From contig NC_042998.1 of assembly GCF_006345805.1 (NCBI RefSeq), positions 171,616,001 through 171,680,000 of the forward strand: a DNA stretch of 64,000 nt, in the 5' to 3' direction. The stretch is from Octopus sinensis (lineage: Eukaryota). Shown in pieces: positions 1-64,000 of this stretch. Position 1 is the stretch's first letter; each line of letters opens with the position of its first letter. The notes below the pieces were generated by a model, which saw nothing but the letters and a program-made list of their open reading frames with translations, did not search any database and was not told the DNA's origin. The position numbers were made by a program, and so were the translations under genes.

Positions 1-244
1 TTTCACAACTGCAGACACAATGGTTGTGAGGTTAAGATGCTGATCTACTGACATAGAGGTTCAGGTGTTAGTACTATCATGTTATACTTCAAGTTTTTAA
101 TTCATTGTTGTGGACCTTAAACTGTAAAAAATATTGCTTCAATTGGTAAACCATTCCACCCTGAAAAGTTAATACAACAGTAAGCCTTTAAAGAAAATGT
201 TTTATTTCTTTATTTTTTGATCAGTTTTACATTTAAGAAATTTA

Positions 245-645
245 ATTGTAGCTGTGATACCAGTGCTGATGGCACGTAAGAATACCATCCGAATATGGCC
301 GTTGCCAGCGCTGCCCTGACTGGCCTCCATGCTGGTGGCACGTAAAATGCACCATCCGATTGTGGTCGTTGCCAGCCTCGTCTGGCCCCCATGCCGGTGG
401 CACATAAAAAGCACCATCTGATCGTGGCCGTTTGCCAGCCTCGTCTGGCACCTGTGCAGGTGGCACGTAAAAAGCACCCACTACACTCACGGAGTGGTTG
501 CGGTTAGGAAGGGAATCCAGCCGTAGAAACACTGCCAGATCAGACTGGGCCTGGCGCAGCCTTCTGGCTTCCCAGACCCCAGTTGAACCGTCCAACCCAT
601 GCTAGCATGGAAAACGGATGTTAAACGATGATGATGATGATGATG
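245..645 (+). mobile_element. RTE LINE 3' UTR end with (GAT)n tail
   Basis: Ends ...ccatgctagcatggaaaacggatgttaaac(gat)n; same family as the copy joined to RTE ORF2 at 5878-6900. Confidence 0.8.
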
Positions 646-1199
646 CAAAAATCTATTTTTCAGAACCACATTAAAGCTTATTGTGTAAATGACAAATTTA
701 GCCTGAATGGACAATTATCAGTCAACAAGGGCGCAACAGGGGCTCTGAATGTCTTGAATCCTCTTTGATGACAAAAATGAAACAAAACAGTTTGCGTTTT
801 AAATTGATGGTTCAATTTGAATATATTTAGCAAAAAAACAAAAAAACAAAAAAAACAACATGTAGTTTATGATATCAACATAAATCTTTCAATATTATGC
901 CATTTTAGAGATAATTTAAACATGCTTGGAAACAAGCACCAAAACAAAAAATGGTAAAAGTAATATCAAAGATTATATAATATTACAAGCATGAATTAAA
1001 AGACCACACTCTCAAATCATTAAAGAGTCAAAATTTGGCAAATGTAAACTTGTTGCCCTGGATATCAGCAAATGTAATTCCTGGGGATAAAACAATTGCC
1101 TCAGTTGTAAGTAAATATATTAAACAAATTTAATGACTAATAAGATAATTCAACTTCAGAGTCTCAAACACTAATGAGAAAATATGAAATATTATCTAC

Positions 1200-1304
1200 C
1201 TTGTCTCAAGATGATAATCCATAACATCCCAAGCATCCCAGTACAGTGGAACATCATTAAAGATAACAAACTGGTTTCCAAGACCTTTGTGAAGAATAAA
1301 TTCC
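1200..1304 (-). CDS. MAN2C1: Coding exon 22 (...[26 protein letters not shown])
   Basis: catttttag| and |gtagat, 105 nt. Confidence 0.97.
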
Positions 1305-4300
1305 CTAAAAATGCAATGCAGCAGAGATAAGTAATTTTTTATATCAAGAAAATGAAAATCAAAATTAAAAAAAAATGAAATAAGCTATTGTTTCATTAAT
1401 TTGGTTTTTTTCAATTTCAGAGTCAAATTAATTGCTAAAGCAAAATAAGGAATGATTCATTTTACTATTAAAGTCTGGGGTCTTATGAGGGGTGTTCATT
1501 AAAGATTTCCTCTGGCCCACTTCCAGTTATTGCAGGAAATGGAACTTGTACAGGTATAATCATACACGTCTCTAAATGTCACATTGTAAATTGCAGCTTT
1601 CCACTAGTATTCGTTTGTCTTTTACGGCTGCTGAAGTAGACTAAGGTGTTATAATGATGGCAGTTGAATGGGGATCAGTGATCAGGTTCTTATACTTGAA
1701 AGGTCATACACCAAAAGAAGTTTATGGTGATGATGCATCATCATATGATCTAGTCAAGCACTGGCATCACCAGTTCAAATGTGGTTGGACATTGCTGGAA
1801 ACTGCTCCTATTCCTGGATGACCACGTTCAGGCATTGATGACGACACCATCCATAAAGTGGAAGCTGCCATTTTGGAGGATTGCCACATAACTATTCAGC
1901 AACTAGCCCAAGAAGTGGAGATAAGTGCATGGTCCATGGAAAAAAAATCATTCACAACCATTTGCACATGCAGAAGTTGTCTGCATGATGGATTCACTGG
2001 ATGCTCATATCTTTTCATAAGCAGGAATGAATCAATTGCTCCCAGGCTCTGTTGGCAATGTGCCAAGAAAATGAGCACTTTTTCAGCAGACTTATTACAC
2101 AGGGTGAAACATGGGTCCATCACTATGATCCTGAGACTAAAGTCCAGTCAAAGCAATGGAAGCATGATAACTCACTGCCTCCAAAGAAGGCTTATGTCCA
2201 ACTGCTTACAGACTTTTGAGACCAGCACGGAGTAGTGGTGATGGATTTTCTGGCAAAGGGCACTGCATTTAACAAGGTATATTATTCTTGTCTGCTGCAG
2301 AAATTGTGGAGCAACATCAAAGCAGAGAGACGGAGCATGCTAACCAAAGGAGTCTACCTCCCCTAAGACAATGTCCCAGTTCTCAATGCATGTGTTACGC
2401 AGATGAAATCCTTCCTCATCACCCTAACTCTCAACCTCGTACCATCTGACTTCCACCTCTTTCCAACCATGAAGTCTTTTTTGAAGGGGAAGCACTTTTC
2501 AGATGATGATGAATTTATTTCTCAGGTAAAGTCTTGGCTCCAGATGCAACCTACTGACTTCTACAGACAAAGTCTTCACAGCTGCATAAAGTGATGGGAG
2601 AAGTGTGTCACCATCGGTGGTGGCTACGTGGAGAAGGACTAATAATTATGCCAAGTTTTATTTATCCCAATCCTTAGGAAGTGAGTCAGGGGAAATCTTT
2701 AAGGTGCCATGCAGTGGGACTGGACCCGGGACCATGTGGTTGGTAAGCAAGCTACTTAACACACAGCCACTCCTGTGCCTATATATTGTTAAACCAATAT
2801 ATTGGTAAAATCAATGATTTTACCAATATAAAATGATGATGAGATTACTGAAAGACAAACATATTCTTACTTTCCAGTGTTATTCACTTTCAAATTAGTT
2901 ATCCTGCCACAAAAGTCCAATTTGACAGAAAGCACCTCATTTTCCATGAAAATGTATTCACCATCCTGGTTATTTCAAGTGAAACAAATACAAAAAAACA
3001 AAGAGAGAAAGAGAATAAATTAAAATTGTTAATATTGTGAAATTAGAAATCAATGAATGGCAAATAAAACAATGTAAAAATTTAAACAAAACTTTTATTG
3101 AAGTTTCCTTTTAAGTTCTGAGACTTTGTTCAGACTCGTGATATTAAATATTGTTCCATGCAATATTAGAAATCTAAGCATCCAAGTTAAATTACACTTA
3201 GGTATAACAATGCCTCTCTGAAATCAGAAACAGGGTGAGAAAAGGAGCCTTAATAAAAACAAATGTTATCTTCAATAAGTTTGGTATTAACTGCAGATGT
3301 CTAGCCATCCAGTTTATTGCAGCCAAGAAAAAGAAGAAAAAAAACAAAAAAATAAAAGAAACATGTTAATCTTTGGTTGTTGGAATGTAAGAACTTTACA
3401 AGACAGCAAAGACAGTCTAAAATGAAAAACCACTAACTGCAAAGGTAATTGGCTCATACAATATTGATATTATTGCTCTAAATGAAACCAGGCTTGTGGA
3501 TTCTGGTGAATTAGAATTTGGGAGTGGTTACACATTTTTGGGGAGCATATCATCATCATTGTTTGACCGTGGTCGAGACAATGGAATTTACCATGCTACA
3601 CCAGACTTTATGGTCCATCATAGCATTACGGAGGTCCTGTTGCTGGATGCCTGTATCCCTGGAGATTACATCAGGGTAGAAGAGTGTGCGCCCTCTGGTA
3701 TCGTGAGTAGATGGCTTCCAGAGGAGAAGAGAAGAAATTGCCTCGTTTTCAGCTCAACAACAATGTCCAGCAAACTTGGGAGCATAGAGCTAGTAGATAA
3801 GCTAAGAATTCATGGTTTTGGATTTGCCATTAAATCCATTTTACTTCATAAGTTGCCATCCATCTCTTAAGCTATTGATGACTATCTTATGACCTTTTAT
3901 GTAACCGTAGGTAATTCCTCATTAATGCACATTATCAGTGCATATGCACTAACTTCATAAGCATCTGAACAAGGTCAATTTTGCTTTCCGTCCTTTCAGG
4001 ATTGATAAATAAAAGTAACATTCCAAGGTGGAGGATTGGTTAAATTGTTAGAGCATCAGACAAGATGTCTTGTGGTTTCTGTTCTGGCCCTGTGCATTCT
4101 GAGTTCAGTACTCACCTTGTTATTGAAAAATAGTATCAGTAATTTGAAAAACCAATAAAAATATAATTTCTTTATTTCAGTCATGAGATTGACAGCTACC
4201 AAAACTATGAATATCAAAATTTTAATTGTACAGCAGTATTGAAAATATCAAAAAGTTTCATAAATAGAAACCAAAATGGACATGGGAAAAACTAGAGATT

Positions 4301-7300
4301 TGATATCTTAGAATTTTGGGTTTCAATGACAAGGTAATATAATTACAGATTGGTGACTATAAAAGGTGTACTAAATAAAAAGATAAAAATAAAATGGCTC
4401 ACCTCATAAGCCTTTGATTTGCAATTACGTACTTGAATTATGTTTGTATGGTATAGGTCATGGGATGAATATAGAACTAGAAAAATACAAAGACAAAAAT
4501 TTGACAATTCCAGAATATAAAAGCAATCATCCAGAGATATGTTTAGTGAAGAAGAACTGTAAATAGATGGGAATGTAATTCTAAAAGCACAAGAATCTAA
4601 TAAACGTTGCAAAATGCAAAAACCAAAAAAAAAAAAGGCTTGAAATTTTGGGGGAGAGGACCAGTCATTTAGATCGACCCCACTACGTAACTGGTACTTA
4701 ATTTATCGACCCTGAAAGGATAAAAGGCAAAGTTGACCTCGGCAGAATTTGAACTCAGAACGTAAAGACAGATGAAATACTGCTAAGCATTTCGCCTGGT
4801 GTGCTAACGTTTCTGCCAGCTCGCTGCCTTTTGTGTACATCTGTCAAGCGAAAGTAACTCATAGAATAAGTACCGGGCTCAAAAAAATAAATACTAGAGT
4901 GATTTATTTGATTAAAGCCCTTTAATGCTGTGCCCCAGCATGGTTGCAGTCCAATAACAAAAATATAAATAAATAAAAAGTAAAAACACAAAGAAAACAA
5001 AAACCATTCATACCTAATTTGTTTCCTTCATGGTCAATTTGACACTCATCAGTATGATATTGTTGAGGCAGTGTTGAAACTTCATCTCTTTTCCACATCA
5101 AAGTATTGATTACTAACGGAGTTTTGCATTTGACATTCTTCAAGTAAAGAAAAAGAATATAATAATTTCTATTACTGGTCACAAAGACCTACAATATTGG
5201 GAACAGTACAGTGATAAATACAAAACAGTGGTAGTTTGCAATGAATAAAGAAATTTAAATCAACAAAAGCATCAGATGACAGTCAAGAAAAGGTTTCTGA
5301 TACAGGATGAACCCTACACAATGTCTTGGGTTACTCCGACTCATTGTTAGTGCTCTCTTCCTGTTATTTTCCTCCTGCTTATGTTCTGATAATCAAAAGA
5401 TAATATATATTCACTATTTCTAATAGCATTCCGGTTTTTTAATCTTAATAGCTGCTATTTTATCCACTAGATTAGGCAGGCATAGCAGAATACAGTGTGT
5501 ATACATTAAGTATAATACATAGATGGCGATTTTAATTTAATGCCATTTCAATTGCATACACAGAATTTTTCTGCAGCCATGTAAGCTTCTGCTTTATCAG
5601 CAAATGTTTTACTCACTGTTTCCAATATATTGAGATAAATTTCATTTAAGCAGGCAACAATCAGGTGCATGGCATTGAGAAGCCTCAGTAATGTAAAATG
5701 TATCAATTGTTCTCATGAGTCACTTCAAGAATGTTTCTCTCACTTTGATATACATTATGGCTTTAATACAAAATTATGAAGGGATTTTATCTCAAACAGT
5801 TCCACTACACAAAGCCTTCTGACAGTGTGTGCACATTTTATATAATACAAAAATGGGAATATATATATATATATAATCATCATCATCATTGTTTAACATC
5901 TGCTTTCCATGCTGGCATGGGTTGGACGGTTTGACTGGCATAGTTTCTACAGCTGGATGCCCTTCCTTAATGCCAACCACTCCGACAGTGTAGTGGTTGC
6001 TTCTACATGCCACCGGCACGAGGGCTAGTCAGGCGGTGTTTTTTACATGCCACCTGCACAGGAGTCAGTCCAGCGGCACTGGCAACGACCTTGCTCAAAT
6101 GTTGTTTTTCATGTGCCAGTAAGGCGACGCTGGTAACGATCAAGCTTGAATGGAGCTTTTTACATGCCACCGGCACGGTAGCCAGTCAGTGACCCTGGCA
6201 ACAGCAACGATCATACTCGGATTGTGCTCTTAGCACTCCACTGGCACGGATGCCAGTCATGCAGTGCTGTCGTTGAATTTGATTTTGATTTCACTTGCCT
6301 CAACAGGTCTTCGCAAGCAGAGTTTAGTGTCCAATGAAGGAAAGATACGCATAAGTGGGCTAGTTACACCATTGGCACAGACCACGAGGTTATCGTCTCA
6401 CTTAGCTTGCCAGGTCTTCTGAAGCACAGTATATTTCCAAAGGTCTTGATCACTAGTCATTGCCTCAGTGAGGCTTAATGTTTGAAGGTCATGCTTCACC
6501 ACCTCATCCTAGGTTTTCCTGGGTCTACCTCTTCCACAGGTTCCCACAACCACTAGGGTGTGACATTTCTTCACACAGCTATTCTCATCAATTCTCACCA
6601 CATGACCATACCAGTGCAGTCGTCTCTCTTGCACACAACATCTGATGCTTCTTAGGTCCATCTTTTCTGTCAAGGCACTTACACTCTGTCGAGTACACAC
6701 ACTGACATTACACATCCATTGGAGCATACTGGCTTCATTCTTTGCAAGCTTACACATGTCCTCAGTAGTCACAGCCCATGTTTCACTGCCATGTAGCATG
6801 GCTGTTCGTACACATGCACCATACAGTTTACCTTTTACTTGGAGTGAGTAAAAGGTAGACCTTTTCCACAGACTCCCACTACAGTTAGAGATCAGCACTT
6901 CTTTACACAGCTGTCCTCATCCATATGCCTCACATGAGCATACCAGCACAGTCATCTCTCTTGCATACCAAATCTGATACCTCTTATGCCCAATTTTTCT
7001 ATCAAGACATTTACACTGCCATATACGCACACTGACATTACTCATCCAGTGAAGCATACTGGCTTCATTTCTTTCAAGCCTTCACTTGTCCTCAGCAGTC
7101 ACTGTTCACGCTTTACTGTCATGGAGCACAGCTGTTCATGCACAGGCATCATACAATCTGCTTTTCACTCTGAGGAAGAGACCCTTTGTTACCAACAGAC
7201 ATAGAAGCTCTCTGAACTTTGCCAGCCTATTCTTATTCTAGTAGCTACACTCTCAGAGGACCCACCTCCACTACTGACTTGGTTACATACTAATGTTTGT

Positions 7301-10300
7301 TTTTGCGTTTAGTTATAATAAAATCTATTTTATGTTAATCTGAGGAGTTACTCTAAATTTTGCAGGGAACAAGATTGTTTTTGAACAAGAATGTTGTTGA
7401 CAGTGACTTTGAAGTTTTGGCTCCTTAAGCCATCATCAGCTGTAATAATAAACACACACACATACATACACACAGTGGATTTCTATACAATTTCCATCTA
7501 CTAAATCTACTCACAAGGTATTGATTAGCCTAAAGCGATAGATCATGAAGAAACTTGGCCAGAGTGTCATGCAGTGGGATAGAACTGAAGTCATGTGATT
7601 ATGAAGTGAATTCTCTATTCACAGATATGCCTGTGCCTATCCGTGCACGTGTGTGCGTGTGTGGGGGGGGGATAAGGTTTGCTTGTACAACATTTTTTTG
7701 CCGAGTGAGTACTGAAATGAAATAAGGATGAAAATGAAGGATACTAACATCTTGAGTACAATGTACGGCAGCATCAATAAGTGCCTTCCCACTGGCTTGA
7801 ATATCTAGAGGAAGATAAAGTAATATGCAAATATAGACAGAAATGTAGATTCAAACTAAACAAAGTTATGCTTCAGAAGCTACGTTAATCTTAGTGACCA
7901 AATGATGCCATCCACATGGAAAACAATCAGTCAACACAATGTAGTAAATAAGAAAATTTTAATTAATCCAAACATCCTCAGCAGTGAACCAATAAAAACA
8001 TTGCTGTATTTTTCAGCATACGAGTTGAATTTTTCTAACCAAAATCTACAGCCAGAAAAGGGCAAGTTGACTTATACACCAAGGCAACTCTTGAGGACCA
8101 AAAATTCCATGAAAAATGCAATAGGATTTGGAAAGCTAGTAATAACGTTTGAATGCTTACGCTACATGTATACACTATATACTATGTCATCTTGTATGTT
8201 GGCAAATATGATAGATCAATGCTTAAATATGATCAAGTCAGATAACTTTGAAATTTCAATTGATTGATATTTAGAATTACACTTTCAGTGAAGGGGGAAA
8301 GAAAATTGATTAATATATAAATGTAGTGACAGCTAAAATTTATGGTGATATGCAATAATATACTTTAGAATGGATATTAGAATAATCTGATCTATAGCAA
8401 GTATGATGATAAAACTTGCCAAGTTTCAATATTATTATGCTTCTTAATCCTAATAACCAAAAATATAGATATATATTCCAATCTACTTCACAATAACTCT
8501 CAATTTATGTCCGTTTTTTTTCTCTAAGTTTGCATAGGTTGGATAAATCCTTTCCGGCAGAGTGTTCTGCCATGACTCATTGTCATCTATCTTGTGATGT
8601 TTGACCGCTTGAGATCAGTCTTTCCCACTTCATCCTTGTCTTCTTTAGTCTCCTTCTTCAACCATTTGCAGAGCATGGTGTTTCTTTTGCCACATTAAAA
8701 GCATCCAATACACTGTAAAATGGTTAGCATTAGGAAGAGCATCCAGCTGTAGAAACTAAATAAAACTGGAACCTAGTGCAGCTCTCTGGTTTGCCAGCTC
8801 TGGTCAAAGCATCCAACCCATTCCAGCATGGAAAACAGATGTTAAAGGAGGGTGATGAGAAGGAAGATGAAGTATGCTTCCCTCATTTCTTTCCAACCTT
8901 CACAAAGCCATTGCATTCAAGGTTCAAATCTCACAACTGCGCAACATTGAATTTTATACATAAGTATGATATAATCTGAGAGAGAAACCCTTTGTAATCA
9001 GGAAATATAGTAACTCACAGGAAATTTCCATTCTGTTATTACTGAAACAACTATGCTTCCAGAACTCTCACCTAGGTAACTAAAACTATGAACTAATTCT
9101 AGGGGCCCTTCTGAGCACTTGAGTAAATTAATTTAATGTGTACTCATAAATCTAACAACTTCTGTGCATTTATCGCAAACGAGGTTTCCCTTCCCTGTCA
9201 GCCTGCCTGTGGTTTAATTCTACTTCTTGTGCATACATACTTACAATGAATATGCCATACAGAATTTCTGCCGATTCTTTTCTGTATATTAGGTACAATC
9301 ACTTTTTTACATATATAGGATCCCCTCTTCTTTTCTCCTTAAACTTTAGTTTTTGTTAGTTTTATTTTCGAGCCTCTTAATTCTAGGTTTGATTCTGAGT
9401 TTGGAATTTCCTTTCTAAATCTTTGGCTGATTTTGAGAACAAGGTCACTGACATAGACTAGTTTTCACAGATATCCAGTCTTAAATTGTTCTGTTATGTT
9501 CTGGAGAAATATTAAAGAATAGTGGCTGAGAACCAAGCTGCATGTGAAAACTCACATTAACTCTCAAATTGTTGAGGCAGCTCTGTACATGGTTTGCATA
9601 GCTCCCACAAGATGTTGATTTATTCCTGTTTAACTACAAAACAATACAGTATTGCACCTTGTCAAAAGTCTTTTTCCACATTGACAAAAGCTAAGTAGGC
9701 TGACTTACTTCTAGGCAAGGGCTTTTCCTGCAGTTGTCTCCCTAGGAAGATACAATCAATGGTAACTTAACTTGCAATGCATCTCATTTAGGTTAATTGC
9801 CCTATGAATTTCATAGTAATCAGTGTACCTAAACAAAATGTGATGGTTGTGGTTGGAGTACCTTTGATACTAGATCCTTCACCAAGGCTGACTTTGAATT
9901 AAACAACAAAAGTAAACAAGAACAAGCAGTATTTAAAAATACTGATGTTGATAAAGACGCAGACAAATATTGAAAACAAACCCACCTACATATGTAACAT
10001 TTATACAAGAAATCAAGAGAAATTAACTTACCTTTGTAGTGTTTCTCAGAGTCCTTGTAAACCTGTTGGTAAAGAACTCAGTTTTTTCAATTAATGAGAT
10101 TAAGCTTGCAATATCAGATATATTAACAGTCTATGGACAGTTTATTATGATATATATGAATGTATATCTAAAAACCATTAGGAAGCACCAACCATTTTTG
10201 TATCTGCATGGTGTATCTAGAACAACTCAGTTTGTCCAAATTTTACCTACAGAAGTAATACAAGTTGCTAAGATTGGGTTCATCTGAAGAATCTCTGGAG

Positions 10301-12838
10301 AAACTTTACTTGATGGGGTGCATAGCTAAGCGACCAGGGAATCTCTTCTGGTTGAGCTGCTACTTGTCCACATTGAGAGGTTACAGTATTAGTGCTACAG
10401 ATGTGAGATTAGAACGTTCCAGACATTCACTTTGCTACTGACAGATATCTATATGCAGATTATAACTTATTATTTGTGTTTAGCAGTTTATCAGCATGAA
10501 AAAAGAGCTAGAGTATCACTTTAATATTAACACTGACCACAAAGCTCCAATCATCTATCAGTTTTGCTTTTGCGTATAAGCTTTGATTGTGGTTGCAACC
10601 TCTAATATACTGTGCATCCCAGATAAAATGTAAAATCTACCGACATCACTCATTGTTTGCCTATGAGGCATTTTCGACCAGTGACATGTATCAGTCGCAC
10701 TGCACTAACTTGTACATCAATTTATCTACATAGAAAGTAAGCTATCTGCATTAACTGTACTAAATGTGTTATCAAATACTCACCATATTGATAGAAGTGC
10801 CAGGTATGACATCATGGAATTGGTTCAAAAGTAACAACTGCCAAAGACGCACAAGTTCTTCTTGGGGATAGACAAATTCAGATGAAATCAACATTGCTGT
10901 AGTGCTGAGAAGTTCCGCATTGTAAAGTAAGAATTCACTCTGTCGATTATACATTTTATACTGAAAAGAAAACGTATCAATGTATGTCTGGCAGGTCACA
11001 AGTTGGTGTGGTAGAACAATGAGTGAATATTCTGTGTGAAAGCATTAAGAAGTGCTTTTATCAGTCACCTCACAAAGAACACAAATACAAACACTTCTGG
11101 CTTAACAGAAACTCTGACATGATTGGTGTACATATTGTCTATGCAAAGAAATTGAGAGATAGAATTATTGAGGTAGCCCGGATAAGTGAAAGAATAATTA
11201 AGATTATTGTTGGGAATGTGATGTGTCCATGATCTCTGTTTAATAAAAAAACTAGCAGGTTTGACAGATGATGTAAAGAATTTATCCTATAAGACAAAAG
11301 AAATTTGAAGACAGTGATATTGTCATCATAGGGATTTCAGAAGCAATAAAAAGACACCTGGTCTGCTACCAGATATACATAGGTGCTATGCGCATGAAAT
11401 AAGAAATGAAAAAGATCAATACTTCTAGAGTTCTGAGATGAAAATGACCTTCCAATTCGAAACAACTTCAAAAAATCAGCTAACTGATCACATACCTCTT
11501 GTCTGCATAAAAGATGAGATGATCATGGTTGGAATATATTTTATTATAAATCTTTTCTGATGGAGCTGACCGAGGCTAAGCAGTAACAAAAGGTATTTTC
11601 TTTATCCTTTATTTTTTTTCCTAATCCCCCTCTCAACCCCTTGTCCATCTGTAAAATTCATAAATTTGAAAATGAATGCCTACCAATAACAATTTTATCA
11701 AACTATCCCTATTGCTTGACCTTGAAATATCTGAGAGGTTTTGAGGTTTAGACTAATAAAGGAAAGGGAAAAGAAAAGTAACTAAATATTTCTAGCTCCT
11801 TAATTTGTTTGAGAAGAAAGGAGAGATGGGACCCTACTTTCAGTATTGAGTTTCCCAATCAGTAAATGTTTTTAACTTATACCAGTTATTGGAAAATAGC
11901 ACAACATACAAAATTAACTGAGCAAGTTAATTTATTTATGTAGTTACATAACCAAATACTTTCATCTTAACAATTATTTCTGATGAACTTATTTCTGACT
12001 GCCTTTTCAAACTTAAAGATGTTGAAGTGTCTGAAAGTTGAAAATAATTACCTTTCCATGTGTTGTATAGGTTCCATTATGAAGCTCAAGATAAAGTTCT
12101 CCTTTCCATTTACACAACATAGAAGTGTTTTCATTGCAAACTGCAGCAAAAAATTCTTTCGGTGAACTCATGCACACCCTGAAATCAAATTTAAAAAGAA
12201 TATGTATAATGGACATCTATACATATAGTTATAAATAACAAGAGAAATATAGTATGATAAAGTTTATTTAACCACTGGAAATGCTTATATAATGACAACT
12301 GTTTCACGACTTGATAAAACATGCACAGAGGGATTATTTTTTAACATGGATTTCTTTTAACCAAAGAACCAGCTTAATATCTGCATTAATTTAAAGATTG
12401 TTTATGTTGATGAAGACATGTAAATAATTTACTTATTATAAAATATAATAAAATATTATCTACACATGTTTTATTAAGTTGCGAAAGAACTGTTGTCATA
12501 TTAAAATTCCTAATGGTTAAATAAATTTTATCATACTATTTCTCTCCTTATTTATAACTTTACACACTTGTTATGCTTTTCTTTTGTATTGTACTATATA
12601 TTCTATATGTTTTGTAGAATTATACATTATGAAGCTTTTTTTTTTTTATGAGTATCACCAGACAAGTTGAATCCATATATTGTGGATTAAATTTTCTCCC
12701 TGTTTATTGCTGTGTTCCTTTCTGTCAAAGAGCGTAAGCTCAAAACATAAAAGACCTTTTTCATTTCCTGAGCATTAAACTAATACATTTGTTTGTTGTT
12801 TACACACCTGTCTTCATCTTTTGCTTTTTTGTAAATTC

Positions 12839-12875
<37 letters not shown>

Positions 12876-12984
12876 CTTTTTCTATTTCTATTCCTGAGTG
12901 CTATACTAATACATTTGTTTGTTTGTACTCCACCTGCCTTCGTCTTTTGTTTATTTTCGTAAACTTTCCCTTTATATATATATT

Positions 12985-13046
<62 letters not shown>

Positions 13047-16000
13047 TGGGGATTAAAAAATCCTGGCAGATATCAAGTAAGCATTCTGTATAAAGGAATA
13101 AGGTTAAATTTCCAACAAGTAGATACCAGTAAATGTATGCAGAATACAAATACTAGGTAAATCCTCATGTATGATAGGTAAATCCAACAATCCTTTTGCA
13201 GAATTTGAAGAAATTCAGAGTATTTAACAACAACCAATAATATGTATGAAGAAAATCATATATTTATTTTATATCACACCTTAAAAACCAAACAACTGTT
13301 TCAACTGCATATACATACAAATATATATATATATTTACCAATACCTACTTTCGTAAGCTAATTATTCAAATTGACAAAAACATTCTTTTCCAGGCTATGC
13401 TATTGCTCACATTTTTCATGGAAAAATGTGAGCAAGAGAAATAAAATTACATGGAAAAATGTGTGGAGGCCATGGTAATAGTGGTAGAAAAGACAGAGAC
13501 AGCACACCTGTGAGCCAGAGATTGGGATATGTTGCTGAGTAATTTTATGCTAATCAGTCAAATGACCTTTCTCTAGATAGAGTCTGAGACATGTGTGTAT
13601 ATCTAGTAGCAGCACTATCTCAGATGTCAGAGCGGCATTCTTTGTGAGTCTCACCTGAGCTTTGGAGGGCTGTTGAGAGTTAATAGTTGTATTGAGGGCT
13701 GAAAAGGAAGGTCAGTTTTTAATGCTCTGAAAAGGAAGTCTGTTTTTGATGATATAAATTGGGCTATGTTGGGAATATGTAAGCTGACACTGAATTAGCT
13801 TCGCTGACTGACAGGTGATGGTCATTTAGAGAATGCGTGGGCTAAGACCACGCTTTCATTGGTCAGCTAAAGTTGAGACAGTGTCACGTGACAACTTGCT
13901 GGGGCTGCCTGCTGGAGCCTAGCAGCAGGTATTTAAAGGGAAAAAATTTGATAATCAGTCAGTCACTTGCTGACACTCTTTGACGCTACATTGAAGAGGC
14001 CAGGGAACAGAAGAAAGAAGAAGAAAGAAGACATGCACCCAAGAAAAGAGCTGAAGACACCTCCGAAAGAGGGGGGAGGGCGCCATGTCAAAACGGTGGA
14101 GGAGTAAGGGCCAAAACCGGACATGGTTCCTCCTGATGATGTCTTGAGCTAACTGGATCCTATAAAGGAGCTGTTGTGGTAGCAGACCATGAAACATGGT
14201 TGTAATTCCTTCTTGAAAGAAAGATACTCAAACATTTCATCATCATCATCATCATCATTTAACGTCCGCTTTCCATGCTAGCATGGGTTGGACGGTTCAA
14301 CTGGGGTCTGGGGAGCCCGAAAGCTGCACCAGTCCAGTCAGATCTGGCAGTGTTTCTACAGCTGGATGCCCTTCCTAACGCCAACCACTCCGAGAGTGTA
14401 GTGGGTGATTTTATGTGCCACCGACACAGGTGCCAGACGAGGCTGGCAAACGGCCACGCTCGGATGGTGTTTTTTATGTGCCACCGATACAGGTGCCAGA
14501 CGAGGCTGGCAGACGGCCACGCTCGGATGGTGTTTTTATGTGCCACCGACACAGGTGCCAGATGAGGCTGGCAAACGGCCACGATCGGATGGTGTTTGTT
14601 ACGTGCCCACAGCACGGAGGCCAGTCGATGCGGTACTGGCTACGGCCACGTTCGGATGGTTTTCTTGTGTGCCACGTGCCACCGGCACTGGTACCACAAA
14701 GATACAAATTCCATTGATGTTCATCTATTTTGATTTGTTTTGATTTTCACTTGCCTCAACAGGTCTTCACAAGTGTCACAAGAAGGAAGGTATGCACAGG
14801 TGGACTGACTACGTCCCAGGTAGGGGCCACAGGTTATGGCCTGACTAGTCTTGCTGGGTCTTCGGATGGTGTTTTTATGTGCCACTGACACAGGTGCCAG
14901 ATGAGGCTGGCGAACGGCCACGATCGGATGGTGTTTGTTACGTGCCCACAGCACGGAGGCCAGTCGATGCGGTACTGGCTACGGCCACGTTCGGATGGTT
15001 TTCTTGTGTGCCACGTGCCACCGGCACTGGTACCACAAAGATACAATTCCATTGATGTTCATCTATTTTGATTTTTTTGATTTTCACTTGCCTCAACAGG
15101 TCTTCACAAGCGTCACAAGAAGGAAGGTATGCACAGGTGGACTGACTACGTCCCAGGTAGGGGCCACAGGTTATGGCCTGACTAGTCTTGCTGGGTCTTC
15201 GGATGGTGTTTTTATGTGCCACTGACACAGGTGCCAGATGAGGCTGGCGAACGGCCACGATCGGATGGTGTTTGTTACGTGCCCACAGTACGGAGGCCAG
15301 TCGGTGCGGTACTGGCTACGGCCACGTTCGGATGGTTTTCTTGTGTGCCACCGGCACTGGTACCACAAAGATACAATTCCATTAATGTTCATCTATTTTG
15401 ATTTGTTTTGGCTTGATTTTATTTGATTTGTTTTGATTTCATTTTGATTTTGATTTTCACTTGCCTCAACAGGCCTTCACAAGTATCACAAGGAGGAAGG
15501 TATGCACAGGTGGACTGACTACGTCCCAGGTAGGGGCCATGGGATATGGCCTGACTAGTCTTGCCGGGTCTTCGGATGGTGTTTTTATGTGCCACCGACA
15601 CAGGTGCTAGATGAGGCTGGCGAACGGCCACGATCGGATGGTGTTTGTTATGTGCCCACAGCACGATGGCCAGTCGATGCGGTACTGACTACGGCCACGT
15701 TCGGATGGATTTCTTGTGTGCCACAGGCACTGGTACCACAAAGATACAAATTCCATTGATGTTCATCTATTTGATTTGATTTGATTTTCACTTGCCTCAC
15801 AGTCTTCACAAGTGTCACAAGAAGGAAGGTATGCACAGGTGGACTGACTAGTCTTGCCGGGTCTTCGGAAGGTGTTTTTATGTTCCACCGACACAGGTGC
15901 CAGATGAGGCTGGCGAACGGCCATGATCGGATGGTGTTTTGTTACGTGCCCACAGCACGGAGGCCGGTCGATGCGGAACTGGCTACGGCCACGTTCGGAT

Positions 16001-19000
16001 GGTTCTCTTGTGTGCCACCGGCACTGGTACCACAAAGTGTGTGCCACCGGCACTGGTACCACAAAGATACAGATTCCATTGATGTTCATCTATTTTGATT
16101 TGTTTTGATTTTGATTTTCACTTGCCTCAACAGGTCTTCACAAGTGTCACAAGAAGAAGGTATGCACAGGTAGACTGACTACGTCCCAGGTAGGGGCCAT
16201 GGGTTATGGCCTGACTAGTCTTGCCGGGTCTTCGGATGGTGTTTTTAGTGCCACCGACACGGTGCTAGATGAGGCTGGCGAACGGCCGCGATCGGATGGT
16301 GTTTGTCATGTGCCCACAGCATAGAGGCCAGTCGATGTGGTACTGGCTACGGCCACTTTCGGATGGTTTTTCTCTTGTGTGCCACCAGCACTGGTACCAC
16401 AAAGATACAAATTCCATTGATGTTCATCTATTTTGATTTGTTTTGATTTTCACTTGCCTCAACAGGTCTTCACAAGTGTCACAAGAAGAAGGTATGCACA
16501 GGTGGACTGACTACGTCCCAGGTAGGGGCCACAGTTATGGCCTGACTAGTCTTGCTGGTCTTCGGATGGTGTTTTTATGTGCCACTGACACAGGTGCCAG
16601 ATGAGGCTGGCGAACGGCCACGATCGGATGGTGTTTTGTTACGTGCCCACATTACGGAGGCCAGTCGGTGCGGTACTGGCTACGGCCACGCTCGGATGGT
16701 TTTCTTGTGTGCCACCGCACTGGTACCACAAAGATACAATTCCATTAATGTTCATCTATTTGATTTGTTTTGACTTGATTTTATTTGATTTGTTTTGATT
16801 TCATTTTGATTTTGATTTTCACTTGCCTCAAGGCCTTCACAAGTATCACAAGGAGAGGTATGCACAGGTGGACTGACTACGTCCCAGGTAGGGGCCATGG
16901 GATATGGCCTGACTAGTCTTGCCGGGTCTTCGGATGGTGTTTTTATGTGCCACCGACACAGGTGCTAGATGAGGCTGCGAACGGCCACGATCGGATGGTG
17001 TTTGTTATGTGCCCACAGCACGATGGCCAGTCGATGCGGTACTGACTACGGCCACGTTCGGATGGATTTCTTGTGTGCCACAGGCACTGGTACCACAAAG
17101 ATACAAATTCCATTGATGTTCATCTATTTGATTTGATTTGATTTTCACTTGCCTCAACAGGTCTTCACAAGTGTCACAAGAAGGAAGGTATGCACAGTGG
17201 ACTGACTAGTCTTGCCGGGTCTTCGGAAGGTGTTTTTATGTGCCACCGACACAGGTGCCAGATGAGGCTGGCGAACGGCCATGATTGATGGTGTTTGTTA
17301 CGTGCCCACAGCACGGAGGCCGGTCGATGCGGAACTGGCTACGGCCACGTTCGGATGGTTCTCTTGTGTGCCACCGCACTGGTACCACAAAGTGTGTGCC
17401 ACCGGCACTGGTACCACAAAGAAAGAATACAGATTCAATCATTGATGGTCATCTATTTTGATTTGTTTTGATTTTGATTTTCACTTGCCTCAACAGGTCT
17501 TCACAAGTGTCACAAGAAGGAAGGTATGCACAGGTAGACTGACTACGTCCCAGGTAGGGGCCATGGGTTATGGCCTGACTAGTCTTGCCGGGTCTTCGGA
17601 TGGTGTTTTTATGTGCCACCGACACAGGTGCTAGATGAGGCTGGCGAACGGCCGCGATCGGATGTTTTGTCATGTGCCCACAGCACGGAGGCCAGTCGAT
17701 GTGGTACTGGCTACGGCCACTTTCGGATGGTTTTCTCTTGTGTGCCACCAGCACTGGTACCACAAGATACAAATTCCATTGATGTTCATCTATTTTGATT
17801 TGTTTTGATTTTGATTTTGATTTTCACTTGCCTCAACAGGTCTTCACAAGTGTCACAAGAAGGAAGGTATGCACAGGTGGACTGACTACGTCCCAGGTAG
17901 GGGCCACAGGTTGGCCTGACTAGTCTTGCTGGGTCTTCGGATGGTGTTTTTATGTTCCACTGACACAGGTGCCAGATGAGGCTGGCGAATGGCCACGATC
18001 GGATGGTGTTTGTTACGTGCCCACAGTACGGAGGCCAGTCGGTGCGGTACTGGCTACGGCCACGTTCGGATGGTTTTCTTGTGTGCCACCGGCACTGGTA
18101 CCACAAAGATACAATTCCATTAATGTTCATCTATTTTGATTTGTTTTGACTTGATTTTATTTGATTTGTTTTGATTTCATTTTGATTTTGATTTTCACTT
18201 GCCTCAACAGGCCTTCACAAGTACACAGGAGGAAGGTATGCACAGGTGGACTGACTACGTCCCAGGTAGGGCCATGGGATATGGCCTGACTAGTCTTGCC
18301 GGGTCTTCGGATGGTGTTTTTATGTGCCACCGACACAGGTGCTAGATGAGCTGGCGAACGGCCACGATCGGATGGTGTTTGTTATGTGCCCACAGCACGA
18401 TGGCCAGTCGATGCGGTACTGACTACGGCCACGTTCGGATGGATTTCTTGTGTGCCACAGGCACTGGTACCACAAGATATCAAATTCCATTGATGTTCAT
18501 CTATTTGATTTGATTTGATTTTCACTTGCCTCAACAGGTCTTCACAAGTGTCACAAGAAGGAAGGTATGCACAGGTGACTGACTAGTCTTGCCGGGTCTT
18601 CGGAAGGTGTTTTTATGTGCCACCGACACAGGTGCCAGATGAGGCTGGCGAACGGCCATGATCGGATGGTGTTTGTTACGTGCCCACAGCACGGAGGCCG
18701 GTCGATGCGGAACTGGCTACGGCACGTCGGATGGTTCTCTTGTGTGCCACCGGCACTGGTACCACAAAGTGGTGTGCCACCGGCACTGGTACCACAAAGA
18801 TACAGATTCCATTGATGTTCATCTATTTTGATTTGTTTTGATTTTGATTTTCACTTGCCTCAACAGGTCTTCACAAGTGTCACAAGAAGGAAGGTATGCA
18901 CAGGTAGACTGACTACGTCCCTGGTAGGGGCCATGGTTATGGCCTGACTAGTCTTGCCGGGTCTTCGGATGGTGTTTTTATGTGCCACCGACACAGGTGC

Positions 19001-22000
19001 TAGATGAGGCTGGCGACGGCCGCGATCGGATGGGTTTTGTCATGTGCCCACAGCATAGAGGCCAGTCGATGTGGTACTGGCTACGGCCACTTTCGGATGG
19101 TTTTCTCTTGTGTGCCACCAGCACTGGTACCACAAAGATACAAATTCCATTGATGTTCATCTATTTTGATTTGTTTTGATTTTCACTTGCCTCAACAGGT
19201 CTTCACAAGTGTCACAAGAAGGAGGTATGCACAGGTGGACTGACTACGTCCCAGGTAGGGGCCACAGTTATGGCCTGACTAGTCTTGCTGGGTCTTCGGA
19301 TGGTGTTTTTATGTGCCACTGACACAGGTGCCAGATGAGGCTGGCGAACGGCCACGATCGGATGGTGTTTGTTACGTGCCCACAGTACGGAGGCCAGTCG
19401 GTGCGGTACTGGCTACGGCCACGTTCGGATGGTTTTCTTGTGTGCCACCGGCACTGGTACCACAAAGATACAATTCCATTAATGTTCATCTATTTTGATT
19501 TGTTTTGACTTGATTTTATTTGATTTGTTTTGATTTCATTTTGATTTTGATTTTCACTTGCCTCAACAGGCCTTCACAAGTATCACAAGGAGGAAGGTAT
19601 GCACAGGTGGACTGACTACGTCCCAGGTAGGGGCCATGGGATATGGCCTGACTAGTCTTGCCGGGTCTTCGGATGGTGTTTTTATGTGCCACCGACACAG
19701 GTGCTAGATGAGGCTTGGCGAACGGCCACGATCGGATGGTGTGTTTATGTGCCCACAGCACGATGGCCAGTCGATGCGGTACTGACTACGGCCACGTTCG
19801 GATGGATTTCTTGTGTGCCACAGGCACTGGTACCACAAAGATACAAATTCCATTGATGTTCATCTATTTGATTTGATTTGATTTTCACTTGCCTCAACAG
19901 GTCTTCACAAGTGTCACAAGAAGGAAGGTATGCACAGGTGGACTGACTAGTCTTGCCGGGTCTTCGGAAGGTGTTTTTATGTGCCACCGACACAGGTGCC
20001 AGATGAGGCTGGCGAACGGCCATGATCGGATGGTGTTTGTTACGTGCCCACAGCACGGAGGCCGGTCGATGCGGAACTGGCTACGGCCACGTTCGGATGG
20101 TTCTCTTGTGTGCCACCGGCACTGGTACCACAAAGTGTGTGCCACCGGCACTGGTACCACAAAGATACAGATTCCATTGATGTTCATCTATTTTGATTTG
20201 TTTTGATTTTGATTTTCACTTGCCTCAACAGTCTTCACAAGTGTCACAAGAAGGAAGGTATGCACAGGTAGACTGACTACGTCCCAGGTAGGGGCCATGG
20301 GTTATGGCCTGACTAGTCTTGCCGGGTCTTCGGATGGTGTTTTTATGTGCCACCGACACAGGTGCTAGATGAGGCTGGCGAACGGCCGCGATCGGATGGT
20401 GTTTGTCATGTGCCCACAGCACGGAGGCCAGTCGATGTGGTACTGGCTACGGCCACTTTCGGATGGTTTTCTCTTGTGTGCCACCAGCACTGGTACCACA
20501 AAGAAACAATTCCATTGATGTTCATCTATTTTGATTTGTTTTGATTTTCACTTGCCTCAACAGGTCTTCACAAGTGTCACAAGAAGGAAGGTATGCACAG
20601 GTGGACTGACTACGTCCCAGGTAGGGGCCACAGGTATGGCCTGACTAGTCTTGCTGGGTCTTCGGATGGTGTTTTTATGTGCCACTGACACAGGTGCCAG
20701 ATGAGGCTGGCGAACGGCCACGATCGGATGTGTTTGTTACGTGCCCACAGTACGGAGGCCAGTCGGTGCGGTACTGGCTACAGCCACGTTCGGATGGTTT
20801 TCTTGTGTGCCACCCGCACTGGTACCAACAAAGATACAATTCCATTAATGTTCATCTATTTTGATTTGTTTTGACTTGATTTTATTTGATTTGTTTTGAT
20901 TTCATTTTGATTTTGATTTTCACTTGCCTCAACAGGCCTTCACAAGTATCACAAGGAGGAAGGTATGCACAGGTGGACTGACTACGTCCCAGGTAGGGGC
21001 CATGGGATATGGCCTGACTAGTCTTGCCGGTCTTCGGATGGTGTTTTTATGTGCCACCGACACAGGTGCTAGATGAGGCTGGCGAACGGCCACGATCGGA
21101 TGGTGTTTGTTATGTGCCCACAGCACGATGGCCAGTCGATGCGGTACTGACTACGCCACGTTCGGATGGATTTCTTGTGTGCCACAGGCACTGGTACCAC
21201 AAAGATACAAATTCCATTGATGTTCATCTATTTGATTTGATTTGATTTTCACTTGCCTCAACAGGTCTTCACAAGTGTCACAAGAAGGAAGGTATGCACA
21301 GGTGGACTGACTAGTCTTGCCGGGTCTTCGGAAGGTGTTTTTATGTGCCACCGACACAGGTGCCAGATGAGGCTGGCGAACGGCCATGATCGGATGGTGT
21401 TTGTTACGTGCCCACAGCACGGAGGCCGTCGATGCGGAACTGGCTACGGCCACGTTCGGATGGTTCTCTTGTGTGCCACCCGCACTGGTACCACAAAGTG
21501 TTGCCACCGGCACTGGTACCACAAAGATACAGATTCCATTGATGTTCATCTATTTTGATTTGTTTTGATTTTGATTTTCACTTGCCTCAACAGGTCTTCA
21601 CAAGTGTCACAAGAAGGAAGGTATGCACAGGTAGACTGACTACGTCCCAGGTAGGGGCCATGGGTTATGGCCTGACTAGTCTGCCGGGTCTTCGGATGGT
21701 GTTTTTATGTGCCACCGACACAGGTGCTAGATGAGGCTGGCGACGGCCGCGATCGGATGGTGTTTGTCATGTGCCCACAGCACGGAGGCCAGTCGATGTG
21801 GTACTGGCTACGGCCACTTTCGGATGGTTTTCTCTTGTGTGCCACCAGCACTGGTACCACAAAGATACAAATTCCATTGATGTTCATCTATTTTGATTTG
21901 TTTTGATTTGATTTTGATTTTCACTTGCCTCAACAGGTCTTCACAAGTGTCACAAGAAGGAAGGTATGCACAGGTGGACTGACTACGTCCCAGGTAGGGG

Positions 22001-25000
22001 CCACAGGTTATGGCCTGACTAGTCTTGCTGGGTCTTCGGATGGTGTTTTTATGTTCCACTGACACAGGTGCCAGATGAGGCTGGCGAATGGCCACGATCG
22101 GATGGTGTTTGTTACGTGCCCACAGTACGGAGGCCAGTCGGTGCGGTACTGGCTACGGCCACGTTCGGATGGTTTTCTTGTGTGCCACCGGCACTGGTAC
22201 CACAAAGATACAATTCCATTATGTTCATCTATTTTGATTTGTTTTGACTTGATTTTATTTGATTTGTTTTGATTTCATTTTGATTTTGATTTTCACTTGC
22301 CTCAACAGCCTTCACAAGTATCACAAGGAGGAAGGTATGCACAGGTGGACTGACTACGTCCCAGGTAGGGGCCATGGGATATGGCCTGACTAGTCTTGCC
22401 GGGTCTTCGGATGGTGTTTTTATGTGCCACCGACACAGGTGCTAGATGAGGCTGGCGAACGGCCACGATCGGATGGTGTTTGTATGTGCCCACAGCACGA
22501 TGGCCAGTCGATGCGGTACTGACTACGGCCACGTTCGGATGGATTTCTTGTGTGACACAGGCACTGGTACCACAAAGATACAAATTCCATTGATGTTCAT
22601 CTATTTGATTTGATTTTGATTTTCACTTGCCTCAACAGGTCTTCACAAGTGTCACAAGAAGGAGGTATGCACAGGTGGACTGACTAGTCTTGCCGGGTCT
22701 TCGGAAGGTGTTTTTATGTGCCACCGACACAGGTGCCAGATGAGGCTGGCGAACGGCCATGATCGTATGGTGTTTGTTACGTGCCCACAGCACGGAGGCC
22801 GGTCGATGCGGAACTGGCTACGGCCACGTTCGGATGGTTCTCTGTGTGCCACCGGCACTGGTACCACAAAGATACAGATTCCATTGATGTTCATCTATTT
22901 TGATTTGTTTTGATTTTGATTTTCACTTGCCTCAACAGGTCTTCACAAGTGTCACAAGAAGGAAGGTATGCACAGGTAGACTGACTACGTCCCAGGTAGG
23001 GGCCATGGGTTATGGCCTGACTAGTCTTGCCGGGTCTTCGGATGGTGTTTTTATGTGCCACCGACACAGTGCCAGATGAGGCTGGCGAACGGCCATGATC
23101 GGATGGTGTTGTTACGTGCCCACAGCACGGAGGCCGGTCGATGCGGAACTGGCTACGGCCACGTTCGGATGGTTCTCTTGTGTGCCACCGGCACTGGTAC
23201 CACAAAGTGTGTGCCACCGGCACTGGTACCACAAAGATACAGATTCCATTGATGTTCATCTATTTTGATTTGTTTTGATTTTGATTTTCACTTGCCTCAA
23301 CAGGTCTTCACAAGTGTCACAAGAAGGAAGGTATGCACAGGTAGACTGACTACGTCCCAGGTAGGGGCCATGGGTTATGGCCTGACTAGTCTTGCCGGGT
23401 CTTCGGATGGTGTTTTTATGTGCCACCGACACAGGTGCTAGATGAGGCTGGCGAACGGCCGCGATCGGATGGTGTTTGTCATGTGCCCACAGCACTGAGG
23501 CCAGTCGATGTGGTACTGGCTACGGCCACTTTCGGATGGTTTTCTCTTGTGTGCCACCAGCACTGGTACCACAAAGATACAAATTCCATTGATGTTCATC
23601 TATTTTGATTTGTTTTGATTTTCACTTGCCTCAACAGGTCTTCACAAGTGTCACAAGAAGGAAGGTATGCACAGGTGGACTGACTACGTCCCAGGTAGGG
23701 GCCACAGGTTATGGCCTGACTAGTCTTGCTGGGTCTTCGGATGGTGTTTTTATGTGCCACTGACACAGGTGCCAGATGAGGCTGGCGAACGGCCACGATC
23801 GGATGGTGTTTGTTACGTGCCCACAGTACGGAGGCCAGTCGGTGCGGTACTGGCTACGGCCACGTTCGGATGGTTTTTCTTGTGTGCCACCGCACTGGTA
23901 CCACAAAGATACAATTCCATTAATGTTCATCTATTTGATTTGTTTTGATTTTGATTTTATTTGATTTGTTTTGATTTCATTTTGATTTTGATTTTCACTT
24001 GCCTCAACAGGCCTTCACAAGTATCACAAGGAGGAAGGTATGCACAGTGGACTGACTACGTCCCAGGTAGGGGCCATGGGATATGGCCTGACTAGTCTTG
24101 CCGGGTCTTCGGATGGTGTTTTTATGTGCCACCGACACAGGTGCTAGATGAGGCTGGCGAACGGCCACGATCGGATGGTGTTTGTTATGTGCCCACAGCA
24201 CGATGGCCAGTCGATGCGGTACTGACTACGGCCACGTTCGGATGGATTTCTTGTGTGCCACAGGCACTGGTACCACAAAGATACAAATTCCATTGATGTT
24301 CATCTATTTGATTTTGATTTTGATTTTCACTTGCCTCAACAGGTCTTCACAAGTGTCACAAGAAGGAAGGTATGCACAGGTGGACTGACTAGTCTTGCCG
24401 GGTCTTCGGAAGGTGTTTTTATGTGCCACCGACACAGGTGCCAGATGAGGCTGGCGAACGGCCATGATCGGATGGTGTTTGTTACGTGCCCACAGCACGG
24501 AGGCCGGTCGATGCGGAACTGGCTACGGCCACGTTCAGATGGATCTCTTGTGTGCCACCGGCACTGGTACCACAAAGTGTGTGCCACCGGCACTGGTACC
24601 ACAAAGATACAGATTCCATTGATGTTCATCTATTTTGATTTGTTTTGATTTTGATTTTCACTTGCCTCAACAGGTCTTCACAAGTGTCACAAGAAGGAAG
24701 GTATGCACAGGTAGACTGACTACGTCCCAGGTAGGGGCCATGGGTTATGGCCTGACTAGTCTTGCCGGGTCTTCGGATGGTGTTTTTATGTGCCACCGAC
24801 ACAGGTGCTAGATGAGGCTGGCGAACGGCCGCGATCGGATGGTGTTTGTCATGTGCCCACAGCACGGAGGCCAGTCGATGTGGTACTGGCTACGGCCACT
24901 TTCGGATGGTTTTCTCTTGTGTGCCACCAGCACTGGTACCACAAAGATACAAATTCCATTGATGTTCATCTATTTTGATTTGTTTTGATTTGATTTTGAT

Positions 25001-28000
25001 TTTCACTTGCCTCAACAGGTCTTCACAAGTGTCACAAGAAGGAAGGTATGCACAGGTGGACTGACTACGTCCCAGGTAGGGGCCACAGGTTATGGCCTGA
25101 CTAGTCTTGCTGGGTCTTCGGATGGTGTCTTTATGTGCCACTGACACAGGTGCCAGATGAGGCTGGCGAACGGCCACGATCGGATGGTGTTTGTTACGTG
25201 CCCACAGTACGGAGGCCAGTCGGTGCGGTACTGGCTACGGCCACGTTCGGATGGTTTTCTTGTGTGCCACCGCACTGGTACCACAAAGATACAATTCCAT
25301 TAATGTTCATCTATTTTGATTTGTTTTGACTTGATTTTATTTGATTTGTTTTGATTTCATTTTGATTTTGATTTTCACTTGCCTCAACAGGCCTTCACAA
25401 GTATCACAAGGAGGAAGGTATGCACAGGTGGACTGACTACGTCCCAGGTAGGGGCCATGGGATATGGCCTGACTAGTCTTGCCGGTCTTCGGATGGTGTT
25501 TTTATGTGCCACCGACACAGGTGCTAGATGAGGCTGGCGAACGGCCACGATCGGATGGTGTTTGTTATGTGCCCACAGCACGATGGCCAGTCGATGCGGT
25601 ACTGACTACGGCCACGTTCGGATGGATTTCTTGTGTGCCACAGGCACTGGTACCACAAAGATACAATTCCATTGATGTTCATCTATTTTGATTTTGATTT
25701 TGATTTTCACTTGCCTCAACAGGTCTTCACAAGTGTCACAAGAAGGAAGGTATGCACAGGTGGACTGACTAGTCTTGCTGGGTCTTCGGAAGGTGTTTTT
25801 ATGTGCCACCGACACAGGTGCCAGATGAGGCTGGCGAACGGCCATGATCGGATGGTGTTTGTTACGTGCCCACAGCACGGAGGCCGGTCGATGCGGAACT
25901 GGCTACGGCCACGTTCGGATGGTTCTCTTGTGTGCCACCGGCACTGGTACCACAAAATGTGTGCCACCGGCACTGGTACCACAAAGATACAGATTCCATT
26001 GATGTTCATCTATTTTGATTTGTTTTGATTTTGATTTTCACTTGCCTCAACAGGTCTTCACAAGTGTCACAAGAAGGAAGGTATGCACAGGTAGACTGAC
26101 TACGTCCCAGTAGGGGCCATGGGTTATGGCCTGACTAGTCTTGCCGGGTCTTCGATGGTATTTTTATGTGCCACCGACACAGGTGCTAGATGAGGCTGGC
26201 GAACGGCCGCGATCGGATGGTGTTTGTCATGTGCCCACAGCACGGAGGCCAGTCGATGTGGTACTGGCTACGGCCACTTTCGGATGGTTTTCTCTTGTGT
26301 GCCACCAGCACTGGTACCACAAAGATACAAATTCCATTGATGTTCATCTATTTTGATTTGTTTTGATTTGATTTTGATTTTCACTTGCCTCAACAGGCCT
26401 TCACAAGTCTCACAAGGAGGAAGGTATGCACAGGTGGACTGACTACGTCCCAGGTAGGGGCCATGGGTTATGGCCTGACTAGTCTTGCCGGGTCTTCGGA
26501 TGGTGTTTTTATGTGCCACCGACACAGGTGCTAGATGAGGCTGGCGAACGGCCACGATCGGATGGTGTTTGTTATGTGCCCACAGCACGATGGCCAGTGA
26601 TGCGGTACTGACTACGGCCACGTTCGGATGGATTCTTGTGTGCCACCGGCACTGGTACCACAAAGATACAAATTCCATTGATGTTCATCTATTTTGATTT
26701 GTTTTGATTTTCACTTGCCTCAACAGGTCTTCACAAGTGTCACAAGAAGGAAGGTATGTACAGGTGGACTGACTACGTCCCAGGTAGGGGCCACGGGTTA
26801 TGACCTGACTAGTCTTGCCGGGTCTTCGGATGGTGTTTTTATGTGCCATCATGTTCCCACAGCACGGAGGCCAGTCGATGTGGTACTGGCTACAACCACG
26901 TTCGGATGGTTTTCTTGTGTGCCACAGGCACTGGTACCACAAAGATACAAATTCCATTGATGTTCATCTATTTTGATTGATTTTCACTTGCCTCAGCAGA
27001 TTTACTTACAAATATTCAAAATGAACATCAACCCATCAATCTCACTGCAAAACAGAGTTATATTCTCCCCATCTGACTGACATTATAAAAATTCTGAATA
27101 GATATAAAAGAGCTGTATATAACAATGTCAAAAGTGAACCAAGCGTTGTACATACTTTGGCAGTCCACTAATGTCTTCTAATCGATTCAGTCTCTCCAGC
27201 ATATTCTCACTGTTAAAATAATAAGGAATAATAAAATTAATGCATTATAACAAATACATTCTGAAGGATATGTTTGTATTCTCTTTCTCTTCCCGCTACC
27301 TCTACAGTACCTGTTTTGTCAATTTTCCTCTCACAGCTCTCACCCACTGCATCCTCACTCTCAGCTTCTTTTTCTTAGGTTTCTCTTTCCTTGTAGCTTC
27401 TTCACCTTCCCAACACTGCTTCTCATCTTTCTCTTTTTCCCTCTGACTTTGCTCCATGACACCTACAACACTCTTTCCAACAATGACTCTTTCAGGATTC
27501 CTCTTCAACCTAGTCTAATACTCCCTCTGTCTCCTTCCCTCTCACAAACTCCACTCACATTTACTATTATAAATGTTGGCGGCAGCATAAAAACTGGATG
27601 TTAAATAACAATATGTATACATATTTAATGCTTATGTCTTGATACCATGCAACATTACACTTTATCCACAAAAATCATATAATCTATCCTTCAGTCTGAA
27701 TGAGAAGCCTTTTGTTTTTAGAAGGAGTAACAACTCCTTCAACTTTTTCCAATCCATTTTCACTGTAACTATTACACTTCCAGAACACCCACTACAAATT
27801 AGGTTACCTAAGTAACAAAAGCTATAAACTAAGTATAAGGAGCCACTCAAGTATTTGAGAGAAACTATTTTCTGGATGATCTTAGCTCAGATATCCAAGT
27901 GTACCTATTGAATTGAGAAGTCTACCTTCTCAATTAGCCTGCCTGTGATTCTTCTATACCTTTTTTATGCCAATTGTTTATACTAAACATAACATACAGA

Positions 28001-31000
28001 ACTTCTACTTACTCTTTTTCTGTATACTATGCAAGACCATTTCCCTGATGGTAGAAAACTTCTTGCACATACATTTCTTCACATTTTTTTAATGCTTTTC
28101 TACATATACATTTATATCTATTTCTTTACTACCCACAAGGAGCTAAACACAGAGAGGACAAACAAGGACAGACAAACAGATTAAGTCAATTATATCAACC
28201 CCAGTGCGTAACTGGTACTAAATTTATTGACCCCGAAAGGATGAAAGGCAAAGTCGACCTCGGCGGAATTTGAACTCAGAACGTTACGGCAGACAAAATA
28301 CGGCTACGCATTTCGCCCGGCGTGCTAACGCTTCAGCCAGCTCGCCGCCTTCATTTCTACATATACATTCATATCATTTGGCATAACCTAATCTTTCCCA
28401 TCATTTCCCTATTTTCAAATAAAGGTTATTTTGTGACTGGAATTTCCCAAATTTCATTTTATCCACTCAGTGTTTGTTATAATATTCAAAGGTTTTCACT
28501 TTATGTCTACCATACATAATTTTCCTGAAGATCAGAAACAAGAAACTTGGAATAATGATTTGTGAAGATTCAGCTTTTAGTATTGGTTATTCCATTTTCT
28601 CTATCTTCTTCACACAGAAGTATTTACATCTACATGTATGTATATGGGTGTATGTGTGTGTGTGTGTGTTATTGAAAAGATGTTGTTTTGCATTAAATCA
28701 ATCCTGAGCTAACCTATGCAAAGAAGCACTTCAAATCTAGATATCATGTCTTTGTAAGGGTATCTAGGGATACATTTTCCATGAGAACCTTTTTGTATTT
28801 AATGTAATGTCAAGGGTGAGATAGTAATATTGATGATGTGCAGTATTGACAACAGAAGATGGAACTGCAGATATTATGTAAACAATTATAAAAAAATATT
28901 CCTTGTTACTTACTCTGGTCCATTTCCCCCATCTCCATGACCAAACAGATACATGGTGTGAGACATTCGACCTTTATCTTGATAATTCTCCACTGTTTTC
29001 ATCACCTGTAAATTAGAATCAAAGTTACGTACATTTGCTGGAAAGATAATTACTTTTAAAATTAAAGCATGCACACACCCATTTTTAGGTATGCTTTTTT
29101 AACTAAGTTAAAACTGCATTTTAAAACCCTTTTGTTATCATATTTTTAATGAAATACAGTCTTTGTTTCACTTAATTCTGAAAATAATAAAGATAAATAA
29201 CTTTGTAATTGTTAAGCTGGGGTTTGGAATATAAATTAACATGAAATTCTGATGAAAAGTTTTAATTTAAATCATTTTAAAACATGGAATTTGTATGACA
29301 AAACAAGGAGCAGTTCCAGGTGAATTTGTATCAAAATGGTTAAAGATATTTTTTGCCATTCATTTTGCTTAAAAACATTTTTCAGACACTCATAATCTTT
29401 TCCAGGCTTATCTACCATTTATCTTTTCAACTTACAATTCATTAGCATTCCTAAATATCTATGTATTTTACTTGTCTTCTAATATCTAATTGCATTTTTC
29501 TCTAGAACAATGGCTGATTTAAAATTTATTATTGTCCCACTTTATCTACAAACTGCACTCATTAAACTGAATCCTGATTATGAAAATTCTCACAGAATTT
29601 ATCAAAGAATCCAGCTACTACTACCCTAATAATATTAACCTTTCAGCATTCAGATTTCTCTGTCAAATGTAATGCTTAATTATTCACATTGTTTTAAATT
29701 ATTCATGCATTATCTCATAGCTTTGAGATTTCGATGATGTGATTGTTTTATTCTTAGGATGATATTGAGGTGTAAGTGTGAGAGGCTGGATCTGGTTAGC
29801 TTGAACATAAAGCAGGTAAAATATTTTGACTTGATACAGCCAGTTTAAATGGTAACAGGTTAATGATGATAAAGATGGGGTTTATTGTAAGCATCACTTG
29901 TTGCAAATCCCAATACTGTTGCTAGTGGAAAGTATGTTACTATGAATACATAACTTCTCATTTCCACTATCGCCATCTCTTAAGCTTCACATCTATATAA
30001 GAAATCATTTCAAGGATATTAAACTTGCTGCAAAAGGTAGAATGATGTAGTGAACACTTGATGATGTTCAGTCAGCCATCTCTTGTTTCTAAATTTCCAA
30101 TCTTACTAACACAAAATTTTAATTACTCTCTTTACTCTTTTACTTGTTTCAGTCATTTGACTGCGGCCAAGCTGAAGCACCGCCTTTAGTCGAGCAAATC
30201 GACCCCGGGACTTATTCTTTGTAAGCCCAGTACTTATTCTATCAGTCTCTTTTGCTGAACCGCTAAGTGACGGGGATGTAAACACACCAGCATCGGTTGT
30301 CAAGCAATGCTAGGGGGACAAACACAGACGCACAAACACACACACGCATATATATATATATATATACATCTATACGACGGGCTTCTTTCAGTTTCCGTCT
30401 ACCAAATTCACTTACAAGGCTTTGGTTGGCCCGAGGCTATAGTAGAAGACACTTGCCCAAGGTGCCATGCAGTGGGACTGAACCCAGAACCATGTGGTTG
30501 GTAAACAAGCTACTTACCACACAGCCACTCCTACGCCTATTGTTTAACTTTCAGTTCACATCTCAACTAGAGAATTCATTTGTTCTTTTATTACTATTAG
30601 AAGGAGATTGTGAGTGATCCGGAAAACCAACAACAAATATGAACATATTTACACACCTCCTCAACTGTCCCAGTCATTTCATATGAATCTCCAGGAGGGA
30701 AGTGAGTTAGTACAGTGGTGCCATCTAGACCTTCCCACCAGAAGGTATGGTGCTAAAAAGTAAGAAAAATATAAGTTAAAAATTTATAAAATGATCATTC
30801 TTTTTATGTACGATATAACATGTAAGCCATCTTATGATGCTGGTTTGAAATAGGTCAAGTATAAAATACTGCATATTTTTCCCTTTTCTATAGGATAAAG
30901 TTGAAAGAACAGTGATGTGGAAGGAGTGGTTGTTATTTCTGGAGAGGATAGTAGTATGGGTATAGAACAGGTAAATGTGTCATAGGGGAAAAAACAAAGA

Positions 31001-34000
31001 GAGATCAAGGTGGGTGTGTAGACTCAGTAAGCTATGTAAATTGTGAACATATTTAAAAAAGGGACAAGTAAATTGGGAAGAAGTGGGAAGTGGTAGGGTC
31101 AGATTGGACATGTCAGAAGTTTCATAGGATGATGGATTGGAGGAATAAAATGGAAAAAATTGTAGGCAAGGGGAAAGAGAAAGCAGTTGGCCATGGGGCA
31201 GTTGCAATTATGTCACGAGGAAAAGCCACTATTTGTTCAGTAACTAGTGTAACTTTAATTATTTTGGCAAATACAGGTGACAAATCTAGACACATTTCAG
31301 TCTGATTTCAAGCATGTGCTAAAAGAGAGGTGTCATGTTTGAAAAATCAGGTCTTTGTTAGAATACAAGATAAGCTTAGGAATGGAAATAAATAAATGTA
31401 TAAATGTACTTACAGGAAATTTATTTACAAGATTCCAACTGATCTTTTGGGTAACAAACTTGTTTATACCACAATGCTTCATTATTTGAGGAAGCTGCAC
31501 AGAATACCCAAATGTGTCAGGTATCCATAACTGTAAAGTAAACAGTATCTTTTGTTAGGGAACAGAATGTAGTTATAACAGGATTTTCGTTTTTTTTTTT
31601 TCACAATGTTATTTGCATAATCAAATAACTTTAAGAACTTTATTTGATGTAGAAATTTTATGGAGAATCTTGCCTCTCACAATATAGAAACATTTCTCAT
31701 GGCATCAGCGAGGGAGAAGCACTGTAACAGCCACTCTGACTCATGGGGCCCATACTTGTGGATGGCAATCTCCACCATGATAGTAGTAAGCAGGGATATG
31801 GTATGGGAGCCAAGAACACCGGAAGTCTCAACTGCCACAGCCTGATCTTAAACCTGTTGGAGAGTGACTGATACCTTGACATTTTGTTTTTCTCAGCCTG
31901 ACAAGTGGTGGAGCCAGGGTTAGTAACTGACAACACAAAGTTGCCACTGGAGACGGTATCACAGCATGTGGTATCCCAGATGAGAGGCCTTCTGAATGAG
32001 AAAACTGTCATTTACAGACATATTTTTCTAGCAAGAAACAACAGTAATGTCAAGCACCCTTCTTCACCAAAAGCCAACCACATAAGAATGGCTTTATAAA
32101 AAGTGAATACACAAGTGGTGCTCCAATATGGCCACAACCTTTGGACTGAAATGCATGTGGATTGTTTCAAAGAATTTAACGGGCTAATCAAAATCGAAAT
32201 CGATCAACATCAATGGAAATTGTAGGTGTGATACCAGTGCCGGTGGCATGTAAGAGAACCATCCGAACGTGACCTTTGCCAGCACTGCCCCAACTGGCCT
32301 CCATGCCAGTGGCAAGTAAAAAGCACCATCCGATCGTGGCCGTTTGCCAGCCTTGTCTGGCACCTTTGCAGGTGGCACGTAAAAAGCACCCACTACACTC
32401 ACAGAGTGGTTGGCGTTAGGAAGGGCATCCAGCTGTAGAAACACTGCCAGATCAGACTGGGCCTGGCGCAGCCTTCTGGCTTCCCAGACTCCAGTTGAAC
32501 CGTCCAACCCATGCTAGCATGGAAAATGGACATTAAACGATGATGATGATGAACATTTCATAGCTCTGAAACACAACAATCTAGGATAATTTGAAGGTTA
32601 GGCATAACCTGATTGACGATATAGGAAAGATGAATGAGTCAGAGGTACTTTAGAGGAGGTGGCATAAGAGCAGCCAGCTCTGAGGGGAAGAAGCTACTTT
32701 TGGTAATGGAATAAAAGGTAGAGAGTAGACAGCATGCCTATAGGCTAGAGGCTGGAGCAAGTTTGTGAGTAACTTAATGCCAATCAGTTGATTGTCCTAG
32801 AAAAGAAAAAAAGAAAAAAAAAAAGGCAATAGCATAATAAATAAGATCAAAAGTATTCTTACTTCAGAACAAAACAAATCAAATTCACTTTTGAAAAACA
32901 GCTGTCCATAAAGGAATTGTCTAATGAGGGACTCACCACTAGGGATGTTGCAATCCTACAACAAAAATATATGAAGATATTAATGAATATTGCAGTTACA
33001 GATTATATTATTTAATGTAAAGAGAACTAATACCTACTGAACAAATTTAATTCAATGGTAACCAAGAAAATTTTCTGTTTTCAAAAAAAAAAAAAAAAAA
33101 CACAAACAGTTCAGGCATAGCAAACTTATAGCAATGTGCTTACCTTCTACTAACAGCAAAATAAGTCTGTAACCTAATAAAGATTCTCAGTTGCACCCAT
33201 TTTACTCTTGGTGCATAACTAATGCTATTAGATGTCACAACATTTAATTACTCAGACCTAAATGTTTGAGGTTTTGTGCTTAGTCAATAAAAAATGAATA
33301 TTTTTTTATTTCATGCTATTAATAAAATATTAAGCACACAATCTGGGACAGAAAATGAACAACAAACTCAATGACATCAGTGAGCCTTTTCATTTTTTGC
33401 CTTAAATTTATGCTTATATTGTCACATCCAATTTATATAAAATACTTAACAATTAATTTAGGTTAAGTACTTTCTGAAATTTGTCAATAAATTCAAAATT
33501 AGCTTTACCATTTCTACCCATGTACCACCAACAGGAATAAAACGTCCACTTTTCACAGCAGCTTTAATTTTTGTATAGAGTGAAGGATAATGTTGTTTTA
33601 TCCATTCAAACTGCTGAGCCTAACAGAGAGGAAAAGAAATAAGAAAATTTAGTAAGATATAATGTCAATCAAACAGCATTATATAAAAATGATAGAATAG
33701 AACTCAAAATGCCTTTTCTTTGAAACAAAGGGACTGTAGCCATTACATAACCTTTAGAAAACACAGAAACTATTAAATTAATATTTCATTTATTTAGTGT
33801 GTCAAAACTTTTGTTGCATATCTACAATCTAATAACTGACACTATTCCACTGCAATTCAGTTAATGATTGGATTGTGATTGTGCATTGAAAATTCTGATA
33901 CCTGAATAAATGTTTTTGTGTGTTTTTAATATTCAGCTAGAATAAAACTAAAAAAAAAAAACTATGAAAATACATGAAAATACAAAAATTGATATGGAAA

Positions 34001-37000
34001 ATGTTTAAAATAAAGGGGTAAAATCTATTTAAGTGAAGCTGAAATCAATAAAAACATAAATGACTCACCTGAGAACAAGCAAATTTGAAATTGGGGAATT
34101 TTTCCATGAGGCTTAATGTGCTTGACCAACTGCGAGCACACTTCCGAATGGTTTCAGCATAGGGCCAAAGCCATGCTGTCAGGAGAAATGAAACACAGTT
34201 TTTGTTTATATCATTAAATAACAAAAAATCATAATTACCACTAGTGGATGTTTTTTGATAACATTATTATAATATACACGGGCTATATATAGTCAGGATG
34301 TCTTTATATAGCCTGCAGCTATTGATATTCGATATATTCAGTGTACAATGAAAATAAAACCAAAATGAATTTCTTTTATATTATTATTCAAATATCTTCC
34401 ATGAGCAAAGATTATGAGCACTATCCATTCCTTCAATCAACAAATTTACTCACAAGGCTTTGGTTAACCTGGGATTTAAATATTTGCTAGAAATAAAGAA
34501 TTGTATGGGAATTGTTTCATTTTATCAACATAGCAATGAAGCAGCTGGATTTTCTCTTATCTGCAGTCAAATTAGTTCTGCCAACTTCTGATTACCTAGA
34601 TTGCATGATTTGTGCCAGAGTGCTGTCAGCAGCTACAAAGAAGTTAGACACTGTGTAACAACTGGAGATTTAAAAGCAAAGCAGATGAACAACACAGTAC
34701 AGACATGACACTGATGATAATTAGTGATAAAGAAAAGAACAAATATGATAATGTTGATAATGATGATGATGATGATGAAGAGGTTAAGTAACCTAATCAT
34801 TACCTGTATCAATGTGACAGTGTCCAATAGCATGTATCGTATGGCAGGCGTCACCATTTCTTTCACTAAAGAACTTCTCTGATATCTTTATGGCACTATA
34901 AAAATATAAATTTTTTTTAAATATACAAGCCATAGATAACCCAAATACCCAAATGCCTCAATTTCCTCTAATTAAACTCTGGTATTTTATACCTTGTCAA
35001 ATACCTTTCTTTTAATTTCAGGGTTCCCTTCAGTCATGACCTGGAGAGCTATCATTCAAAGTGGATGTCAACAATGTTTTTATGAAACATTAACAGTTGC
35101 CTGTAAGTCTCTCCTGTCCTCAGCACCAATGATATCTAAGGGAAAGACAGGTTGATATAGCTTGGGCACAAATGTTATTTCAGGTGTTGTTATCAGAACA
35201 CAAACAACTGGAACAGATATCACAGGGCATCCTGCCATGACTGTCATACTCACTGTTTCTGATCAGTGAAAGTTCAGTTCTGCTTAGAAGTACTCTGTTA
35301 AAAATTTGTGCTTGAAGTGTATCCCTCTAGGGCAGTGGTTCCCAAACTTTCTGGGGTTGCTGCCCCCTTGGTACTCGGACTGCATTCCCCACGTCACACC
35401 CCCACCCCACCCCCTCCACTCACCATCATAAACATAGAGGCACTTTCTGCAGCAAATTCAAAACAACTGCATTTCAGAATTAAAACTTAACCTAATTAAC
35501 CCATTATTTTGTTGCTTTTACATCCATCGTCCCCTTTTGGCCACCCCATTATCGACCTCACTTTTCTTCAAGTGCCCCCTCTTGATCTTTCCACCAGCCC
35601 CAGGGTGGTGGTTCTGCCCACTTTGGGAACCACTGCTCAAGGGTGTGAAATCTAGCATGTGAATACAAACAATTTAAAATTACATGTTTAAAATGACTGT
35701 GCCTGACCTCTGTCCTAGAAAACAGTTGCCAAAATATCACCTGAGTCTGTTCAAAGAGATTGTCAGATGGAGATGAGTGCACCTATTTTGACCATCTACA
35801 GTGCATTGAATAATGTTAAGCAGCCTTGCAAATGAGCCTAGCATTTGACCATGAAGATATGCAGAAAAAAAAGATACTATGTAGATATCAAGAGTAAGAT
35901 GCTAATATTAATATCAGACAAAAATATGAAATATCACAACATCAATATAAAATCAGTGGTTTCCAACAATTAAAATGGTCAAGCAGATATGGTATAATTT
36001 TAGCAATTCATAGGTGTTCAGTTCATGTTCACAACAGGCATTTTACTGAGCAATATACTGCAGTCTATGGCTCAATTCACCAAGCAATTGGCAATAAATA
36101 CTGTATAATCTAATTTAATACTTGTAGTAGAACTAGCAACTTAACAAATGTTGCTTCATTACGATAATTTAATGTCATGAAACTGGAGTTAAATAATGGA
36201 TATTGAAAGTTTAGCATTAAGATACATTTGTATTTAACATTTGCAATAGTACCAGTGGATGTTGTAGTTAGAATTATTATTAATTATTTTCACAGGAGAG
36301 AAAATAAGTAATAATATCTTGTCATTATTTAATGTCATGCTCTATACTGGTATGACTTGGGCAGTTTGACAGGATCCCATGGGTCTAAGAATTGCATTGT
36401 ACTCCAGTGTTTGCTTTGGCATGATTTCTACAAGCTGTCTGCTTTATTTGTGACATCAGCACTAGCGATGTTGCCATACAGCTTGCAAGATTACAAACCC
36501 TGATGGGGTAGGGCTCAGCTTTGTGCTAGGAGATGAGCAGCTAAGGCATGAAAGAAGTAGTCAAAGGGAGCAGGTTCTTGTTGTAGAGGAAATATATGAC
36601 CAATTACATTTAGAGGAGAGGGTGAGAATGAACAATTGGGGCTGCAAAAGAAAGTAGAAATAATACAAATAAAGAAAAACAAACTACTTAGAAGGATATC
36701 AACTTGAAAAGATACTGAGCTGTAATTTTGTTATCTAATTACAATAATTAGTTCAAGTAGTTTCCCCACACGAGAATAAAAAGGTGTGTGTAGAGTAGAA
36801 CAAAGCTTTGTATAATATACCTGTTATACACTTCAGGTGTATGTTCTAGGCAAGTGTTAATCATATTATTTGCAGCATAAAGAGCCTGATACCCTCTTTC
36901 ACTTGTCTCAGGAAAATGCTAAAAGAGAAGAAATTGTGAATGCATATGTGAATATAGCAAATGAGATATAAAGTAAATACAAATACATGCACACACACAC

Positions 37001-40000
37001 ATATAGTTTACAAGTATTACACAATGAAGGCAAGGAGACACAAAGAACTACCACACACAGATTTATGTATTGAAATCTATGCATATGATTGAGAGAAATC
37101 CATTTTATGTGTATTCACACACACACAGATATGCATGCACAATGGTTTTCTTTCAGTTTCCATCTACCAAATCCACTCACAAGGCTTTGGTTGGTCTGAG
37201 GCTATAGTAGAAGATACTTGCCCAAGGTTCCACACAGTGGGACTGAACCTAGAACCATGTGGTTGGGAAGTAAACTTCTTACCACACAGACATGCCTGTA
37301 CCTGTATAAATACTTGGAAACATTTTCATCAAATATCATCATATCTTCATCAAACCTTAATCTTCACCAGTCCAAACTGTATCAGTTCAGTTCAAATCGG
37401 TCCGAAGTAGATCAGACCAAATTGGTTCAAGATAGATCAGTCCAAATTGGTTCAAGGTAACTCAAACCAGTTCAAATCAATAAACTAGTTCAAACTGATC
37501 TGATCTGGTTCAAACCAGTCTCATCCAGATCAAATAAGTTTAAACTAGTCCAAGATCAGACTAGTTCCATTATTCAAACATTTTCATCAAACCAGTCCAA
37601 ACTGGTTCAAATTGATCCAAACCAGATCAAACACTTTGACTGGATTGGATAAAACTGGATCAGGTTGGTCAAAATTGGTTCAAACAAGTTCATAAAATAT
37701 TTTGACCAAACCAATTAAAACCAGTCAGAACTGGATCAAACTGGTCAAAACCTGAACAGACTGGTTGAAACCAGTATGAACTGCTCACATCAAATGATTG
37801 AAACTGGTTCAAATATCTTCATCAAACATGTCCACAAAACTGGTGACAATTGGTCAAAAGTACTTCAAACTGGTTGAAACATAGAAGTTGAAACTGGATC
37901 AGACCAGGCAAAACCAATTCAAACCAGATTAAACATCTTCAAAAATTTTAACCAGTCCAATAAGGATCAAAACCAGTCCACATCCTGGTCAAAACTGGAT
38001 CAGACTGGTCCAAACTGGATCAGATCAGTCCAAACTAGATCAAACATCTTCATCAAACATTTTGACCAGACTGGTTGAAATTGGTACAACCCACTGCACA
38101 CTGGTTCAAACCAGTTCAATCTGGATCAAACTTCTTCAAGCATTTTGACAGAACTGGCCAAACTGGTTCAAACCAGTCAAAACCTGTTCAAACTGGTCAA
38201 AACCTGATCAAACATCTTCAAACTAGACTGGCCAAAACTGGGTAAGACAGGTTCAAACCAGTTTAACCTGCTTCAAATAGAATCAAGCATCTTCATTGAA
38301 CATTATTGGTCAAAACCCAATTAAACATCTTCATCAAATAGTTCAACCAAACTGATTGAAACTGGATCTGACCAGTGAAAACAGTTAAATCAGATCAAAT
38401 ATTTCAAGAAGACTATTTGAAACCAGTACAAACCAGCCCAAACTGGTGCAAACTGGATCAAATATTTTCATCAAATCAGTCCAAACTGGTTCACACTGGT
38501 CAAAAACAAATCATTTTGATCAGACTAGTCAAAATTGGATCAAACTGGCTGAAAGCAGTTCAAACTAGATGAAACCAGTCTAAACAGGATTAAACGTTTT
38601 CATCAGCTGGTTGAAACTAGTTCAAACTGGATCAAACATCGTCAAGCATTTTGACCAAACTTACCAAAACGGAATTAGTCCAGTTGAAACTGGTTGAAAC
38701 TGCATCAAACATGTTCATCAAAAATTTCAACCAGAGTGGTTGAAACTACCAGATCAAATAGTTCAACAGACCAGTCGAAAATGGAACAACCCAGTGCAAA
38801 CCAGATCAAACATCTTTAACAAACATTTCGATCAGACTGGTTGAAACCAGATCAGACATGTTGAAACTGGTTCAAACCAGATCAAGCATCTTCAAACATT
38901 TTGACAAGACTGGTCAAAATCAGTTCAAACATGTCCAAACTGGATTAAACATCCGACCAGACAGGTTGAAACCAGATCAAACTGATTGACAGTGATCTAA
39001 GCATCTTCATGAAGCATTTCAACCAGACTGGATTGAACATCTTCATCAAACATTTTGACCAGATTGGTAGAAACTAGATCAGACCAGTTGAAACCAGATC
39101 AAACATTCCTGAACCTGAACTAAGAGAGTGCCCGTCTGATGGTGGGAATGTAGCATGCTCCTTGTGTGTCTGTCATCGAAGCCAGCAGCTGGGAGAAGCA
39201 GCGGCAATGTAAGTGAGCTTGGAGACATTGCCAGTAGATCTGGGAAGAGTTGTTTGTTCTTTATAAAGGACCGTGTCCGTGGAATTGGCTCATCCAGAGA
39301 TATGAATTTAGTGCCTGTAGAGTGCCATGTCTTGAGTGGTGTCTGGTGCACTCTTGGCAGCCATGGAAAATCCAGGTCTGGAACGATTTGCTGCTCTTGA
39401 GTAGATCCATACCCACTATCCGCAACCTCTGATAGTCCAAAGAAAATACAGCCTTCTTATCCCTAAGACATAGTTCTCCAGTCACTTTGATGAATATATA
39501 TAAAGTCTAAAGAGCTATGTTGCAAAGATCTGCTCAGAAGAAACTTAATAGCATAAAACTTACCTTTGCCATTCCATAGAGAATGTCAAAATCCCGAAGA
39601 AGATGGTATACAAGTTGGTTACGAGTGGCAATTTCCACTTTACTTAAAGTAAATTTACGATTTTCATCAGGAGGACTAATCATACCATTTCCAACACCAA
39701 AAAGAGTGTTGCATGCCATCTCTATATACAAGACATATCTGAGGATTAAAGAAAGATATTATAAGGAAGTCGATTGGGTAAATATATACTGAGCATTTAT
39801 GACTAGAGGCAGTGATATATTACTATTTATATGCTGAGAAAACAGTCTCATTAGTGAGTCAGACAAAATGCTCAATGGTAATTCTTTTGATTCTTTACAT
39901 TCTGAGATCAAATCCTGCCAAAGCTGATTTTACTTTTCCATTCTTTCTACCTTGATAAAAGAAGGTACCAACCAAGTAGTGGGGTCAATGTAATAGACTT

Positions 40001-40578
40001 GCTACTGTAGTGGTGATTTGAAACCAAACTACTAGGTAAGTGGTTATGCATCACGATCAGACCACAATAGTTTCACATGATTGATCTATTTAAGCAATCA
40101 ATCAGCATCAAGCCATTACATGATTCAATCTTCCAGAATCTTCTCCTTGTGTTTCATACAATAAAAAGGCTCCTTTTGATGGTAATTGCAGAATGTTGAG
40201 CCAACCCCACATTGAGTCTCTGATTCTTGCCACAGTCAGACAGTTAAGACAGATGGCCAATAGTCAACAGTAATCTTTGTTGCCATGAACATAGCACAAT
40301 TGTTTCCTGTTATGATCATATTATCAGCAAGCGTATCATAAGCTCCAAGCAGTATGGCTCTTCCAGTATGTAATTATTTCTGTTGTCATTTGCAAAAGAC
40401 TAACACAGTTAAAACTCTATGTACAATGATAAAATTTTCTATTAATTGTTCATGGGTGTTGTCAGTTACTTCTTCATGCAGCCTGAGAAATACATTTTCA
40501 TTCAACAACTCAACCAGTCAACTTGAAACACTACCTTCTCCTAAAATTGCTTGCCTTGTACTTAAATTAGAAACCATG

Positions 40579-40613
<35 letters not shown>

Positions 40614-43600
40614 CATTATTATGATTATTATTATCATTATTATTATTGAAGGCAGCGAGCTGGTAGAATCATTAGCACAGTGGACGAAATGCATAGCAGT
40701 ATTTGCCTATTGCTATATACTGAGTTCAAATTCCGCCAAAGTCAACTTTGCCTTTCATCCTTTCAGGGGTTGTTAAAACAAGTGCCAGTTAAACACTGGG
40801 ACCAAATCAACTTACCCGCTTCCTTAAAATTATTGGCCTGGTACGAAAATTTGAAATGTTTATTATTATTAAGGCAGGAATCTGGTAGAATTGCTAGTGA
40901 ATCAGACAAAACACTTAATGACATTTCTTCTGGCTTTTTACATTCTGAGTTCAAATTCCACCAAGGTTAACTTTATCATTATCATTTCTGGGTTGATAAT
41001 ATAAAATACCAGTCAAGCACTGGGATCAATATAATTAACTAGCCCCCTTCCATTAAAAATTACTGGCCATGTGCCTGAATTACAACTACTGCTACAAGAT
41101 TGGAGAGCAAAATTAGTAGAGTAAAAAACCAAATATGTTATGGTATTTAGTTTCATATCTTTGCATTTTGAATTCAAATCTTTCTGGGGCTGACTTTGCT
41201 TTGCATCCCTCAGAGTTAATAAAATAAAATACTTGTTATATGCTGAAAATTCTGACTCGGGGAAAATGATCTGAAAATAAGGTATATTGACTTCATCCAA
41301 TTATCCTTATCTTCTAATGTATGAGTGCAAAAGAAACTGGTTATGACCACCACACCTTTGCTTCAGATAACCAACAAATGAGAGAGAGAGAGAGAGCAGT
41401 GCGAGTTCTTTCAAGCTTTGGGAGATGTTGACTTTAAATTGGTCTTCTATTTGTGAAAAGTGGAAAGAATAAATCTTACTCAAGGTTGTCTTTTGTAGCC
41501 TTGTCAGTGAGTAAATACTCCATCCGGTTGTGTAATCCACTGAGACCCTACCAAATAAGACATTTGTCAGATTAAACATCATTATAACTGCATATAATAT
41601 TTACAAATTTGAAGTTATAAGTTTCATGTTAAATTTTCTTAAAATGATTTATAATTTCTCTATGGAGCTAGAGTAATGTCGTTATAAGAACAAAGTTCAT
41701 CATCATCCTCATCAAAGTTTTAATGTTTACTTTTCCATGCTTACATGGATCAGACAAGAGTACATTAACATAGAGAGCAAACTCTGATCTATTTCCAAAT
41801 GAGGTAATAATCTCCCGGTCTGTCAAACAACAAACAGCCAGGATATGTTTACATGGAAAGCTGAAAATATATGATGCATTTTATTTTCGTTTTGTTTATA
41901 AAGACTTATATAGCCTTTTGTTTTGTTTATAAAGACTTATATAGCCTTTTGTTTTGTTTATAAAAACTGCGTAACATGTCAAGAAGCCTAGACACGCTTC
42001 TGCAGTGGACTGTAAACAAAGAACACTGCTTGTATGAACAGTGAGACCTTTGATTACAACCAGCAAATGTGTGACGATGAAGGGAGATACATACACACAC
42101 AGGCATACACATGTGTATGTGTGTGTATGACAGCTTCTTTCAGTTTCCATCAACTGAATCCACATACAAACCTTTAGTTGTCCCAGGGTTATAGTAGAAG
42201 ACATTTACTCAAGATGTCACATAGTGACTAAAGCTGAAATCAGGTTGTTAGGAAGCAAACTTCTTAACTATACATCCTGTATTTTTCAATGTAGAAGACT
42301 ATAACCTACAAACCTCTCAACTATACAACTGAAAACAATATATGACATTAGAAGTTAGGTTAATAATTACCTGTATTGGCTGCCCATTGTGCCAGACCAT
42401 GGCTTCAGATTCTGATTTCCATAACAAGTAGACTGCTTCATTAATATAAGAATCGGGAATGACAACAGTTAGACGAAACCAATGAGTGGACCAGCTGAAA
42501 AGGTGCAGAGAGAGTGGCATGACATTAGAGATTGATTTTTGGATGTGAGGAAGAGTCAAGTTGGTGTAAGCTGGTATTAAGAGAGAGAGAGACGTTAAAT
42601 ACTGACGTTACTTTAAAATACTAATAGTTCAACAGTTGTAAAACTGTTGTACTCTGATTAATGTGTCATATCTCATCAATAAAAACAACTGAGTAAAAAA
42701 GTTTGAGCAATTTTCTCAAATGATATATAAAAATGGAGTGCTTGGTAAAGCTTTAAATAAGACCCAGACATAAGTGCTCTTGATAAGTGTACACAATTAG
42801 CGGGAATATTATGCGATAAAAATGTTGATAATCACAAAACTATTTTAGGTTTAAAGTATGTGTTATTCCTTTTTAAGATAGCAGTGTGTGATTTGAGGGA
42901 GATTTACCTGCTATATCTAACAGGTTGAGTTACTGTATGGTGACTCCTTTACTGATTTGAGAGTAGGTTGGTAATTCTTTAGTTTAAGGTGAATCAGTGA
43001 TTAGCATAAGATGAACAACTGTTCCTGGTTCTGGTAAAAGAAACCCTGCTTCTGTAAAGCCATCTTAATTTTGTAATTTTTCCTTTTCCCAAGTAAGGTA
43101 TTTTCATTCCATTGGTCTTTATATATTGAAGCAGCTGAAATTATGACACTTTTGTTTACTCCTCAAGCACTGCTGATTAGAACACTCAAAAATGACATTT
43201 ACATGGCTAAGTGGATATGGAACTCACTTTGCCAGAACACAGAATAGTACGTTATTTACCTTGAGAGTACCTTTCATATGGATTCAAGGTGCATAAAAAT
43301 ACTCATATTTATATCACTGACAGATGAGAACTCTCTGCTACAACCACCATGTGATTCTGCCCTGCTTGGGATCCTCACTTTCAGATGTCTGGTGGCAACA
43401 TAGCAGCTGAATCTCCTGTCAATGATATATAGAATTTCAGTGTCTATTCATGCACTGATGTCACAAATAGCCAGTGGGTTTATCATCTGTCAATGGTATA
43501 AATTACGAGTACTTTTATGGACCACAAGTCCATATAAGAGGCCCTCTAAAGGTAAATAATACAGTATGCTGAGTTTTAATGCAAAATCCATGTTAAGTTG

Positions 43601-45798
43601 GAGATGAAGATTGCAATTTGGTATAAATACTGTTTCTGTTGCTATTAACCACATTGTTAGTATTTGGTCTCATTGCATAACACCTCTGCTTTCTTCTGTA
43701 GCCTTGACCTATGTCTTGAATAAAATTAGTAGATGGGAACTGTATAAAAGTCCACCTTGTATCAGTGTGAGTGAGAATGCGTGTATGTGTGTGGGAATGC
43801 TTACATTCTTCCACAGGAAGAAACTAAAGCTAAGTTTGGTAATGATGTTTGTTCTCAGTGAAATTGTCCTCATGCTCTGAGCTTTCAAAGAGAAGTGGAA
43901 TAAAAAATATTCTGAAAAGTAATTAGGGTTAGGGATTGTATCCTTTTCAGAATGTCAGTCTGCTGGAATACTGCCACACCCTCTAGTTTATCCTGAAGAC
44001 ATTGATTTACAGATATTCAAGGTGAACATCAACTGCATTAATCTCATTACTTTTGAAGGGCATGCATCAAAGTTCATGAGTACAGTTTCTTCTTTTAAAG
44101 TGAGCCATAAAGAAAGCAAAAAACAAAAAAAAAGTTGTAGAGATATCTATCTGTTCAGGAAATATATGCCTACTTTGTTTTGAAAGTGTTGAAATTATGT
44201 AAAAAAAGAGGTCTGTATGCAAAGTGTAGAAGAATGATACTGATACAAGAGACAACAGTGAGTAAGTTGTTGATATACAGAAAAAGGAAGTTATAATTGT
44301 TGTGAGTGAAGATAATGTAAATGTAAGGGATCACAGTGGTGGTGGAGGTAATGATAATGATATTACTGACCACTGTGATAAAGTGAACTAACAGAAGAAG
44401 GTAACAGATTTTTCAAATAATAATTTCATAACTCACATTGGTCCAAAGCTTTGACCTACTTTGACTGGTTTATAGTCAGCAGCCATGGCAACATTCACAG
44501 GAATTCGTCCAGGGGCTGCAAAGTGTGCTAGATCATCCACAGATGTTGTTTTAGGGTAGAGCCTACAAAATATTTCAATTGTGAAATATAAAGTTAAGGA
44601 AGCACAGATCACTGGTTTACTCAGATTTCATTGTCTTTAAGTATATGAAAGATAAAACTTTCCCTGATCTAGGGATCTCATTAAATGAAAAAAAAAACTA
44701 GTTTTGTGTCCAAACTCATCAACACTCCAGCACTCTTAAGCATACTATCTCTCATGGCAAATGTGTCATCTCAACTCATTTGAAACAGTTAAATAAATGA
44801 CATGGAAATTAACCTCTTACAATGTCTTTTTACATTCCTCATATTTTATCCATAACTCTAAATCCCTTAAATGATTTGTTATTAGCTATGCTGCTGTAGT
44901 AATAGAAAAACACATGACCTATAACATTTGGAGGAAGTCATCCAACACAATTAACTGTGAAGTTTTTGCATATCACTGCAAAGCTCTTTGTACATCACAG
45001 TCAACTTTCCTGCTTCTTGGCCCCTTAACAAGGTCTGTTAACTCAAAGAGAAGGACTTCTTCATCCTACTTTTCTTCAAATGGATGGCTCAGTTAGCACA
45101 ACTCCAGCTGAAAAAGCTTCAACATCTATTGCTTTGCCTCTAACAGTCATCCACTAGTATGGCTTCATAAACTCAGGTCTACTAGAAATTTGGTCTTATA
45201 TTTCACCCTTGGGCTTCATATGTCACTCAACTTCTAGATTGAAAACTTTCTGACAGACTTCATCATTGCAACATTTGCTGTTCAGGTAATCTCCAATCCC
45301 CACTCCATCAATTTGGGAGTATTACAAAGTTCAGAACGTCTTCCACATGCTTCCATTAGTAAATTTATTACCTATTTCTTGCCCATGCTAACAATCCATT
45401 CTCCTATGCAGATGTTACTATTCTTCATTATTTGTTAACCTTCTGTAGACAAATGTCCTCCACACACAATATAAACTACACATGTTAGACCTGAACAACT
45501 TCGTGAACTGAGATCATGTTAGGCTTCATAATCTTTGATATATCTCATAGCAACTCTACATTTATAACATAGTCAAAATTTACCACAAAGACTAAGACTA
45601 CACTTTATACAGTGTGGTGCTGTTGGATTTTAGTACAATAAGAGAAGAAATAAATAATTCTGTAGAGTTTAAGTTCAAACAGAATTTAAGATAACCATAC
45701 CTTCCATATAGGTTGACATCAGTGAAGTAAATAGGTGAAATAAATTTTTCTATTCTTTCAAATGTCGTCCTTTTATGTTTTATTACGTGGTGCTCCAT
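1200..45798 (-). CDS. MAN2C1: Cytosolic alpha-mannosidase 2C1 (GH38); 22 coding exons in window, 3' end continues past position 1
   Basis: Spliced translation gives [36 protein letters not shown] (Zn ligands), [21 protein letters not shown] (nucleophile Asp), [26 protein letters not shown] and [18 protein letters not shown] in the order known for MAN2C1. All 21 introns are GT..AG with matching phases. Confidence 0.97.
1486..2702 (+). mobile_element. Decayed mariner transposon
   Basis: TA|tgaggggtgttcatt left TIR; broken transposase frames ([34 protein letters not shown]); partial right TIR ggaaatctttaa. Confidence 0.92.
2871..2965 (-). CDS. MAN2C1: Coding exon 21 ([25 protein letters not shown]...)
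   Basis: aataaccag| and |gtaaga, 95 nt. Confidence 0.92.
3362..3960 (+). mobile_element. RTE LINE APE endonuclease fragment
   Basis: Broken frames: [31 protein letters not shown]. Confidence 0.8.
4403..4476 (-). CDS. MAN2C1: Probable coding exon 20 (VLYSSHDLY...KSKAYE)
   Basis: Strong acceptor tttttctag| and donor GAG|gtgagc; 74 nt is the phase needed between exons 19 and 21; protein similarity is weak. Confidence 0.6.
4638..4828 (-). mobile_element. tRNA-derived SINE (family A)
   Basis: Reverse strand: A-box tggcagaaacg, B-box gagttcaaattc; related copies at 28122-28349, 40648-40980, ~41000-41260 and ~58230-58350. Confidence 0.75.
5014..5137 (-). CDS. MAN2C1: Coding exon 19 (...[14 protein letters not shown]...)
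   Basis: tttacttgaag| and |gtatga, 124 nt; NTLxWxR motif. Confidence 0.9.
5878..7260 (-). mobile_element. RTE LINE 3' portion: ORF2 C-terminus (partly duplicated in tandem), 3' UTR and (GAT)n tail
   Basis: [32 protein letters not shown] (6509-6898); second similar segment at ~6900-7260; the 3' UTR matches the satellite monomer. Confidence 0.9.
7400..7443 (-). ncRNA. Decayed minimal hammerhead-ribozyme-like motif
   Basis: Minus strand: acag CTGATGA t GGCT-taagg-AGCC aAAAC ttcaaa GTC a ctgt; stems I-III can form, G12 is mutated to A. Confidence 0.5.
7749..7804 (-). CDS. MAN2C1: Coding exon 18 ([19 protein letters not shown])
   Basis: cttcctctag| and |gttagt, 56 nt. Confidence 0.85.
8690..8860 (+). 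mobile_element. Decayed RTE-type 3' end
   Basis: ttaggaagagcatccagctgtagaaac...ccagcatggaaaacagatgttaaa. Confidence 0.6.
10032..10062 (-). CDS. MAN2C1: Coding exon 17 ([10 protein letters not shown]), 31-nt small exon
   Basis: ttaccaacag| and |gtaagt; phase fits both neighbours. Confidence 0.85.
10784..10960 (-). CDS. MAN2C1: Coding exon 16 (YKMYNRQSE...[17 protein letters not shown])
   Basis: tcttttcag| and |gtgagt, 177 nt. Confidence 0.96.
12052..12178 (-). CDS. MAN2C1: Coding exon 15 (VCMSSP...[17 protein letters not shown])
   Basis: gatttcag| and |gtaatt, 127 nt. Confidence 0.96.
12718..13050 (+). repeat. Two tandem ~100-bp tails each followed by (TA)n, the first preceded by a decayed hammerhead-like motif; ends in (GA)n
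   Basis: aagacttttt...ttcctgag...actaatacatttgtttg at ~12751 and ~12871; hairpin GAGC-GTAA-GCTC at 12730-12741. Confidence 0.6.
13858..13963 (+). promoter_or_regulatory. Core-promoter-like motif set (reverse CCAAT, palindromic E-box, TATA-like box, Inr)
   Basis: ATTGG 13858; TGTCACGTGACA 13882-13893; TATTTAAA 13930; TCAGT at 13955 and 13959. Confidence 0.35.
14238..14524 (-). mobile_element. RTE LINE 3' terminus anchoring the satellite
   Basis: (CAT)n on plus, then tttaacgtccgctttccatgctagcatggg, near-identical to the reverse complement of the copies at 245-645 and 32186-32551; tandem ~54-bp subrepeats lead into the array. Confidence 0.85.
14525..26999 (-). repeat. Intronic satellite: 37 monomers of 293-373 bp from an RTE 3' UTR, organised as a 4-monomer higher-order repeat (~1.36-1.38 kb)
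   Basis: Monomer starts counted at gtcttc|gga(t/a)ggtg: 14864, 15201, 15574, 15867, 16234, 16564 ... 26498, 26828; diagnostic variants recur every fourth monomer. Confidence 0.97.
27156..27209 (-). CDS. MAN2C1: Coding exon 14 ([17 protein letters not shown])
   Basis: ttttaacag| and |gtatgt, 54 nt. Confidence 0.93.
27662..27850 (-). mobile_element. RTE ORF2 C-terminal fragment
   Basis: FCYLGNLI...[26 protein letters not shown]. Confidence 0.75.
28122..28349 (-). mobile_element. tRNA-derived SINE (family A), CpG-rich and apparently young copy
   Basis: Reverse strand ggcggcgagctggctgaagcgttagcac...gagttcaaattccgccgaggtcgac. Confidence 0.8.
28914..29005 (-). CDS. MAN2C1: Coding exon 13 ([13 protein letters not shown]...[10 protein letters not shown])
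   Basis: aatttacag| and |gtaagt, 92 nt. Confidence 0.96.
30132..30538 (-). mobile_element. Near full-length tRNA-derived SINE (family B) with internal (TA)/(GT) microsatellite
   Basis: Reverse-strand head aggcgtaggagtggctgtgtggtaag (A box) ... ggttcagtccc (B box); partial copies at 2701-2782, ~7490-7630, ~37145-37300 and ~42130-42280, all on the same strand. Confidence 0.8.
30657..30752 (-). CDS. MAN2C1: Coding exon 12 ([11 protein letters not shown]...FPPGDSY...)
   Basis: ctttttag| and |gtgtgt, 96 nt. Confidence 0.96.
31414..31530 (-). CDS. MAN2C1: Coding exon 11 ([10 protein letters not shown]...SWNLVNKFP), catalytic nucleophile
   Basis: actttacag| and |gtaagt, 117 nt. Confidence 0.97.
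31690..32011 (-). mobile_element. RLE-type (CRE/R2-like) non-LTR retrotransposon, endonuclease fragment
   Basis: [12 protein letters not shown]...[12 protein letters not shown], then after a frameshift AVETSGVLG...ESEWLLQ, the typical C-terminal restriction-like endonuclease pattern. Confidence 0.75.
32186..32551 (+). mobile_element. RTE LINE 3' UTR end with (GAT)n tail, inverted relative to the satellite
   Basis: Reverse complement of the 14238-14750 sequence. Confidence 0.85.
32863..32955 (-). CDS. MAN2C1: Coding exon 10 ([18 protein letters not shown]...)
   Basis: tgttgtag| and |gtaaga, 93 nt. Confidence 0.96.
33509..33619 (-). CDS. MAN2C1: Coding exon 9 (AQQFEWIK...PVGGTWVEM)
   Basis: ctctgttag| and |gtaaag, 111 nt. 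Confidence 0.97.
34069..34175 (-). CDS. MAN2C1: Coding exon 8 ([16 protein letters not shown]...FACSQ)
   Basis: cctgacag| and |gtgagt, 107 nt. Confidence 0.97.
34804..34895 (-). CDS. MAN2C1: Coding exon 7 (...[13 protein letters not shown])
   Basis: tttttatag| and |gtaatg, 92 nt; GHCHID motif. Confidence 0.96.
35333..35635. mobile_element. hAT (Charlie/Buster-like) MITE
   Basis: TIRs CAGTGGTTCCCAAA / TTTGGGAACCACTG; 8-bp TSD ctctaggg / ctcaaggg (one mismatch). Confidence 0.88.
36821..36918 (-). CDS. MAN2C1: Coding exon 6 ([23 protein letters not shown]...)
   Basis: ctcttttag| and |gtatat, 98 nt. Confidence 0.93.
37330..39115. repeat. Degenerate 10-bp-period repeat (CAAACTGGWT / CAAACCAGWT) with interspersed aaacatcttc...aaacattttgacc motif
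   Basis: 37991-38050 reads aaaactggat cagactggtc caaactggat cagatcagtc caaactagat caaacatctt in exact 10-nt register. Confidence 0.9.
39564..39738 (-). CDS. MAN2C1: Coding exon 5 ([14 protein letters not shown]...ILYGMAK)
   Basis: aatcctcag| and |gtaagt, 175 nt. Confidence 0.95.
40579..40648. repeat. (ATT)n microsatellite
   Basis: Directly visible. Confidence 0.95.
41480..41547 (-). CDS. MAN2C1: Coding exon 4 ([22 protein letters not shown])
   Basis: tttggtag| and |gtaaga, 68 nt, bridges phase 0 to phase 2. Confidence 0.88.
42371..42494 (-). CDS. MAN2C1: Coding exon 3 (WSTHWFRL...WHNGQPIQ)
   Basis: ttttcag| and |gtaatt, 124 nt. Confidence 0.95.
44437..44562 (-). CDS. MAN2C1: Coding exon 2 (LYPKTTS...VKVGQSFGP)
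   Basis: ttttgtag| acceptor, |gtgagt donor, 126 nt, phase-compatible. Confidence 0.92.
45701..45798 (-). CDS. MAN2C1: Coding exon 1 ([32 protein letters not shown])
   Basis: ATG at 45798; donor AG|gtatgg; upstream acceptor ttcttcag| at 45810 implies a spliced 5' UTR. Confidence 0.93.
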
Positions 45799-47959
45799 TG
45801 TAGGTCAAAGCTGAAGAAGAAAAGTTGCAGACAGGCTTAAGTTATATAAAATGGTGAATGAGTGAACTTATATTTATTTTATTGAAAAGTATACTGTTAC
45901 AAAGTTGAGACTGGAATGAACTGGAAAATGCAAGATGATTGGGAAAATATATTACATATACAAGAAGATCTCTATTAACTTAAAGAGAAGGATTTCTCCA
46001 TTCTACTCCTCTTCAAATTTATGGCTCAGTCTACCGTTTTGCCTCCACTTTACTATTATACTTGTGGGTGACTTAGAAGCAAATCAGTGACTGTTAATTA
46101 AAAAAAAAAAAAAATCAAGAATTGGTATTGGATGGTAGCCATGACAATGGTTGACTTGGGTTTAGATCTAAAGCAGAGATCAGCTAACTTCTCATATCAG
46201 ACCTCTTCATGGAACCATAAGTTATTGATGCCCATCATGTAAATTTCTAAAATAAAATTTAAAAGTATAGATGAAAAAAAAATTAATTTAAAAACAATAA
46301 TTCCTTCCTTCTTCTGAGTCATTACTACTTTTTATTAGCAAAACTTCAATCATTGCACCAATATTTGGCTGGAAATTAATGAGTTTTAGCCTTAAATTAC
46401 CCCACTCTTCCAAATTCAGTTTGCTAATTATTCAACATCCTTATTACATAAAATTGTTTCAAGTGTTTATTGACCCCTTGGATAGCCACAAATACCCCCA
46501 AGGGTCACTAGTGACTACTTTGCTGACAATTTCAGAATTGGCTGAAGTGAGATAGATGTTCATGATGCAGGATGAGAGAAGGTCAAACAGTGATTGCTTG
46601 GAGGAGTTTGGAGTGGTAGATTCAGCAGATGAACAATAGCAGAGTGTGGAAAGAATAATTTGAGCCAGTGTAACAAGAAGTCTTTGTTGTTGATATCCTG
46701 ATGAATAAAGGAAAGAATGGAGTTTACACAGGTACAGACATCACATTCCAGAGTGAAGTTTAGACAACAGGAGTGAGAGATTTGTGACATAAAAGCTGTG
46801 CTTCATGTCTCAGTAGACGATGTGTGGAATTTAACTTAGGTTGGAGTCTATGAATGTTCAAGAAAAGTGAATTAAGTAGTATTTTGTTTCATGATGTTTG
46901 GTTTAGTCTGATTGAAGTTGGGGAAAAGGAGACTGTGATACTAACTACTACTTTGATCCCTATAAATAACCCAGCTGGATGTAATTTAGGTGAACTTCTC
47001 AAAATCTTGTGTTTGTTAAGGAACTGGAAGATACCAGATGCTTATATCCTCTCCTAGACATTTGCTCCAAATATTTGCAACTGAAGAGAATAAATTCAAC
47101 TAAAGAAAAATGAAACAAGAGATAGCATTAAATGGTGCAAGGGTATGTGGTATTTTATCAGGTCACTAGCAATAGGTCAAAGCTTGTCATATCAAATTTT
47201 CAGGAAGTGAAGTGGTATGATAGTGTTGCCATTGTTCCATATATATGGCTTTTATTATTGCATACACATTACATTCTTCAATATTTTACTTGGGAATTCT
47301 GCAACATTTCAATTGAAAGATAAAATAAATTGATAAAATGACTGATAATCTTAAGACTTTATCACTAATATTCACACATTACGATTCAAAAAGAGGTTAG
47401 CTGCAGACAAGAGGAAGAAATATATGTATTTTATCAGGTACACTGCAATGACTATTTCAGTCCTGACCCAATAATACAAAATCAAAATAACACATGCACA
47501 ACATGCTGAAAGAGACTAACACAATCAAAACAGTAATGTTGTTAGTCTAAGTTGTTTTCTGAAATGCTGTTTTTTTTATTTATAAAGTACAATGACAAGT
47601 AATAATACAATAATGCTAAGAATAGAGAACTCACATTTAGGTACTGAAAGTAGATGGCATCTGAAGAAGTTTTTGACTTGAATTCTTATGAGATTAATAA
47701 AATAAATTTTTGGAATACACTATAATAAATTCAACTAAATCTACCATTCTGTATAAAATGTATAGCCTTATACTGGCATGGTTATTAGAACAGAGTTGCT
47801 TTTTAGTCCTATATTAATTCTGATTAAAAACTTTTATCAAAAGTGATTTGCAATTTTTGAAGAGTATCTGGAATTTTTAGATTAATTATCCAAATGTATT
47901 GTTTTTTTTACTTGCAGTCTGAAGGGGCAGTACACAATGACTTTGCAGATTCTTCTAAG

Positions 47960-48370
47960 CCAGTGAGATTAGTGCTATTAATATTCCCCTTGAACCTTTG
48001 TAAATAAACACTTGCAAGAAAGACACGAGCAAAGAAGGAATTCCGGAGGAGAAAAGCTCTAGGTTAAAAGAGCTGGATGTCAGGATGTCATAATTAATGC
48101 ATAGCTTGGGTAGGGGTGGAAACAAACAGGAGTGATAAGAGGAGGAAAGGCGAGTGGCACAAGAATGCCAGACTAGAGGTCTGGCATTAGAGGAGCAACT
48201 GCCCCATTGGATATACCACAGAAAAGTCTGAGAAAGAAGACGGTGTGATTCTGGGTATGAGGTGAGAGCATGTCTATGACTGACTTTAGGCAAATCAGTT
48301 GGAAGGCCCATTTCTAGATGCAGTCAAGAACGTTTGTGTGTACAGCAGCTGCACTATCCTAGATGGAAGA
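47960..48370 (-). mobile_element. Decayed L2/Crack-like LINE 3' coding end
   Basis: DSAAAVHTNVLDCI and downstream degenerate C-terminal pattern; similar copy on plus at ~57300-57700. Confidence 0.55.
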
Positions 48371-49132
48371 GCAATACTTCTATCATCTATCTTTCTCTTT
48401 ACACGATGAGGGTAGAGATTCTTTGTTGGTTAGGAAAAACAAGAGTTATTTAATTTGGCAATGGAAGAAGGAGCTAAATGATTTCTTATCAGTTAGATTT
48501 TATTTTTCTGTTTAAGTAATAACCTAAGTTACTTAATAAGTTAAACAAAACAAAAATAATGTAACAATTATGTCTAGTAGCAAAATCACATTATTGTTGG
48601 TGATACAGCATTCTGTTGCAGCTATATGACATGTTTGTGACTAAGTGATGTGTGATGACGATTCACTCCTGAACTGAAATAGGATCCCAGCATCTGTATC
48701 ATAGATGGTTATTTGGACCACTCCTAACAAAAGCCAGAGCTTCCTTCGACCACTACATAAAAAGTATTAAGACAAAAATGTTATTTAGATATACTTTCAT
48801 TTTAGTTGTTTACACTATTTTATGCTTGTTAATACTCTTATACATTCAAAGTTCACAAATTTCCTTATTTAAATTATGAATCATATTCCTTTCGATAATA
48901 TCAATATGATTACAAAACTTCTTTGTAGACGATATTTTCGGTTTGGTCAACACTAATTTTCAAATTACTGGAGTCTGTTGCTCTACTCATTGCGATGTAT
49001 AACTGGCCGTGTGTAAACATCGGAGTGGGTAAAAATACACCTACATGATCTAAAGTCTGGCCCTGTGCCTTGTTTTGCTGTGAATGCATGAGCGGAATCT
49101 TTAGGGCTGCAAAAAATCAAACTAAGACTTAC

Positions 49133-49260
49133 CTCTCACTGTTCTATGCAAATAATGTCTGGATGTTTTGGTACCCTGCATTATTTTGATTGACAAAACT
49201 GAGATGTGAACAACAGCCGCTTCGATTATCCATTTCGAATCCTGCTTGAGACCGACACAT
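49133..49260 (-). promoter_or_regulatory. Candidate non-coding first exon / promoter region of MAN2C1
   Basis: Consensus donor GAG|GTAAGT at 49133 in a locally CpG-enriched stretch; exon 1 has an acceptor 12 nt before the ATG; the 5' boundary is a guess. Confidence 0.45.
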
Positions 49261-49828
49261 TTCAATAACCACTAAATAATCACACACACTTTTTCCATTT
49301 TATTTTCGCTAGGAACCCTCCTCGCGACCCCCTTCGTATCTGCCGTGGGGCCACGAGCTATACGATGAAAATCAAGTGTTACTCATGGTCAGTGAATATT
49401 TAATGGGATCTTTTCCTTTTGAACGGCAGTTTTCAACACAATTTCTAGTTAACTAAACACTTTTAAACTTCGTATACTGGTAGAATGTGTCAAAATAAAA
49501 CATTTTTTTTTCTCTTGGCTTTCTTGAGAAAATTGTAATTTGTAAGTTTAACATAGTTTAATTATTCGAATTTTAACCAATCCTATGGCCTCTATTGAGC
49601 TAAAATCATTTGCTGCGTCTAAAACTGAGACAACATCCTGTCACTAACCCTAAATTTTGGCCTTACATTTTTTTTTTCTTAATTGTTACGCGTGTGTCTA
49701 AAAGTATTCGTTTTGTTTTTGTGTGAGTTTCTGCTTTCGTTTTTTTTTTCTTAATTGTTAAATTAAAATTATTTTCCATTGCTTTGGGTTTTTTTTTTTT
49801 TTTCTGAATTGTTATCCTTAAATTAATA

Positions 49829-50762
49829 AATGCGAAGGTGGTTTATCAATTCAAAAACCAGTATCCATGAAATAATCATACTTTCTGATTTTTTAATGCT
49901 AAAAACTTTCCCGACGACAGTCTTTGGGTAATCTTTCAGTATAAATTAAAATTAATGGGGAAATCATTAGGTTGTCATATCTAAATAACGGTATGCACAC
50001 TCACAAAGTGATTGTACATTAGGAGAACTTTGTAGATCCGACAAATAACGACGTCTATACGCAAAATGTGGAGAATATATGGATGCAGGTAAAAAGAAAA
50101 TTACGACGTCAATTTGGAATGTTAGACCATTTATTGGTTTCATATTTACACGAGTTTATATGGAGGAATTCTGTAACAATGAAAAAAACTTTAGTTCACT
50201 TTTTGGTGGCTATAGCCAATGTCTACGTTGTTCAACAGTAAGTTGGCTTATTTAACCCCCCTTGTTATTGCCCCCTTTAATTTTTATTTACTTTTTTTAA
50301 ACATCATATACTGAAAGTTTACCCGTCTTTGTAATCCCGAAAAGTATCGTAACCATTGGTCCTACCGTCTGGCTGTGAAGAGGGGACAGACAAACAGACA
50401 TAACGCCCATTATAGTAAGATAGCAAATCTGCCCGTCTACGTTGGGAAATAACGAGATAGTATCGCAAATCTAAGCCCTTTAAATTCACGACCTATTCGG
50501 GTGGAGGGGATCCAGAATGAATTCTCGTCGCTGGAATTTTAACAAAAAAAATCAAAGGTGATTTATTAATGCAAAACTCAGTATCCAGTAAATAGTCATA
50601 CCTTTTCTCATTTTGTCAAATTGAATAGATCCCATTTTTTTTTTTCGCTAAAAACCTTCCTACCTCCTTCGTAATCCCGAAAAAACACCGTGACTAATGA
50701 TCCAGCCGTTTCACCGTGAAGAAGGAACAAACAGACGGACATAACGCCCATTATGGTAAGAT
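49829..50762 (+). mobile_element. Two tandem related non-autonomous elements (Helitron-like)
   Basis: Shared blocks cagtatcca...gctaaaaac and gtaatcccgaaaa...gtgaag...caaacagac...acataacgcccattat(a/g)gtaagat; no TIR or TSD seen; family call is from resemblance only. Confidence 0.45.
49972..50241 (+). pseudogene. Merlin / IS1016-IS1595 (ISXO2-like) DDE transposase C-terminal fragment
   Basis: HKVIVH*ENFVDPTNNDVYTQNVENIWMQVKRKLRRQFG...SYLHEFIWR, with one in-frame stop. Confidence 0.85.
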
Positions 50763-51449
50763 TTAGTAATTATTATTTAATTGTAAACTTTAAAGCTAAC
50801 TGTAATAATGGGCGTTTTTCATTTTTGCAGGATGTCTCCCTCTGTTCGTGATAACCGGTGGACGTATAAAATACGAGAAAGTACACATAAAACCGGTGTG
50901 CAATTAAACAAAACTAATTGATGACGAAAACCAACTCAAGATTAAGATAACCGCAAATTATTTCAAGTTAATTACGTGGTTTATTACACCTTACAGAAAG
51001 GCATGATTACAATATTTCACTTCAGTAAAACTTCAACCAGACATCAATGCAACACGCAGAGTATGACAAAACAAAAATAAAACTCCTACGTGGATTGTTT
51101 ATATAGATGCAAATGTAAATATATACGACATTTCAATAGCGAAAATAAACAAATATGCAAATTAAAAATAGCTACGTACCAGAATATGGCTGGTAACATA
51201 CGACCTGTAGTAAAGCGCAAGATATATCAACGAATATAGACTGATGTTTATTTAGTTCAATAATAAAGATGCACAAGGTGCTCGGTGCATTATTTATACC
51301 AAGTGTGATAACTCTTACTATCGAGAACCCAAGGTAGGTAACTCTTGCATTCTTGTAACCAAGAGAGATAACTTTCTTGGCTCCACGTCACCGAGGGCAT
51401 CTCTACGAGAAAAAGAGGTCCTCACCGAAAATAAACTTTTCGGTAAAAG

Positions 51450-51600
51450 CAATGTTTTTACCTTGGATATCAAGAAAGCCTTTCACCGTATCTGGCATGG
51501 AAATTTCCTATCAAACTTCTCGCCCAAGAGTTACCACCACCTCTTATCTCTTGCCTTTCAGATCGCAAAATCATGACACAGCCTCTTCCTTCAGACTCAA
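51450..51600 (+). mobile_element. LINE RT fragment (L2/Jockey-like)
   Basis: FTLDIKKAFHRIWHG resembles the LDxxKAFDRVWH motif. Confidence 0.65.
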
Positions 51601-52169
51601 CATTAAAAAAAAGTAAATAAATAAGAAAAAGATAGCTATTCTAAAACCCTCAATATTCCACTTTTTCACCAACTTCTGTGGGGAAAACCTGCACATAGTC
51701 ATCACGATTTTCCATCCAAACCATTAACCGGTAGCAACTCGCATTAAATGTGGAAAGCACTAATGTCAGTTCTCAGTAGTCCTAGACTAGAAAGACATAA
51801 AAATATATAAACAGATTTCTTTAATTCTCTGACAACCTCATAACGAATCGGTATTGTATTATTGACTATGAGGTTATTTTAAGTTACTGCAGATATATAT
51901 ATATATGTGTCTTCATTAAACAATCGTTTTGATGAAAAACTGGCGAAATATTAATTTTATTGGAATATAATATGTATGTATATGATACATATATAATACA
52001 AATCCACGTTAAAAATACAAACTTAAAATCTGGAAAAAAGTGGGAAAAGAGGAAAAAAAAACCATTTATTCAACACCAAGTGCCTCAACTGGCTGCTCAT
52101 CACAAGCTTCAACAGAACCTACTGAAGCAAGTCAACATGCTTGCAGCGTTACCTTGGGCGATTGCACGG

Positions 52170-52430
52170 CTAACACATTGGAACAGCCAGGGTACCCTCA
52201 CAGGCTTCATCTGACATCTCGGTAGGGCAAACCTTCAACAATGACAAGAATTTTGCTGTTAGCAGCCTAGTGCCTCCAAATGCCACAGGATAGAAGAAAT
52301 AGTTCACTGACAAGTCCCAATACTTAAGGATTTTGTTCCATTTGGCTATGGAAGCAGTGACCCTCCCATTTACTGCAGCATCCATGATGTGATAGGAAGC
52401 AAAGGAATCAACGGACTGGGACATCCAAGT
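52170..52430 (-). mobile_element. RLE-type non-LTR endonuclease fragment
   Basis: VDSFASYHI...KILKYWDLSVNYFFYPVAF. Confidence 0.6.
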
Positions 52431-54529
52431 AGTTTTTTTTTAAATGTATCTGATAGTGACTTGGTATTTGAGGCTGTAGAAAATAAAGGTTAGAATCCGA
52501 GGAAACTCAGTCTTAGCAATTAAAGACCAGACTCCAATATTTGAGATCCTATCCAAATTTCCGAACTTTACCAAATGGTTTTAATTGGCACAGTATTGAT
52601 ATTTCATCAAAGCCCTTCAGTGGAAACAAATGATAGCCATTTAAATGTTTATATTAGTATTCTTTAGAAATTTCTATTAAAATTAAGCTTCGAGGGTACT
52701 GGTCTACATAAACGTCAGAGAAAAAAAGGCACATGCTGTATAAGATAGCATATAGACATGGGAGCAATTAACCACTACAAAATTAGCTTCTATTTGATTA
52801 AAATGATTTGCTTTGCAAAATGCCATTCAGTGAAAGGGAATGTAACCTTGTTATCTACACATAGTAGAAATAATTTTCAGAAGCACGATACATGACTTTT
52901 ATTGGTTATCATTAACCAATCAAATTGTATATTTTTGGTACATTAATTGTTCAACGAACAACTTATTGGAACTTAGCTAAATATGAATAGTTGTTGCTGA
53001 ACATTGATTTGAGTCAAAACTGGAATCAACGGGATTCCTTGCTCTCTACTTTCTTAGTTCAAATCTTGCTGAGGTCAACTTTTCCAGTGTTGATATAACA
53101 GAACATGTCAAGTATTTGGGAGAGTCTAATCCACTGTCTATTTTCCTCCAAATATCTGGTCTTGTACAGGTGTTACAGTTCAATATTCCCATAGATGTTT
53201 CACATTCCATACATTAATTCTTGTGCATTTCAAGTATTCACATTCCACATATCAATCCTTGTGCTGTTTTTAAATGACACTGAGTTGAAACAGTGAACTT
53301 CTTGAATCATCATGAAAAACATATGTGACGAATGATGGAAATGCTCCATGATTCCAGACAGATTTACATTACAACATGTAGTAGACAATGCATGCCATAA
53401 GATTTACTAGCAAGCTCTGGGGAGATCTTTTTTTTTTTAATGTAATGAAAGATAAAAGAAAATTGCATAAAACCAGTTTGCATTGCTGTGTGAACAAACA
53501 CTTTTAAATTTCACATATACACTTTCATTTACTGAGAGAAGAGGACTTGAGCTTCTTGCACTCTCTCATATCTGTCATTTGATATGACACCATTCTGCAC
53601 TACTTTTATTGATTCTATGGCTAGTACATGCCCTGCTTTGCTGGATGTTCTCACTGTCTCAGCAACTGATGACCCAGCTGACTTAAAATTCTGAATTGAT
53701 CTTATGACTAAACTGCTGTCAGCTATAATGTTTTTGGTATTAATAACCCATTTGAAACTGCCTCTATGATCAGAACCCTATTGTTTTAAAAGGGGCATAT
53801 ACATATAAGCCAAAAGTTTTTCATAATTTATGTAAGAACTCCTTTAAGCTATGTTTTTAGTTAGTTATTTCACTAAATTACCTTCAAATTTTTGTTTACA
53901 AAATTAATTGAACCACATAGATTATGTATTTCATGAGAAATATGACCTTGAAAAGATTAATAGCTGATCTCTTTCTTGGGGCTGCTTGGGGGCAATTTCT
54001 CACTTTCTCATGTATTCTTCAAATTCAAAAGCCTCGTGTAGCATTTCATGCCTCATTCATTTTAATGTCTGATAATGAGTGTTCCATTATCATTGCGTAC
54101 CTACTTCTCTTCACCTCTATATCAACTTTCTTTAAAACATTGTCCTGCAATCCAAAACACTTCATGCTCCAACTCTTCACACTGTAGAATATGTGTATAC
54201 CTCTTTCTTTTTGTTTTTCCCTTTCTTATATATGTTTCTGATGTCTGACTTCTAATCTAGGAACTTGATATTGTTCTACACACTTTCTTTCAATCTTTTA
54301 GGACTGCCTTTTAGCTGTTATGGCTCTATCTACACTATTATTTTATCACCATATCCCCTTCTGTCTATCTGGAAACTTAGCACCAGCCTCAGATCTGGTT
54401 TGTAGTCTTCTGCAGATTTTCTCATAGAACCCCTCAGTTGTCCATTATGTTAAAAATTTCTATCTCCTCTTCCCTCTTATCCTATATGTCACACACACAC
54501 AATATCAACGTACTCACTTGTCATCATGC

Positions 54530-54768
54530 CTCTCACACCTACACACACACACACACACATATATACACACACTGGTACATATGCACTCACATATACTCAT
54601 ACATAGATACAAAAGCACATACATACACAAACACATACATATACACAGAGTAATATAATGCCTCTCACCACCAAATCAAACTACAGCAGGTAAACTGTCC
54701 ACACCACTCCTTTACACAGACACTACCACACACACACACACCACACACACACACACCACACACACACA
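54530..54768. repeat. (CA)n / (CATA)n compound microsatellite
   Basis: Directly visible. Confidence 0.9.
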
Positions 54769-54839
54769 GGTGCCATTTTTGTACTCTCCTACTTTTAAAA
54801 ACCACTTTCTCTATCTCTCTCCACTTCTGGGCACTTCAG

Positions 54840-55750
54840 TCATGGAATCACACAAGAAGTACTGTCTCAAAAGTACTGACAGCCTTTGGGAAAGTGGGAA
54901 AGTATCACAAAAGTACAGCTCACAAAATTACTGCCAGGCTTAATGGCCACCTCGAGAACCCAGTTTCCCCAAAAACTGTTCACCGGGAGCTGCCCAAAGC
55001 CGGATTTCATGGGAGGGCTTCAATCAGAAAACAGCTAATTTCAACAACAAACGTTGCAAAGTGTTTAGAGTGGAATAAAAACCTACAGAATTGGTCCCTA
55101 GAGCAGTGGAAGAACGTTATTTTCTTGGACGAATCATCCTTTACCTCATTTCCGACCACCAGCTGAGTATATGTGTGGAAACAGCCAAAAGAAGCATTTG
55201 ACCCAGACTGCCTTCTTCCAACTGTTAAAGATGGAGGAGGGTAATTGATGATCAGGTGGGGGGGTGCTATATCTTGGAAATCCGCCAGACCAACGGTTTC
55301 CCTTCATGGCAAAATTAATAGTCAAGACTATTTAAGCATTTTATCTTATCAAATTCATCCAATGGTTGCGGAACTGTCTCTGGAGGGAAACACAATCTTT
55401 CAGGATGATAATGCACCAGTTCACACAGCTATGGCATGAGGAACATTCTAGTGAAGTTGAACATCTTATCTGGCCACCACAGTCCCCAGATGTCAATATT
55501 ATTGAACATTTATGGTGCATTTTAGAAAAACAAGTAAGGAGTTGATATCCTCCACCATCATCACTACAAGAACTGGAGACTGTTGTAGCTGAAGAATGGA
55601 CAAAAATTCCTTTGGAAACAATTTAAACTTTGTACGAGTCCATACCTCATAGAATTCAAGCTGTAATTACTACCAAAGGCAGTCTTACCCCATATTAAAA
55701 TAAATTTGTTTGAAATCTTAAGGTGTTTCCATTATTTTGTCCAGCCTCTG
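54840..55750 (+). mobile_element. Decayed Tc1-like (DD34E) transposon, 5'-truncated
   Basis: VIFLDESSF, IFQDDNAPVH, WPPQSPDVNIIEHLW; right end ttattttgtccagcctctg|TA. Confidence 0.92.
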
Positions 55751-57299
55751 TATATCATCATCATCATAAGTGTCTGTATTCCATGCTGGCATGGAGTCGA
55801 TGGATTGAGAGGATCTCACTGGTCAGAGGACTGTGTTGAGCTCCAATGTTTGTTTTGATGCACTTACCATCTTGAGATGACAGTAAGCAAGCCCAAACTT
55901 CAAAGTCATTGTGAAACTTTCCTTGTTAAAACAAAAATGGTACTTTCGGAAATGTACTGCATGGTCCTATCCTTTAATGTTCAAGCATTTTACATGTATG
56001 TATGTGTGTGTGTGTGTGTGTGTATGCATGTGTATATGCATGTATAAGCACTTCACTGTCAACCCTGTAACACATTGAAACTAGATATGCTGGACCAGTT
56101 ATTAAAACCCTGCAATGTAAAATCATTGGTAATAAGAGGGCATTTAGCCATGGAAGCCAAACCAGAATTATGCAAACTTTTGACCAAAACTTACGACCAT
56201 ATAAGAGAGCAATAACTTCAAATGGGAATTAATTTAGATCATAATGACTCATCTAACCCATGCCAACTTGGAAAGAAGACATAAAACAGTGATGCATGAA
56301 AGTCTATACATGACCTGAATACTACAATTAATAACGAGGTATTATTTTGTGTTCATATCAATAAAATGGCAATCTACTTACAGCTTGAAGGATGGATCCT
56401 GATAACATTTAAAACGAGAAAGTCGAAGTCCTAGTGGTCCTATGGGAGATATTTGTTCTCAGTTGGTTGGATTATTTCTCATAACTATGATCATTTCATG
56501 GTGGCAAGTCCACCATTGCATCCAGTGCAACACAATGTTCATACACCAAAATATTGCAGATAAACAACTAGGAAAGTTTGACCTTTCAACATTTAAACTG
56601 GCCATATCTGTCTCAAATATTCTATCTTGTGTTATGTTCAAACTGACCAGGTCAGGCGTGCCACACCTCCCTAAAATGTCAGTCTCATAATCAACAGTAA
56701 CATCATTGAAGCCTCAAAGCTGTGAGATAATATAATGCATGATTAGTTCGAAATAATGTGAATAAGTAAGTATTAGATTTTTCAGAGTAATCTGAATGCT
56801 AAAGGGTTAAAATGTTCAGACTGTTTCCTGGTAGGAAAATAAGAAATATCTGCTGTAATTTACAATTATAGCTACATATTGCAATTACTTTGGAACAGAA
56901 AGATTTAGATAGTAATAAGTGGCTGATAAAATTAAGCAGGCAAATAACAATATTCAAAGCAAATTTGTGATTTATAATTATATTTTAAACATGCTGTATA
57001 TCCAAAAGACTTTGAGGAGACTGCCACCAAATCAAAATTGAACACCACTGACTGGTGCGAAAAGCGCCACACTCTCTTTCTCTCCGTCTCGAGTTTGGAC
57101 TTAACACTACAACTTGGGGTTCTGCAATAGCTTCTCAATATCCACTCATAAAACTTCAGGGTGTCTGCTTGCATTAAATACCAACAAATTCATTTGACAC
57201 TTGCTAGTGCACTCTGTAAAGCTTAAGTGAAACCCACAATAGAATATTGTTACAGCATCCAACATACAGTAGCAATATGACTGTGTGTTGCTGTACACA

Positions 57300-57700
57300 C
57301 AGTCATTCTGGATTACATTCAAAGGAGGGCCACTTGACTGATTGGCACAGATATGTTCCTACCTGTGGCCCATAGATGTGGTGTCTCTTCTATGTTTCTT
57401 TTCTATTGCTACTAATAATGATTCCGTTCTTCACAGCAAGTTGGTTTCTTACCTCCACCAGTCAGGCATCTCCAAACCATTCATCTTTCCATCTCTTATT
57501 ATCCTTGTTGTGCTCAATTTCATCTATCCTCACCCCATGCACTGCATTAACTACTATTTCCCAAAATATTGTCATTCCGGAATCTTCCTCCTCCTTATGT
57601 CTTCTCTGCAGACATTGCCTCGCAATAGTTTAAGCATAACATTAGTGGCTTCAATATCATCTGTTGCAAAGGGCCTGGACATTTCCCCTTTTTTCCAAAC
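57300..57700 (+). mobile_element. Decayed L2/Crack-like LINE 3' coding end
   Basis: LDYIQRRAT, PVAHRCGVSSMFLFYCY. Confidence 0.55.
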
Positions 57701-58689
57701 TCAGCAGGAAAAAAAAAATGATCCCAGATAAAACTACACTCCAATTGAACAGAAAATAGCTTTAAATTTCTTCATTCATCAAATACAGAACAAAGGTTAC
57801 AGCAGCAACATTTCAACACGACAAACATCTGTGATCTGAAACCATAAAATAAATACATTTTGGGGTAGAAAAAATATCCTAAAATGCATACAAAAACCAG
57901 CAACAAGCTATTATTGCAAATCATTTTACTTACAATTGTATATTTTTTCCTTTACTTATTACAATAGTAAAACCCATTCATTCATAAAACATACAGAAGT
58001 AAATAATTTGAAGCGTTTAGTATTTTCGTATTAAGTCAAATTTATTATGTCAAATTGAAAAACAATTTTTCAGTTACATTTTGGATTTAGACATAACACT
58101 CACAGTTACATAAAACAAATAAATAAATACAAACAAGGAAATAAAAGTAACAAGAACTATCAGTACACTATATGAAGAATTGTTGTTAGGAAAATTGTTA
58201 TGGATTTTTTTTTTTAATGTTATATCACACAAGGATGGTGGATGGCAGAATTGGTAGAATGTGATATTTAGTTACATCTCTTCACATTCTTAGTTCAAAT
58301 CCCACCATTATTGACTTTGCCTTTATTTCTTTGGAATAGATAAAATTAGTACAAGTTGCTCTGCGTTTTAAATTGATGTAATGATTGCATTGTTCAATTA
58401 AATGGAGTTGCATGAAACGATCGTACTGCATTAATAATCCTCTGAATAACCCTAAACTTTAACTGTATACAATATAGCAACATTGTTTAAAATATTTAAC
58501 TATAGTACTATATGATAAGACTTCCTCTGTTTCATTATCAATGGTCTGCTGGTGGGCGACTCACTTAATTGTCAGCTAACATCTTGTTTTAAGTTTTCCT
58601 TTACCAAACCTCATGATATTGCTTCTAATAAATATTGATTTTTATGGCTATACCAACTATGATGTCTACTCCCTCAGCCCTACCCTTAA

Positions 58690-59600
58690 TAGATACTGCC
58701 CTCTGTTCTCTCGGCCTCTTTTTTCTTCATAATTGGAGTGAATAGTATGTTTTGGGGGTAGTTGTTCTTAATAGATTGTTATTAAGCCTGATCATTTCTT
58801 CATGGTGGGTATCACAATCGCTACTAATATTCTTTGCTCGATGTTTTAGGCACTGAACAATCCCTCTCTTTACACTGTACGGATAGTGGGAATTGAAGTT
58901 AAGGTATCATCCAGTGAAGGCCGGCTTGCAGTATACGGATGTCCTCAATCCATACTTGGTGCATGTTATTAAAACATCCATGAATGCTAGCTGATTGTCT
59001 TTTTCCTTTTCCATTGTGAACTGTATGGATGGCTTTATTGAGTTCGCAGCCATTGGGTTGGTTTTAGTGGTGTTGATCCTAAAGCCAAATTCTCAAAGTA
59101 TTCCACGTATATATTGGCTATTATCAGTGATAATAGCAAACCAATTGCTAAATCCTCTTCTTGTCGATATATATCAGTGTCCATACTGAAGCATGTAGTT
59201 TCCACACAGAAGGTCAACATTTCCATCAAGTTTCTTATTGGTTTACTAGTGTGTTCTTTTAGATGGGTGTCTGTTACTAGTTTCTCTTGAATCACCGACA
59301 GTACTTCACCAGTTGGGACTTTAGTGAACAGACTTATCACATCTAGACTCACCATCTGGTTGGATTCAATGGGAGTATTCTCGATCAATTCTGTGAAGTG
59401 GATGGAATTCTTCATGTGGGATGTTGACTTTCCTATTAACGGACTGATTATATCCACAAAGAAGCGACTCAGTGGATGACACGGTGAACCTCTACAGCTC
59501 ACTATAGGTGTTAATGGAATACCATCCTTGTGAATCTTAGGGAGACCATACATGTGTGATAGTTAACTGTAGCGTTGAATCAGTTGCCTGTACTCCATTG
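58690..59600 (-). mobile_element. Penelope-like element RT fragment
   Basis: MYGLPKIHKDGIPL.PIVS, MVSLDVISLFTKVP, IQFTMEKE...LAFMDVLI, YLNFNSHYP. Confidence 0.9.
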
Positions 59601-59659
59601 GTGTAAAGTGATCCTTGTTCTTGATCAAGATCTGTGACAACGTCCTCTCTGTATATATA

Positions 59660-61060
59660 TTCTGAAAAGAAAGAGGCTTGGAGAAGCCATTATGAAAGAC
59701 TGTTGAATGTGGAGAATGAATGGGAGGAGGAGAGTCTGCTAAATGTTGACCCAGTAGAGGGACCAGCTATCCCAATAGACCGCTCCCTAGTAGATAAAGC
59801 AATTAAGGGTATGAAGCCAGGAAAAGCCCCCAGCCCACCAGGAATCACTGCTGAGATGCTTAAAGCATCTGGTGGTGTGGGCTATGGCCTAGTCACCCGC
59901 ATTGTAGACCTGGTAGTTCATAACGGAGTCATAATCAATGACAGGCGTAGCAGCACCATAGTCAACTGCTACAAGGGTAAAGGTGATGCTCTAGATAGAA
60001 ATAACTACAGAAGTATTAAACTGCTGGATCAAGTGATGAAGGTCACAGAGAGGATCATAGTCCATCTCATTAGGGAGAGAGTCTGCTTAGAATGAGATGC
60101 AGTTCGGTTTTGTGCCAGGTAGAAGCACCACTGATGCCATATTCCTGGTTCAACAACTGCAAGAGAAATACCTAGCTAAAGATAAACCCCTCTACATAGC
60201 TTTCGTGGACTTGGAGAAAGCCTTTGACAGGGTCCCCCAATCCCTTATCTGGTGGGTGATGCGGAAACTGGAGATTGACGAATGGTTGATAAGGGCTGTA
60301 CAGGCCCTATACAGAGAGGCCGTTAGTAAGGTTAGGATTGGCAACGAGTATAGTGAAGAATTCTGGGTAGAAGTAGGGGTCCACCAATGTTCAGCCCTCA
60401 GTCCCCTTTTATTGATCATACTCCTCCAGGCAATAACAGAAGAATTCAAGACGGGTTGCTCCTGTGAGCTCCTCTATGCTGATGACCTGGCCCTCATAGT
60501 GGAACCACTACCGGAACTAGAAAAGAAAGTTCGGGTATGGAAGCTAGGTTTAGAATCAAAAGGCCTTAGAGTAAATGTAGCAAAGACCAAAGTTCTAGTA
60601 AGTAGGAAGGCGAACTCATCACACAACCCATCAGGTAGGTGGCCCTGCTCAATCTGTAGAAAAGATGTAGGTAGAAACTCCATAAGATGTACCCAGTGTA
60701 AGCTATGGATGCATAAGAAGTGCAGCAACATCAAAGGAAAACTAACCAAGAAGATAGCTTTCGTGTACAGAAGATGCACAGAGGCAATAGACAACACAGA
60801 TACTCAGAAAACAGATTCCATCACACTCCAGGGGAAGAAACTAGAAGTAGTTTCTGCTACCTAGGTGACCAAGTTAGTAGTAGAAGTGGATGCTCAGAGA
60901 GTGTCACCACTAGAATACGAATAGCCTGGGCAAAGTTTAGGAAGCTTCTACCCCTACTGGTGACAAAGGGTCTTTTGTTCAGAGTGAAAAGAAGATTGTA
61001 CGATGCATGCGTGCGAACTGCCATGCTTCACGGTAGTGAAACATGGTCTGTGACTGCAGG
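59660..61060 (+). mobile_element. RTE LINE ORF2 (RT plus PHD-like Cys/His insert), frameshifted
   Basis: [62 protein letters not shown]. Confidence 0.95.
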
Positions 61061-61135
61061 GGTATTAAACTGCTGGATCAAGTGATGAAGGTCACAGAGA
61101 GGATCATAGTCCATCTCATATATATATATATATAT

Positions 61136-61551
61136 GGCAATCTTTCGTCTCTAGTAGACCTTTCCGTCGATTTCCGTAAAAACTTTTTTTTTTTTACATA
61201 TGGGCTTGCGGGAACTTTTGAAATAATGAGAGCGAAAGAGACTAAGAGAAAGCGATTTTATGACGAGGGAAGTTCTTTTGAAGTTACCGTGCATGGCAAG
61301 CATTGATGTACATGTGTGTGTGTGTGTTTGATGGGGTGTGGGAGACAGACAGTATGTTGTGTAAGTGAAATGCTTCTGTTAGTGTGTGTGAAGAGACAGA
61401 GTAATGTGTGAAAGAAAGAGATAACTGAAATTTTTTACTCGGTGTACGTGTATATGTATGTATATTACTTCAAAAGTTCCCGCAAGCCCATATGTAAAAA
61501 AAATATTTTTTAACGGAAATCGACGGAAAGGTCTACTAGAGACGAAAGATC

Positions 61552-61554
<3 letters not shown>
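61136..61554. mobile_element. MITE with ~90-bp TIRs embedded in (TA)n
   Basis: ggcaatctttcgtctctagtagacctttccgtcgatttccg...gggcttgcgggaacttttgaa is mirrored at ~61462-61554. Confidence 0.9.

Positions 61555-61624
<70 letters not shown>
61555..61624. repeat. (TA)n microsatellite (others at 61119-61135 and ~63945-64000)
   Basis: Directly visible. Confidence 0.95.
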
Positions 61625-62299
61625 ACGGCGTACTACACCCTTGTACTCACCTTATAGAAGGTATGTATCTAAATTTTGTACGACTCTTTATCTTTTATTC
61701 CCCCTTTCATTTTCCTTCCTTTTTCTCGCACCCCTTCTCTCACATTTATTAGCCCTCTCTTTCTTTAACTCCCACTATTTCCCACTCGCTTATCTCCCCT
61801 GTACCTTTCTCTTTCTTTTCTTATCCTTCAATCCCGCTGTTCCCGACCCATCTCTCCTCCTTCCACGTGACCGGTGTCCTACCAACCGTGATCTTTCTTT
61901 CTTAAGCCTGACTGCCGACCGTCAACACCGCTTGTGTACATCTCCCATATTCCAGCCTTTAGACTTTCACTTCATACACGCCAGCTCAATTTGATTCGTT
62001 CTCTGTCGAAAGACGCCTGTTGTTATTTCTTTTTGTTTGTATTCGTAATTGTGTACTATGTTCTCCGTTTTGTTTTTGTTGTTGTTGTTGTTTATTTGCT
62101 TTGTTGCCGTACATATTAGCTAGCTTTCTTACAAAGGGGTCTAATGCTCTTAGCTTAGACTTTTTGAGGGCCAACCAGATCGAACCATCTCAAGTGTAAC
62201 TGCCCGAAATGGTCATGACTTCTGGGACTTGACTGATGAAAGAAAGCCAAGAATGACTCGTCTTTTTTTGCCGGTCCTTCTAATTGTTGTTTCTCCTGT

Positions 62300-62670
62300 C
62301 CGCCTTTTTATATATATTCATATGATGACCGAGGAAGACCATTGCTGACCTTCAGGAACATTGTGTGCTCTAGGACTAACTTATATTTTGCATTTGCAGC
62401 TCCGTTAATGGCAAATGACCCTGTTCTTGACAAGCATACACGACAGGAAAAAAGTGTAGATCAAACGTTCCCCATTCACTACACCAGCATTGCGCTTTCG
62501 AACAGCATGCTTAATTTCTTCATGCAGAATACGTGCTTTCTCAAAAGTGTCGTCTTCCATTGTTCTCCCTGTCAGTCTCCTGCATATCACAGGCCTTTAA
62601 TGAGGACTTGACACAGTCCTTAAATAGCAGCCTTGGTTTCTGCCGGGGTCTCTTTCCATTCACAATTTCC
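62300..62670 (-). mobile_element. RTE (BovB-like) ORF2 C-terminal fragment
   Basis: GKRPRQKPRLLFKDCVKSSLKACD. Confidence 0.65.
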
Positions 62671-62688
62671 CCATATAGTATCTGCTTA

Positions 62689-63371
62689 GAAAAAGAACAG
62701 GAGTAAGAATAAGAACAAACATGAGGATGTGAATGAAGTACATCTTAGTATAATGATTCGGGTATAGCAAGGGGAAATAAGATACAGACTTCCCGTGATT
62801 TATTATAAGATCCATGTCATTTTGTCCAATCGTGGATAGGTGAATATAGTCATTCTCAGGAGGTGTTTTTCCAGAAGGGTAAATTTAGGCAGTAGTTCAA
62901 CATTATGTTTACATAGAAGTTCAGTGGTGGGTTTGAAGATATGGTCTTTGTTACGGAGGTGAAAGTTTATATGTAATGTGCCAGTTAGTAAGTGCAACGT
63001 TGCGGATGGCATGGTATTAGCAGCTTATGCCATAAGTTTATGCCATACCATCCGCAACGTGGCACCTACTAACTGGCACTCCGTAACACGGACCATATCT
63101 TCAAACCCACCACTGAACTTCTATGTAAACATAAAGTGAACTACTGCCTATATTTACCCTTCTTGAAAAAAACCCTCCTGAGAACGACGACTATATTCAC
63201 GACTGTGATGTATTATAAGATCCATGTTATTTGGACAAAATAACATGGATCTTATAATGCATCACAGGAAGTCTGTATCTTATTTCCTCTTCCTATACCC
63301 AAATCATCATACTAAGATGTACTTCACTCACATCCTCATGTTTGTTCTTATACTTACTCCTATTCTTTTTC
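62689..63371. repeat. ~680-bp imperfect palindrome (foldback) with a nested hairpin
   Basis: Arms mirror about cttatg-c-cataag at ~63025-63037; e.g. gaagttcagtggtgggtttgaagatatggtc pairs with gaccatatcttcaaacccaccactgaacttc. Confidence 0.92.
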
Positions 63372-63961
63372 CGCTCTTTTATATAAAAGACAAATACACT
63401 GTACCTGTTATTAACTGTTTCTTATATGTATTTGCCTTCCCAACCACTTAGACCCTCTGAAAAAGCCTAGAGACACATTCATCATCCGAGCCTTATCTAC
63501 CCATCCCAACAGAACACTGAAGAGATGGTGATTAGCTGGAGGATTTCGTTGCTTCTTGGCAGAAACGGCCGTAAGGAACTAGCACCGACTGACAATTTGC
63601 TCAGTTCTGTACTACTAATACATGTGTATGCATTCATATAATACATTGGAATAAATAGACATACCAGAATGTTTACCGGCTGATGTCTGTCGATTTTGTA
63701 TCCTCTCCACTGTTTTATTTGCCGTATACATCAAGGGTAAACCACTTTTTACCCCCGCCCATATATAACACTCAATTACGAGCTTGCCACGAAATAACTA
63801 ACCCTTGGGTTAGAATAATTGGGTACACTACCAGCAATATATTGGATGGGTACTATCCCTTAGTTGGTTTCTCAACCTCTAAATCACACAGATATATATA
63901 TCTGGGGTGGCTTCATTCGAAGGCTAAAGCAATGCGATCACGTGATATATATATATATATA

Positions 63962-64000
<39 letters not shown>

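Follow-up and report, generated by a model that had tools for sequence, protein, structure and literature searches.

A LINE 3' UTR piece amplified into a four-monomer higher-order array in an intron of a MAN2C1-like gene of Octopus sinensis

What fills the 12.8 kb between positions 14238 and 26999 of the 64,000-nt stretch of O. sinensis DNA analyzed here (the window), and how did it come to lie inside a gene? The segment is one intronic tandem array with a GC content of 0.50, as opposed to 0.36 in the rest of the window. Measured per stretch, GC content was 0.49-0.52 across 14001-27000 and about 0.27-0.47 (mostly about 0.35) outside the array. The whole window gave zero matches to Rfam at gathering thresholds, which ruled out an array derived from tRNA, 5S, or snRNA as known structured RNAs. 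Exact look-up of 10 array ORFs in public protein collections was negative. Five ORFs that span junctions, taken from different frames, found no homologue at an E-value of ≤0.001, ORF searches of this kind being uninformative on other loci.

The host gene was recognized from its protein domains. Glyco_hydro_38N, an Ams1-like first domain, Alpha-mann_mid, and Glyco_hydro_38C were found in this order, with E-values of 1e-29, 2e-16, 1.3e-11, and 0.0024, respectively, the last falling below its cut-off. Matches that carried a name were to alpha-mannosidase 2C1, and no cephalopod MAN2C1 protein was among the homology matches listed, all of which were 567 aa or shorter. By these domains and named matches, the gene encodes a MAN2C1-like, Ams1-type cytosolic GH38 alpha-mannosidase. 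With tblastn, 15 exons in collinear order could be placed on the minus strand. The small exon beside the array, the 13th mappable coding exon as against a putative number of 14 in the first-pass annotation, fills a gap at residues 476-493 of P0001 between tblastn matches. Both exons that flank the array are intact, and the splice sites of the intron between them are canonical. The domains and the in-frame join of these exons support the earlier placement of the array inside a MAN2C1 intron. This intron measures 14,975 bp, whereas the 13 remaining introns that were mapped range from 416 to 2,645 bp, and the array lies in it in sense orientation relative to the gene. The motif AATAAA occurs on the sense strand of the gene once per higher-order repeat, giving eight copies in the intron.

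The parent of the array is a non-LTR (LINE) retrotransposon. The LINE matched RVT_1 (E-values of 4.8e-21 and 2e-18) and contains a PHD-like finger. In an unamplified copy from Octopus vulgaris (L001), the stop codon of the ORF is followed by the UTR and then by an (ATG)n tail; copies of the LINE are 5'-truncated at differing points. The monomer of the array corresponds to nucleotides 3 to about 340 (~339 nt) of this UTR, a stretch that occurs once in the O. vulgaris copy and begins 2 nt past the stop codon. The monomers are 85-88% identical to the L001 UTR and also align to other copies in the window. The C-terminal RGRPRKTW...DR..W motif of the LINE resembles that of BovB/RTE elements. An RTE-like parent is indirectly supported by the trinucleotide-repeat tail and by a published account in which RTE elements often contain microsatellites and those of octopus have UTRs of ~600 nt (PMC9115989).

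The first-pass annotation had placed the native form of the repeated region near 5878-6430. The copy at this site does contain the monomer region once and continues, unfused, as 'gtcttc tgaagcacag' at 6415-6430. However, its 5873-6430 part shares no more than about 66% identity with the monomers and represents a distant subfamily; O. vulgaris L001 is the better comparator. The same copy carries a ~330-bp tandem duplication of its own where the ORF ends (6522-6844 vs 6854-7174), which hints at independent ORF-end duplications in the LINE lineage (6522-7174). In a third copy of this lineage, an upstream 67-bp piece of the RT region is re-attached after the ORF end.

Comparison with unamplified copies also bears on the base composition. 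The ratio of observed to expected CpG was 0.68 in the array and 0.29 and 0.33 in its flanks, so that the description of a CpG-rich array in a CpG-poor background was accurate. Because unamplified copies of the same LINE UTR have a similar ratio (0.53-0.66), the CpG richness was inherited from the parent UTR, and we rejected it as an array-specific trait.

Thirty-seven head-to-tail units make up the array: M0, e1, 33 monomers in eight higher-order repeats, e2, and a 172-bp partial unit (Table 1). They are connected by 36 junctions, each of which reads TCTTC fused to GGATGGTG or lies one change away from it, in agreement with the 37 monomers and the single recurrent fusion reported before. Within the window, this junction is confined to the array. 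The sequence TCTTCGGATGGTG occurred 35 times with no more than one mismatch, always inside the array, whereas 0.03 occurrences were expected by chance; the 36th junction copy, near 26148, carries a 1-bp deletion. The dinucleotide TC/GA is common to both parental contexts at the junction (a 2-nt microhomology), and no element tail is present between units. A scan of the JGI metagenomes for the junction gave 15 matches, which we attribute to chance since all were just 18-26 nt long. In GTDB genomes and IMG/VR, the junction was absent, as was a control motif from the 3' end of the element. These collections hold no octopod DNA, and the nulls are therefore uninformative.

The array retains the terminal region of its parent at one end. 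The tail aligned with the tails of three other copies in the window and of the O. vulgaris copy, which confirmed 14238 as the true 3' end of the element. By BLAST, the unamplified 3' part of the array was 84-85% identical to 263-645 and 32191-32552 and 85.6% identical to L001 11450-11826; TRF found 3.2 copies of the 62-63-bp subrepeats at 14409-14607. M0 was 99.1% identical to e1, about 96% identical to each type consensus, and 88.1% identical to the native O. vulgaris UTR. The bipartition of M0 and e1 had a bootstrap value of 100, and that of B and e2 had a value of 98.

At the other end, the mid-monomer stop at 26999 and its distance of 157 bp from the exon donor, both previously proposed, were confirmed. 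This end adjoins unique intron sequence and shows no ORF remnant. A LINE fragment at 27680-28063 was considered as the missing part of the ORF and rejected: it has 36% identity, it belongs to another family, and an exon intervenes. The terminal partial unit is the most diverged of all units (91-94.5% identity) and is missing one 62-bp subrepeat, and the outermost unit of the array already bears the standard junction. M0/e1 and the partial unit stand apart from the monomer types A to D described below, and all edge units, e2 included, depart from the regular types, as had been noticed. No target-site duplication was recognized at the two array ends, which have AAAT alone in common; a resemblance involving TTTG(TA)AGTA was in the wrong register, and we put it down to chance, the DNA being AT-rich.

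Between these edges, the monomers cycle as a four-monomer repeat of A (about 373 bp), B (294 bp), C (366 bp), and D (330-345 bp). Average-linkage clustering recovered the ABCD cycle eight times plus one extra C at about 22683-23039. Identity was 98.1% between monomers at lag 4, as opposed to 94.2-94.7% at lags 1-3. Computed as bipartition, not rooted, bootstrap values, support was 100 for A, 100 for B, 90 for C, and 59 for D. Copies of the higher-order repeat differed pairwise by 0.37-2.87% and the four type consensuses by 4.4-5.7%, and type-specific indels were present in every member of the given type. Clustering, lag-4 identity, and bootstrap agree on four phased types over about eight rounds, as first described. 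With its TE-homologous unit and one common junction, the array is TE-derived, satellite-like tandem DNA; with its fixed monomer order and a block identity exceeding neighbor identity, it is a higher-order repeat.

Restriction sites follow the same periodicity. SpeI (ACTAGT) has one site in each monomer, as expected, and its 36 sites are spaced in a 373/293/367/331-345 cycle. The EagI fragments predicted from the sequence were 1.36-1.38 kb plus a single one of 1.71 kb, matching the anticipated ~1.37-kb class and one ~1.7-kb fragment for this type D site. The forecast for AseI failed: 7 of the 8 A units have the site, and its loss from the remaining one yields a 3.07-kb fragment in place of an extra ~1.7-kb band.

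Table 1. Features of the array, of related LINE copies, and of the flanking exons (window coordinates)
Feature	Position or length	Strand	Remarks
5'-truncated 3' end, same family	263..645	+	85% to array head, no junction
Older divergent copy, same LINE lineage	5873..7300	-	ORF C-terminus, 3' UTR, tail
Next MAN2C1-like exon	12022..12180	-	tblastn; in-frame join to 27156-27211 exon
Element tail, (ATG)n, 7 units	14238..14258	-	read directly; (CAT)7 on forward strand
Unamplified 3'-terminal LINE 3' UTR	14259..14524	-	unique ~150-nt end + 62-63-bp subrepeats
M0, monomer-homologous stretch at native position, 339 bp	14525..14863	-	
e1, first repeated unit, atypical edge monomer	14864..15200	-	8-bp insertion in common with M0
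Eight higher-order repeats (A/B/C/D)	15201..26497	-	spacing, clustering, divergence, bootstrap
Higher-order repeat starts	15201, 16564, 17939, 19298, 20664, 22038, 23739, 25120	-	
Type A	about 372 bp		(TTTGA)-like expansion, AseI
Type B	about 294 bp		37-bp deletion
Type C	about 366 bp		29-bp duplication
Type D	330-345 bp		EagI
Extra C monomer, 337 bp, without 29-bp duplication	22703..23039	-	sixth repeat = ABCCD, 1.70 kb
e2, edge monomer	26498..26827	-	98.3% to type B, without B's 37-bp deletion
Terminal partial unit, 172 bp, element's 5' side	26828..26999	-	
Small MAN2C1-like exon	27156..27211	-	AG acceptor, GT donor, 157 bp from array
5'-truncated 3' end, same family	32191..32552	+	84% to array head, no junction

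We consider it probable that this transposon-derived array grew at its present site. A 5'-truncated copy of the RTE-like LINE would have come to lie, in sense orientation, in the MAN2C1-like intron of an octopod genome. A non-homologous tandem duplication at the 2-nt microhomology may then have fused the 3' UTR's first nucleotides, 2 nt past the stop codon, with the end of one of the internal 62-nt subrepeats, founding a repeat unit of ~339 bp with one junction. Unequal exchange or replication slippage among units would have expanded the array, and the units would have diverged by about 5%, gaining their type-specific indels. A later amplification of four adjacent units, about 8-fold, would have produced the higher-order repeat, with homogenization bypassing the edge units and the intron, once about 2.2 kb long, reaching 15 kb. 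We infer the exchange mechanism and the order of events from these patterns, and the copy number, the age, and the growth in place from one assembly. The core of the first-pass annotation, in which a LINE 3' UTR piece was amplified into a higher-order array in a MAN2C1 intron and has kept the 3' end of its parent, was upheld. The array is presumably neutral, without a function for the host.

The 5' side of the array bears on when the first duplication took place. Because the array ends mid-monomer and its outermost unit has the junction, an in-place origin from a single copy requires one more deletion, unless the duplication that came first took place before or during insertion. A less likely, though substantial, alternative is that the seed was already multimeric when it inserted and that later growth and the higher-order repeat arose in place. 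Such a seed could stem from a source LINE with a duplicated 3' UTR or from a backward template jump of the reverse transcriptase during target-primed reverse transcription, in which the enzyme, having reached the UTR start by the stop codon, would resume in the downstream 62-nt subrepeat. The end at 26999 would then be an ordinary 5' truncation, so that both this end and the missing ORF are accounted for with no additional deletion, and the junction in the outermost unit would be expected. Reverse transcriptases of non-LTR elements are known to jump between templates. A repeat unit that begins right after the stop codon, the ORF-end duplication in the related copy of the window, and the RT piece re-attached past the ORF end in the third copy all favor a multimeric seed. 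Against it, the junction is absent in both other copies that span the UTR start (window 5873-7300 and L001 9000-11826), no target-site duplication marks 26999 as the original end of the insertion, and a deletion at the array edge is equally simple. It is rather doubtful that the LINE's own reverse transcriptase made the first junction and that the element landed as a ready-made multimer. Were this true, retrotransposition of the lineage would seed satellite arrays in passing, and tandem duplications of the UTR or the ORF end, each of separate origin and broken close to the stop codon, would be expected at other loci.

Units of 1.37 kb with 98-99.6% identity are difficult to assemble, and the true locus might contain far fewer, or more, of them. 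We find an assembly artefact very unlikely. Every repeat copy has private substitutions (the pairwise differences given above) and private microsatellite lengths, one repeat reads ABCCD, and the AseI site is absent in one of the A units, whereas false copies would tend towards identity; the structure is real even if the number should be off. Because of these private differences and the ABCCD variant, we regard the units as real, separately evolving copies. Least probable of all is that the array belongs, as one locus among others, to a satellite family that is functional or dispersed, brought in when circular DNA recombined or reintegrated and acting as centromeric or heterochromatic DNA, a source of small RNA, or an intronic regulator of MAN2C1: the monomer of ~340 bp is near twice the nucleosome length, GC and CpG contents are high for a CpG-poor gene body, and each higher-order repeat has one AATAAA in the sense of the gene, but the CpG content is that of unamplified copies, the element's own 3' end and tail are attached, and the 12.8-kb size and the position in an intron of an intact gene argue against a centromeric satellite.

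The locus is a clean but ordinary case of a transposon piece becoming satellite-like DNA. It is already established that LINE 3' UTRs give rise to satellites and that higher-order repeats occur away from centromeres, and the known picture is unchanged. In this case, one locus preserves the parent end, the founding junction, diverged monomers, and the later four-monomer amplification, which makes it useful for teaching or as a model, and octopod studies could possibly employ it as a marker of copy number; a literature search found no papers on octopod satellite DNA. Practical relevance is modest, with one MAN2C1 intron about seven times longer. The eight sense-strand AATAAA copies could matter for transcript processing.

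Among known systems, alpha-satellite is similar in having monomer types several percent apart, blocks that are 97-99.6% identical, and more diverged edge monomers. However, alpha-satellite is centromeric, megabase-scale, and built of 171-bp monomers, whereas the octopus array counts 8 repeats and sits in the intron of a gene. Tandem dimers of TEs have been proposed as satellite seeds (McGurk and Barbash 2018, PMC5932611), and here, too, a TE-derived tandem dimer would have been expanded by unequal exchange. In that model, whole elements insert twice, leaving tails or ends between units, whereas the octopus units are internal UTR fragments; double insertion is excluded because there is no tail between them. 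PisTR-A and Lathyrus satellites come from hypervariable tandem repeats in the 3' UTR of Ogre LTR retrotransposons (PMC9659126; PMC7004042). The parent 3' UTR likewise contains short, copy-variable tandem subrepeats (62 bp here) in the region from which the unit was drawn, but the octopus parent is a LINE rather than an LTR element, and a non-homologous junction created a new 339-bp unit in place of expanded 62-bp subrepeats. Other satellites stem from the 3' ends of LINEs, namely the common cetacean satellite (from the L1 3' UTR), Drosophila 18HT (3' non-coding region of HeT-A), and the chicken HinfI/SCR1 repeat (3' UTR and part of ORF2 of CR1) (PMC9659126). In all of these, as in the octopus, the unit is a 3' non-coding piece of a non-LTR element amplified head to tail. 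Unlike them, the octopus array is one 12.8-kb intronic locus in a cephalopod, continuous with the terminal region and tail of its element and organized as a four-monomer higher-order repeat.

The tandem array of LINE 3' UTR units that the first-pass annotation placed at 14238-26999 forms a block with sharp edges at ~14.0 and 27.0 kb. GC content is 0.49 to 0.52 inside the block, as opposed to ~0.35 in its surroundings, and CpG o/e is 0.68, compared with 0.29 and 0.33 in the left and right flanks, respectively. Tandem Repeats Finder detected repeats with period sizes of 332 and 372-373 bp that extend over the block, with 62-63-bp, 29-bp, and ~5-bp repeats nested within it, and ungapped self-matching gave lag peaks at ~1364-1380, 2727-2738, 4097, and 5463. 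The array has four nested periods, of about 5, 62, 339, and 1366 bp. Its existence is borne out by these block edges and periodicities, by the spacing of SpeI sites, and by the copies of the junction between monomers.

SpeI had been expected to cut once per monomer, and the 36 sites (ACTAGT) in the block are indeed separated by distances that cycle through 373, 293, 367, and 331-345 bp. The eight EagI sites are spaced by steps of 1361-1378 bp and a single step of 1712 bp, matching the predicted fragments of ~1.37 kb and one of ~1.7 kb. For AseI (seven sites), the ~1.37-kb steps were found; however, as the site is missing from one A unit, a 3075-bp step takes the place of the predicted ~1.7-kb band.

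The junction was represented by a 26-nt sequence, GTCTTGCYGGGTCTTCGGATGGTGTT. With at most one mismatch allowed, TCTTCGGATGGTG occurs 35 times in the window, each time within the block, whereas 0.03 copies are expected by chance; a 36th junction copy, near 26148, carries a one-base deletion. On the sense strand, the join consists of ...CACCATCC followed directly by GAAGACCC.... The GA at the junction is compatible with both parental contexts, which indicates a 2-nt microhomology at the join and no longer homology.

Phasing on the junction defined 37 units, in agreement with the earlier count. Average-linkage clustering of the 35 SpeI-to-SpeI units recovered the cycle of four monomer types, ABCD, exactly, and identity is 98.1% at lag 4 versus 94.2-94.7% at lags 1 to 3. 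The type consensuses diverge by 4.4-5.7% and each has its own indel: a ~40-bp (TTTGA)-like expansion in A, a 37-bp deletion in B, and a 29-bp duplication in C, with D being the least derived type. Bootstrap values for the bipartitions were 100 for A, 100 for B, 90 for C, and 59 for D, so that the proposed four phased types in about eight rounds held up. Pairwise differences between the eight copies of the higher-order repeat are only 0.37-2.87%. The units at the edges are atypical, as had been noted. M0 and e1 share 99.1% identity, and each matches all of the types at ~96%; e2 resembles B (98.3% identity), yet lacks its deletion; and the partial unit is the most diverged of all, at 91-94.5% identity.

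Features of the array and of related sequences (window positions unless another locus is given)
Feature	Position	Strand	Description
M0	14525-14863	minus	unit in native position
e1			edge unit adjoining M0
Higher-order repeats			n = 8, ABCD order; sixth is ABCCD
Monomer A			~372 bp
Monomer B			~294 bp
Monomer C			~366 bp
Monomer D			330-345 bp
e2			edge unit between higher-order repeats and partial unit
Partial unit	ends 26999		172 bp
UTR copy	263-645	plus	compared for CpG
UTR copy	5873-6430	minus	native copy; compared for CpG
UTR copy	32191-32552	plus	compared for CpG
61-66-bp subrepeats	14409-14607, 270-478		
61-66-bp subrepeats (O. vulgaris locus L001 from OX597814.1)	11451-11664, 16503-16656		
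AATAAA (plus-strand TTTATT)	15418, 16780, 18156, 19515, 20881, 22254, 23956, 25336		gene sense strand

The left end of the block reads ...CATGCTAGCATGGAAAGCGGACGTTAAA(TGA)n on the minus strand. A matching end and tail are found in the two plus-strand UTR copies, at 84-85% identity, and on the minus strand from 5873 onward, where the copy runs on into the C-terminal part of a reverse transcriptase (RT) ORF. In a protein search, the RT sequence of the window matched RVT_1 plus PHD-finger proteins, the nearest named matches being those of Octopus bimaculoides (76%) and Octopus vulgaris (71%); Pfam confirmed RVT_1 and a PHD-like finger. In an unamplified O. vulgaris copy of the LINE (locus L001, from OX597814.1), the ORF ends at 11243 of the locus (...DRDLWKYAV*), and the 3' UTR behind it extends to 11826, where it terminates in an (ATG)n tail. 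The monomer aligns to this UTR at ~11246-11607 with 85-88% identity, in agreement with the proposed derivation from a LINE 3' UTR. Since it occurs there once, and since the homologous stretch starts with GAAGACCC, 2 nt past the TGA stop, the array unit corresponds to the initial ~339 nt of this 3' UTR. The end of the unit coincides with the boundary of an internal 62-nt subrepeat, and such subrepeats are a feature of the family, O. vulgaris copies included. Subrepeats of 61-66 bp make the parent 3' UTR a minisatellite in its own right, with 2 to 5 of them depending on the element copy and the species.

The first-pass annotation regarded 5878-6430 as the native form of the monomer. Here gtcttc does continue into tgaagcacag, but the copy is not a close parent: it is only ~66% identical to the monomers, although the end of its ORF shares 82% protein identity with the O. 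vulgaris copy. It represents a distant subfamily whose UTR evolves fast. The parent LINE is plausibly an RTE element, and a trinucleotide-repeat tail is typical of RTE. Octopus RTE elements with ~600-nt UTRs were described by Petrosino et al., who also note the frequent occurrence of microsatellites in RTE (PMC9115989). One protein, assigned by its label to a Herbaspirillum metagenome-assembled genome (P0159), is 66% identical to the octopus-type LINE RT; it is probably a eukaryotic contamination of that bin.

The array is CpG-rich relative to its flanks, as claimed, but this is no special property of the array. The unamplified UTR copies have similar CpG o/e values (0.66, 0.53, and 0.59 in the window and 0.62 in O. 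vulgaris), so the CpG richness is inherited from the parent UTR. The ratio is 0.28 in the RT ORF (59625-61082) and 0.32 in the window background, and CpG transitions account for only 10 of 69 within-type substitutions in the array. Germline methylation has depleted the gene body of CpG, and the LINE 3' UTR may be spared from it.

The host gene matches GH38 alpha-mannosidase 2C1 over 15 collinear exons on the minus strand, with the Pfam domains Glyco_hydro_38N, an Ams1-like first domain, and Alpha-mann_mid; the matches listed in the homology search included no MAN2C1 protein from a cephalopod. The array was correctly assigned to a MAN2C1 intron. The small exon at 27156-27211, which the first-pass annotation numbered 14 and which is the 13th mappable coding exon, is bounded by an AG acceptor and a GT donor and joins in frame (after ...LPK) to the exon at 12180-12022; its last base lies 157 bp from the array end, the distance to a donor given previously. 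The array makes up 12,762 bp of this 14,975-bp intron, the remaining 13 mapped introns span 416-2,645 bp, and the LINE has the same orientation as the gene. Each higher-order repeat carries exactly one AATAAA on the gene sense strand, within the type A expansion; by motif, these are eight potential polyadenylation signals in the intron.

Other repeats lie in and near the gene. Tandem repeats of 20-30 bp and 73 bp with the motif CAAACTGGTC...AAACCAG are clustered at 37387-38950, in a different intron. Immediately upstream of the small exon, the intron harbors a diverged minus-strand fragment of a LINE RT/PHD region (27680-28063; 36% protein identity to O. vulgaris RT), which was rejected as part of the array and is a separate old element. 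Upstream of the gene are many further transposon remnants (48913-49116, 54654-55622, and 59038-59562), tentatively identified by eye as a helicase-like fragment, a transposase of the Tc1/mariner type, and a further RT in minus orientation.

The interpretation of the array as a LINE 3' UTR turned into a higher-order-repeat satellite is supported in its core. Two clearly separated levels of divergence argue for a two-step history, and the type-fixed indels, the edge units without them, and the ABCCD variant back it. Monomers would first have multiplied and drifted apart; a four-monomer block would then have increased in copy number as misaligned units underwent unequal exchange or slippage. An O. 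vulgaris repeat study equates a JC of 0.065 with about 18 My (PMC13282606). On a rough clock, we infer block amplification ~0.5-3 My ago and monomer divergence ~6-8 My ago, dates that stay inferential because concerted evolution resets such clocks.

The 5' end of the array (26999) falls mid-monomer, the outermost unit has a standard junction, and a partial unit is unable to yield full units, which leaves two possible origins. The insertion may have reached through the UTR start and been trimmed by a later deletion. Alternatively, the element may have been inserted with one or more junctions already present, with 26999 being an ordinary 5' truncation; such a junction would have come either from a source LINE whose UTR was duplicated or from a template jump of the reverse transcriptase. 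Beyond 26999, the flank consists of unique intron sequence devoid of ORF remnants. No target-site duplication that would discriminate between the two origins was found at the array ends.

Two other copies of this LINE lineage in the window are rearranged near the ORF end. The older minus-strand copy at 5873-7300 contains a ~330-bp tandem duplication (6522-6844 versus 6854-7174; 75-77% identity) that covers the C-terminal coding part of the ORF. Within this LINE lineage, it is the second duplication of comparable length close to the 3' end, and it arose independently. In the RT-bearing plus-strand copy at 59625-61120, a 67-bp piece of upstream RT sequence (60004-60070) recurs at 61053-61119 with 96% identity, directly after the C-terminal part of the ORF and before an (AT)n run; rearrangement or template switching may have produced this copy. 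These rearrangements make a retrotransposition-linked origin worth testing.

It is very improbable that the copy number is an assembly artefact, and the private substitutions and length variants in every block show that the array structure itself is real. Double insertion of elements is excluded by the lack of tails between units. No finding points to a centromeric or regulatory role: the array measures 12.8 kb, sits within an intact gene, and remains attached to the terminus of its parent element.

No Rfam family matched anywhere in the window, and array ORFs had no match in protein collections by exact or homology search. The junction and a control motif returned chance matches or none from metagenome, GTDB, and IMG/VR collections, which are without octopod DNA. 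Our literature search found no paper on satellite DNA in octopus or other cephalopods, and the O. vulgaris repeat annotation of 2026 is silent on satellites (PMC13282606).

Several documented satellites derive from 3' noncoding parts of LINEs or LTR elements: the common cetacean satellite stems from the L1 3' UTR, chicken HinfI/SCR1 from the CR1 3' UTR and part of ORF2, Drosophila 18HT from HeT-A, and PisTR-A from the Ogre 3' UTR (PMC9659126). Dimers of transposable elements are established seeds of unequal exchange (PMC5932611). Thus, this kind of satellite origin is already known, and what is new here is a further instance, one that is unusually legible because the parent end, the founding junction, and both levels of amplification survive together at one locus.
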